Of a stretch of DNA of 32,000 bases, positions 1-32,000 are shown piece by piece. The notes under the pieces were generated by a model. That model was not told the origin of the DNA. It ran no database searches and saw only the letters and a list, made by a program, of their open reading frames with translations. The stretch is from NCBI GenBank assembly GCA_000503875.1, contig CP006913.1, forward strand, positions 780,001 through 812,000, written 5' to 3'. Numbering within the stretch: the stretch's first letter is position 1; every line of letters starts with the position of its first letter. The DNA is from Candidatus Saccharimonadota bacterium (GTDB lineage: Bacteria > Patescibacteriota > Gracilibacteria > Absconditabacterales > Absconditicoccaceae). A program made the position numbers and the translations under genes.

Positions 1-907
1 GTCCAGATTCAACCTTAGAATATTTAGAATATTTATTTAATAAATCAGATTGAATAAGAGGATAACACCAATTCTTTTTTTCAAGACTAATTATTTTTAT
101 TCAATTTTTATCAAGATAGTTCCTTGTAAAACTTTCAAATTCTTGATAAGAAAGCATATTTCACAATCTGAGAGAGAAAATTCATTTGGCAGTATTGGGG
201 ACAATATTAGCCTGAGAAACTATTATTCAATCTTTATCAATACCTCAATGTATACCAGCTAAATTTGTTAAAGAAACATATCAATCACTATCTTTTGTTT
301 GGATATATTCTTCTAAATTTTCAATATAATGGATATATTCTTCTATAGCATTGATTCCAAGATGTTTTAAAGCTGAATGGACAGACACTCATCCTATTTG
401 TAAATTTACAACAGCTATTCATCTAAATCATGTATATATTATTTTATTCGTTGGCTCAGTTACAATAGTTAATTTGGGTTTTATTTTTCATCCATACACT
501 TCTACAAATTTTTTCATACCCAAAAAGTTATATTCTTCATCTGTATACGAAAGAATCCAAAATTTAATTTTATTTTTAAGCATAAAATCTATCAATGCTA
601 TGTTAATAGCAACACCAGCTTTCATATCCACAGCTCCCCTACCATATAATTTATTTCAATCAATTCTAGGAATAAATTGTTCTTTAGATAATTCAGGAAC
701 CACATCTACATGTCATGCAAGGATAACATCAGGTTTATTTGTATTTTTTATAATCAGATTATACCTTCATTTATCTGATATATCCTGTTTTTCATAAATA
801 AGCTGATCTCAATAAATATTTCTAACATATCCTTCGATAAACTCGATAGCTTGGTTTTCTATCTGAGTTGTATCGAAAGTAATAAGCTTTTGTAAGAAAT
901 TTAACAT
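1..907 (-). CDS. M20 family metallopeptidase (ArgE/DapE/acetylornithine deacetylase-like); the C-terminus runs off the window
   Basis: ATG at 907..905. The frame has no TAA/TAG down to position 1 (checked codon by codon). Motifs with TGA=Gly: 'VILAGHVDVVP', 'DGNKLYGRGAVDMKAG', 'NLAGIHGGI'. The plus-strand ORFs 50..262 and 351..797 are antisense shadows. Confidence 0.8.
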
Positions 908-923
908 AATTATTTTAAAATAT

Positions 924-1463
924 TTAAAAGTTAATACGTTTTACCATAAATCATGAAACAATTTCAGAAAGTTTTTCAACATCACTATAATCATGATCAT
1001 TTCCTGGCAATTCCACGAAAGAAAAATCATTTGAAATCTGACTAACTTCACCTACAACTTCCAAATAGCTACCCGCTGGATCTTCTTTATTTTGGATGAA
1101 CAAGACGGGACATGAAATTTTGGATAGATACGTTTTTAACGAAAATCACATATTTTTAATATATCACAAAGGCAATCATACAAAAATACATTTTTTCGGG
1201 AGAAATCATTGATCGATCATAAGTTTCATAGCCAATACGGTTCCCAATGATTTTGCGAAGATCACCAAATCTTTCTGATCTTTGATTTTTGAGTAAACAA
1301 GATTTATCTCTTTTTCTATATCCATACTTCCCTCTCACGACAACCAATGTTGATATTCATGGATAGTTGTTTCATCAAAAAGAGAAGCGAGTTGTTCCTC
1401 CACTTTTTTAATCCAGCTTTGATTATGAATACTATTTCAACCAAGGAGAAGAAGGTTGGGCAT
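924..1463 (-). CDS. small alpha/beta-fold serine hydrolase (about 179 aa)
   Basis: ATG 1463 to TAA 924-926, no in-frame TAA/TAG. It has a nucleophile-elbow-like 'FAKSLG', then 'VLFIQNKEDP' and 'GNDHDY'. It sits 16 nt upstream of the M20 gene. Confidence 0.65.
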
Positions 1464-1487
1464 AAAAGCAAGATAAGGAATAAAAGA

Positions 1488-2294
1488 CTAAAGATCTATA
1501 ATCAACCCATCATGAGCAAAATCAAATGGAACATCCTTATAGGTATTTTTCATTTTTTCTAGATAATCTAGTCACCAGGCATTAATTTCTATCTCTTCAA
1601 TATGAGTCAAAAGAGTCTTTTTCGGAGCATACAATTTCAATCTATCCATTAATTGCGGGAATCAGATTTCACTTTTTACTTTTTCGTGACTAAAGACTCA
1701 ACATTCAGTAATCAGTAAATCAAGATTTTGCGCTTCTTGCTGAAAACTAATGGTATCACAAGGTGTATAGAGGAATCTTTTTCTTCATTGTTCAAAAAGA
1801 TATCAATAAGTTTCAGATTTTTCTCCTGTAAATCATATTGCGGTTACCTGCGTATCACCAATAGTTACAGACTGATTGTGTTCTATATATACGATATTTG
1901 CTAGACCAAGAACATCAACAAAATAGTTGATAGAAGGATAGTGTATTTTCATGTCTTCATGAACTCTTTTCGGCATATAGAGTTGGATAACTTTTTGTTT
2001 CTTTTCCTCTACAAAATCAAAATATGATTGTAAAACATTCCTCAAGCCAAAAGTATGATCTGGATGTCGATGCGTAATAAAAAGATTATCTACATCAGAA
2101 ATATCAGATTTATTTAGAGCGTCAGCAATATCTTCACCACAATCTACCAATGCTTTGATATCATGCACGTAAAGAGAACAACTATTTCTTTTATACGGCG
2201 CACCTATCGTCCTTGCTTTTTTACAAACATCACAGACACAAAAAGGTCTTGGTGTAGGTATAGCACCTCATGATCATAGAATTTGGAGTTTCAT
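1488..2294 (-). CDS. MBL-fold metallo-hydrolase, PqqB/PhnP-like
   Basis: ATG 2294 to TAG 1488-1490. The N-terminus 'MKLQILGSGGAIPTPRPFCVCDVCKKAR' matches the Cys-rich PqqB/PhnP N-terminus. 'ITHRHPDH' is the MBL HxHxDH motif. Track fragment 1833..2168 is extended through TGA codons. Confidence 0.8.
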
Positions 2295-2358
2295 GGGATA
2301 GTGAATTATAGAGTTAAATCATTATTATTTTAATGGTCAATCGGTGATTTTCAATATT

Positions 2359-2646
2359 TTATTGAAAAAAATCATCCTTAAATTGAATCATTCAAAATTT
2401 CAAAAAATCATGAAGTTGAATGTATATATCTTTAGTTATAGATTCTTTATCTCCTATATATTTTGAAAGGAAATAGTCAACAATCTCGCCAACAGTTTTT
2501 TTACCATCGATTTGATTAAATATTTCAGATGCAATACCATTCATCTCATATAAAATTTCTTTCTCTGTATCAAAAGCCATCCCAGCATTTTCTTGGACTC
2601 TATGGGTTAATTTATTCTTTTTAATAAAGATAGAATTTCAGTTCAT
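2359..2646 (-). CDS. PqqD-family peptide chaperone (RiPP recognition element)
   Basis: ATG 2646 to TAA 2359-2361. '...AFDTEKEILYEMNGIASEIFNQIDGKKTVGEIVDYFLSKY...DIYIQLHDFLKFGMI' follows the PqqD pattern (LNxtaaxIwxxxDGxrTvxEI). It sits 16 nt downstream of the rSAM gene. Confidence 0.7.
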
Positions 2647-2662
2647 AAAATCATTTTAATAA

Positions 2663-3547
2663 TTAAAGTTTACAAGTAATACAGGTCTTAAACTGATTAT
2701 ATTTAGATTCCTCATAAATATCTTTGACGGATTTTTCAAAAACATTTCACATTTTTTGAAAGACAAAAGTACAAGGATAGACATTTCAATCAGGAGCTAT
2801 GGTTATTCGTTTTTTTCATGCAACACATTCATTTTGATTTTTAACTTTTTCTTTTTCTTCTCAATATAGGTATTCTTCTAAAAACGAGTAAATATATTTA
2901 TCATGAAACAATAGATTTATTCTATTACTATAATTTTTTTTATAAGATTGCCATAATTTCACAATAAGATCTCTATATTCAGCGTATGGTAGTAATCATG
3001 TATAACTCTTATTATCTCTTATAGTTAACATACTTATTTCATGAGCTCATTTTGATATAGCAAAATCAATAACATCCTCTAATTCATTTTTATTTAATTC
3101 AGATATTGTAGATGAAACGGCCCGTTTTAATTTCGATTTTCATAAAAGATCAAAACAAGCCATTACTTTTTGAAAACTTCATTTTACGCCTCTAAAATCA
3201 TCATAAATATTTGGATCACAACTATCTAAACTAATATATATTTTATCCAATCATACTTTTTCTAAAAAAGTAATTTTCTCTTGTGTTAACAGGATGCCAT
3301 TTGACATCATAACAACATAAAATCATTTTTCTTTCATATACGTTAATGCCTCTTGTATATATGGATATGCAAGAGGTTCCCCATGAGAAAGGACTATTTT
3401 AATAACTCACAAGTCATACAAATCATCTATTAATGATTTCACAAAATCTATACTAAAACTTTTGTTGTTTTTTACAGTTTTAGCATAACAATGTTTGCAA
3501 TTCAGATTACAGATGTATGACAATCACAAAAAAGCTTGAAACAACAT
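2663..3547 (-). CDS. radical SAM enzyme with a short SPASM/twitch-like C-terminal Cys cluster (PqqE-like peptide maturase)
   Basis: ATG 3547 to TAA 2663-2665, 294 aa, every codon checked. It has 'CNLNCKHCY' (CxxxCxxC), 'LSHGEPL', and a C-terminal 'ECVAGKKRITIAPDGNVYPC...TCITC'. Confidence 0.85.
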
Positions 3548-3640
3548 TTTTCTAGATAATTAATTAAAAACATAATAACGTACTTTTCTTATCTCATGGG
3601 AAACAATACTAATTCTTTTGGCTTTTATTCAACTTCTAAA

Positions 3641-3694
3641 CTAGCAATTACAGCTAATTGTTTTCACGACTGTGATAGGTTTTATCCACATCAT
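3641..3694 (-). CDS. candidate 17-aa precursor peptide MMWIKPITVVKTISCNC (PqqA-like 'MWxKP' leader)
   Basis: This is the only ATG-initiated ORF on the operon strand in the 173-nt gap between the amidohydrolase stop and the rSAM start. Its N-terminus resembles PqqA ('MWKKPAF..', 'MWTKPAY..'). No obvious SD. It is very short, so it remains speculative. Confidence 0.25.
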   Translation of the reverse strand: MMWIKPITVVKTISCNC

Positions 3695-3720
3695 GATTAA
3701 TGGGTTAGGAAATAAAAGGT

Positions 3721-4689
3721 CTAGGATATTTTAAAACATCTACTAGCATTTTCATAGAATATAGATCTTAAGTCAGAGTGATTAAGCCCTTTTTTATATC
3801 ATTCATATATTAATCTATCTACGCTTCATCGATCTCTTTTACTCCATTTTCCTCTGTCATAGATATTCCATCAAAAGTCAGTATCAAACAGCAACTGATT
3901 CACAGGAATATTATCAAGACACCATTTCATCACATTATCATCTTTATCATAAAGAGACTCTTTCTCTTGTCATAAAAGCAGGTCTGGACCAATTCAGAAG
4001 CTTATATTTTTATTTCATTCAGCCAAACGTACTGCTTGTTTTGAAAGCCTTCACGCATGAGCAATATTAAGTTTTAAATTATTATCAATTCAAAACCTAA
4101 CTCGATCTATAGGATTATTTTCTTTTTTTAACTTTTGAAAATGATTTTTTGGATCTCAATCATAGTAATCTGTATGTACTATAAGTTGTTTGTCATATTT
4201 TTGTAACAGAAAAACCAAATCTTTTGATATATTTTTTGTTGATGTTGAAGTTGATATTCCATGAATTTTTACAGCACAAGTAGCTTCATTTTTTAATATT
4301 TTTTCCGTTTCTTCTTTATCATCTAAAATCGGATGTAACAATGGAACATTATAGAACACAACGTCATTTTGGGACGTATTCAATTCACGGGTAATCTTAA
4401 ATAGGTCTTCATTAACATCTCCATACGGATTCCTAGGATTTCTAATTGTTTTCTGTCACCAATTGTATGTTTCTTTACGTAGGTACATAATCTTTCACTC
4501 TTCAATTTCTCGCATACAAGGAAGATATGACATATCTTTTTTTTGTATTATTTGGGTTGCTACTGGAATCAATAAGGTTTTTTTAATATCAATCTTCGTC
4601 GCTTGTTTAATATATTCTTTTATATCACAGACAGCTCCAAAGGGATCTATTCCCACATGGCAATGAGCATCTATTACATCAAACGTCAT
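3721..4689 (-). CDS. amidohydrolase-2 / TIM-barrel metal-dependent hydrolase family protein
   Basis: ATG 4689 to TAG 3721-3723 (322 aa), codon-walked. It has 'VIDAHCHVG', 'NIAHAG' and 'LLFDTDFGW'. It joins track fragments 4495..4689 and 4156..4383 through TGA. Confidence 0.75.
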
Positions 4690-4824
4690 CTTATATTACA
4701 TAAACATAATAAAATTATTGTTGTCTGACTTTTACAATTCCCAAAAAAGAAAAAAACTGAGAAAACAAAGAAAAAAACTAGACTAGTTTATAAGCCATAT
4801 TTTGAAATACAATCTTTCAATAAT

Positions 4825-4851
4825 AAAAAAAACCAGTCTTCTCAAACTGGT
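4825..4851 (-). terminator. Rho-independent terminator after aspS
   Basis: On the minus strand: ACCAGT-8 nt loop-ACTGGT, followed by a run of 8 T. It lies 20 nt after the aspS TAA. Confidence 0.55.
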
Positions 4852-4870
4852 CTTTAAATCAAAATCTGAT

Positions 4871-6640
4871 TTATATAATTTTTATATTTGCTTGTTTCAA
4901 TGTACTATCAGATAATGCTGATGGTGACTTAAACAATAAATCTTGGGCCGACCCATTCTTTGGAAATGCAATAACTTCACGAATAGAAGACTCTTTCTGT
5001 AAGATCATCATCAATCTATCTAATCCCAATGCAATACCTCCATGTGGTGGTACCCCATAGGAGAAAGCATCCAACATATGACCTACACTATGCTGTGTTT
5101 GTTCTTTAGTATACCCCATCACTTTATAAGTTGCCTTAAGGATTTCTGGAATATGAGACCTGATAGATCCTCCTCCTATTTCGTTTCCGTTGAGAACAAT
5201 ATCGTATTGCTGTGCATGAATTTGATCTACATGTTCGCCTTTTATCAACCAATCTATATGCTCTATTTTTGGCATAGAAAAAGGGTTGTGGGTGAATTTC
5301 CATTTCCCTTCATCAGTTTTTTCAAACATAGGGAAATCAGTAATCCAACAAAATGCGAGCGTATCGTCATCATAGAGTTTCAACATTCTTCCTAGTTCTC
5401 TCCTTACTTGATCCAGTGCCTTGTTTGTTGTTTCTGGATCACTTGCAGAAAAGAATATTACATCACCTGGCTTTGCTTCTGCTTTTGCAACAATTCTTGC
5501 AGAAACATCTTCACCAAGATATTTGATAATTGGTGATTGTAGTTGATCTTCGTGAACAATAATATAGGCCAATCCTCACAATCATTTACTTATAGCAAGA
5601 TGAGTAAGATGTTCTATATCTTTTTTGGTAAGGTTTTTCTCTACTTTAATACATTTCACAATACCTCATTTTTCTATTGGAGCCTTAAAGACCTTAAAAT
5701 CAGTGTCTCTAACAATATCGGTAATATCTTTCATTTCCAAACCGAATCTAATATCAGGTTTATCAGAACCATATTTTTCCATAGCTTCAGCATAAGGAAT
5801 TCTGACTATCTTAGGTGATAATAATTTTTTTTCAGGATAATAATCTTTTACAATTTTGAGAAGCAATTCATCTATGATACTAATTACTTCTTCTGGCTTT
5901 GTAAAAGCCATTTCCATATCCAATTGAGTAAATTCTGGTTGTCTATCTCCTTTATCATCTTCATCACGAAAACATCTGGCTATCTGATAATATTTATCAA
6001 CTCCTGATACCATAAGCATTTGTTTGATTTGTTGAGGTGCTTGTGGTAACACATAAAAACTTCCTGGATGTATTCTACTTGGAACAATAAACTCTCTAGA
6101 TCACTCATCTGTACCTTTGTTGAGAATTGGAGTTTCTACTTCTATAAAATCTTCTTTATCCAAAACATCTCTCATAGTACGGATCACTCTATGCCTCATT
6201 ACAATGTTCTTTTTTACTTTCTCATTTCTCAAATCTAGAAATCTGTATTGTAATCTCTGTTGCTCATTTACTTTTTTAGATTCTTTTATTTCAAAGGGAA
6301 GTGTTCTCGATTCAGACAAAATATCAATAGACCTGGTATCTAATTCTATAGTTCCCGAAGATATCTTTTTGTTTATATCATCCTTATCTCTTTGGCAAAT
6401 AGATCAAGAAACCAATATAACAGATTCCTTTTTGTATCTCGTTATTTTCTCAATATCAGGGAAATCTTTTTTTGAAAATTTTACTTGAAAAACATGATCA
6501 TCCTCACGCAAATCAATAAAAACCAAATCTCCATGATCACGGATAGATGCAATCCATCAAGTAAGTTTTACTTCTTTTCCAATATCTTTTTCTGAAAGTT
6601 CTTTTATTTTATGTGTTCTATACGTAGAGAGAACTACCAT
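4871..6640 (-). CDS. aspS: aspS portion (class II aspartyl-tRNA synthetase), possible independent start at ATG 6640
   Basis: '[46 protein letters not shown]' looks like a normal AspRS N-terminus (OB fold). There is an in-frame ATG 21 codons after TGA 6704-6706. Confidence 0.55.
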
Positions 6641-8131
6641 TTTTTCTTTGTCTTTTTGTTCTACAGTACTATCTTTTGAAGACAAATACTCCTTATCAGT
6701 TTCTCATAGAGAAATCTTTTTGATTATCTCTTGTTTTATTTGTTCTGCAGCGGAACTTTTTCATAAAAGTTTTATAACTTCTCAAACCAAAACATTGATC
6801 TTTTTGGTATCACCTGCTTGAATTTTCCTGACGATATCTTTCTTTTCATCAAGAACTTGATCTACCATATGAGAAAAATCCTCTCCTGAAGATTGATGTT
6901 CCAAAACATATGTTTGATAATCAAAAGCTGGATCAATCAATATCTTCTTAAGAACATCTTTTAAAAGATCTTTAGCAAACTTTTTTTCTTTGTGATATAA
7001 AAGAAGTCCTGCTATTGTTTCCACATCCAATATTTTGTATTCTTCATCAGAAATATGGTTCATAAGGATTTTAGCTATACCAAGAAGATCTCAAACCTTA
7101 TCATTGATAGCAAACAAGGTATGGGCTTTTTGGATGTTTGAAGAAAAATATTTTGATTCCAAAACCGTTAATCAAACCTCCATCAATTTTTTTTCTATTT
7201 CATAGGGCAAGAACGCATATTCAACTTCAATATCTTTTTTGAGATCAGAAATATCTATAGAAGGAATATCTGGTTCTTTGATAAATCTATAATCGTTCGC
7301 GTTTTCTTTTGTTCTCATAATCTTGATAGTTTTGGTCTTCTCATCCCATAATACCGTTAACTGATCTGTTTTCGCTTCACCAGTTTTTTCCCAATGACGT
7401 ACCTGTGTTTCTATTTCTTTGTTGATAGCATCTTTTGCAAATTTAAACGAGTTTAAGTTCTTTATTTCTGTTCTTTCATTGAGTTTTTCTTCTCCTTTTT
7501 TTCTGAGTGAAATACTAATATCAGATCTCAAATGTCCTTTTTCCATATCTGCTTCAGAAATATGCAATGATCTAACCAAGTTCTGTATTGATTCCAGATA
7601 CACAATAGCATCATCAATTCTCTTAATACTAGGTTTTGTTACAATTTCTATAAGCGCTCTTCCTGATCTATTGAAATCAACCAAAGAATACCCTTCCTTA
7701 TGGACAAGCTTTCCTGCATCTTCTTCCAAATGAATATGATCCAAATCAACCGAAAATTCAGTTCCATCGTTTCTTATACAACGAACTTCTCATCACATAA
7801 CAATAGGGTGTTCCAACTGAGTCAACTGGAATCATTTTGGTAAATCTGGATATTCATAATGTTTTCTATCCCAATCAATAATATCCAAAATTTTAGATTT
7901 TATTGCAATCCCTAGTTTTACCGTTTTTGCAATAGCTTCAGCATTTGGTTGTGGCAAAACACCTACATGTCATGTACAAATAGGACAAACATATTTGTTT
8001 GGTTCTTTACTTTCTTCATTTTTACAAGAACAAAACATCTTTGATCTCGTGTTGAGTTCAACATGTGTTTCCAATCCTATAACGGGTTCTACTCATAGAT
8101 CTTCGAGCCTCTGATCTAATGTTTTCATCAT
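4871..8131 (-). CDS. continuous code-25 ORF encoding GatB (N-terminal part) fused in frame to aspartyl-tRNA synthetase (C-terminal part)
   Basis: One frame runs from ATG 8131 to TAA 4871-4873 (1086 codons) with no TAA/TAG; the junction 6641-6781 was checked triplet by triplet. GatB motifs: '[20 protein letters not shown]', 'HLEEDAGK', 'LVGEVIKLLGKSS'. AspRS motifs: 'LVFIDLRE', '[12 protein letters not shown]', '[10 protein letters not shown]', 'GGGSIR', 'GLDRLMM'. The only former-stop-like codon at the junction is TGA 6704-6706. Confidence 0.7.
6704..8131 (-). CDS. gatB: gatB portion (Asp/Glu-tRNA amidotransferase subunit B), delimited only by TGA 6704-6706
   Basis: This alternative reading assumes the TGA terminates. 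Homology to the GatB C-terminal (YqeY-like) tail ends around '...[11 protein letters not shown]', immediately before this TGA. Confidence 0.5.
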
Positions 8132-8151
8132 ATCACATATAAAGAATAAAA

Positions 8152-9564
8152 TTATTCACACAAAATATCTAGGTTGTAAGCAAATTTCAAAAGTTCATTA
8201 TCCTTGCTATAATCTCACGTAATTTGGATTCCTGTCGGAGAATGTAATGGTAATGAAATAGTCGGTAATTTCCCAAGACTAAACCCAACCGTGTACATAT
8301 CTGACATATACATAGCGAGCGGATCGTCCAAAGTAGTTCAGATTTTTGGTGGTGTCTTTGGAGTAACCGGAGAGAGAATAAAATCTACTGCTTCAAAATC
8401 TTTTTTGAAATGTTCAATTAATTTTTCTCTTGCAATTAACGCTTTTATATAATATTTATCTAGAAATCATTGAGAAAGAACCTGGTTTCCCGAAATAATT
8501 CTTCTCTTTGTCTCTTCTGAGAATCAAAAGAATCTGGTTTCTTCATAAAGGCTTTTAAGATCTTGAACATCAGCATGTCTATATCCATATTTAATTCCAT
8601 CTATACGAGACAAGTTGGAAGCGGTTTCCGCCATAGCAATAATATAATAGGTTGCAATAAGGAGTTCATCATTAAAGAAAGTTAATTCTTTGACTGTTGC
8701 TCCCTTTTCTTGGAGTTTAGAAAAGACTGTTTCAATGCTTTTTTTAATTTCTGGATCAAGAGCTTCGCTTTCTAGGAAACTCTTATAATACCCAACTTTG
8801 ACCTTAGAAAAATCAAACGTTTCTAAACTTTCCAAGGAATGTTTTTTGTAGGAGATACTGGTAAAATCTTTTTCATCCTTACCAGCCACGGCATTCATAA
8901 TAAGCTGAATATCTGAAACTGATTTTGCTATTGGTCAAACCGTATCCAAAGATGAGGCATAGGCCATACAACCATATCTAGAAACAGCTCAATAAGTAGG
9001 TTTCAATCAAATCACTTGGTTATATCCAGCGGGTTGTCTAATAGATCCTCACGTATCTTCTCCTATAGAAAAAGTGGTAATATCTGCGCTAACGTTTGCT
9101 GCGCTTCCTCAACTTGATCACCCAGCAACTAATGTTGGATCTATCGCATTTTTTGTAGGTCAAAAATGAGAGTTCTCTGTAGTACTTCCATGTCCAAATG
9201 CATCATTATTTTCTTTCGCAATTAAGATTGCTCCTTGATCCAAAAGCTTTTCAACAACCGTTGCGGTATAAGGAGCTCTATAATTTTCCAAAATCATAGA
9301 TGATCACGTAGTGATGGTATCCTTCACCAAAAAAGTATCCTTTACTCAAAAAGGGATTCCTTCAAGATCTTTAAGTTTTTTTCAAGATTTAATTTTCTGA
9401 TCAACAAGTTTTGCCTGCTGTAGTGCACTATCTTCCAAAATAAGAATACATGAGTTCAATGTATTATCTTTTGCTTTTTTGAGTTTCTCTTTAATAAAAT
9501 CTTCACAAGAATATTTTCCTGAAAGATAGTCTTCGTGGATAGAACTAATTGTAGATGTTTTCAT
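8152..9564 (-). CDS. gatA: Glu/Asp-tRNA amidotransferase subunit A
   Basis: ATG 9564 to TAA 8152-8154, no in-frame TAA/TAG (gaps checked). The amidase signature 'AGGSSGGSAANV' has two glycines written as TGA (9109-9111, 9118-9120). Also 'GIPFGVKD' and 'LPTISLP'. Confidence 0.9.
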
Positions 9565-9589
9565 ATATACTATTTTTATAGAGTAAATT

Positions 9590-9847
9590 TTATTCGATTA
9601 CTTTAGGTATCTTGAGGTAATTATCTTCTTTCTGAGGAAATGAATTAATGATTTGGGTATTTATGCTTTCTATTACCTCATCCTTTCTTAATTGAGAAAC
9701 TTTGATGGTGTGTTGGGCTTTATTAGCATGAGCAAATTTTGCAACTTCTTCATCTGACACATACTTATCCAAAACGTCAAAGAAGTTCATAATATTAGTC
9801 TGTTCTTTCGCTCATTTGATTTTAGAGAGTTTTTCCAAGCTGAACAT
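9590..9847 (-). CDS. gatC: Glu/Asp-tRNA amidotransferase subunit C
   Basis: ATG 9847 to TAA 9590-9592 (85 aa). The C-terminus '...LRKDEV...KEDNYLKIPKVIE' matches the GatC pattern. It sits 25 nt upstream of gatA. Confidence 0.8.
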
Positions 9848-9919
9848 AATATATGGGGTAAATAATAAAACGAGAAGAATATAGCGATACTAGTAAAGAA
9901 AAAAACTGAGAAAGTTAAG

Positions 9920-9951
9920 AAAAAACCTCCCTAGAGATTTTTCTAGGAAGG
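9920..9951 (-). terminator. strong hairpin plus T-run in the ansA-gatC spacer
   Basis: Minus strand: CCTTCCTAGA-6 nt loop-TCTAGGGAGG (10 bp, one mismatch), followed by TTTTTT. Confidence 0.5.
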
Positions 9952-10135
9952 TTTATATGTTTGTATCATAAACTTTGTATCTAGAAAAATCCCCTTGGCG
10001 GAAGGTTATTATTGTTATTATTAACTTGAGTTAATACTATTTTCATCTAAGGATCTCGTACACAGATATAAATATCATAGCATGACAAATATAATCATAT
10101 AACTAAAAAATGCAAGTTTGTTTTGAAAAGAATAA

Positions 10136-11170
10136 TTATAACAGTTCTCAAGATACATTTGTAGCAAACATTTCTTTGGTGTTATACTTATTTTTATTTG
10201 CCAGTAACCACATAATTTTTGTATAAGCCGCCTCGCTTGTCATATTCATTCCTGAAATCACCCCTAAGTTGAGTACGGCTTGTGCTCCTTCATACTTATG
10301 TTCAGCAGGACCTGTATGACACTGTGATTTTAACACAATCACCATACCAGCAGCAATACACATTGCAATTTTATCTTGAAATTCTTTACTGGTAGGCACA
10401 TTTCCATCACCATACCCTTCCAAAACCAATCCTTCAACTTTAGATTGAACCAAATAATCGAAAATACTAAGATCCATTCATGGCACAAGTTTAAGCGGCA
10501 TCACTTTCGCATGAAGGTTTTCAAAAAGTTCTGTTTGTTGCTTTTCTACAATAGCGTTTGATTTACTTACTTGCTCCTTATTAAGGATCAGTTTTTTAGT
10601 CGCTGATCATTCAGCTTGCGTAAATCTCCCAATCAAATCATATTTAGGACTATCAAACGTATCAAAAGCACCAGTATCTTCTTTCTTTGCTTTATTTCAT
10701 TGAATCACTTTATCTCAGAAACAAATCAACACTCCCATCAATTCTGGATTTGTACTCACTTGTATAGCATTTACGAGATTATTAGGTCCATCACTATCCG
10801 CTTCACCAAGTCCTATCATAGATCCGGTCAACACTACTGGTTTTTTAAGTCCTTTAAGAAGAAATGACAACATAGACGATGTATACGCCATAGTGTCTGT
10901 TCCATGAGTAATAAGATATCCACTATACTTTGTAGGATCCTGAGCCTCCATTCTCAAAATATTATTTGCCAACAATTCTCGTTTTTCTGGAGTAAGATCA
11001 GAACTATCAATATTATATACAGATTCTATATCATCTATATTTGCATATGTTTTTAGTATTTGTTTTGTCTTTTGTATCATTGATTCACTATTGTCCTTAA
11101 CCTGTCTTACGTTATTTTCTTCTTCTTGAAACAATGTTCATCATGTAGTAAGTATTTTGACCTTTTTCAT
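10136..11170 (-). CDS. ansA: L-asparaginase, type I (cytoplasmic AnsA-like)
   Basis: ATG 11170 to TAA 10136-10138, gaps codon-walked. 'MKKVKILTTGGT' has both glycines as TGA (11138-11143). Also 'ITHGTDTMAYT', 'VVLTGSM', and a C-terminal 'NVSGELL' comparable to E. coli AnsA 'NLRGELT'. Confidence 0.85.
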
Positions 11171-11280
11171 TGGGAAAATTATGAGAATATAAATAAGATA
11201 TCCATGGGTATACGTTCTGCAGAATTGTCGATCACTTTAGATTTCCCAAAAAAGAAAAAAATTGAACAATCAAAGAAATT

Positions 11281-11859
11281 TTATAAAACATTTAAAATCT
11301 GGCTTAATTCTGATATTTTATCCACAAAAATAGTTCTATATCTGGATGGGATTATCATCACGTTTTCTTTAAAGACTTCTAAATAAAATTCTTTCTTCTC
11401 CTTTCTAAAACGCAGCTGTCTTTCCAACGACAACTCTCCCAGTGTCCTCAAGTTATCCAAGCAATCAAAAAGTTTAATAAACAAAATCCTCCATTCTGCG
11501 TGAATAGAGGATCTAAATTTCAAAAAATAGTCTGATTTTGGCATGGGTACTCTATTTTTATCTAAGTTACTGAGTCAATATACAATCTCAAAAATCTGGT
11601 TTCCAAAAATTCATTGAAATTGTTCGTATACGATATCTGTATCTTCCAAAATATCATGTAACAAAGCCCCGAGAACCAGCTTGGAATCGTTCACTCCACA
11701 AGAAATAAGCTCTTTCATCATCCTAAATGGATGATAATAGCCTGGCTCACCACTCAGCCTCGGTTTGCCTATATATTGCTCCCTGAGAAAGCAAAAAATA
11801 TCAGTTTGATTATTCTGATAGCACATCTGAATCTTTTGGAGACCTAAGACTTCTATCAT
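11281..11859 (-). CDS. HD-domain protein, RelA/SpoT-type (p)ppGpp hydrolase-like (small alarmone hydrolase-like)
   Basis: ATG 11859 to TAA 11281-11283 (192 aa). 'HPFRMMKELISCG...VLGALLHDILEDTD...FGNQIFEIVYGLS' matches the SpoT hydrolase-domain pattern. Confidence 0.7.
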
Positions 11860-12155
11860 GATTTCAACTTTGTTAAAAAATTATCTATAACGGATGGCTC
11901 ATATACAGGCATAGATAAGGATTCTAGAAGATGCACAATTGCTTTACTTAAAGGAATTTTTTTAAAAATAATGTCATGATACAAATTATCATAGATATAC
12001 GTAAAAAACTCATACAGTTTCTTTTGATCTTTTTCCTGCATGAGTTTTTCCTTGATAATGCTGAGGAGGAGCTTATCCATCTCTCACTTTGTGCTATTTT
12101 TGACTCTCTCTACAATTTCTTGTTTATCTAAGTTTTGGCTTACTATCTCCATCAT
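11853..12155 (-). CDS. hypothetical protein (100 aa)
   Basis: ATG 12155 to TAG 11853-11855. The last sense codon is TGA, which overlaps the next gene's ATG as ATGA. I recognise no motif. Confidence 0.5.
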
Positions 12156-12235
12156 TACAACCTAAAAAACTAAAGTCTCTTGACGGAGCCGACTATAGTT
12201 TTGCAAAAATAGAAAAAAACGGAAAAAATAGAGAA

Positions 12236-12255
12236 AATCTATTTTCTAATAGATT
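12236..12255 (-). terminator. hairpin overlapping the stop of the NACHT-HEAT gene
   Basis: AATCTATT-TTCT-AATAGATT (8-bp perfect stem), followed on the minus strand by T-rich sequence (TTCTCTATTTTTTCCGTTTTTTTC). Confidence 0.4.
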
Positions 12256-14470
12256 GAATAAAATTTATATTATCCTTTCATCAAATCTTTCATAAAACTT
12301 CTATAAGCTTATTTATTACATAATAATCTTCATCATCTTTAAATGATTTTATAAATTCTATATTTTCTTTTCATCAAAATTCTCATAATATTTCTATTAC
12401 CACCGCTCTTTTAAAACGATTATCCGTATATTTTAAATTTTTAATCCATTCTATAGTTTCATTATTTATATTTCATCATACAATATTAATTATCATATCT
12501 TTTGTCTCTAAATACTTCTTTTCTAAGAAAGATTTAATAAATTCCATATTTTCTTTTCATCAGATTTTTCATAGGACTTCTATGAGTTTATTTATCACAT
12601 AATCATCTTCATTATCTTCAAATGTTTTAATAAACTCTATATTTTCTTCTCATCAAATCTCTCACAATATTTCTATTACAGCAGCTCTTATAACATGGCT
12701 ATGATTATATTTCAAAGATTTAATAAACTCTATATCTTTTAATCAAATCATTTCAATTATTCTATTCTTTACTTTATAATAGTTTTCTTCTGACAAAGAT
12801 CTAAGAAAATCAACATTTTCTTCTCATCAAATTTTATTCAATGTGTTAATCAAAATTTGCCTTACATTATGATTTTTATCATTTTTAAATAATTTTATAA
12901 AGTTTATATTTTCTTCTCATCAAATTTCTCATAATGTCTCTATTAAAGCCCATCTTACTCAATAAACTCTATCGTTTCTAAAGGATTTAATGAAATTTAT
13001 ATTCTCTTCTCATCAAACCTTTCATAATGTTCTTATTAGAGACTCTCTAACTGCTGAGTCTTTATCATCCTTGAATACTTTAATGAAATTTATATTCTCT
13101 TCTCATCAAATTTTTCATAATGCCTCCACCATTGAAGCTCTCAAGATCTCATCTGCATTATCATTAAATGATTTAATGAAGTTTATATTCTCTTCTCATC
13201 AAATTTCTCATAATAATTGTATTATAGAAGAAGGAATTACTTTAAAAAAATCTCACTGATCCTCAGCCAAGGATCTAATAAAAAGCATATTCTCTTCTCA
13301 TCAAATTTCTCATAAAACATTAATAATTTCAAATATTATTTCTGTATGAAGACTATTACTATAAGATTTGATAAATTCTATATTTTCTTCTCATCAAATT
13401 TTTCATAAATTCTGAATAATTTTAACATTATCATAAGGATTATTAGCTATAGATCTTGCAACTATTAAATTTTCAAGACCTCATATATTACAAAGAGCAT
13501 CAATAACAGCGTCTTTTACTAATGAAGATGTATAGTGTTTAAAAGATTTAATCAAATCAATATTTTCTTCTCATCAAATTTTTCATAATACTTTTATCAA
13601 AGGAACTCTTACACGAGGATCCTCATCATTTTTAAATGATTTAATAATGGTTATATTTTCTTCTCATCAAATTTCTCATAATGTCTCTATTAAAGAAGCC
13701 CTGACATGGCAATTTTTATCGTCTTTAAACAATTTAATAAATTTTATATTTTTTTTTCATCAAACTTCTCACAATGTCTCTATTAAAGAACATTTCACAT
13801 AGCGATTGGTATCATTTTTAAATGATTTAATGAACTTTATGTTCTCTTCTCATCAAATTCGTCATAATACTTGTATCAAAGAAGACCTGACATGACAGTT
13901 TTTGTCGTCTTTAAATGATTTAATAAATTCTATATTTTCTTCTCATCAAATTTTTCATAATCATTCAATAACAGAAATTCTTAATTCACAATTTTTCGCT
14001 TTTTTAAATGATTTAATAAATTCTATATTTTCTTCTCATCAAACATTCGATATAATTTGAATTATTTTCTTAATTGCTGAGTAATCAATATCTTCTTTGT
14101 TATAATTAGAAGCTAAGTGACCTATCCTTTTATCGTTTAAATGATTTTTTATGCCATCTAAACGATTTTTCATATCATTTAAAATAAAACTCAAAGAGGG
14201 ATTCTTATAATGTAATGATTTGATAAATTTTATATTTTCTTCTCATCAAATTTGTCATAAAATCTCAATCACAGCATGTCTTACATCAGCAAAAGGATCA
14301 TTCACAAAAGATTTAATAAAATCCACATTTTCTTGTCATCAAATTTTTCACAACGAATTTAATAAAGATAATTTCAAAGAAAGATTTTCTTTATCTTTAA
14401 GAGATTTAATGAATTCTATAGTTTCTTCTCATCAAATTTCTCCCAAAATCGTTACTAAAGAACTCAATTT
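12239..14470 (-). repeat. coding tandem repeat: about 23 HEAT-like units, 93-nt (31-aa) period
   Basis: The plus-strand core 'ttcttctcatcaaattt' recurs, for example at 12278, 12371, 12473, 12557 and 12650. Spacings are 84-102 nt, mostly 93. The translated consensus is xVRxxLIExLGxIGGEENIxFIKSFKxDxN. Confidence 0.85.
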
Positions 14471-17188
14471 TTGATAATCATCTCTTATTATAGATTTTAA
14501 AAAATCTATATATCACTGTTCTTTAAGAAACAAAGCATTTTCTATCAAATCATCTAGTAATTTAGAATCAAAAGAAATACTAGAGGTATATTTTTCAAAC
14601 AGAGAGACATCTAAAGAATATAACATATATATTATTTTATCTTTTATATTTCCATAAAAGTTTCTATTTTCATAAATATAATCTAAAAAAGTTTTTTTCA
14701 ATCCAGAATTTTCTTTTTTATTTAAAATATCTATTAAAAATTTCAATGTCCAGTTATTAACTAGCTCCAATTTATTAAAAACGACATCTTCTAAATATAA
14801 TTCTACTTCTTTGTTTATTTTTATTGATAGCTGGTTAACAAATTCTTTTGCTGCAAAATATTCTTTGAAACTTTGATGAACAAAATCGTATTCTTTATTT
14901 TCATTTTTTCTGAATATCAAGTTCAAACAAGCATCATCAGAAATTATTCAAGGATAATCTCTTTTAATATTATTAAATTGTTGTTCATCTATATTTATTC
15001 ATTCAAAAATAGATTTATACGCTAATTTTCATAAAAAATCCTTTCTTTTATCTATTATATTTTCCATTTCATTTTGTCATTCGAAAGAATTTGGATTATT
15101 AACAGAAATTTTTCTTTTACCTTGTTTATTATTTTCTCGATTTAATAGCCTTAAATCAATAATTCTTTCATATAAATCAGAAATAGTAGATATTTTCTCA
15201 ATATCTTCTCATGTATCTATCAAAAAGCATATCATACTCAAAATAAGAGGATTTTTCTCTATTCCATTTAACCATTGATTTTTCAAGAAAAGATTGAAAT
15301 TATCTAATTTTTTATCTCAATTTTCTTTATTGGCAAAATATTTTTTCACATATCAATCTATATCTTGAATTTCTTTAAGTTGTATTATATTTATTTTTTC
15401 TAAAACTTTATTTCGATCTTCATTTTTATCCTGATTTCATTTAGGAAGATATCATTTTCTGCTAGTAATAACAATTTTCCCAGAAAATTTTACTAAATGT
15501 TCAAACAAAGATTTTATTTCATATTCACTTAATAAACTCTCATCCAAAGAATCTAGTATTAATGTTTTTTCTAAATCATTATCTTTTTTATCAAAATAAT
15601 TTAATTCTATTTGTTTTATTTTAGACAATACATCAGTTGCTTTTCCAATTCAAGATAAACTTAAAAATATAGGAAAATAAGCATCACTTCAAATCATAAA
15701 ATCAACATTCTTAATATCTTCGTTAATTTTACTTAATAGAAATGATTTTCAACTTCAAGCATCTGCTTCTATATATTGAATTTTATCCCATACAAAGACA
15801 GAACGGTTTGAAATATGTCTTGAAGGAAAATCGATAGATATTCTTGTTCGAAAATCATCAGCTTCTAATTGCTTATTTCTCTCATCTATTCTTTTAGGAT
15901 ATTCTAAAAAGTCCTTTAAATATCTATCATCTCAATCAAAATTAAATTCTGGTTCTATATCTTCTCAATTAACAATTCTCATATCCAAAGATTTACTTCT
16001 TATCTCCTCCACAAGAGAATATATATTTTCATAATAATTCATTATCAACAAAAAATCTTTATTAGATTTGGCTTTATCACGAATATAACAAATAAGATTA
16101 TCTGGAAGGGTTAATTCATATTTTTTTCTAAGAGAAAATAATTCTTTAATAAAAAATTCATAAATTTTTATGTCTGGGTTGTTAGTCATAATCAAATCAA
16201 AAATTGTTTTTAACTGACTTTCTTGGTTTTGGATAAGATCTTTTGTGTTTTTTCTTACAATATCAATCTCTAGATTTCCAACCAAATTTGCCAAACAAAA
16301 AAGAGTAAGATCAATATTTCAAACCGTTAAATATTTTTCATATAATTTTGGATTTTGTTTAAAATAGGTATTTATGATATTTTGAAGTTCAAAAAGATTC
16401 AACTCTTTCTTAAAAAAAGATTCGATATATTTTCTCAAAACCTCCTCTTTTCTAAAAACACTAAAAATTTCAGCTATATTTTGGTAATTCAAGCATAATA
16501 CATCACTTTCTTTTTCATAATTTACATACTCATTATTTTTATTAATATCAAATTGCCAAATATCTCATGTATTTATTTTGTTTTTACATAATTCTATTGT
16601 TTGTCATTCTTTTTTTGTAACCTCAGAAATTCATGCATTAGATTTATGGCCTAATAATACTATATTTTTATATTTATTATAGTCTAATTTATTTTCTCAT
16701 GTAAAAGATTTTAATATTTCATTATTCGTTAATTGGAGAATATTATAAAATTGTTCTACTCTAGTAAACAATCGTCAATCCTTTATCACAATATTTCAAT
16801 CAGGTAATTGGACTTTTTCTGAAGTATCTAGTGCATGATGTTGTTTTAAAACTCATATTTCATTTTTTTTAAGTATATTTACACTTCTAACAATTCTATT
16901 TATTGGCTTTTTTTGATTTTTTCCAGAAGAATATAAAATCAAAGTATCTTCTTTGTTACATCACATTTTTTTGAGTTTAGCAGATACCTGCTCCATTTGC
17001 GCCTCTCCCATACTATGTAAATCTGCATTTCATAATTGTTTACTGTCCTTTCATCTATTTGCCTCATCTACACTTATTCCATGTCTAACAAAAAAAATTC
17101 TACAAAGTACATCTTGTGTATGGTTTTGAATATTTTCAAGAACATTCTGTTGATTTAAAGAGTCTCCTTTTGATAGTTTATTTACCAT
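12239..17188 (-). CDS. 1649-aa STAND protein: N-terminal histidine-phosphatase (SixA/PGAM-like) domain, helical linker, NACHT NTPase, about 23 HEAT (PBS-lyase type) repeats
   Basis: ATG 17188 to TAG 12239-12241. Every triplet of the frame was read and there is no TAA/TAG. Phosphatase motifs: 'RIFFVRHGIS' (17078-17086 = RHG) and 'IVLLGHKSNAG'. NACHT motifs: Walker A 'EADAGSGKSFLLS' (both G = TGA, 15749-15757), Walker B 'LILDSLDE' (15539-15562), 'KIVITSR', 'NPLILSMIC'. C-terminal repeats are 'LGxIGGEENIxFIKSFK'. Confidence 0.85.
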
Positions 17189-17266
17189 AAAAAATAATCA
17201 CCGATAAAATATCGATAGATATTATATACAAAAGACACAAAAAGTCAATTTATTTATAGAAATATA

Positions 17267-19021
17267 TTATATTTTCTTAACAATAGATAATTTTATAATA
17301 CTTGGATTAAGTTTCATATAAAAATCATAGATACTACCTTTACAAATCAAAGGAAAGTTTTCACCAGTTTCTTTTTCAATAAGAGATATCAAAGGAAGAA
17401 CTATTTTCCCCAACATTTCATTTTTATTTTTACTATAACTAGATACTTCAAATGCTTTATTTTCCAAGTCTTGTCATATATTTTCCATAAGTTTATACAA
17501 AATATTGATGGTCGTTGTTTGAGAACAAAGATCAGTAGATGTTAATTTTTTTCCATTGAGATACATTTTATTATGTATCATATCCAACAATAAACCTTGT
17601 GTGTGATTAGCGAGAATTTCATTATAATTCGATATAAAATTTTTTCATTGATTATCTTTATAATATACTTGATCTTTTTGTATATATTCAGAAAATATTC
17701 AGTTATGTATCCATTGATCAATTTTTATCCCATCAGCAGAAACACCATCAATCCAAGAAGCGTATTCTAATGCTATATCTGAATATCAAATTTCTTTCAT
17801 CTTTTGTATCACTTGAAGTATAGTGTCTCTACTTTTATTAAATTTACTTATAAAAACAAAGCTTCCTCAAATTTTAAGAAAATTTATTGGATATATAGCC
17901 AACAATTCGTTATCAATCTTTTTAAAAACATTAAAATAAAATTCAAAACTATTTGTCATATGGTTGTTCCCTTCGACCATATTAGATATATAATTATTCT
18001 CTTTTTGTGTTTGTATAAATTCATCAATAGATTGTTCATCAAAAATTTTTTCTAATATTTTTTTGAAACAAGAAAGTGTTTTAAAATTATAAAGGAATGA
18101 TAAATCTTTAAATATTTGTTTAAAACCCACATTAAAAATATTTTTAAATGGAAATTGTTTAATAATTTTTATTCATTTATTGGTTAACAATTCTTCAGCA
18201 ACCTTTTCTAAATTTTCTAATTCATGTTCATAATTACGTGATTGATGCTGTATATGTTCTACTTTATTGCTTATTCATGAAAAAACTATTCCATAATCAA
18301 GATTTAATTCATCTATATTATTTATTATTCAAAAAAAATCCTTTATCTTATAATTATATATTTTATTATCAGATAATACTGTTGGTTCTTCACTAAATGT
18401 TATTGTTGGAAGTTGTGTATTCATCATAGCAGAATAACAATTATTGCCGACAGAATTTCAATATTTAGATATTTTTTCTATTTCTAATCATAAAGCAAAA
18501 ATTTCATTAAATTCTTTACTTTGAATAAATTCGTCATAATTTTTAAAGAAATCATTAGGTATTTTCTTTAATATAACATATATTCAGGTAGCAATTAAAG
18601 AAGCCATCGTTCAAGAAAAAGCAAGACCGTGTCATCTTGGTGTTTCAGACAAAAGATTGATAGATATTCATTTATCATATCAGTTTTTTTCCAAAAAATC
18701 CAATAAAAATTCTTTTATTTTATGTTCTTGTCTATTTATATCAGCAAAATTAGTTTTATTAAATTTCTTTTCTAAAATATCAAAAAAAAAGGTATCTTCA
18801 AACTTTATTGTTTTTTCGCTTATTACATTAATTCAACAGAATGTTTTTGTGGGTATTTTTTTTCTTATATGAAGTTTATCCTTATTCTCTCAGAAACCTA
18901 AATTCCAAGCAAAACAATGATTTGCGCTTACCACCAAATCATTCTTAGCAAAAAATTTCTCATATTCAGATGCAAAATGTTTTTGTAGGGATTTGGTATT
19001 CATAGGAATTCTTTCTTCCAT
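17267..19021 (-). CDS. GHMP-kinase-like protein with a C-terminal OmpR/PhoB-type winged-helix-like domain (584 aa)
   Basis: ATG 19021 to TAA 17267-17269, every triplet checked. GHMP motif II-like 'LSETPRGHGLAFSGTMASLIATG' (18584-18652), and a later 'KIGGSFVFIS'. The C-terminus 'LLLDMIHNKMYLNGKKLTSTD...NEMLGKIVLPLISLIEKETGENFPLICKGSIYDFYMKL' follows the Trans_reg_C pattern. Confidence 0.65.
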
Positions 19022-19076
19022 AGCATATACTTAAGTATAAATGTCCAACTTATAACCATTACTACAAAAATATCAA

Positions 19077-19364
19077 TTAGATTCAGACTGTTTTTAACGT
19101 ATTATCCTGTTCTTCCAAAGCCAACTTTTTCTCTTCAATATCCAATTCCAAAATAGTTATTAATTCATCAACAGTTGTTCCTCTAAAGGATTTATGTTGA
19201 TTTTTTGCATAATAATTAGCCAAAGCTTCAGATAAATCTGAAGTTAAAGAAATAAAAATTCATTGACCATAAATTTTTGTGGTTCAAGCAATCTTTTCTA
19301 TAGCCTTAAGCTGCTGTAATTCTTCAATAACTTTTTCTATATCAATTATTTTTCTATGAAGCAT
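19077..19364 (-). CDS. small ribbon-helix-helix (CopG/MetJ-like) protein, 95 aa
   Basis: ATG 19364 to TAA 19077-19079, checked. 'GIFISLTSDLSEALANYYAKNQHKSFRGTTVDELITILELD' has a strand-helix-helix pattern. It is the first gene of the operon, 55 nt upstream of the GHMP-like gene. Confidence 0.55.
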
Positions 19365-19514
19365 AATTTCCAAAATAAGATAAATTTCTACAAAAATCTA
19401 TTAATTAGTAAATCAAAAACAAGACAAATTATTATAAATATAAAAAACACAATAGCAATTTAAAATAGAAAAGTATTATTCAAAGTCAATATAAAAAAAA
19501 CAAAAATAAAGTAG

Positions 19515-19542
19515 TTGATATCTAGTAAAAAAGTAATATAAA
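19515..19542 (+). promoter_or_regulatory. possible sigma70-type promoter for the HD-domain gene
   Basis: TTGATA (19515-19520), a 16-nt spacer, then TATAAA (19537-19542), about 30 nt before ATG 19572. Such matches are frequent in AT-rich DNA. Confidence 0.25.
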
Positions 19543-19571
19543 ATTTATTATTTACTTATTAATATTATATC

Positions 19572-20501
19572 ATGGAAATAAAAAAAGCTCCTATTTATGA
19601 TAATAATAAGAATATCTTCCAATGCATAAAATATTCAAAAGCAAAAGAAATCGTAACTGCTTTAAAAAGAACTCCTCGCCGAGACGTATATGCTAACCAA
19701 GAAAAAGTCAAAATTTATAGTACGCTTACCAAAAGATTTTTTTGATGAAATATAGAAAATAGAGAAGAATTAAGTCAATTTGTAGACGAAACGCTTGCAG
19801 ATCTCAACGACGTTAAACGAGAATCTCATACCAATGAAAAAGGATTTCTCAAAGGAACTTTGGATGAAGATGGAAATACGTGGCATCATACAAAAGGACA
19901 AAGAAAAATAGGACAAACTTTCGGAAAAATAGATATGGAAGAATGAAAATTTTCAGAAAAAGATTATGAGCTATTGTTGGCTGCATTTGATTTTCATGAC
20001 ATTTGAGAATGACCTAGATGAGACGTAGTATATGACCACAAAAACAACAATAACGAATTATTCGAAAGAAAATGTGGTGAGATAGTAATAGATAATTTAA
20101 TAAAAGATGAATGGAAAACAGAAGACAATAATAAATATATAAATGAAGCTTACGACATTAATTTTAATAAAGATCATCATCTTCATCCTTTTTTTAAAAC
20201 ATATGAAATTTTTTCTTATATAAAATGAGCTATGATTGCGACTCATAACGACGAAATCGATTATCCACATCGATTAGTTCATAATGTACTTATCAATCAG
20301 ATCAAGAAGTTACCTGAATTAAAAACAATGATCCCAAGCGCAAAGTTTTTTATAAAAGAATATGCTACAGAAATTGATTGATTATTTACTTTTGTCGAAC
20401 AATCCGATTTCTTTGAAAATGGAATTCCTGAGGGAAAATCCAAAGAAGAATACATAGATTTATTTATAAAAGCGAAATCTATTCGAGAAACAGTAAAATA
20501 A
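19572..20501 (+). CDS. HD-domain phosphohydrolase-like protein (309 aa)
   Basis: ATG 19572 to TAA 20499-20501, every codon checked, several TGA=Gly. It has 'LLLAAFDFHDIGEGPRGDVVYD' (H...HD motif) and later 'DHHLHPFF'. It is divergent from the RHH operon. Confidence 0.65.
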
Positions 20502-20506
20502 AAAAA

Positions 20507-20533
20507 GACCAGCAGATAATCTGCTGGTTTTTC
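20507..20533. terminator. bidirectional intrinsic terminator between the HD gene and xth
   Basis: GACCAGCAG-ATAAT-CTGCTGGT(T), flanked by AAAAAA on the left and TTTTCTT on the right. Confidence 0.6.
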
Positions 20534-21322
20534 TTATATATTCATTTCCAATACAATCGGACAATGATCGCTTCCCATAACATCATCCTGATGGGCAACA
20601 CGAGTAACCAAAGGAACCACATCCTCAGATACCCAGAAATAATCTAATCTCCGTCAAACATTTCTTGGTCTAGCTCCTGCTCTATAACTTCGCCACGTAT
20701 ATTTATCTTTGAGTTCTGGATTGAAACGACGAAAAAGATCTACATAACCATGAGCAACCATTTTATCCATTTCTGCTCTTTCTATAGGCAAAAATCAGAT
20801 TGAATTTTCATTTTCTTTTGGTCTTGCTATATCTATTTCATGATGACAAATATTGAAATCTCACGTAGTAATAATTTTTTTTCATTGAGCGCGTAAATCA
20901 TCAATATATTTCAAAAACCTCTCGTAAAATCATAATTTATACGATAGCATCTCAGTTCCATCAGCTCTTTCTCATCAATTAGGAAAATATATATTCAACA
21001 AAACAAAATCTGAAAATTGGATTTCTACTACTCTTCCATCTTCATGAAAATGTTCCACTTCAACAAAGGTAGATTTCATTTGATGGACATTCAAACTTTT
21101 TTTCCAAAAGGTAGCTACTCCAGAATATCCTGGTCTTTGGCCAGCGTGCCAGATGTACTGATATTCTTGCAAAAAAAACCTCAACTCAGCGGGTATTTGT
21201 GTCTCAAATGCTTTTACTTCTTGTAAACACAAAACATCTGGTGATTCTTTTTTTATCCATTCCAAAAGCCCTTTTTGTAACACTGCACGAATACCATTTA
21301 CATTCCAAGAACAAATTTTCAT
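20534..21322 (-). CDS. xth: exodeoxyribonuclease III
   Basis: ATG 21322 to TAA 20534-20536 (262 aa). It has '[12 protein letters not shown]', 'LCLQEVK', 'NIYFPNG' and a C-terminal '[11 protein letters not shown]'. Confidence 0.9.
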
Positions 21323-21337
21323 TCTCTCAAAATAAGA

Positions 21338-23737
21338 TTAAAAATCATAGAGCACTCTAATTCAATTAGCTGAGTTATGTAACATACGATATTCATCTAT
21401 AATTCAACTTTCATACGTACGTTGAAGCATCAACATTACCCATCCTCTTACTTCAGGCATTTTAGGATCTTCTATCATACGCATAATACCATTATCTTTC
21501 AATGCTTGAAGATGTTTAACATAATAGAATTCATTTCATTCACTTTGAGCTATATTGTACGTTTCCCCAAAAATTAATCTCGACAAAATAGTTCCAAACT
21601 GAGCTCTAGTAACTATATCATTAGGATTAAATGATTTTCATGGTTGGATTCCATCAGATTCCAATCCCATCAATCAAAGTTGACAAGCAATTTTACTATA
21701 AAATTTCATTTCAGAAGATTGATCTTCCATATCATTATATTGATCACATCATTCTTTGGCAATATCTGGATATAATCCAACAATAGTAACAGCATATTCT
21801 ACAATCATTTTTGCCAAATGCTTTCTCAATAAAGTACCTTTAATATCAGCATTTTCTATAGGACACATGGTTGTTATTCAAAGACCATAAGCAAATTGAA
21901 ATGCATCAGTAAGTTCTTGAGTATAAGGAGAATTTTCAACAGGACAAGTATCAGCTGACCCATGACCATCACTACTACAAGTATAATCATAATAACTATA
22001 AGAATCATCGCCATCAGGACAATAATCTTTGACTAAATAACTTCATCACCCTCGACCTCATCAATCCAATGATCAATGGTCAAATATTTTTTGAAGAATA
22101 AGTGTTGATCCAGAAAGGATTGCTTTAACATTATTTCCCATAATACGAAGCGATGGTGTATCAACAAAACTAACCTGGGTAGAACCAGAATTTAATTCAC
22201 TTCATTTATAGATAAACATTCCTTGATTTGTTAATCAGCAATCAAGATATCAAGTTCCCTGAGGAGACAAGGATAAAACTGGATTTAATCCACCCTGTAT
22301 TGTTAATATATTTCTCATAAAAAGCACAGAATTTGTCTTATATTGAACATATTTATCATCACAACATCAAAGCTGAGAACAACTTGGTCTTGTTACAAAA
22401 CTATAGTCTGAAATTGTTCATTGATTTCACTGCATATCACGAACAGATACACGTACACGAATAGTTCACGATGCAGGAAAATCTACATGATTAGGTATTT
22501 CGACAAACCAGTTGGGCTGTAAAGCGGTACTACTAAGACCTGAAAGATTCAACATATTTCCACTAAACACATATGGCCCATAACTTGTTCCGTTGATTCC
22601 ACTAAGCGTTACCACAATACTTCCAGAATTTACCCCAGCCCATTCATCTTGCACTCAAAATCTAATCGGAGCATCATAGGTCACAAATGTAGCATTATCT
22701 ACTGGAAATCTAGTATCAGAAATCAAGGTCGGACCCTGAGCTTGATTAAATAAAAGAGAGGTTGAAGAAAGAAATCACATACGATCTCTTACAGAAATAT
22801 TGATAGTAATAGGCTTTTCTATTCCATAATTAAACAAGGCTCATGATGGAATGGTAACGGTATAATTTTTATCAAGAAATTGCCAGGTCTTACCATTTGC
22901 AATAGCATATGTTCATCAATTAAACGTACGGTTTTGACCATTTCCTGCCAAAGTAATTTGTAATGTAGAAATATTAATTCCATATTGAGGATCTATACCC
23001 CAAATATTTCCAGTCCATTGACCACCTGTCCAAACATAAGGAACATTAGTACTAGAACCAGCATTATCTGTTAATGAAAGAGAAATTCAAGAAAGGTATG
23101 TTTGTTTAATTGCTCAGTTAATTGGCAATGCTACAGAAATAGATGGATTGTTTGTATCAGTAACACACGGTTGCTGAAGAACTCAGTAATTTCAAGTCAT
23201 AAATTGAGATTGTCTGGTAGTATTTATTATTTCTGTTCCAAAAGGAGAACTCAATGTGGTTTCTATAGTAGAATTGGGAGTACCTATTTCGCCATTATAT
23301 TCCATACCAAAAATTGTAGAATACGGAGTAGGAGAATAACGAGGGACAAAAAATACTGTTCCATACAATCCTGTTGTTCACTTGTAAGCATAAAGATTAT
23401 TTTTACGATCTATTTGTAAAATAGAAAAATTACTTCCAGTTTTCCAAGAAGGTGAAGATTCAGATGACCAATCCAAAAAAGTAGTAGTACTTGCTTCAAA
23501 TAAGGTAGTTCTAAGATCAGATGTTGAATACGAAATATGTTGTGGATCCAAAACAAGATGAAAACGACCTGCTTTAGCTCAATCAACATTAGCTTCTGTA
23601 GAAGCTTTTACCAACAATTTTTCATTACAACCTTGTTGATAAGGGTAATTAACTGATCATGTATCAAAATAATAATACTGAGAACTTACTCATCAAAAGC
23701 ATATACTCAAAACAACTATGAGATAGGCTTTTTTCAT
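21338..23737 (-). CDS. secreted surface protein A (799 aa): signal peptide, N-terminal module shared with protein D, Ig-like 'DEWAGVNSGS' domain, Gly/Cys-rich linker, three C-terminal SLH-like repeats
   Basis: ATG 23737 to TAA 21338-21340, every triplet checked. N-terminus 'MKKAYLIVVLSICFGG'. C-terminal repeats: 'LTDAFQFAYGLGITTM...LLRKHLAKMIVEYAV', 'FNPNDIVTRAQFGTILSRLIFG', 'YYVKHLQALKDNGIM'. Its start overlaps the tail of gene B. Confidence 0.75.
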
Positions 23738-24465
23738 ACAAGATCTTTATTGAAGTAAGATAAAAGCTGTTTACGATATGCTAGAACCAAAATAACAAGT
23801 ATAAGCAAGAAAAATGCTAGTACAAAAAAGATATTATTTTGTAAAAACATCCAGAAAGAAATTTTACTATATTTTTCGTAAATTTTTTGAATCGTAGAAT
23901 TAAGGGAATCTTGATAACTCATTCCTGCAAATCCACCAGAAACAACAGCAGCTGCGCTATGTTCACAAGCAGGCATATCAGAAGAAAATTTTACTTGAGC
24001 ATCACCAACTTGTTTTAATGCATCTACTCAACCAACTTTACTTAAATTAGAATCAGTTGTATTTCCTTCTGCCAGAAAATAAAGTCTTACTGTTCAATCA
24101 AGAAATCATTCTTTTTGTTCAAAATAGATTGTTCCTATTTTTCCAGATCAAATAACTCTTTCACTAGGATCAACAGTAAATCCAACAATATGAAGCAATC
24201 CATTTGATCTTGTTACTGGTGGAAGAAAATAAGGAAATATTGTTGTAGGCACAAAATCTTTATAAAGTAACGATGTTTCCATCATAAGGTCAACCGCTGA
24301 TATCTCTTCACCTTGAGTATCTACATATACATCGATAGGTACTGTACATCCATTTCCAAATGTACCATCTCCTTCAACAGAAAATGAAATATTTTGCGAA
24401 AATGAAAAGCTACCCAAAGAAATAAATCCTACCAACAAGAGAATCAGAATTTTTTTTTGTTTCAT
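23716..24465 (-). CDS. surface protein B: own ATG and signal peptide, cohesin-like domain, C-terminal TM anchor (249 aa)
   Basis: 'MKQKKILILLLVGFISLGSFSFS' is a textbook signal peptide. 'ISFSVEGDG..CTVPIDVYVDTQGEEISAVDLMMETSLLYKDF...LLHIVGFTVDP' is cohesin-like. The TM segment is 'IFFVLAFFLLILVILVLAY'. The ORF ends '..NKDLV-TGA-KKPIS-TAG'. Confidence 0.65.
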
Positions 24466-26220
24466 AATAATTTTTAAAAAAATAAATTATTGTACGATAA
24501 TAACTCAATCAACAATTGTAAAATTCAACCCTGTAATATACAATGCATTACCAGAATACACAGTTCCGTTAATTAGCGTATTTGTAGAATCATAAATTTG
24601 TACATTACCCGTCAAAACAGCTCCTGTCCATTCATATCCACACATCAAAATATCATTATTTGTTCAAGTAAGATATGGATAAGGAGAATTTATATTGGTA
24701 CCCGTTACTATAAGAATTGTTCAGGTAAAGTCATGAGATCATGCAAATGTTCCACCTAGAATATTGATATTTAAGACTTCATTACATCCAAAGAAACTAC
24801 AATCTGGTCTTGTTGTAAATGATGTAGATAATGTTCATGTATTTCCAGCAAGATCAAGTGCTATTCAAGTAATAGTAATAGTTTCATTTGATGGAAAATC
24901 CCAATTTGAATAAAACTCTACAACATATTTTCCAGAATTTCCAAGACCAGCACTTCCTCAAGACAATACAAAATTTAATTCTGATCAAGAATAGGTATAT
25001 CCTGTCAATAATTGTTCAGCTCACGACATAATAGTTGGGATAGTTATTTTTACTGTCCCTGTATTTACACCTGCCCAATCATCAGAAATAAATAATCTAA
25101 TTGCATTAGTTTTACTTGGAGAAACAAAAGTATCTGCAGATGGTAATAGACGAGATATTGTTGGATTCAATGGCGCATTAAAAGAAAACGAACTAGATCA
25201 TGTATGTATTAGTCATGTTTCATTAGGATTATCTGTTGCTTGCAAGGTAACAGTTACCAGTTTTTCTACTTCATAAGAAGCTGGTGCAGCAAAAGAAACA
25301 TTATATCATCTACGTTTACTGTTCCAAGTCAATTGATTGCGAGAACCGTCTCAAGCCCAATCAGTAACCGTCAAACTATTTCCAGATAAAATATATGACC
25401 AAGGAGAAGAACAAGTTGCACAAGCAACAGTTGCTCTGATAGTTCAGCTATTTACTCCTTCCTGATTGTCGACAGTAGCTGGGGCAGCCACATAATTCGT
25501 TAGCAACAAAGATAATCAAGAATACCAGTAATGAGATCTATTGTTGGTTGCTAGAGGCGATGGTCCAGACACACTGCCTGCCCCAGCCCAATCATATGTA
25601 GTAAATGAAATAACTTGATTGATTGGAATATTTCTAGTTCAACCTGTTGGTACCGTATTTGTGATAGTTGGATTAGTAGCATCTGGCACACAAGGAAGTG
25701 GAACAAAAGTATAGCTTGTATTATATGTTGCAGTCAAAATATCTGCTCCATTGACATCAAATCCATTAAGGGTAGCTCCATCATCGGTTGTACTAGCTCA
25801 AAACGTAATAGCTCCTCATAAACGGTCTGTAAATGATAAACTTCAGTTAGTAACATTATTCAATGTTCTAAACCCGAAATTTATGGCGCTTACATCACCG
25901 GAACTTTTTTGACCACCTGGTAAGGCTCCATAAGTTCTATATAGATTACCTATCAAAGAATATCCTTGATTTTGAGAAAATGGACTATTAATAGATCCAT
26001 GCGTTAAGAAAATATTTGATGAATCATAAGAAATTGTTGCTTCAAATGCATTATAATTTTGTCATCAAGCCAACAAAGATAAATTTCAGTTATAATTACA
26101 ATGAAGTTTTAGCTCCGAACCAGATGCTGGGAGAAAATTATAACTAGGATTTGCTGCAAAAGAAGCTCCGAACAGAGCAACAAGCATCAATCATCATCCT
26201 ATTCTTTTAAAAAGTTTCAT
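23716..26220 (-). CDS. continuous code-25 ORF covering surface proteins C and B
   Basis: The frame from ATG 26220 to TAG 23716-23718 has no TAA/TAG (all triplets read). C and B are separated only by TGA 24508-24510 and 14 AT-rich codons. See the separate C and B entries and the finding. Confidence 0.5.
24508..26220 (-). CDS. surface protein C portion: signal peptide, cohesin-like N-module, three to four Ig-like modules ('DWAGxxSG', 'LDLAGNTGT')
   Basis: N-terminus 'MKLFKRIGGGLMLVALFGASFA'; 'FEATISYDSSNIFL'; repeated 'YDWAGAGSVSG', 'TDWAGDGS', 'SDDWAGVNTGTVKITIP'. The lower bound is the TGA, not a canonical stop. Confidence 0.6.
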
Positions 26221-26243
26221 AGAAAACAAATAAAAATATAAAA

Positions 26244-26790
26244 TTACCAGACAAATATATTTGATGAAAAGTACGGATCAGTAAGTTCGAAATTAATTCC
26301 TATTACTGAAATATCTGAAACATTGATAGCACCATCTCCATTGAGATTTTTAGGATCCAAAACAGCTATTGCAGAATCAATGAATCAACTTGCTGTCAAA
26401 ATAGCTATATCATTTCCATTGATCATAAAGTCATATTGACCCAAAATATTTTCTAGATCCCCTGCTACTTGATATTGAAATCAATCATCTTGAGTAAGGC
26501 TCTTATTTTGAGTATTATGTAAAACGGTTCCTGTAGTAAAATCCAAAGTTTGAGGAACTCATTGAACAATTGTTATTCCACTTAAATATGAAGCCAAATG
26601 AGATTGTCCTTTATATACTATATAATAAGTACCAGAAGGTATATTATCTAACCAATCTGCATAACCAGTACTAGATGTTTCAATTGGCGAACCTATAATA
26701 AATTGTTTATTTTCATCATACACTCTGATTTCTCCAAGATTAGAAAAATTTTCTCATGGACGACTTCCTGGACGAACAAGAATTGAAAAA
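26244..26790 (-). repeat. copy 1 of the duplicated C-terminal module (3' end of gene D)
   Basis: It aligns by eye with 28508-29050. An identical 44-mer 'gtcaaaatagctatatcatttccattgatcataaagtcatattg' occurs at 26395-26438 and at 28659-28702. Confidence 0.6.
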
Positions 26791-28487
26791 TTTCAAAGTT
26801 TAACCAATAAAAGCGTATCTCCATTATCTCCTGTAAGATAAGCTATGATATTTGTTCCAGAAAACTCCAAACTAGATGAATCACTAAAAGCAAGTTTTGT
26901 TGCTGTACCTGATGTATTTCCATGTCCAGAATATAAAAGGAATCATTCATTTTCTGTTCCACAATATAAGGTTCCTGTTGTATTAGTTAGATCTCCCGTA
27001 AAATAAGGATTAATTCCTCAGAGAATTTGAAGAGATCAATTAATATAATAGAAAGGTGTAGCTGTTGCTCATGTTTGTAACAAAATAGGATTACAACATT
27101 GAAATTCACTACAATCTGGTCTTGTAGAAAAAATATAATCTGAAATAGTATCTACAGTTCATTCCATATCTTCAGCATATATACTAACACGAATAGTTCA
27201 TGATGTTGGAAAATCGATATGATTAGTAATATTAATATACCAGTCAGGTTGATTTGCTATACCAGTAACTCCTGAAAGATTAAGATCGCTACCGCTAAAC
27301 TGAAATGGTCAGTATGTTGTTCAGAAAACTCCGCTCAAAGTAACAACAATACTTCCAGAATCAACACCTGCCCATTCATCTTGAATACCAAGTTTAACAG
27401 GATCAGAAAGATTTACAAATACAGCATTGGAAACTGGTGATTGAGAATTAGAAATCAATATAGGTGCTTGTGCCTGATTGAAAGTATAAGCAGAAAGTGT
27501 ATATAAATTATTTGCACGATCTCTAAGCGATCAGGTTATAGTAATGGTTTTTTCTACTCATCGATCAAAAAGATCTCCTGGATTAATATTTACATTGAAA
27601 TTACGAGCATTTCATTGCCAAGTCATTTCTGGTCCAGTAGAAAAGACTACATTACTTTGTGTATATGTTTTTCATGTTCCATTACCGCTAATAGTCAAGG
27701 TAAGTGTAGTTGTATCCACACCATATTGATTAGTAATAATTCATCATACATTTCCTGTCCATTGACCACCAGACCAAACATAAGGAACATTAGAAATTCA
27801 ACTTACACCAGAATTATCAGTCAAAGAAAATATTGCTCAATCTAAATGAGACTTTTTATTTCCTATAGTAGGAACAGTAACGCTTAAAAGAGGTCATGTC
27901 GTATCAGCAACACATGGTTGTTGAAGAACCGGATACGTTCACGTACGATAACTATTTTGACTAACTGGATCAATGATTTCCACTCATCAAACTGCGCTTA
28001 GTGTAGTCTCTGTTGTAGATGATCAAGAAATATATTCCATACCAAATGATCATTGATACGTACTAACATTATAAAGAGGAGAAAAAACAATAGTTCCATA
28101 AAGACCGTTAGATCCATTATAGTCGGTAAGATTATTTTTACGATCTATTTGTAAAATAGTTTTATTACTTCCTGCTTTCCAAGAAGGAGATGTTTCTGAT
28201 GACCAATCCAAAAATGTTGTTGTACTAGCAGAAAATAAATTGGTTCTTAATGTAGGTACATCATCCGACGTAGAATAAGAAAAAGAAAGTGGATCCAATA
28301 AAAGATGAAAACGTCATGCTCTTGCTGCACTACCCTCTGTATTAATTCTAAGTAACAATGTTTCACTACAACCTTGTTGATAAGGGTAGCTTGTTCATCA
28401 GGTATCAAAATAATAGTATTGTCCTTGAACAACAAAACCAGCACCAATTAGGAAGACGAACAAAAATAAAATCAGATTTTTTTTCAT
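26244..28487 (-). CDS. secreted surface protein D (747 aa): N-terminal module paralogous to A, Ig-like modules, beta-sandwich module, C-terminal dockerin-like module
   Basis: ATG 28487 to TAA 26244-26246, every triplet checked. N-terminus 'MKKNLILFLFVFLIGAGFVV'; 'TTTFLDWSSETSPSWKAGSN'; 'QDEWAGVDSGSIVVTLSG'. The C-terminus 'DPKNLNGDGAINVSDISVIGINF' has a dockerin Ca-loop pattern. Confidence 0.75.
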
Positions 28488-28507
28488 AGAATATAATAAG
28501 AAATAAA

Positions 28508-29050
28508 TTACCAAACAAATAGATTTGAAGCCAAGAATGGATCAGTAAGTTCAAAATTAATTCCCACAATAGAAATATCTGATACGTTAACAGCTGCATC
28601 TCAATTAAGATTTTTAGGATCAACAACAAGAACTCCTGCATCAATAAATCAACTTGTTGTCAAAATAGCTATATCATTTCCATTGATCATAAAGTCATAT
28701 TGCCCTAAAATATTTTTAAGGTCTCACGCTATTTGATATTTAGAACCATCATCCTGACTAATACTTTTATTTTGAGTATTATATAAATTAATTCCTGTCG
28801 TAAAATTCAATGAAATTTCTGATCATTCAATAATTTCTATACCACTAAGATAAGAAGCTAGTTGAGATTGCCCTTTATATACTACATAATATATTCACGA
28901 TGGTATTGTATCTTCCAAAATTCATTCTCCAAATTGATCGGTAATAATCTGCCCAGAATATTGGAATACACGTGATTGATCATAAAATCTAATCTCTCCA
29001 ACATTGGTAAAATTCACTCACGGACGACTTCCTGGAAATACTTTTATATT
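28508..29050 (-). repeat. copy 2 of the duplicated C-terminal module (3' end of gene E)
   Basis: See copy 1. Both copies start just after 'PGSRPG' and run to the '..VW' stop. Confidence 0.6.
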
Positions 29051-29554
29051 AAATGGTGTACATAGATTACTAGGACTTACATGCAAAGTAAAAAAATTTG
29101 CTTTACCTTCAACAACATCAAAACTTCATATATTGGTTTCTGTTGGAGCTAATTGTAATGCACACCCAAGCAATATTCAACTGGTACATACAGGAAAATC
29201 AAAATCTATTCTCTTACGTTCAGTCAATCCAGGAGCTACAGAAAAATTATTTATATCCCAAGATAAACCATCACCAAAAGATTTACCAGAAATCATATCA
29301 CAAGAAGCTCTACCATCTGGCGTTTGCATTTGAGCAACAAAATCCAATTTAAGTGATTGTGTTTCTTGTGTTGGATTTAAAATATCAACCCAAAATCAGC
29401 TAGATCATGTACCAACAGTAAGTGTCATATCCAATGTTTTTTCATTAGTTACTCCATCAAAAAAAGAAAGATTTGTATATCAAAACCAAGAAGCAGCAAC
29501 TCCTCAACTAATAATAAGTATTCCAAATATAAACAAAGAAAGATATTTCACCAT
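28508..29554 (-). CDS. secreted surface protein E (348 aa) with the same C-terminal beta-sandwich plus dockerin-like module as D
   Basis: ATG 29554 to TAA 28508-28510, every triplet checked. N-terminus 'MVKYLSLFIFGILIISGG'. C-terminus '...GDLKNILGQYDFMINGNDIAILTTSGFID...DPKNLNGDAAVNVSDISIVGINFELTDP'. Confidence 0.75.
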
Positions 29555-29884
29555 ATAACGATAAAACAATAAATACTAAAAGAGTAGCTGTTAGGAAGAG
29601 CTTTTCAACAAAATATCCACAATATAAGCCAAAAACACAGAGACAGACCTAGACAAAACATTTAAAACACAAGGTCCCAACAAAGAAACATCACAAAACA
29701 GTTTACCTGATATTTTTTGGTTATCAAACAGCCATTAACAAGACAAACTATGACAAAAATCAAACATTCAAAAAAAATCTAAATGACAAAACACAAAAAA
29801 AATATATAATAATAGTAATAAATTTGCAAAAAAAGTATTTGTCGATATACTAGAAACAACATTTTTAATAAAAATATATACTCC

Positions 29885-30451
29885 ATGAAAAAGCTTTTTT
29901 CGCGATTATTATATAGTAGTATTCTCTTCGGAGCTATTTTTTTGTGACAATATAGCAACGCTCAAAGCACACAATGACAAATAGCACTAGAAATCAAAAG
30001 AGGCTTTTTAACAATAGCCTGAAGTTGAGCCCTTAATATAGGGTCAATTTCTTCAAATCCAAGCATAGAAGAACGTACAATTTCGGTAGAAAATATTTTG
30101 CAGATAAGAGATATTGCTGGCCTTTGCAATGGACATTATACGACACTACAATTTAGTGATTTATCAAATTGATCAGAAATCATAAGTAATCAAAATATAA
30201 CAATGAATTTACAATCAATAACAAAAATTCTAGGTAAAGATAATACTAGCCTCTCATTATGATTAATCATAGACAATCAACGATGAGCTACCAAAAATTC
30301 TACAACACATATATATAGATCAATCGGAACAAATTGTTGATATATAGGACAATATGGAACAACTGGGGATATAAAAATAAATATCCCTGCAAATCAATCT
30401 GCAGGAACATATAGAGGGAAAATATATTATTTATTGATAGATAATAATTAA
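29885..30451 (+). CDS. small secreted protein (188 aa), WxL-domain-like C-terminus
   Basis: ATG 29885 to TAA 30449-30451, all codons checked. Signal peptide 'MKKLFSRLLYSSILFGAIFLG'. The C-terminus 'INIPANQSAGTYRGKIYYLLID' resembles the terminal strand of WxL / pilin-like surface proteins. Confidence 0.6.
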
Positions 30452-31404
30452 CGTCTTAATATTATTTTTAGAATTCGTCTCAAAACAAACAAAGCAACAA
30501 AAAATCAGACTATTCCAAAAATCAACATCCATGGTACGAGGATAATGTTTTTATCATAAGAAAAATCTATTTTTTGTTTGTATTCTTCTGGCACATAAGA
30601 CAGATCCAATCTGGTATCCAAAAGTGAAAATCACTGAAAAAAGAAACTATAAACTCATTTATAAAAAGGAATATCCGCAAAACGAAATTCAATCATCGAA
30701 GACGTTCAATAATCTATTATTTTAGATGAAGTAACCATTCTTTCATATCCCAATATATTTGATAATCTTCAGGTATATTGCAAAAATTCTGGTAAAATTC
30801 ATCAATTAGAAAAAGGCAGCAAAACAACCAAAGCACTATCTTCTTTATCTATATAATAAATCACAGAAGAATCATTATCAAATTCAATATTCCTTTTAAA
30901 ATCTCCCACAACATATCCATCCATAAAATTTGCCTTACGAACAATAATATCAAAAGAAGATCAATCTTGCTGAAGACTTTTTTCCTGATCCAAAACGTGA
31001 TAAACCAAACATCAATTTACTTCACCAGAATATCCCAAAGGAAAAGAAAGCGTTCAAGTTTTTTGAACCACAGATCAAGAAGAAATTAACATAGTTTTTT
31101 CCAAAAAATCAACATAAGGTGAAAATAGCCTTCATTGATGAGAACATGCTTTGTTATGAAGTTCATCATTAGTTAATTCACCATCAACAAATCACAAAGA
31201 AAGAGAAACCTTTTCTTTGCTAGTATTTGCAATTTCCAAACAAAATTCATAAGGAACACCAGCTTGAGCTACAAAATTCATTGATTTACCATCAGCTCAT
31301 GTTGTATTATTACAAAAAGATACAGAAACATCTCAAAGAGAATCCGCAAAAGAGAAAGACAATCACAACAAGAATATAACAATCAGAAAACTTATTTTTT
31401 TCAT
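30448..31404 (-). CDS. cell-surface protein, DUF916/DUF3324-like, with signal peptide and C-terminal TM anchor (318 aa)
   Basis: ATG 31404 to TAA 30448-30450, all triplets checked. N-terminus 'MKKISFLIVIFLLGLSFSFA'; 'FVAQAGVPYEFCLEIANTSKEKVSLSLGFVDGELTND'. The TM plus basic tail is 'WMLIFGIVGFFVALFVLRRILKIILRR'. Its stop overlaps the convergent gene's stop (TTAA). Confidence 0.65.
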
Positions 31405-31423
31405 TCATTTCACAACGATAAAA

Positions 31424-32000
31424 TTATTTTTTATGGTTAGGCTTTTTTATCGAAGATTTTTTTTTGGAACGAATCATAGGAATCAAAGAATATACCAACA
31501 ATATTCCACAAACAATAATACCTATTTTTGCTATAGTACGAGTATTTTTCTTTACTAAAAGCATAATATCATCAAACCATTGAAAACGATATGGTTCTCA
31601 CATAACAGACACTTTTATATTTCCAGCTTTACGAATTACTAAATTAAAAGGAGAACTAGCAGAAAGTTTTTCTGAAGTTTCTAAATTAATAGCGAGACAG
31701 GTAATATATTTCCCTGATGCAACATCAGAAGCTGATAATCTAAAATGTTTTATAAGTTGTTGTTGTGCTCACAAATCTACAACACCTGATAGTTCTTCAA
31801 AATCAGAAACAGTGAAATCTCATGTCAAACCAGCTACATTAGAACATACAATATTTCCATTAGCATTTAATGAACCAGGAACAATATTTGCAACAATACG
31901 CAAAGGAGTAGAAGATTGATTTACCAAAGCAATACAAATATCTTTTTTTTGATTTGGTTTCATAATTAAATCAAGAGAAGAAGACAATTGATTAGTACCA
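31424..32000 (-). CDS. paralogous surface protein with a C-terminal TM anchor; the N-terminus lies beyond the window
   Basis: The frame is open from 32000 to TAA 31424-31426. It has 'MKPNQKKDICIALVNQSSTPLRIVANIVPGSLNANGNIVC' and the TM segment 'IGIIVCGILLVYSLIPMI' followed by a K-rich tail. Confidence 0.6.

Follow-up and report, generated by a model that had tools for sequence, protein, structure and literature searches.

A cysteine-terminated mini-peptide, a radical-SAM enzyme and a PqqD-type protein in a code-25 genome: an apparently undescribed RiPP family with a putative link to aminoacyl-tRNA synthetases

The locus studied here resembles, in part, several described systems that mature short ribosomal peptides. 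With the pathways of PQQ (PqqA-E) and mycofactocin (MftA-F) it shares a short precursor, a PqqD-type chaperone and a radical-SAM/SPASM enzyme; in mycofactocin the C-terminal residue is modified by MftC and a hydrolase then releases the modified residue. A radical-SAM (rSAM) core with a Twitch or SPASM domain, an RRE partner and a short Cys-containing precursor are also common to SkfB/AlbA-type sactisynthases and rSAM-SPASM/Twitch maturases. Microcin C derives from a very short ribosomal precursor modified on its C-terminal residue, and is a Trojan-horse inhibitor of AspRS that cellular peptidases set free; its processing and immunity involve peptidases and hydrolases, as may be the case in the system proposed here. 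Tiarins (TfxB/TfxC RiPPs) are ribosomal peptides with RRE-dependent maturation, aminoacyl-tRNA synthetase (aaRS) genes are enriched beside their clusters, and the cluster aaRS matches the residue before the modified one (Travin et al., bioRxiv 2025, doi 10.64898/2025.12.02.691738). One of them, trifolitoxin, is an experimentally validated Trojan-horse inhibitor of ArgRS (doi 10.64898/2025.12.02.691738).

In the window, that is, the whole stretch of 32,000 nucleotides that was analysed, the minus strand of positions 1-4689 forms one seven-gene unit with terminators at both ends. It encodes, in this order, an amidohydrolase-fold protein, a 17-aa peptide, a rSAM enzyme, a PqqD protein, a PhnP-like MBL protein, an alpha/beta-hydrolase and an M20 peptidase. 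The original prediction had described tightly packed minus-strand genes, with gaps of 16-64 nt bar one of 173 nt, in a code-25 genome, and both statements hold. The gaps are 16 nt (M20/alpha/beta-hydrolase), 24 nt (alpha/beta-hydrolase/MBL), 64 nt (MBL/PqqD) and 16 nt (PqqD/rSAM); the 173 nt between the rSAM gene and the amidohydrolase-like gene contain the precursor mini-ORF, which starts 26 nt after the amidohydrolase stop. An intrinsic-terminator-like hairpin on the minus strand at 4828..4855 (12-bp stem, then a T-run) is predicted to end the upstream GatB-AspRS transcript and to delimit the peptide operon on its 5' side, and a second hairpin follows the full M20 gene, the last of the unit, in L001. 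Terminators at both ends together with these short gaps suggest one operon. Neither a transporter nor an acetyltransferase immunity gene was seen in the unit. Concerning the genetic code, the sequence covered by open frames of 100 codons or more grows from 10.0 kb to 46.3 kb when TGA is read as sense (six frames, nested frames counted). When the rSAM protein is aligned with standard-code homologs, 107 of the 180 cells in its 12 UGA columns are Gly and not one is Trp, and its single UGG corresponds to Trp, indicating that the window uses code 25 (UGA = Gly) and not code 4.

The precursor gene (3641..3694, minus strand) translates to 17 aa, MMWIKPITVVKTISCNC-stop, with Asn as the penultimate and Cys as the last residue (...NC). 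Its W-x-K-P...K motif is presumably a leader-like PqqD/RRE recognition element, and Asn-Cys at the C-terminus is taken to be the core. The mini-ORF noticed earlier in the 173-nt gap is a real gene: 10 other loci have a homologous mini-ORF immediately before the rSAM gene, with position, length class and motif kept. All 11 recovered precursors end in Cys-stop, with an 11-residue spacing between the conserved K/T-Pro and this Cys in every one, and their length across the family is 17-32 aa. The window peptide matched no peptide family of NCBIfam or Pfam, and no PqqA model. PqqA N-termini (M-x-W-x-K-P...) resemble its W-x-K-P motif; the cores of PqqA (Glu...Tyr) and MftA (Val-Tyr) are both absent from it, and it contains neither the Glu nor the Tyr of PqqA.

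The rSAM enzyme (2663..3547, minus strand, 294 aa) matches Pfam PF04055 (Radical_SAM, 87.6 bits) and PF13186 (SPASM, 40.3 bits). Its CxxxCxxC consists of C13, C17 and C20, and its C-terminal cluster, C241...G254xxxxC259...C289xxC292, is followed by the stop codon, so that the enzyme type first proposed, with CxxxCxxC and a short SPASM/twitch-like Cys cluster, is confirmed. Since SPASM is truncated after its first CxxC and four cysteines are left, the domain is Twitch-like, implying one auxiliary cluster. The enzymes of the window, L003 and L086 have this truncation in common, and the full CX2CX5CX3C...C is kept in the standard-code relatives. The closest solved structure is SkfB (6efn, E 3e-16), followed by PqqE, and residues 239-289 correspond to the Twitch domain of BtrN. 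The enzyme stays below every NCBIfam equivalog cut-off, with 131 of 500 bits for NirJ2, 96.5 of 381 for PqqE, 90 of 265 for MftC and 74 of 300 for SkfB. The protein encoded next (2359..2646, minus strand, 95 aa), taken from the start to be a PqqD, is indeed a PqqD-family, RRE-type peptide chaperone that exceeds the cut-off of Pfam PF05402 (36.4 vs 23.4 bits); it does not reach the PQQ-specific PqqD equivalog (27.7 vs 46).

A profile of the family's rSAM enzymes retrieved 16 proteins at 216-510 bits, the next match scoring 181 bits, and about 11 representatives score at least 327 bits among 1.84 billion sequences. Precursor, rSAM and PqqD occur in that order in 11 of 11 loci with DNA, the PqqD homolog directly after the rSAM gene in every family locus; the peptide-maturation core that had been predicted (precursor, rSAM with an auxiliary-cluster domain, PqqD/RRE) is thus found as a recurrent trio. 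The triad constitutes a rare and apparently undescribed RiPP family, hosted by code-25, Patescibacteria-type and other uncultured lineages, and the window very probably belongs to it. Besides the Cys-stop precursor, rSAM and PqqD, relatives usually carry a B12-rSAM plus a Gfo/Idh/MocA oxidoreductase or a carbamoyltransferase. The window cluster lacks these three enzymes that most relatives carry, suggesting that its product may differ from theirs or be degenerate. The label of a PQQ-like operon, on the other hand, does not survive, considering the PqqE and PqqD scores, the missing PqqB match and the composition of the peptide; PqqC and MftD/E/F are not present in the window either. The accompanying idea of a product other than PQQ, probably undescribed, agrees with the missed PQQ cut-offs and with the literature searched, in which no description of the product was found.

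An aaRS gene lies in or adjoins 9 of the 12 loci (binomial p ~6e-5 at a generous 20% background), and the identities of these synthetases, mostly full-length, exceed NCBIfam equivalog cut-offs. As a counterweight, the genomes of CPR bacteria are compact and contain many aaRS genes for their size. Precursors ending in ...HC are neighboured by HisRS (L044, L092), ...PC by ProRS (L090) and ...GC by GlyRS (L088 and L095, where the match was predicted before the precursor was read), and the ...NC of the window adjoins the GatB-AspRS/GatCA route to Asn-tRNA. Specificities match in 5-6 of 8 informative loci, which are partly related by descent (permutation p 0.011 strict, 0.002 lenient; random-specificity p 4e-5), and every matching synthetase is class II. 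Mismatches are L086 (...FGC), adjoining AspRS-ND and AsnRS, and L093 (...MGC), adjoining AspRS-ND and a divergent AspRS paralog; L003 has no aaRS on its 8.8-kb contig. The AsnRS of L086 has UGA at 0 of 33 Gly codons and 45% GC against 32-39% in its neighbours, making it a candidate imported spare synthetase at the end of the cluster. Taken over the family, a link to aaRS function is probable.

The synthetase of the window is a GatB-AspRS fusion (4871..8131, minus strand, 1086 aa, class II), a continuous ORF under code 25 that is called as a single gene in L001 with GatB_N, tRNA-synt_2 and GAD domains. It is the last gene of a block with asparaginase (10136-11170), GatC (9590-9790) and GatA (8152-9564). 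The gene falls just beyond positions 1-4689, and the aaRS link is missing from the original prediction. The match is indirect here (Asn vs AspRS/GatCAB), a terminator stands between AspRS and the operon, and this AspRS looks like the housekeeping copy.

These associations bear on the possibility that the product is a small sactipeptide- or ranthipeptide-like bacteriocin or signal, with its terminal Cys in a thioether to an upstream residue and the aaRS link an artefact of sampling small genomes in which aaRS genes are dense. SkfB, the closest structure, is a sactisynthase whose Twitch domain likewise holds a single cluster, systems of this kind typically have PqqD partners, and one family precursor has a weak N-terminal likeness to StsA sactipeptides (E 0.06, not significant). 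However, aaRS adjacency and residue match at these frequencies are improbable by chance, scores against the AlbA, SkfB and StsB equivalogs are far under cut-off, and the precursors, with one conserved Cys, are far shorter than typical sactipeptides. The tailoring enzymes of the relatives are moreover of sugar or nucleotide type (Gfo/Idh/MocA, carbamoyltransferase, PF01663 pyrophosphatase, Glycos_transf_3). In contrast to SkfB/AlbA-type systems, for which synthetase linkage is not known, the RRE is here a separate protein and the conserved Cys is at the very C-terminus. We consider this explanation quite unlikely.

Synthetases or their paralogs might also be biosynthetic rather than protective, aminoacyl-tRNA or adenylate chemistry building the product, as in the SerRS homolog of valanimycin and aaRS-like ligases. 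The L093 operon, with a 677-aa AspRS-like paralog so divergent (95 bits vs a cut-off of 353) that it probably does not work as a synthetase, speaks for this, and the tiarin authors also give tRNA-dependent biosynthesis as an alternative explanation of aaRS genes in clusters (doi 10.64898/2025.12.02.691738). It is nonetheless very doubtful, because the matching residue is already encoded in the precursor and a second addition would be needless, by their scores most neighbours are bona fide synthetases of full length, and several are oriented divergently or convergently or lie behind terminators.

The first gene of the unit (3721..4689, minus strand, 322 aa) would encode, judging from its structural model, a TIM-barrel protein belonging to the Amidohydro_2 branch of the amidohydrolase superfamily. 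In sequence it is an orphan, with no match in Pfam, NCBIfam or PDB and only 5 relatives among 5.8 billion proteins, and has an invariant DxHxH...H...HxD...H...D set (invariant residues D7, H9, H11, K141, H143, H172, D174, H211 and D271). With its AlphaFold model (pLDDT 76, pTM 0.80), Foldseek found Amidohydro_2-type TIM barrels (probability 1.0, TM 0.55-0.6), the top matches being IDCase, 2f6k, LigJ, ACMSD and COG3618. The MBL-fold protein (1488..2294, minus strand, 268 aa; Pfam Lactamase_B_2, 68.9 bits) had been called PqqB/PhnP-like, and only PhnP (phosphodiesterase type) is retained: the N-terminal CxCxxC (FCVCDVC) aligns with the Cys-rich site of PhnP and the PDB matches are 6b9v and PhnP 3g1p, whereas neither the NCBIfam model nor the PDB structure of PqqB was matched; NCBIfam scores are 57.5 of 272 for PhnP and 53.6 of 293 for RNase Z. 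The small alpha/beta-hydrolase (924..1463, minus strand, 179 aa; Pfam Abhydrolase_11, 31.2 bits) has a 36% identical homolog in L044, where it lies 6 kb from the cluster in a housekeeping block of Nudix/phosphomutase type. The M20 metallopeptidase, a divergent ArgE/DapE-family member (2-907, minus strand, cut by the window edge; 359 aa in full in L001), matches Pfam Peptidase_M20 and M20_dimer, its best NCBIfam score being 106 bits vs cut-offs of 217-412. Three extra hydrolases or peptidases had been thought to set the product apart, but they are not defining and the block is not syntenic in relatives: no other family locus has a homolog of MBL or M20, the L044 block is unrelated, and the Amidohydro_2-fold protein alone recurs (L088, L098).

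Some small-amide hydrolase is present in every well-sampled locus, namely M19 in L003 and L086, Amidohydro_2 in L088 and L098, a creatininase (MftE family) in L093, and M20 plus the amidohydrolase fold in the window, where core and hydrolases are transcribed together. This would suit a pathway to a small molecule or cofactor cut from a peptide, as for PQQ or mycofactocin, which comes close to the original prediction: the rSAM enzyme would modify the C-terminal residue on a scaffold peptide, the hydrolases would excise it as a free small molecule for the cell's own use, and the aaRS would be incidental or reflect amino-acid metabolism. A core of rSAM, PqqD and short peptide that counts MftC and PqqE as recognisable relatives points the same way. 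For a cofactor, however, an invariant core is expected, yet the penultimate residue varies and tracks the adjoining synthetase; no PQQ or mycofactocin enzyme cut-off is met, and hydrolase types change between loci. This origin is accordingly rather unlikely.

We favour, with a probability of about one half and on the basis of gene content, a family of rSAM-made Trojan-horse inhibitors directed against class II synthetases, with the neighbouring aaRS as immunity; it is the match of the residue before Cys with the adjoining class II aaRS that makes a Trojan-horse-type peptide the most likely function. From what PqqD/RRE proteins do, the PqqD-type chaperone would bind the 17-aa precursor via its W-x-K/T-P...K/R motif and present it to the rSAM enzyme, which may act on the C-terminal Cys, as this residue is invariant and its distance from the recognition motif is constant. 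Precedents for Cys chemistry are thioether formation (SkfB), C-terminal oxidative decarboxylation (MftC) and Cbeta oxidation (anSME). The amidohydrolase-fold, PhnP-like MBL, alpha/beta-hydrolase and M20 proteins might, judging by their co-transcription, tailor, trim or detoxify the product. The inhibitory element would be the C-terminal X-Cys* unit, its target the synthetase specific for amino acid X; the basic N-terminal part would act as the handle for recognition and uptake, and the neighbouring synthetase would provide immunity. In the window X would be Asn and, speculatively, the producer is perhaps intrinsically insensitive, as AspRS-GatB/GatCA/asparaginase makes Asn-tRNA without AsnRS.

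The logic proposed, which combines a carrier peptide with a warhead and a resistant target, is that of tiarins. However, tiarins rely on the FMN dehydrogenases TfxB/TfxC with or without YcaO, instead of rSAM/SPASM and PqqD; their conserved modified residue is Gln and not, as proposed here, a C-terminal Cys; and their precursors have 23-65 aa. Their predicted targets are mostly class I, and their hosts mainly Actinomycetota and Pseudomonadota. Microcin C differs in the ThiF-like adenylyltransferase MccB, acting on a C-terminal Asn, which has no counterpart in the window unit, and in that its last residue is the aminoacyl mimic, whereas specificity here apparently lies in the penultimate residue. 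If the proposal is true, these loci would represent a new radical-SAM-made family of synthetase-targeting peptides.

Reading TGA as a sense codon raised the amount of sequence in open frames of 100 codons or more in the window from 10.0 to 46.3 kb (six frames, nested ones counted). The rSAM gene contains 12 in-frame UGA codons, and the corresponding cells of aligned standard-code homologs hold glycine in 107 of 180 cases and tryptophan in none; three of these columns are Gly in 15/15 sequences, and the single UGG codon aligns to Trp. Since the UGA columns align to Gly and never to Trp, the code of the window, as judged from these alignments, is 25 and not 4, as the original prediction had proposed. 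The same reading gives a 1649-aa ORF with 92 UGA codons at 12239-17221 (-), with HEAT-repeat matches in L001, a 139-kb sediment-metagenome contig; the region 12000-19000 is markedly AT-rich, at 22-25% GC where the rest of the window has 30-35%. Farther on, a run of large paralogous proteins with signal peptides (21338-23746, 24487-26292, 26244-28556 and 28508-29575, all minus strand) shares near-identical N-terminal halves and C-terminal 'QDDG..YQIAGDL..ILGQYDFMINGNDIAIL' modules, and these are probably surface or adhesion proteins.

Code-25 ORFs and Pfam domains confirmed the proposed gene order on the minus strand: an amidohydrolase-like protein (3721-4689), a 173-nt gap, the rSAM (2663-3547; Radical_SAM and SPASM), PqqD (2359-2646; PqqD), an MBL protein (1488-2294; Lactamase_B_2), an alpha/beta-hydrolase (924-1463; Abhydrolase_11) and an M20 peptidase cut by the window edge (2-907; Peptidase_M20 and dimerisation domain). 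The other intergenic gaps measure 16, 64, 24 and 16 nt. The first 13.5 kb of the window are 100% identical to L001, which carries the full M20 gene and a strong hairpin terminator directly 3' of it; a second hairpin terminator, at 4855-4828, separates the amidohydrolase gene from the GatB-AspRS gene upstream. Hairpin terminators thus stand on both sides, and the seven genes, including the precursor in the 173-nt gap, therefore form one bracketed unit. A sigma-70 promoter scan was uninformative (28 matches, against 32 in shuffled sequence). The 13-mer TTTTATTTCCTAA is conserved some 10-20 nt ahead of the precursor start both in the window (~3700-3715) and in L003 (~1300-1312), whose rSAM is 67% identical to that of the window, and is less clear in L086, a further UGA=Gly locus; it may serve as a signal for translation or transcription.

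The core CxxxCxxC motif of the rSAM corresponds to C13, C17 and C20 (PF04055, 87.6 bits), and its SPASM domain (PF13186, 40.3 bits against a cut-off of 21.5) is reduced to four Cys in a Twitch-like C-terminus which aligns with the Twitch domain of BtrN. In the three UGA=Gly loci (window, L003 and L086) the protein ends right past the first CxxC of the SPASM motif (window 2663-2700), while all seven Cys are retained in the standard-code relatives; throughout the UGA=Gly clade a two-cluster SPASM domain has been converted naturally into a Twitch-like one with a single cluster. The protein scores below every NCBIfam equivalog cut-off: NirJ2 131/500, AhbD 130/500, PqqE (TIGR02109) 96.5/381, AlbA 91.9/850, MftC 90.1/265, SkfB 74.3/300 and StsB 63.6/625. 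Its best PDB sequence match is the sactisynthase SkfB, followed by PqqE. We also considered a reading as a prokaryotic viperin, an anti-phage enzyme, for which PADLOC pVip models gave 73-77 bits; this match covers only the generic rSAM core (residues 12-193), it lies below the scores of NirJ2 and AhbD, and an RRE and a precursor are present, and this reading was rejected.

The protein proposed as PqqD keeps this assignment at the level of the Pfam PqqD domain (36.4 bits against a cut-off of 23.4), but not at that of the PQQ-specific equivalog TIGR03859 (27.7 against 46). A PqqD homolog is found directly 3' of the rSAM in 11/11 family loci.

The precursor encoded in the 173-nt gap, MMWIKPITVVKTISCNC followed by a stop (3641-3694, minus strand), starts 26 nt past the stop of the upstream gene, contains no Glu and no Tyr, and ends in Asn-Cys. 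A small ORF lies directly upstream of the rSAM in every family locus for which DNA is available (11 loci, including the window); those of the other loci read, in full, MTWKTPVTRVRNIKLGC, MKKRRQTPIIRVRNVKFGC, MQKSKWVKPVIRTRSLRLHC (twice), MKKPKLVKPVVRTRSLKSPC and MKKWVKPTVRTRTIAMGC, and in their C-terminal parts ...WVKPLIRCRSLRLHC, ...WEKPVVRSRSLRLHC, ...WVKPVVRTRSLQMGC and ...WVKPVIRIRSLQMGC. All 11 end in Cys-stop, and a conserved Pro always stands 11 residues ahead of that Cys; elsewhere among the fetched loci the precursor motif gave only two spurious matches. A G+C-rich hairpin with a T-run directly past the precursor stop is present in L003 (1375-1410), L086 (1635-1670) and L044 (9925-9975), an attenuator-like arrangement common in RiPP clusters; none was found in the window. 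Padded precursors searched against NCBIfam and Pfam at E up to 10 matched no PqqA model and no significant family, and a similarity to StsA (E 0.06, not significant) was set aside. The conserved position and ending of the peptide indicate that the mini-ORF is a real precursor gene. With its rSAM, an adjacent PqqD/RRE and an adjacent precursor ORF, kept together among relatives, the core has the genomic features of the generic class of rSAM-SPASM/Twitch RiPP clusters.

The PQQ-like character originally attributed to the operon is superficial, given the PqqE and PqqD equivalog scores, the lack of any PqqB match and the composition of the peptide. PqqA is cross-linked through Glu-X3-Tyr, whereas the window peptide has neither residue, and PqqE has a full SPASM domain, unlike the four-Cys version found here. 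The absence of PqqC held, as no PqqC-type domain occurs among the genes of the contig. With respect to sactipeptides, SkfB is the nearest PDB sequence match, yet the AlbA, SkfB and StsB equivalog cut-offs are all missed. Mycofactocin differs as well: the MftC cut-off is missed, MftA ends in Val-Tyr and not in Asn-Cys, and the creatininase family, to which MftE belongs, is represented only in the distant relative L093. The finding stands and is of more interest than its first description suggested, for a reason other than PQQ.

The core belongs to a rare rSAM/PqqD RiPP family that is apparently undescribed. Independent rSAM relatives were recovered in L003 (67% identical), L086 (57%) and L044 (36%); among 185,579 species genomes scanned, L044 alone proved to be a family member. 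A profile built from three rSAM sequences separated 16 proteins at 216-510 bits from a remainder at or below 181 bits, and an exhaustive profile search among 1.84 billion yielded about 11 representatives at 327 bits or more. The genome-contig scan was dominated by the generic CNLxCxHC motif, and its other 79 loci, with rSAMs 24-33% identical and without the precursor motif, were discarded. No relative could be confirmed when metagenome contigs were scanned with the rSAM alignment, probably since back-translation fails where UGA encodes Gly, and a degenerate rSAM pattern with KGN for Gly gave 0 matches, as it did on viral contigs. Two viral contigs retrieved by the precursor DNA pattern (L100 and L101) were rejected, the matches lying within unrelated frames and without Cys-stop; among plasmids and phages, tblastn detected no member of the family (best match 31%). 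Five code-25 genes (P0001, P0002, P0013, P0129 and P0130) are stored in public protein collections with UGA as Trp, which lowers apparent identity: a '96%' relative is really 100% identical and is the same organism. Such entries, together with back-translation scans that miss Gly=TGA, mean that the lineage is systematically under-detected by standard mining; routine mining misses these clusters because databases translate their proteins with UGA as Trp or omit translation.

The hydrolases, which the original prediction had counted as extra parts of the pathway, are co-transcribed with the core in the organism of the window, although the block is not syntenic in relatives, an outcome that the original prediction had itself named as counting against it. 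Neither the MBL nor the M20 protein has a homolog in the other family loci, and the sole homolog of the alpha/beta-hydrolase, in L044, sits inside a housekeeping block. The MBL, described at first as PqqB-like, resembles PhnP and RNase Z, matching PhnP, RNase Z and GPMC models and no PqqB model or structure. No sequence-level family was found for the amidohydrolase-like protein in Pfam, NCBIfam or PDB sequences. A structure prediction for it on five relatives, which used database versions with UGA as Trp (pLDDT 76, pTM 0.80), matched TIM barrels of the Amidohydro_2 branch with probability 1.0, and the protein has an invariant DxHxH...H...HxD...H...D set consistent with that superfamily. BLASTP against the Amidohydro_2 proteins of the family loci L088 and L098 was not significant, only the metal-ligand motifs being collinear. 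Most relatives carry other gene types, namely a B12-rSAM and a Gfo/Idh/MocA oxidoreductase and/or a NodU/TobZ-type carbamoyltransferase, and variously an M19 dipeptidase, an Amidohydro_2 protein, a creatininase, a PF01663 nucleotide pyrophosphatase and a Glycos_transf_3 protein (phosphoribosyltransferase fold). Two loci have an M16 (HxxEH) peptidase next to the cluster, L001 (13761-14984, immediately outside window position 1) and L088 (8849-10141); the two copies are only 28% identical, so that M16 is no more than a possible recurring part of the system, with leader removal as one conceivable role.

Aminoacyl-tRNA synthetase (aaRS) genes were found in or beside 9 of the 12 loci compared (p ~6e-5 at a 20% background). 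These are GatB-AspRS in the window; AspRS-ND upstream and AsnRS downstream in L086; AspRS-ND and, inside the operon, a divergent 677-aa AspRS paralog in L093; HisRS in L044, in L092 and on the contig carrying the database protein P0016; GlyRS in L088 and L095; and ProRS in L090. None was seen on the short contig of L003. The identities lie above NCBIfam equivalog cut-offs, except for the HisRS of the P0016 contig, which has Pfam domain matches only, and the GlyRS of L095, recognized by its Pfam class II core, anticodon-binding and GlyRS-insertion domains.

The residue before the terminal Cys of the precursor tends to equal the specificity of the neighbouring synthetase. HisRS loci have precursors in ...HC, twice and in different gene arrangements, the ProRS locus has ...PC and the GlyRS loci ...GC, twice; the ...GC of L095 was foretold from its GlyRS ahead of reading the peptide. 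Exact matches occur in 5 of the 8 informative loci (permutation p 0.011; random-specificity p 4e-5). The window peptide, in ...NC, stands beside a GatB-fused AspRS at the end of an asparaginase-GatC-GatA-GatB/AspRS block, which is a tRNA-dependent route to Asn-tRNA, and if this route is counted the matches become 6/8 (p 0.002). The rule fits all five loci of the full-SPASM clade, and every synthetase that fits it is class II. It is broken in L086 (...FGC) and L093 (...MGC), both beside Asp/Asn enzymes. The deep-branching members (the UGA=Gly clade and L093) always stand beside an Asp/Asn class IIb enzyme, and two different AspRS types are represented among these enzymes, which speaks against simple inherited synteny.

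The AsnRS gene of L086 (8914-10254) uses UGA in 0 of 33 Gly codons, has 45% GC and its own terminator, while its neighbours use UGA for 35-65% of Gly codons at 32-39% GC. It has the appearance of a standard-code gene that was imported recently and came to lie last in the peptide cluster, which is suggestive of a second, resistant aaRS copy. The AspRS-like paralog of L093 (6196-8229) is highly divergent, lies between an oxidoreductase and a methyltransferase and scores 95 bits where the cut-off is 353; it probably does not work as a synthetase and may instead be an adenylating enzyme of biosynthesis. The GatB-AspRS fusion of the window (4871-8131, minus strand) is a 1086-aa ORF whose bacterial-type AspRS has a GAD domain, and it ends an operon with GatA (8152-9564), GatC (9590-9790) and asparaginase (10136-11170). 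It is in effect a covalent 'transamidosome'. An AspRS-GatC fusion is known to NCBIfam (NF009460), and a literature search found no mention of the GatB-AspRS one.

A comparable logic has been described for tiarins, in which aaRS genes are enriched at TfxB/TfxC clusters as duplicate copies whose specificity is that of the residue preceding a modified Gln (doi 10.64898/2025.12.02.691738). According to the same authors, trifolitoxin acts on ArgRS as a Trojan-horse inhibitor, which PepN releases; they regard the principle of a shared scaffold as unique, expect targets of class I for the most part, and describe no radical SAM enzyme (doi 10.64898/2025.12.02.691738). A likeness to our family may lie in the synthetase matching the residue before the modified one, here exact in 5/8 loci and contradicted by L086 and L093. 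The enzymes differ, as neither our unit nor its relatives have the domains of the FMN-dependent dehydrogenase pair TfxB/TfxC, and so do the peptides, which have no conserved Gln. The other analogue, microcin C, is a short peptide that carries its warhead at the C-terminus and acts on AspRS. Its MccB-type ThiF-like adenylyltransferase modifies the C-terminal Asn of a precursor of ~7 aa, whereas the precursors of the family end in Cys and no ThiF-like domain is present in any locus. In our literature search, which was incomplete, no rSAM/PqqD family with a link to synthetases came up, and an earlier description is possible.

Synthetase targeting is the function that these genomic associations support best, with eight informative loci, two exceptions and an indirect match in the window. 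PqqD would bind the W-x-K/T-P...R/K segment of the precursor, the rSAM would act on the terminal Cys, and the hydrolases would tailor, trim or detoxify the product, whose X-Cys* end may target the synthetase for X. Immunity might come from the neighbouring synthetase or, in the window, from the AsnRS-independent Asn route. The phosphoribosyltransferase fold, nucleotide pyrophosphatase, sugar oxidoreductase and carbamoyltransferase of the relatives, with the PhnP-like phosphodiesterase of the window, are ribose- or nucleotide-type enzymes that may hint at a nucleoside-like warhead, which is speculation. In its full form, our hypothesis is a second, enzymatically independent family of 'programmable' aaRS inhibitors, found mainly in ultra-small uncultured bacteria including UGA=Gly lineages, in which rSAM and PqqD act on a C-terminal Cys, the penultimate residue sets the specificity, the targets are class II (His, Pro, Gly, Asn/Asp) and the Cys-derived moiety is an adenylate or phosphate mimic; we would give it about two chances in five.

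Even without an inhibitor function, the precursor, rSAM and PqqD with their invariant Cys-stop make up a new RiPP family that is small, well defined and open to testing. If the hypothesis is true, an antibiotic logic of one scaffold for many synthetases would have arisen at least twice with unrelated chemistry, and would cover the class II synthetases that tiarins largely leave aside. The residue ahead of the terminal Cys would then give a simple rule for target prediction, and radical-SAM chemistry on a C-terminal cysteine would offer a new reaction to study. Ultra-small bacteria might direct such inhibitors against hosts or competitors, and the clusters would represent a rare case of specialised, possibly offensive metabolism in reduced UGA=Gly genomes.

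Follow-up and report, generated by a model that had tools for sequence, protein, structure and literature searches.

A UGA-recoded GatB/AspS fusion gene and its predicted asparagine-codon leader in a candidate phyla radiation genome

In the window analyzed here, a 32,000-nucleotide stretch of contig CP006913.1 from a Candidatus Saccharimonadota bacterium placed by GTDB in the Absconditabacterales, gatB and aspS lie in a single reading frame with a TGA codon at their boundary. Does this locus encode one GatB-AspRS chain in which UGA is read as glycine throughout, or does this particular UGA act as a stop and release two separate proteins? The answer determines whether the genome holds a covalent link between an aspartyl-tRNA synthetase and the amidotransferase or a UGA codon with two meanings.

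One reading frame across gatB and aspS

On the reverse complement of positions 4871 to 8131, gatB and aspS share one frame without TAA or TAG between them, as the first-pass annotation had stated, and its coordinates for the frame and the junction all proved correct on re-reading. The frame (8131..4871, minus strand) comprises 3261 nucleotides, or 1086 sense codons and a TAA at 4873 to 4871, with 16 in-frame TGA codons and zero in-frame TAA or TAG ahead of the terminal TAA. GatB homology stops at ...IKKISL and is followed by the TGA at 6706 to 6704, 21 codons, and an ATG at 6640. The gene is made up of the following parts:

4871..8131, minus strand: gatB::aspS fusion ORF, 1086 codons plus TAA, with 16 TGA codons (read as Gly)
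6707..8131, minus strand: GatB module, amino acids 1 to 475, with the GatB_N catalytic domain and a YqeY-type tail domain (Pfam, NCBIfam)
6704..6706, minus strand: junction TGA, codon 476, read as Gly (alignment with standard-code fusions and relatives)
6626..6706, minus strand: hydrophilic linker, amino acids 476 to 502, outside both the GatB and the AspRS models (NCBIfam spans, relatives)
4874..6640, minus strand: bacterial-type AspRS module from Met498, with OB anticodon-binding domain, class II core, and GAD insertion (Pfam, NCBIfam)

Pfam places GatB_N at residues 17 to 296, GatB_Yqey at 354 to 472, the OB fold at 521 to 584, the class II core at 622 to 1059, and the GAD domain at 815 to 906. 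Each half also clears its NCBIfam equivalog cutoff, the GatB half with 412 bits against 338 (residues 14 to 473) and the AspRS half with 739 bits against 443 (residues 503 to 1085). A full GatB at the N terminus and a full bacterial-type AspRS at the C terminus are therefore present in one ORF, the arrangement by which the GatB/AspS fusion family is recognized.

TGA makes up 3.5% of the codons in the window, which gives a chance of about 55% that a 22-codon linker holds at least one, so the junction TGA is statistically unremarkable. In a 22-codon spacer of the same base composition, a given frame would be open by chance about 22% of the time; both alternative frames of the linker contain TAA or TAG.

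The junction codon in recoded relatives and standard-code homologues

We compared the locus with other UGA-recoded sequences and with proteins from organisms that use the standard code. A scan of genome contigs was run with a 97%-identical protein, P0001, as the query (TGA written as W); it responded to generic AspRS motifs, and 74 of the 80 loci recovered carried only a stand-alone AspRS and served as outgroups. A profile of database fusions was the query for searches of protein representatives.

Seven other recoded loci (L001, L002, L003, L084/85, L086, L087, and L097/98) carry gatB and aspS in frame without an intervening TAA or TAG. The first-pass annotation had asked whether the frame and the linker are conserved in related genomes: the frame is maintained in all fused recoded loci, whereas the linkers differ in both sequence and length. 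Fusion is not obligatory in recoded genomes, since TAA closes the gatB of L094 and aspS stands alone in L095.

The same fusion occurs outside the recoded lineage. More than 100 full-length homologues (P0010 to P0120; 1103 to 1120 amino acids, 49 to 52% identity, 98 to 100% query coverage) belong to standard-code Bacteroidota and are annotated by NCBI as [quoted passage not shown] and in UniRef as "Multifunctional fusion protein." For example, the proteins from Polaribacter (P0066) and Marinilongibacter (P0016) are translated with table 11 from loci in the order gatC-gatA-gatB::aspS. The AspRS half of the window protein is 56 to 60% identical to the corresponding halves of fusions and at most 45% identical to stand-alone AspRS, and the GatB half is 43 to 47% identical to fusion halves compared to about 33% for stand-alone GatB. 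The fusion-type clades of GatB and AspRS each received 100% bootstrap in neighbor-joining (NJ) trees, which are rough and were rooted at the midpoint. Full-length homology, clade membership, and operon order all place the window gene in this family, and on this sequence evidence, it is a new, UGA-recoded member of an annotated GatB/AspS fusion family. The first-pass annotation had been aware of no such fusion, but the architecture already carries an NCBI name in many Bacteroidota and an entry in UniRef. Our literature search, which had most subscription journals outside its reach, returned no study of a GatB-AspRS fusion.

The window protein and the fusions of Bacteroidota (Polaribacter, Tenacibaculum, Marinilongibacter, Jiulongibacter, Snuella, and Cyclobacteriaceae) share the domain order GatB_N, YqeY, linker, OB fold, and class II core with GAD, the operon order, and the clades of both halves. 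They differ in genetic code, with UGA as Gly and 16 TGA codons in the window gene, and in the linker, which is about 22 to 27 amino acids long in the window and about 35 to 45 in Bacteroidota. Two further features set the window operon apart, the Asn-codon leader and the asparaginase gene that lies upstream. Of the Bacteroidota loci, L088 and L090 were examined: a simple search ahead of gatC in these two gave no leader ORF with an Asn run, and neither has an asparaginase gene called beside gatC.

These comparisons bear directly on two rival accounts of the junction. A lost stop codon or an indel that joined two separate genes, whether as a sequencing or assembly artifact or as a strain-specific accident, is the default concern for any single-contig fusion, and nothing specific at this locus speaks for it. 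An assembly accident is ruled out because P0001, which comes from independent assemblies (two contigs), shows an identical frame and junction codon. At least eight recoded loci, each assembled independently, share this frame, as do over 100 genomes that use the standard code, complete chromosomes among them, so that the comparative data refute this account and leave it a negligible chance. The other account, context-dependent UGA termination, was the alternative offered by the first-pass annotation: the junction UGA would terminate to give a free GatB, and AspRS would be begun separately at the ATG at 6640. The position of the codon does invite this reading. The TGA stands exactly at the usual end of stand-alone GatB proteins, where the gatB of L094 stops with TAA at the aligned position; an ATG occurs 21 codons downstream; and several deep recoded lineages, those of the window, L084, L087, and L097, have TGA at this same boundary.

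However, recoded relatives have TGA, GGA, or TCG as the junction codon. L001 and L003 have GGA. L002 has TCG, a linker free of TGA throughout, and a codon other than ATG where AspRS starts, whereas the relatives other than L002 have linker TGA codons at differing places. Met498 is not conserved either, being replaced by F, I, L, or E in relatives, and scanning the junction for a terminator, a promoter, a Shine-Dalgarno site, or a conserved start codon returned none. An internal AspRS start was rejected, as no gene in the window has a Shine-Dalgarno-like motif (0 of 22) and the AAGGAG in the linker is as unconserved as Met498. The stop codon is TAA or TAG in each of the 21 genes that are complete in the window, and TGA in none, whereas 343 in-frame TGA codons, amounting to 48% of the 712 Gly codons in the window, need to be read through. 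Within the gene itself, 11 of the 16 TGA codons align with invariant or near-invariant Gly in 111 standard-code homologues and none with Trp; at the junction column, these fusions most often have D (35), N (18), or G (13). Neither prfB nor tRNA genes are present in the 32-kb window, to which that search was confined. In the literature, tRNA-Gly(UCA) is reported in UGA-reassigned Gracilibacteria and Absconditabacteria, and release factor 2 turned up in just two Gracilibacteria species, both of which retain UGA as a stop (PMC8629427). The standard-code homologues are true continuous fusions. The presence of the same fusion in Bacteroidota with the ordinary code therefore makes the junction UGA an ordinary glycine codon and not a hidden stop, and termination at this codon is very improbable. 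The other reading in the first-pass annotation, in which UGA is Gly and the product a 1086-amino-acid GatB-AspRS protein, finds good support in the relatives and the standard-code homologues.

Operon context and the Asn-codon leader

The gatB::aspS gene is the last in an operon with the order leader-gatC-gatA-gatB::aspS-terminator. The remaining features of the operon and its surroundings are as follows:

10136..11170, minus strand: type I asparaginase-family gene, a conserved upstream operon neighbor in the recoded lineage
10088..10115, minus strand: promoter-like TTGCAT-N16-TATATT upstream of the leader (found by eye and conserved in relatives; absent from the consensus-scan list)
9981..10046, minus strand: leader ORF MKIVLTQVNNNNNNLPPRGFF followed by a stop codon, with six consecutive Asn codons at 10022 to 10005
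9920..9954, minus strand: putative attenuator terminator hairpin and T-run
9590..9847, minus strand: gatC, 85 amino acids (TIGR00135, 29 bits, below the cutoff of 47; position and sequence conserved in all relatives)
8152..9564, minus strand: gatA, 470 amino acids (Pfam Amidase; TIGR00132, 486 bits, above the cutoff of 481)
4828..4855, minus strand: intrinsic terminator after the fusion gene, at the operon end (terminator scan)

GatA, GatB, and GatC are all encoded, albeit with a weak HMM score for gatC, and the amidase signature GGSSGGSAA can be read directly in the GatA sequence. The coding strand has terminator-like sites in two places only, one following the leader and one following the fusion gene. 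The asparaginase-family neighbor was considered as a true GatD and rejected, as it scores under the cutoffs and is without the GatD N-terminal region. In the close relative L001, an AsnRS-like gene (292 bits, below the cutoff of 414) directly follows the fusion; the pathway may therefore serve asparagine biosynthesis and not be the sole route to Asn-tRNA.

The leader looks like an Asn-sensing attenuator, as predicted from its sequence and alternative hairpins. The 5' arm and loop of the terminator (9946 to 9933) can instead base-pair with the last part of the leader ORF (9994 to 9981); the antiterminator formed in this way and the terminator are mutually exclusive. In an alignment of five distinct sequences, which amount to two lineages, 98.6% of cells are paired for the terminator and the 1:2 hairpin, with compensatory changes at 4 pairs, and 95.7% are paired for the antiterminator. 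The run of 6 to 7 Asn codons is conserved across six loci, with synonymous AAT/AAC changes. A similar Asn-run leader and terminator precede the stand-alone, fusion-type aspS of L095, another recoded contig, and a metagenome search with the gatC alignment returned one short locus (L091) whose leader is a near duplicate of that of L084.

This arrangement resembles the trpL, hisL, pheL, and thrL attenuators: upstream of an operon that supplies a given aminoacyl-tRNA, a short ORF holds consecutive copies of the matching codon, followed by a T-run and by terminator and antiterminator hairpins that exclude each other. Here, the regulatory codon is that for Asn, and the enzymes encoded are those of tRNA-dependent amidation instead of a pathway for a free amino acid. 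The Asn-codon leader is without an Rfam family of its own: no family matched anywhere in the window at the gathering threshold, and the best scores for the leader were below threshold (His_leader, 22.6 bits against 49; Phe_leader, 22.3 bits against 55). No paper on an Asn leader of such an operon came up in our literature search, again with most subscription journals outside its reach. An Asn-codon leader with alternative hairpins argues that the operon makes Asn-tRNA(Asn).

Predicted function and origin of the fusion

Noncovalent Asn-transamidosomes, in which a nondiscriminating AspRS assembles with GatCAB and tRNA(Asn), are known from Thermus thermophilus and Pseudomonas aeruginosa (PDB 4wj3/4wj4). 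The system in the window has the same components and presumably the same chemistry, but it is known from its genes alone, and GatB and AspRS form one chain, so its assembly would not depend on tRNA. The AspRS half matches the AspRS(Asp/Asn) chain of P. aeruginosa in 4wj3 with 460 bits. Two other natural architectures are partly comparable. AspRS-GatC fusions (NCBIfam NF009460/PRK12820) also link AspRS covalently to a GatCAB subunit, but the partner there is GatC, at the C terminus of AspRS; the window protein was rejected as a member of that family, with 490 bits against a cutoff of 1379. The GlnRS of Deinococcus radiodurans carries a C-terminal YqeY/GatB-tail domain (PMC1865053) and so likewise joins an aminoacyl-tRNA synthetase to a GatB-type tRNA-binding tail, but it has the tail only, at the other end of the synthetase, and no amidotransferase catalytic domain.

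We propose that translation of all 1086 codons yields a single polypeptide, with the UGA at 6706 to 6704 decoded as Gly like the 15 others, and that a flexible hydrophilic linker of about 27 residues, which this Gly begins, would join the C-terminal, tRNA-binding YqeY domain of GatB and the anticodon-binding domain at the N terminus of a bacterial-type AspRS. Because AspRS is a homodimer, a 2:2:2 particle is expected: the fusion, GatA, and GatC would form (GatB-AspRS)2-GatA2-GatC2, a permanently assembled Asn-transamidosome whose stoichiometry and geometry are proposed by analogy with the published noncovalent complexes. The AspRS site would load Asp onto tRNA(Asn) as well as tRNA(Asp), and the acceptor end would then move to the tethered GatB site, where phosphorylation and then amidation would follow, with GatA as the source of the ammonia; in this way, Asp-tRNA(Asn) would be kept from the ribosome. 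When Asn-tRNA(Asn) is scarce, ribosomes would stall at the six Asn codons of the leader, and the antiterminator would form and allow the operon to be transcribed. We consider this explanation as a whole, with one chain, the junction UGA as Gly, a covalent Asn-transamidosome, and an operon under leader attenuation, to be about 85% probable.

Several parts of this explanation are less direct. The AspRS half is equally similar to discriminating and nondiscriminating enzymes in the PDB, and the predicted charging of tRNA(Asn) is drawn entirely from context because sequence does not separate these two kinds of bacterial-type AspRS; the fusion, the operon, and the Asn leader together suggest that this half is nondiscriminating. 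Substrate channeling within the fusion is likewise something we infer. An AF2 model of an 82%-identical relative is uninformative on domain arrangement because of its low confidence (pLDDT 65, pTM 0.43), and the stretch equivalent to the linker is a coil with pLDDT below 50. A single chain could also be made and its linker then cleaved, or its halves could work independently, with the fusion only equalizing synthesis of the two; GatB might then act chiefly on Glu-tRNA(Gln), and the AspRS joined to it would be a discriminating one. The variable, hydrophilic, and probably disordered linker would suit this account, as would the unfused versions in related recoded contigs and an AspRS specificity that cannot be read from sequence. 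However, the fusion has been kept across two phyla in the same domain order, the upstream Asn-codon leader ties regulation specifically to the supply of Asn-tRNA(Asn), and noncovalent complexes of AspRS, GatCAB, and tRNA(Asn) are established, all of which makes cleaved or independent halves unlikely and favors a covalent Asn-transamidosome.

How the fusion arose is a separate question. The junction UGA could be a fossil of the gatB stop codon, such that gatB became joined to an in-frame downstream aspS through the very change of UGA to Gly, in the recoded lineage or its stem, and the product, with its operon, later passed to Bacteroidota. Of five deep recoded lineages, four have TGA exactly at the natural C terminus of GatB, as does the strain of the window within the fifth; the nearest stand-alone relatives of both halves come from recoded contigs; and a recoded lineage branches outside Bacteroidota and the other recoded sequences with NJ bootstrap values of 74 to 79%. 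Against this scenario, L001 and L003 have Gly (GGA) at the position, and a longer stand-alone GatB (P0233) has Gly inside it at what by eye seems to be the same position. Moreover, a TGA-filled gene could not function once transferred to a standard-code host, and long-branch artifacts are likely as well. We regard a fossil stop as a doubtful origin with little probability.

The absence of a stop between gatB and aspS in this UGA-recoded genome reflects a genuine fusion that databases already annotate, and a UGA with dual meaning is not needed to account for it. The family would represent a natural, covalently assembled transamidosome that is widespread in marine Bacteroidota and occurs as well in a recoded candidate phyla radiation lineage; as a single chain, it would be convenient for examining what holds mischarged Asp-tRNA(Asn) back from the ribosome. 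The predicted Asn-codon leader would be, as far as we could find, an undescribed kind of attenuator and provides a handle on how the supply of Asn-tRNA(Asn) is sensed. The operon they share is, in addition, a record of genes exchanged between Bacteroidota and a lineage that uses another code.

One reading frame across gatB and aspS

On the reverse complement, 4871-8131 reads as a single frame of 1,086 sense codons closed by TAA, with 16 in-frame TGA codons and no earlier TAA or TAG. Codon 476 (6706-6704) is a TGA that directly follows ...IKKISL, and 21 hydrophilic codons lead from it to the ATG at 6640. Rereading the window DNA at the junction reproduced what the first-pass annotation described. 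Pfam domains of both enzymes lie along the predicted product (residues of the fusion):

17-296, GatB_N
354-472, GatB_Yqey
521-584, AspRS OB fold
622-1059, AspRS class II core
815-906, AspRS GAD insertion

With TGA translated as Gly, the protein passed the NCBI equivalog cut-offs for both GatB (412 bits against 338, residues 14-473) and AspRS (739 bits against 443, residues 503-1085), leaving residues 474-502 outside both models. A different covalent link, the AspRS-GatC fusion, is described by NCBIfam NF009460, and the window protein falls under the cut-off of that model.

The window has a GC content of about 30%, and TGA is abundant in all its long open reading frames, which end in TAA or TAG. 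The window's most AT-rich part (22 to 25% GC) holds a very large open reading frame of 1,650 codons with 91 in-frame TGA (17188-12239, minus strand). TGA is also the commonest Gly codon (343 of 712 Gly codons) and makes up 3.5% of all codons, so a 22-codon linker has a roughly 55% chance of containing at least one. When the window protein was aligned with 111 full-length homologues, all from standard-code bacteria, 11 of its 16 TGA codons fell in invariant or near-invariant Gly columns (e.g., CPICT-G-HVG and GTDE-G-SREF) and none in a Trp column. At the junction column, most of these homologues have D (35), N (18), or G (13), and 11 have a gap; D, N, and G commonly cap helices or form turns, so a Gly suits this position. 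A second reassignment, of CGA/CGG to Trp, is suggested by two codons of the exonuclease III gene (21322-20534, minus strand), where codons 211 (CGA) and 224 (CGG) fall on Trp residues invariant in solved homologues (YTWWSYR and NVGWRLDY). This reassignment has been reported for Absconditabacteria (PMC8629427); the window genes contain 19 CGA and 2 CGG, none of them in gatC, gatA, or gatB::aspS.

A protein search returned nine UGA-recoded relatives (56 to 97% identity), recognizable because the database translation shows their TGA as W. DNA was retrieved for P0002, P0003, P0004, P0007, P0008, P0009, and a more distant recoded fusion, L097; for P0005, the loci L092/L093 were used for the leader region only. 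The first-pass annotation had asked whether frame and linker persist in related genomes: gatB and aspS are in frame without TAA or TAG between them in all seven loci whose junction was read, but the linker varies in sequence and length. The chance of one given frame staying open across a spacer of such base composition is only about 22%, and the remaining two frames of the window linker are both closed. The boundary codon is TGA in L084, L087, and L097 and GGA in L001 and L003, which carry TGA elsewhere in their linkers; in L086, two or three TGA occur later in the linker. At 82% identity, L002 has a linker (...KKLSLSDSSVSSKDSSLEKDIQDKEQSEIVVLS...) without any TGA, so the reading of UGA at the joint has no bearing on the fusion in this locus. 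ATT replaces the window's ATG in L002, and the relatives have F, I, L, or E at the position of Met498, the Met encoded by that ATG. Assembly error is excluded as the origin of the fusion, since the 97%-identical P0001, from independent assemblies, has the same junction.

The alternative raised from the sequence alone was that the junction UGA terminates although UGA encodes Gly elsewhere, giving separate GatB and AspRS. This dual use is not supported, as all 21 complete window genes stop at TAA (16) or TAG (5) and the L002 linker lacks TGA. Previous work reported that Gracilibacteria and Absconditabacteria with reassigned UGA have a tRNA-Gly(UCA), and it found release factor 2 in just two species of Gracilibacteria, in which UGA is still a stop (PMC8629427); the 32-kb window itself contains no tRNA genes. 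Nor is there any sign of two separately made proteins. A consensus scan of the coding strand found no promoter-like site at the junction, and its only terminator-like sites were one in the leader (9954-9923) and one beyond the end of the fusion gene (4855-4828). No Shine-Dalgarno-like motif occurs within 30 nt upstream of any of 22 window genes. In many of them, an AATTT(T)AT-like motif lies about 15 to 25 nt before the start, perhaps as a promoter element or a different kind of initiation signal. The AAGGAG in the linker was rejected as a ribosome site; it merely codes for K-E and is missing in relatives. The fusion reading proposed at first pass is thus correct: the recoded loci keep one frame, and the standard-code homologues are fused.

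Distribution and origin of the fusion

The first-pass annotation knew of no described fusion of this kind, but databases already hold it: NCBI names the standard-code homologues (P0010-P0120) GatB/AspS bifunctional protein, and UniRef calls one a "Multifunctional fusion protein." The fusion is therefore not new to databases, and the window gene is a recoded member of the GatB/AspS family. Our literature search found no paper on it and no experimental study of it. These homologues (1,103 to 1,120 aa) have all domains and are 49 to 52% identical over 98 to 100% of the query. Most carry no source name; those named include Polaribacter, Tenacibaculum, Marinilongibacter, Jiulongibacter, Snuella, and Cyclobacteriaceae. 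Two were read at the DNA level with translation table 11, in the order gatC (85 to 87 aa), gatA (466 to 468 aa), gatB::aspS; this Bacteroidota gene order matches the window, whereas the linkers are longer (about 35 to 45 hydrophilic residues). When 1.84 billion representatives of clusters at 50% identity were searched with a profile, only three full-length fusion clusters came up: the Bacteroidota type (P0121), a recoded type (P0122), and P0123, a third protein, which uses the standard code. The halves of P0123 cluster with stand-alone Clostridia-like genes, and it is therefore probably an independent fusion.

For the AspRS half, identity to the Bacteroidota fusion halves is 56 to 60%, and the best stand-alone AspRS reaches 45% at most; for the GatB half, the corresponding values are 43 to 47% and about 33%. 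Neighbor-joining trees recover a fusion-type clade at 100% bootstrap both for AspRS and for GatB, and the stand-alone AspRS of L029, another Gracilibacteria MAG, lies elsewhere with Peregrinibacteria. The Bacteroidota fusions are monophyletic (100%), with the recoded sequences either as a sister group or paraphyletic around them. Bacteroidota and recoded fusions group at 79% in the AspRS tree, with the recoded stand-alone L095 outside, and Bacteroidota and most recoded sequences at 74% in the GatB tree, with L097 and P0233 outside. Unfused genes are nested among the recoded fusions; L094 gatB, for instance, pairs with L086 (86%). Evidence on the direction of transfer points both ways: a TGA-rich gene would be nonfunctional in a host with the standard code, a reason to favor movement from Bacteroidota into the recoded lineage, and the tree shape and the stand-alone relatives with recoded UGA weakly favor the reverse, long-branch artifacts being likely.

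Both related and unrelated contigs offer naturally split gatB and aspS for comparison with the fusion. In L094 (gatC-gatA-gatB), gatB ends in TAA and a terminator, with no aspS in the contig's remaining 246 nt; L095 is a recoded contig with a stand-alone, fusion-type aspS; and in the standard-code L004, aspS follows the gatB TAA after 31 nt in the same frame. The junction TGA is possibly a fossil of a gatB stop codon, but this idea is not needed; close relatives have GGA at that position and P0233, a longer stand-alone GatB, by eye has Gly inside the protein there.

Operon, Asn-codon leader, and predicted particle

The fusion gene closes an operon. A conserved 288-nt spacer separates gatC from the asparaginase-family gene upstream and holds three elements, a promoter-like element, a leader ORF, and a terminator:

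11170-10136, minus strand, type I asparaginase-family gene, kept as upstream neighbor in recoded relatives (L002, L003, L084, L092)
10115-9920, minus strand, leader region with promoter-like element TTGCAT-N16-TATATT
10046-9981, minus strand, leader ORF MKIVLTQVNNNNNNLPPRGFF*
9951-9920, minus strand, leader terminator, 10-bp hairpin plus T6 (consensus-scan match 9954-9923)
9847-9590, minus strand, gatC
9564-8152, minus strand, gatA
8131-4871, minus strand, gatB::aspS, followed by a terminator (4855-4828)

The asparaginase-family protein also resembles GatD, yet stays under every cut-off. In L097, its 399-aa version (2138-3337) lies 24 nt upstream of gatB::aspS without gatA or gatC between, which raises the question of an ammonia-producing partner. 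Directly downstream of the fusion, the 82%-identical L001 has an AsnRS-like gene (7642-8991, 449 aa; asnS model 292 bits, under the cut-off of 414), so that both direct and indirect routes may exist there; the 32-kb window showed no such gene.

Because AspRS is dimeric in bacteria and GatB associates with both GatA and GatC, a (GatB-AspRS)2-GatA2-GatC2 particle would be expected. Such a particle would amount to an AspRS-GatCAB-tRNA(Asn) transamidosome that stays assembled permanently, with the linker tying the tail domain of GatB to the anticodon-binding OB fold of AspRS, both of which bind tRNA. For a relative with 82% identity, an AF2 model (pLDDT 65, pTM 0.43) is too poor for geometry and renders the linker as low-confidence coil.

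Counterparts of the leader ORF in L002, L003, L092/93, L084, and L091 keep six to seven consecutive Asn codons, with AAT and AAC interchanging. The end of the ORF (GGGGAUUUUUCUAG, 9994-9981) can base-pair with the terminator's 5' arm and loop (9946-9933). Minimum-free-energy folds give the antiterminated form for the window and the terminated form for L003 and L084. Across five distinct sequences, effectively two lineages, pairing reaches 98.6% in the terminator and a small 1:2 hairpin, where four pairs have changes on both sides, and 95.7% in the antiterminator, where one pair does. Upstream of its stand-alone fusion-type aspS, L095 has a similar leader (MIKQFQNNNNVNNNPSG*), also with a terminator. 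A simple search for Asn-run ORFs found none in the two Bacteroidota loci; Rfam gave no family, only sub-threshold His_leader-like and Phe_leader-like matches, and a literature search found no paper on an Asn leader. The leader looks like a ribosome-mediated attenuator sensing Asn-tRNA(Asn) through mutually exclusive antiterminator and terminator hairpins. This putative Asn-codon attenuator preceding the gat operon is the most interesting new item. It would make Asn-tRNA(Asn) the operon's product, and hence the AspRS half one that accepts tRNA(Asn), for both of which it is the best available evidence.

What the first reader, a model, noticed from the sequence alone, without database searches (positions are those of the whole stretch)
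12239..20501. Candidate novel STAND/NLR-like system: RHH protein, GHMP-kinase-wHTH fusion, then histidine-phosphatase-NACHT-HEAT giant, with a divergent HD hydrolase
Three co-directional minus-strand genes with short gaps (55 and 78 nt) sit between housekeeping genes.
1. A 95-aa ribbon-helix-helix protein.
2. A 584-aa protein combining a divergent GHMP small-molecule-kinase core ('PRGHGLAFSGTMAS') with an OmpR/PhoB-like winged helix.
3. A 1649-aa protein whose P-loop region has the NACHT motif set: 'GSGKS', 'LILDSLDE', 'ITSR', 'NPLILSMIC'. It is followed by about 23 HEAT repeats acting as a probable sensor.

At its N-terminus, where bacterial NLR-like and Avs proteins normally carry a nuclease, TIR, Sir2 or protease effector, protein 3 carries a SixA/PGAM-type histidine-phosphatase domain ('FFVRHGIS...LLGHKSNAG'). 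A 300-aa helical region of unknown function follows.

Pairing a kinase-like gene with a phosphatase effector on a STAND scaffold suggests a phospho-metabolite or phospho-nucleotide based signalling or defence module. I do not recognise it as a described system. The divergently transcribed HD-domain phosphohydrolase (19572-20501) could be a fourth component.
Basis: partly seen in the sequence, partly recalled or inferred. Interest (0 to 1): 0.85.

Follow-up and report, generated by a model that had tools for sequence, protein, structure and literature searches.

The report
Phosphatase-NACHT-HEAT giant with GHMP-like partner
A candidate-phylum bacterium that reads TGA as glycine carries a rapidly swapped gene for a 1649-residue NLR-like protein (histidine-phosphatase domain, NACHT switch, HEAT-repeat sensor) that is almost always encoded right after a lineage-specific GHMP-kinase-fold protein; this is a previously undescribed variant of bacterial NLR-type sensors, with function still untested.

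Summary
Under code 25 the window encodes, on the minus strand, a 95-aa, a 584-aa and a 1649-aa protein at the stated coordinates.

Confirmed domain calls:
- N-terminal histidine phosphatase: profile vs PDB E=8e-11, with R-H…R…H invariant.
- NACHT: NLRC4 E=6e-13, with DSLDE and the WHD motif.
- HEAT: Pfam E=3.5e-60, about 23 units.
- GHMP-kinase fold of the 584-aa protein: AF2 pLDDT 86, Foldseek E=6.5e-13.

Not confirmed: the RHH fold, the OmpR-type winged helix and the HD assignment.

Context changes the parts list. The conserved cassette is [Nudix, often]–[GHMP-like A]–[1–3 tandem giants]–[~100-aa protein]. The 95-aa gene is backbone, and the HD-like gene recurs in only one close relative. 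Neither is shown to be a component.

The N-terminal module is rare: 71 hits in 1.84 billion representatives, all in TGA-recoded Gracilibacteria/Absconditabacteria. A related genome has 93–100% identical flanking proteins, but its giant is only 53% identical and carries ankyrin repeats, and DNA identity resumes exactly at the giant's stop codon.

Best reading: a diversifying NLR-like sensor with an unreported phosphatase N-domain and a dedicated GHMP-fold partner. A defence role is inferred, not shown.

The parts
12239..17188 (-). Giant gene, 1649 aa under code 25 (91 TGA=Gly codons): histidine-phosphatase domain, helical domain, NACHT, HEAT array.
   Evidence: ORF and translation. Identical to database protein P0034 apart from 91 W/G differences at TGA codons.
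16484..17110 (-). N-terminal histidine-phosphatase (branch 1, PGAM/SixA-like) domain, aa ~27-235. It contains RHG (aa 35-37), R98 and GHKS (aa 180-183).
   Evidence: A profile of 13 diverse homologues (A7) hits PDB 3eoz at E=8.2e-11, and 43 of 45 hits are histidine-phosphatase superfamily members. Invariant residues are R, H, G, R and H. Weak supporting evidence comes from the Foldseek hit list and Pfam His_Phos_1 at E=0.048.
15824..16468 (-). Conserved all-helical domain of unknown function, aa ~241-455 (ELQN..N.YF...PELYEKYL...FCLANL…YYEN…SLD.R).
   Evidence: Conserved in both N-domain classes. In the AF2 model of homologue P0004 it is helical with pLDDT 65-85. No significant structural match.
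14804..15802 (-). NACHT NTPase module (NBD-HD1-WHD), aa ~463-795: Walker A GSGKS, Walker B/NACHT signature DSLDE, ITSR, NPLILSMIC, FVHQSFKEYFAAK.
   Evidence: Profile A8 hits NLRC4 at E=6.4e-13 and NLRP3 at E=3.2e-12 over profile positions 9-307. Pfam NACHT matches 7 of 16 family members, best E=2.7e-10. Motif coordinates.
12242..14473 (-). HEAT-repeat array, aa ~906-1649, about 23 units of 31 aa. Scaffold positions are conserved; positions 9-14, 17-18 and 21-22 are hypervariable.
   Evidence: Pfam HEAT_2 E=3.5e-60 and HEAT_PBS E=5e-22. 93-nt tandem period. Per-position entropy.
17267..19021 (-). Gene 'A', 584 aa. It has a GHMP-kinase fold (aa ~1-430) and a highly conserved C-terminal domain (aa ~470-584) of unassigned fold. 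It is the conserved upstream partner of the giants.
   Evidence: AF2 model of homologue P0019 has pLDDT 85.9. Foldseek matches mevalonate kinase and galactokinase at E=6.5e-13 with target TM-score 0.6-0.72. Family and adjacency.
17221..17248 (-). Best sigma-70-like promoter match of the region (TTGACT-16-TATAAT, 11/12), in the 78-nt gap between A and the giant.
   Evidence: This is a consensus match only, and the overall count of promoter-like sites is not above chance.
11853..12155 (-). Small ~100-aa helical protein at the 3' end of the cassette.
   Evidence: 100% identical in L004 and 61% in L005, with homologues in L001, L006 and L008. It follows the giants or the A/B genes in many species. 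Alignment.
19080..19367 (-). Real 95-aa gene of unknown fold ('RHH' unverified). It is an adjacent backbone gene, not a conserved component of the cassette.
   Evidence: Homologues at 58-70% identity. In L085 it lies in backbone synteny without A or a giant. No Pfam, PDB or hhalign support for RHH.
19572..20501 (+). Divergently transcribed 309-aa protein with an H…HD motif. It is an adjacent gene, not a conserved component of the cassette.
   Evidence: Pfam HD E=0.023, below the cut-off. No PDB hit. Found only in the close relative L086 at 81% identity and absent from the other loci scanned.

Best explanation
The giant is an NLR-like (STAND/NACHT) sensor-switch specific to the TGA-recoded CPR bacteria (Gracilibacteria/Absconditabacteria).

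**Shown**
- A three-part architecture: an N-terminal histidine-phosphatase domain plus a conserved helical domain, a central NACHT NTPase, and a C-terminal HEAT (in paralogues, ankyrin) repeat array with hypervariable surface positions.
- The gene occurs in 1-3 tandem paralogues.
- It is replaced as a cassette between related genomes.
- It is encoded directly after a lineage-specific GHMP-fold protein (A). The cassette usually ends with a ~100-aa protein and often includes a Nudix hydrolase.

**Inferred mechanism**
1. The repeat array binds a variable macromolecular cue, such as a phage or host-cell protein.
2. This releases NACHT autoinhibition and drives NTP-dependent oligomerisation.
3. Oligomerisation brings the N-terminal modules together and switches on the PGAM/SixA-like phosphatase. 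From my own knowledge, PGAM5 needs multimerisation for activity.
4. The phosphatase then removes phosphate from a protein or small phospho-metabolite to arrest growth or signal.

Protein A, with a GHMP fold whose phosphate-loop motif is poorly conserved and a near-invariant C-terminal domain, most likely acts as a ligand-sensing regulator or accessory factor of the downstream genes rather than as a classical kinase.

The overall role is most likely conflict or immunity (anti-phage or prey/host discrimination).
For: **Domains**
- Histidine phosphatase: A7 profile hits 3eoz at E=8.2e-11, 43 of 45 PDB hits are in the superfamily, and R-H-G…R…H is invariant.
- NACHT: NLRC4 E=6.4e-13 and NLRP3 E=3.2e-12 across NBD-HD1-WHD; Pfam NACHT down to E=2.7e-10 in relatives; DSLDE fits the D[GAS]hDE signature as defined in 10.1101/2022.07.19.500537.
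- HEAT_2: E=3.5e-60.
- A has a GHMP fold.

**Linkage**
- A lies directly upstream of the first giant in 6 of 6 informative loci found through the giant: window, L001, L003, L005, L006 and L088.
- It also does so in 10 of 37 A genes found through A in GTDB representative genomes. B-type paralogues are never followed by a giant, 0 of 26.

**Diversification**
- Tandem paralogues occur in L003, L005, L006, L009, L014 and L088.
- C-termini switch between ANK and HEAT.
- Window and L004 have flanking proteins 93-100% identical, but the giant is 53% identical with a different repeat type. DNA identity resumes exactly at the giant's stop codon.
- A is also only 58% identical in the relative L086 while backbone genes are 80-93% identical.
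- The cassette has 23% GC and 85% TGA-Gly, against 32-34% GC and 27-41% TGA-Gly in the flanks.
- HEAT surface positions are hypervariable.
- A McrBC restriction system lies next to the cassette in L088.
Against: - There is no functional evidence of defence. PADLOC finds nothing, and most loci lie among housekeeping genes rather than in defence islands.
- The N-domain is constant across the family while the sensors vary. Kibby et al. instead describe the N-terminal effectors of bacterial NACHT proteins as highly variable.
- About half of the distant members (class ii) have lost the second catalytic His ('RHY…GNRS'). The phosphatase therefore cannot be the universal effector, and the helical domain or a partner may be.
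- The AF2 model of the N-terminal region was poor (pLDDT 49.8).
- A-family genes also occur without giants (L008, L011, L012 and others).
- No shared operator-like DNA motif was found upstream of A/B genes.
- A's C-terminal domain could not be assigned to a DNA-binding fold.
Confidence: 0.5

Rival explanations
1. The cassette is a non-immune signalling device for the epibiotic or predatory lifestyle. The NACHT-repeat proteins sense host or prey molecules, or internal state, and regulate physiology through phosphatase activity, as STAND regulators do in other bacteria. The variability then reflects host range, not phage pressure.
For: - The family is confined to obligately host-associated, TGA-recoded CPR lineages.
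- Loci lie among housekeeping genes.
- The N-domain is conserved rather than swapped.
- ANK and HEAT repeats are generic protein-binding modules.
- The Vampirococcus paper notes several ankyrin proteins and a host-specialised lifestyle (PMC8080830).
Against: - Strain-level cassette replacement, tandem paralogy and compositional deviation are more typical of conflict loci.
- McrBC is adjacent in L088.
- From my own knowledge, most bacterial NACHT proteins tested so far are anti-phage.
Confidence: 0.22
2. This is the first reader's model: a phospho-metabolite or phospho-nucleotide circuit. A is an active small-molecule kinase, Nudix hydrolases trim a nucleotide-linked precursor, and the giant's histidine-phosphatase domain binds or hydrolyses the same phosphorylated compound. 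That compound acts as a second messenger that gates the NACHT switch.
For: - Three phosphate-handling folds co-occur: GHMP, Nudix (Pfam E=6e-9; present in 13 of 22 giant loci) and histidine phosphatase.
- The motif 'PRGHGLAFSGT' is well kept in the A subfamily next to giants.
- Class-ii N-domains keep the phosphate-binding R-H while losing the second catalytic His. This fits a ligand-binding role.
Against: - GHMP motif II is degenerate across the wider family (for example 'GGRRYSFSFSAT'), and Pfam GHMP_kinases_N is below threshold in all members, matching 3 of 27 with best E=0.0067.
- The most conserved part of A is its non-kinase C-terminal domain.
- Nudix is absent from the window and from several other loci.
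- No messenger-type cyclase or synthase is present.
Confidence: 0.15
3. The A-giant adjacency is an insertion hot-spot effect. A/B plus the small protein form an older, unrelated lineage-specific operon, and the giants are selfish or expendable cargo repeatedly inserted between A and the small gene, with no functional coupling.
For: - The probable ancestral units A-small and B-small exist without giants: L008, L011, L012, and 16 of 26 B genes.
- Giants sit exactly between A and the small gene.
- The giant has its own promoter-like site.
Against: - The adjacency persists over deep divergence, with giants at only 26-30% identity.
- Only the A subfamily is followed by giants, never B: 0 of 26.
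- A diverges together with the giant between related genomes, 58% against 80-93% for the backbone.
Confidence: 0.1

Closest known systems
Bacterial NLR-related NACHT proteins (bNACHT; Kibby et al., bioRxiv 10.1101/2022.07.19.500537) and antiviral STAND (Avs) proteins
   Same: Both have a three-part layout: an N-terminal enzymatic module, a central NACHT with D[GAS]hDE and a WHD, and C-terminal HEAT/ANK-type repeats. Both show paralogous expansion and strain-level variability.
   Different: - The N-terminal domain is a histidine phosphatase. 'Phosphatase' does not occur in the bNACHT paper's main text nor in the 2026 STAND survey PMC13581612.
- The N-module is constant while the sensor varies.
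- There is a dedicated GHMP-fold partner gene, with Nudix and a small protein as frequent companions.
- The family is confined to code-25 CPR bacteria.
- There is no PADLOC hit, and NCBIfam EruA scores only E=0.042.
- Defence is untested.
Animal NLRs NLRC4 and NLRP3 (solved structures)
   Same: These are the best sequence-profile matches of the central module. The matches cover NBD, HD1 and WHD, including the 'F.H.SF.E(F/Y)' WHD motif.
   Different: - The sensors are HEAT or ANK repeats instead of LRR.
- The N-terminus is enzymatic instead of a CARD or PYD adaptor.
- The organism is a bacterium.
Histidine-phosphatase superfamily branch 1 (dPGM, PGAM5, SixA, CobC, TIGAR, PhoE; PDB 3eoz, 4emb, 6nru, 3f2i, 3mxo)
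   Same: - The catalytic residues R-H-G, R and H are in the canonical order and spacing.
- There is a significant profile match.
- The beta-alpha-beta order around the motifs is as expected.
   Different: - It is fused to a NACHT protein.
- It has a long insertion between the Arg and the second His.
- The proton-donor residue was not identified.
- One clade has lost the second His.
- The substrate is unknown.
GHMP kinases (mevalonate kinase 8tfo/1kvk, galactokinase 6zfh/1wuu); non-catalytic GHMP-fold regulators such as yeast Gal3p (from my own knowledge)
   Same: The whole GHMP fold is recovered: Foldseek probability 1.0 and target TM-score 0.6-0.72. There is a motif-II-like 'PRGHGLAFSGT' and a motif-III-like 'KIGGSFVFISK'.
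   Different: - There is no significant sequence match to any GHMP family: Pfam is below cut-off, and there is no PDB hit at E<=10.
- Motif II is not conserved across the family.
- It has an extra ~150-aa, near-invariant C-terminal domain.
- It is restricted to one lineage, with several paralogues per genome.
Fungal NLRs with ANK/TPR/WD40 repeat arrays (from my own knowledge)
   Same: Both have NACHT with tandem repeats that have a conserved scaffold and hypervariable surface positions, and both have many paralogues.
   Different: - The units here are only 73-77% identical at the DNA level, not near-identical.
- The N-terminal domains differ.
- The host here is a bacterium.

Membership tests
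NACHT clade of STAND NTPases | Walker A P-loop GxxGxGK[ST] | tested here: met
   The window has 'DAGSGKS' at aa 476-482. G, G, K and S are invariant in 16 diverse relatives.
NACHT clade of STAND NTPases | D[GAS]hDE signature at Walker B, as defined in 10.1101/2022.07.19.500537 | tested here: met
   The window has 'LILDSLDES'. D and E are invariant, and the residue after the first Asp is small (S/A/G) across the family.
NACHT clade of STAND NTPases | Profile-level similarity across NBD, helical domain and winged-helix domain to bona fide NACHT proteins | tested here: met
   A8 hits NLRC4 at E=6.4e-13 and NLRP3 at E=3.2e-12 over profile positions 9-307 of 319. Pfam NACHT reaches E=2.7e-10 in relatives. 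The window protein on its own scores only E=0.011-0.023, below the cut-off.
Anti-phage bNACHT/Avs systems | Protection against phage that depends on NTP binding | not testable with these tools
PADLOC gives no hit, and NCBIfam EruA scores E=0.042, far below its cut-off.
Histidine-phosphatase superfamily, branch 1 | RHG motif with the nucleophilic His, a second Arg and a second His, in canonical order | tested here: met
   R35-H36-G37, R98 and H181 in window numbering are invariant in 13 diverse class-i domains. They are lost in part in class-ii relatives.
Histidine-phosphatase superfamily, branch 1 | Significant profile or fold similarity to solved members | tested here: met
   A7 hits 3eoz at E=8.2e-11, and 43 of 45 hits belong to the superfamily, with CobC aligned over positions 8-194. 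Fold evidence is weak: the AF2 model has pLDDT about 50, and Foldseek E-values are 0.2 or higher, although about 17 of the top 50 hits are in the superfamily. Pfam His_Phos_1 on the window protein alone scores E=0.048.
Histidine-phosphatase superfamily, branch 1 | Phosphatase or mutase activity | not testable with these tools
   This needs an enzyme assay.
GHMP kinases | GHMP two-domain fold | tested here: met
   AF2 gives pLDDT 85.9 and pTM 0.86 for P0019, which is 38% identical to the window protein. Foldseek matches mevalonate kinase and galactokinase at E=6.5e-13.
GHMP kinases | Pfam GHMP_kinases_N/C above the gathering score, with a conserved motif II phosphate loop (PxGSGLGSSAA) | tested here: not met
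   GHMP_kinases_N scores E=0.0067 at 17.1 bits, below the 22.3-bit cut-off, and matches only 3 of 27 members. Motif II is variable across the family. The family profile has no PDB hit at E<=10.
OmpR/PhoB winged helix (Trans_reg_C) | Sequence or structure match to Trans_reg_C | tested here: inconclusive
   - No Pfam hit at E<=10.
- No PDB hit.
- The order of AF2 secondary-structure elements (beta-hairpin, three helices, beta-hairpin) is compatible.
- The C-terminal domain could not be fold-searched on its own.
Ribbon-helix-helix (95-aa protein) | Match to RHH/CopG/Arc/MetJ profiles | tested here: not met
   No Pfam hit, no NCBIfam hit and no PDB hit. hhalign against Arc, CopG and MetJ is no better than against ubiquitin. 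The fold itself was not modelled.
HD phosphohydrolases (309-aa protein) | H…HD…D metal-binding motif and a Pfam HD match | tested here: inconclusive
   An 'H…FHDIGE' motif is present, but Pfam HD scores E=0.023, below the cut-off, and there is no PDB hit.
HEAT repeats | Pfam HEAT_2 or HEAT_PBS above threshold, in tandem units | tested here: met
   HEAT_2 scores E=3.5e-60 over 11 stretches and HEAT_PBS scores E=5.4e-22. There are 21-24 units of 31 aa.

The most novel reading that the evidence does not exclude
The cassette is a self-contained small-molecule immune or signalling pathway unique to code-25 CPR bacteria.

- The GHMP-fold protein A, together with the Nudix hydrolase, makes or remodels a phosphorylated metabolite.
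- The giant's histidine-phosphatase-like domain is the receptor and terminator of that signal. It is catalytic in class-i proteins and binding-only in class-ii proteins.
- NACHT activation would then integrate a macromolecular cue at the HEAT/ANK array with a phospho-metabolite cue at the N-terminus.
- The conserved helical domain would act as the true effector or adaptor.
Probability: 0.12. Interest if true: 0.85.

Novelty: new variant of a known kind. Interest (0 to 1): 0.62.

Why it matters
- **Defence in CPR bacteria.** CPR bacteria with ~1-Mb genomes are generally thought to be poor in defence systems. These genomes nevertheless spend 5-12 kb on tandem, fast-diversifying NLR-like genes.
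- **A new output for NACHT proteins.** A histidine-phosphatase N-domain would be a new output or regulatory chemistry for bacterial NACHT proteins.
- **A new accessory logic.** The conserved GHMP-fold partner, with Nudix and a small protein, suggests an accessory logic not seen in described bNACHT or Avs systems.
- **A practical warning.** Translations with the wrong code hide these domains. For the same protein, HEAT_2 falls from E=3.5e-60 with TGA=Gly to E=1.2e-12 with TGA=Trp. Surveys of defence systems probably under-count such systems in recoded lineages.

Tried and rejected
1. **Structure prediction of the window's own giant.** I used a substring of homologue P0004 instead. The model was poor (pLDDT 49.8), so its Foldseek list counts only as weak corroboration.
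2. **Single-sequence Pfam, NCBIfam and PADLOC scans.** They gave only sub-threshold hits for His_Phos, NACHT, GHMP and HD. These calls were resolved only with deeper family profiles.
3. **OmpR/PhoB winged helix in A.** Pfam, the PDB profile search, local hhalign against PhoB and OmpR with controls, and Foldseek against the viral library were all negative. The C-terminal domain could not be fold-searched alone because the GHMP hits fill the PDB list.
4. **RHH fold for the 95-aa protein.** All tests were negative.
5. **Shared operator motif upstream of 81 A/B genes.** Only promoter-like words were enriched.
6. **HD-like and 95-aa genes as cassette members.** Both were rejected on context.
7. **Mevalonate-pathway reading (GHMP plus IDI-like Nudix).** Considered and dropped. 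Motif II is degenerate, the conserved C-terminal domain is non-enzymatic, and Nudix is often absent.
8. **Literature.** No paper in the held library links NACHT with a histidine phosphatase or with Gracilibacteria/Absconditabacteria. Absence from this library is not proof of novelty.

Full report

The window is 29% GC and TGA is recoded. Table 11 yields three ORFs over 150 aa, while tables 4 and 25 yield 31 tightly packed ORFs. TGA=Gly (code 25) is shown directly by homologues that were called with TGA=Trp. They carry Trp at the Walker-A glycines: 'GWSWKS' in P0004 and 'DWWSGKS' in P0005.

- the giant at 12239-17188 (-), 1649 aa, with 91 TGA codons;
- a 584-aa gene at 17267-19021 (-);
- a 95-aa gene at 19080-19367 (-);
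- a 309-aa gene at 19572-20501 (+).

All quoted motifs are present. The window comes from a 139-kb contig of a sediment metagenome (ENA ERZ936476 / SRR944699, PRJNA167727). Database protein P0034 is the window's giant with Trp at all 91 TGA positions.

**2. Domain calls for the giant**

Single-sequence scans confirmed only HEAT (HEAT_2 E=3.5e-60). His_Phos_1 scored E=0.048, NACHT E=0.023 and NCBIfam EruA E=0.042, all sub-threshold, and PADLOC found nothing. I therefore collected relatives. Six came from the 5.8-billion-protein search, and many more came from loci found through the neighbouring gene.

- **Histidine phosphatase.** A profile of 13 diverse N-domains (A7) has R-H-G, L..G, R and H invariant. 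It hits the PGAM-family structure 3eoz at E=8.2e-11. Of its 45 PDB hits, 43 are histidine-phosphatase superfamily members (dPGM, PspA, TIGAR, CobC over positions 8-194, a SixA-like protein, PhoE, PGAM5). The N-domain is therefore a branch-1 histidine phosphatase.
- **NACHT.** A profile of 16 diverse central regions (A8) hits NLRC4 at E=6.4e-13 and NLRP3 at E=3.2e-12 across NBD-HD1-WHD. Seven of the 16 members hit Pfam NACHT, best E=2.7e-10. The window's 'DSLDE' fits the D[GAS]hDE signature that separates NACHT from other STAND clades (definition read in 10.1101/2022.07.19.500537). The WHD motif 'FVHQSFKEYFAAK' aligns with the NLR motif.
- **Helical domain.** Between the two lies a conserved helical domain, aa ~241-455, of unknown function.
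- **HEAT array.** It has 21 clear 31-aa units plus 2-3 degenerate ones. The scaffold positions are conserved and positions 9-14, 17-18 and 21-22 are hypervariable. The DNA period is 93 nt at 73-77% identity.

The AF2 model of the N-terminal 450 residues of homologue P0004 was poor (pLDDT 49.8). The model's Foldseek list has no significant hit but is enriched in histidine phosphatases, about 17 of the top 50. I count this only as weak corroboration.

**3. The 584-aa protein (A)**

It belongs to a family of about 587-aa proteins found only in Absconditabacteria, Gracilibacteria and SR1. Sequence methods fail on it. Pfam GHMP_kinases_N matches 3 of 27 members, all below the cut-off, and the family profile has no PDB hit at E<=10.

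AF2 with a 26-sequence alignment gave a confident model: query P0019, called with the correct code, pLDDT 85.9 and pTM 0.86. Foldseek matched mevalonate kinases and galactokinases at E=6.5e-13, probability 1.0 and target TM-score 0.6-0.72. The GHMP fold is therefore confirmed.

Membership in the kinase family in the functional sense is not. Motif II ('PRGHGLAFSGT' here) degenerates to, for example, 'GGRRYSFSFSAT' in relatives. The most conserved part of the protein is the C-terminal ~150 residues. That domain has a beta-hairpin, three helices and a beta-hairpin, which is compatible with a winged helix. No test supports an OmpR/PhoB assignment.

**4. Context: what the unit really is**

I translated all related loci with code 25 and scanned them with family HMMs. 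The recurrent arrangement is: [Nudix X1/X2, in 13 of 22 giant loci] – [A] – [1 to 3 tandem giants] – [~100-aa helical protein].

- **A-giant adjacency.** A is directly upstream of the first giant in 6 of 6 informative loci that were found through the giant (window, L001, L003, L005, L006, L088). Among A genes found independently in GTDB representative genomes, 10 of 37 are directly followed by a giant. None of 26 B-type paralogues is; B is followed by the small protein in 16 of 26.
- **Other A-like subfamilies.** More divergent A-like genes pair with a TM plus HExxH protein.
- **A without giants.** A-small and B-small units exist without giants (L008, L011, L012). The giants therefore look like cargo inserted between A and the small gene.
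- **The window's cassette.** The window lacks a Nudix.
- **The 95-aa gene.** It is real, with homologues at 58-70% identity. In L085 it sits in the same backbone synteny as here (surface-protein cluster, Exo_endo_phos) with no A or giant within 10 kb. It shows no RHH signal.
- **The HD-like gene.** It recurs only in the close relative L086 and has only a sub-threshold HD hit.

Neither of these two genes is a conserved component.

**5. Rarity and distribution**

An exhaustive HMMER search of 1.84 billion representatives with the N-domain-plus-helical profile found 71 proteins at E<=1e-3, of which 50 are at E<=1e-10. Every long hit carries the module at its extreme N-terminus and has 2-7% Trp, meaning it was called with TGA=Trp. 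The short hits are fragments. The family therefore appears confined to TGA-recoded CPR bacteria.

Relatives fall into two N-domain classes. Class i has RHG and GH(K/S)S, as the window does. Class ii keeps 'RH(Y/L)' but has lost the second His ('GNRS'), so it is probably non-catalytic.

**6. Signs of diversification**

- L004 shares an asparaginase at 98.8% identity, HD_4 at 93% and the small protein at 100% with the window. Its giant is only 53% identical and ends in ankyrin repeats instead of HEAT.
- At the DNA level, window and L004 become about 95-100% identical exactly at the giant's TAG stop codon.
- In L086, from the same sample as L004, backbone proteins are 80-93% identical to the window's but A is 58%. 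A and the giant therefore diverge together.
- The cassette has 23% GC against 32-34% in the flanks. It uses TGA for 85% of Gly codons in the giant and 55% in A, against 27-41% in the flanks.
- One locus places the cassette next to McrBC.
- A strong promoter-like site (11/12) lies in the A-giant spacer. The overall count of such sites is at chance level.

**7. Mechanism**

*Shown:* the domain architecture, the gene linkage, the paralogy and the cassette replacement.

*Inferred:*
1. The repeat array recognises a variable macromolecule.
2. NACHT-driven oligomerisation follows.
3. Proximity activates the PGAM/SixA-like phosphatase. PGAM5's dependence on multimerisation is from my own knowledge.
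4. Dephosphorylation of a protein or metabolite gives the output.
5. A acts as a ligand-sensing regulator or accessory factor.

The main weaknesses are as follows:
- There are no functional data.
- Class-ii proteins lack a complete active site, so the helical domain or a partner may be the real effector.
- A's DNA binding is unproven, and no common operator was found.

They are listed with their tests.

**8. Comparison with what is known, and novelty**

The giant passes the NACHT membership tests and has the three-part layout of bacterial NLR-related proteins. Three features have no described counterpart in what I could search:
- the histidine-phosphatase N-domain;
- the constant N-module paired with variable sensors;
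- the dedicated GHMP-fold, Nudix and small-protein companions.

'Phosphatase' occurs zero times in the bNACHT paper's main text and in the 2026 STAND survey. No paper in the library links NACHT with these phyla or with histidine phosphatases. I rate it a new variant of a known kind.

**9. Verdict**

- two proposed components are not shown to belong;
- one component in the window had been missed, and one recurs in related loci only.

The finding is a lineage-restricted, diversifying NLR-like cassette worth experimental follow-up. The defence role and the phosphatase-as-effector role remain inferences.

Noticed in passing
window 4871-8131 (-), with GatA at 8152-9564 (-): A single 1086-aa ORF fuses GatB (GatB_N, GatB_Yqey) to a complete AspRS (OB fold, tRNA-synt_2, GAD). 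This covalently joins the amidotransferase B subunit to the aspartyl-tRNA synthetase.
   Followed up: partly
window 12239-19021 compared with the flanks: The giant uses TGA for 85% of its Gly codons (91 of 107) and A uses it for 55%, against 27-41% in housekeeping genes. GC is 23% against 32-34%. The cassette is a compositional outlier within its own genome.
   Followed up: partly
P0034 (= window giant translated with TGA=Trp): For the same protein, Pfam HEAT_2 falls from E=3.5e-60 (TGA=Gly) to E=1.2e-12 (TGA=Trp), and NACHT and His_Phos hints vanish. Public protein sets translated with the wrong code hide domains in recoded lineages.
   Followed up: partly
window 21338-29554 (-); L085 1047-8169; L086 189-5070: This is a cluster of four paralogous secreted proteins (799, 577, 747 and 348 aa) plus a 249-aa protein. 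Pfam finds nothing for the one paralogue scanned (the 799-aa protein). The cluster is conserved at 46-91% identity in related Absconditabacteria. These may be cell-surface proteins.
   Followed up: no
window 11853-11859: The small cassette gene ends inside the start of the HD_4 (RelA/SpoT-type HD) gene at 11281-11859, with overlapping ATGATAG. This suggests translational coupling, and the same overlap occurs in L004.
   Followed up: no
L039 2221-3723, L041 11607-13088, L065 12605-14044, L066 4599-6032, L070 11689-13191: Divergent A-like GHMP-fold genes, sometimes 2-3 in tandem, are followed by a conserved ~490-aa protein with an N-terminal hydrophobic segment and an 'HE.GH' zinc-protease-like motif. 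This is a third pairing for the GHMP-like family.
   Followed up: partly
L005 18620-21748; L071 12366-15602: These are further aminoacyl-tRNA-synthetase fusions in the same lineage. In L005 an aldehyde-dehydrogenase domain is fused to a class-I LysRS. In L071 a 1079-aa protein reads by eye like a LysRS-type synthetase with a long extra C-terminal region (not scanned).
   Followed up: no
L088 617-4754: A McrB (AAA_5, McrB_lid) and McrC pair lies immediately upstream of the A-giant-Nudix-giant-giant cassette. It is the only recognisable defence neighbour seen.
   Followed up: partly
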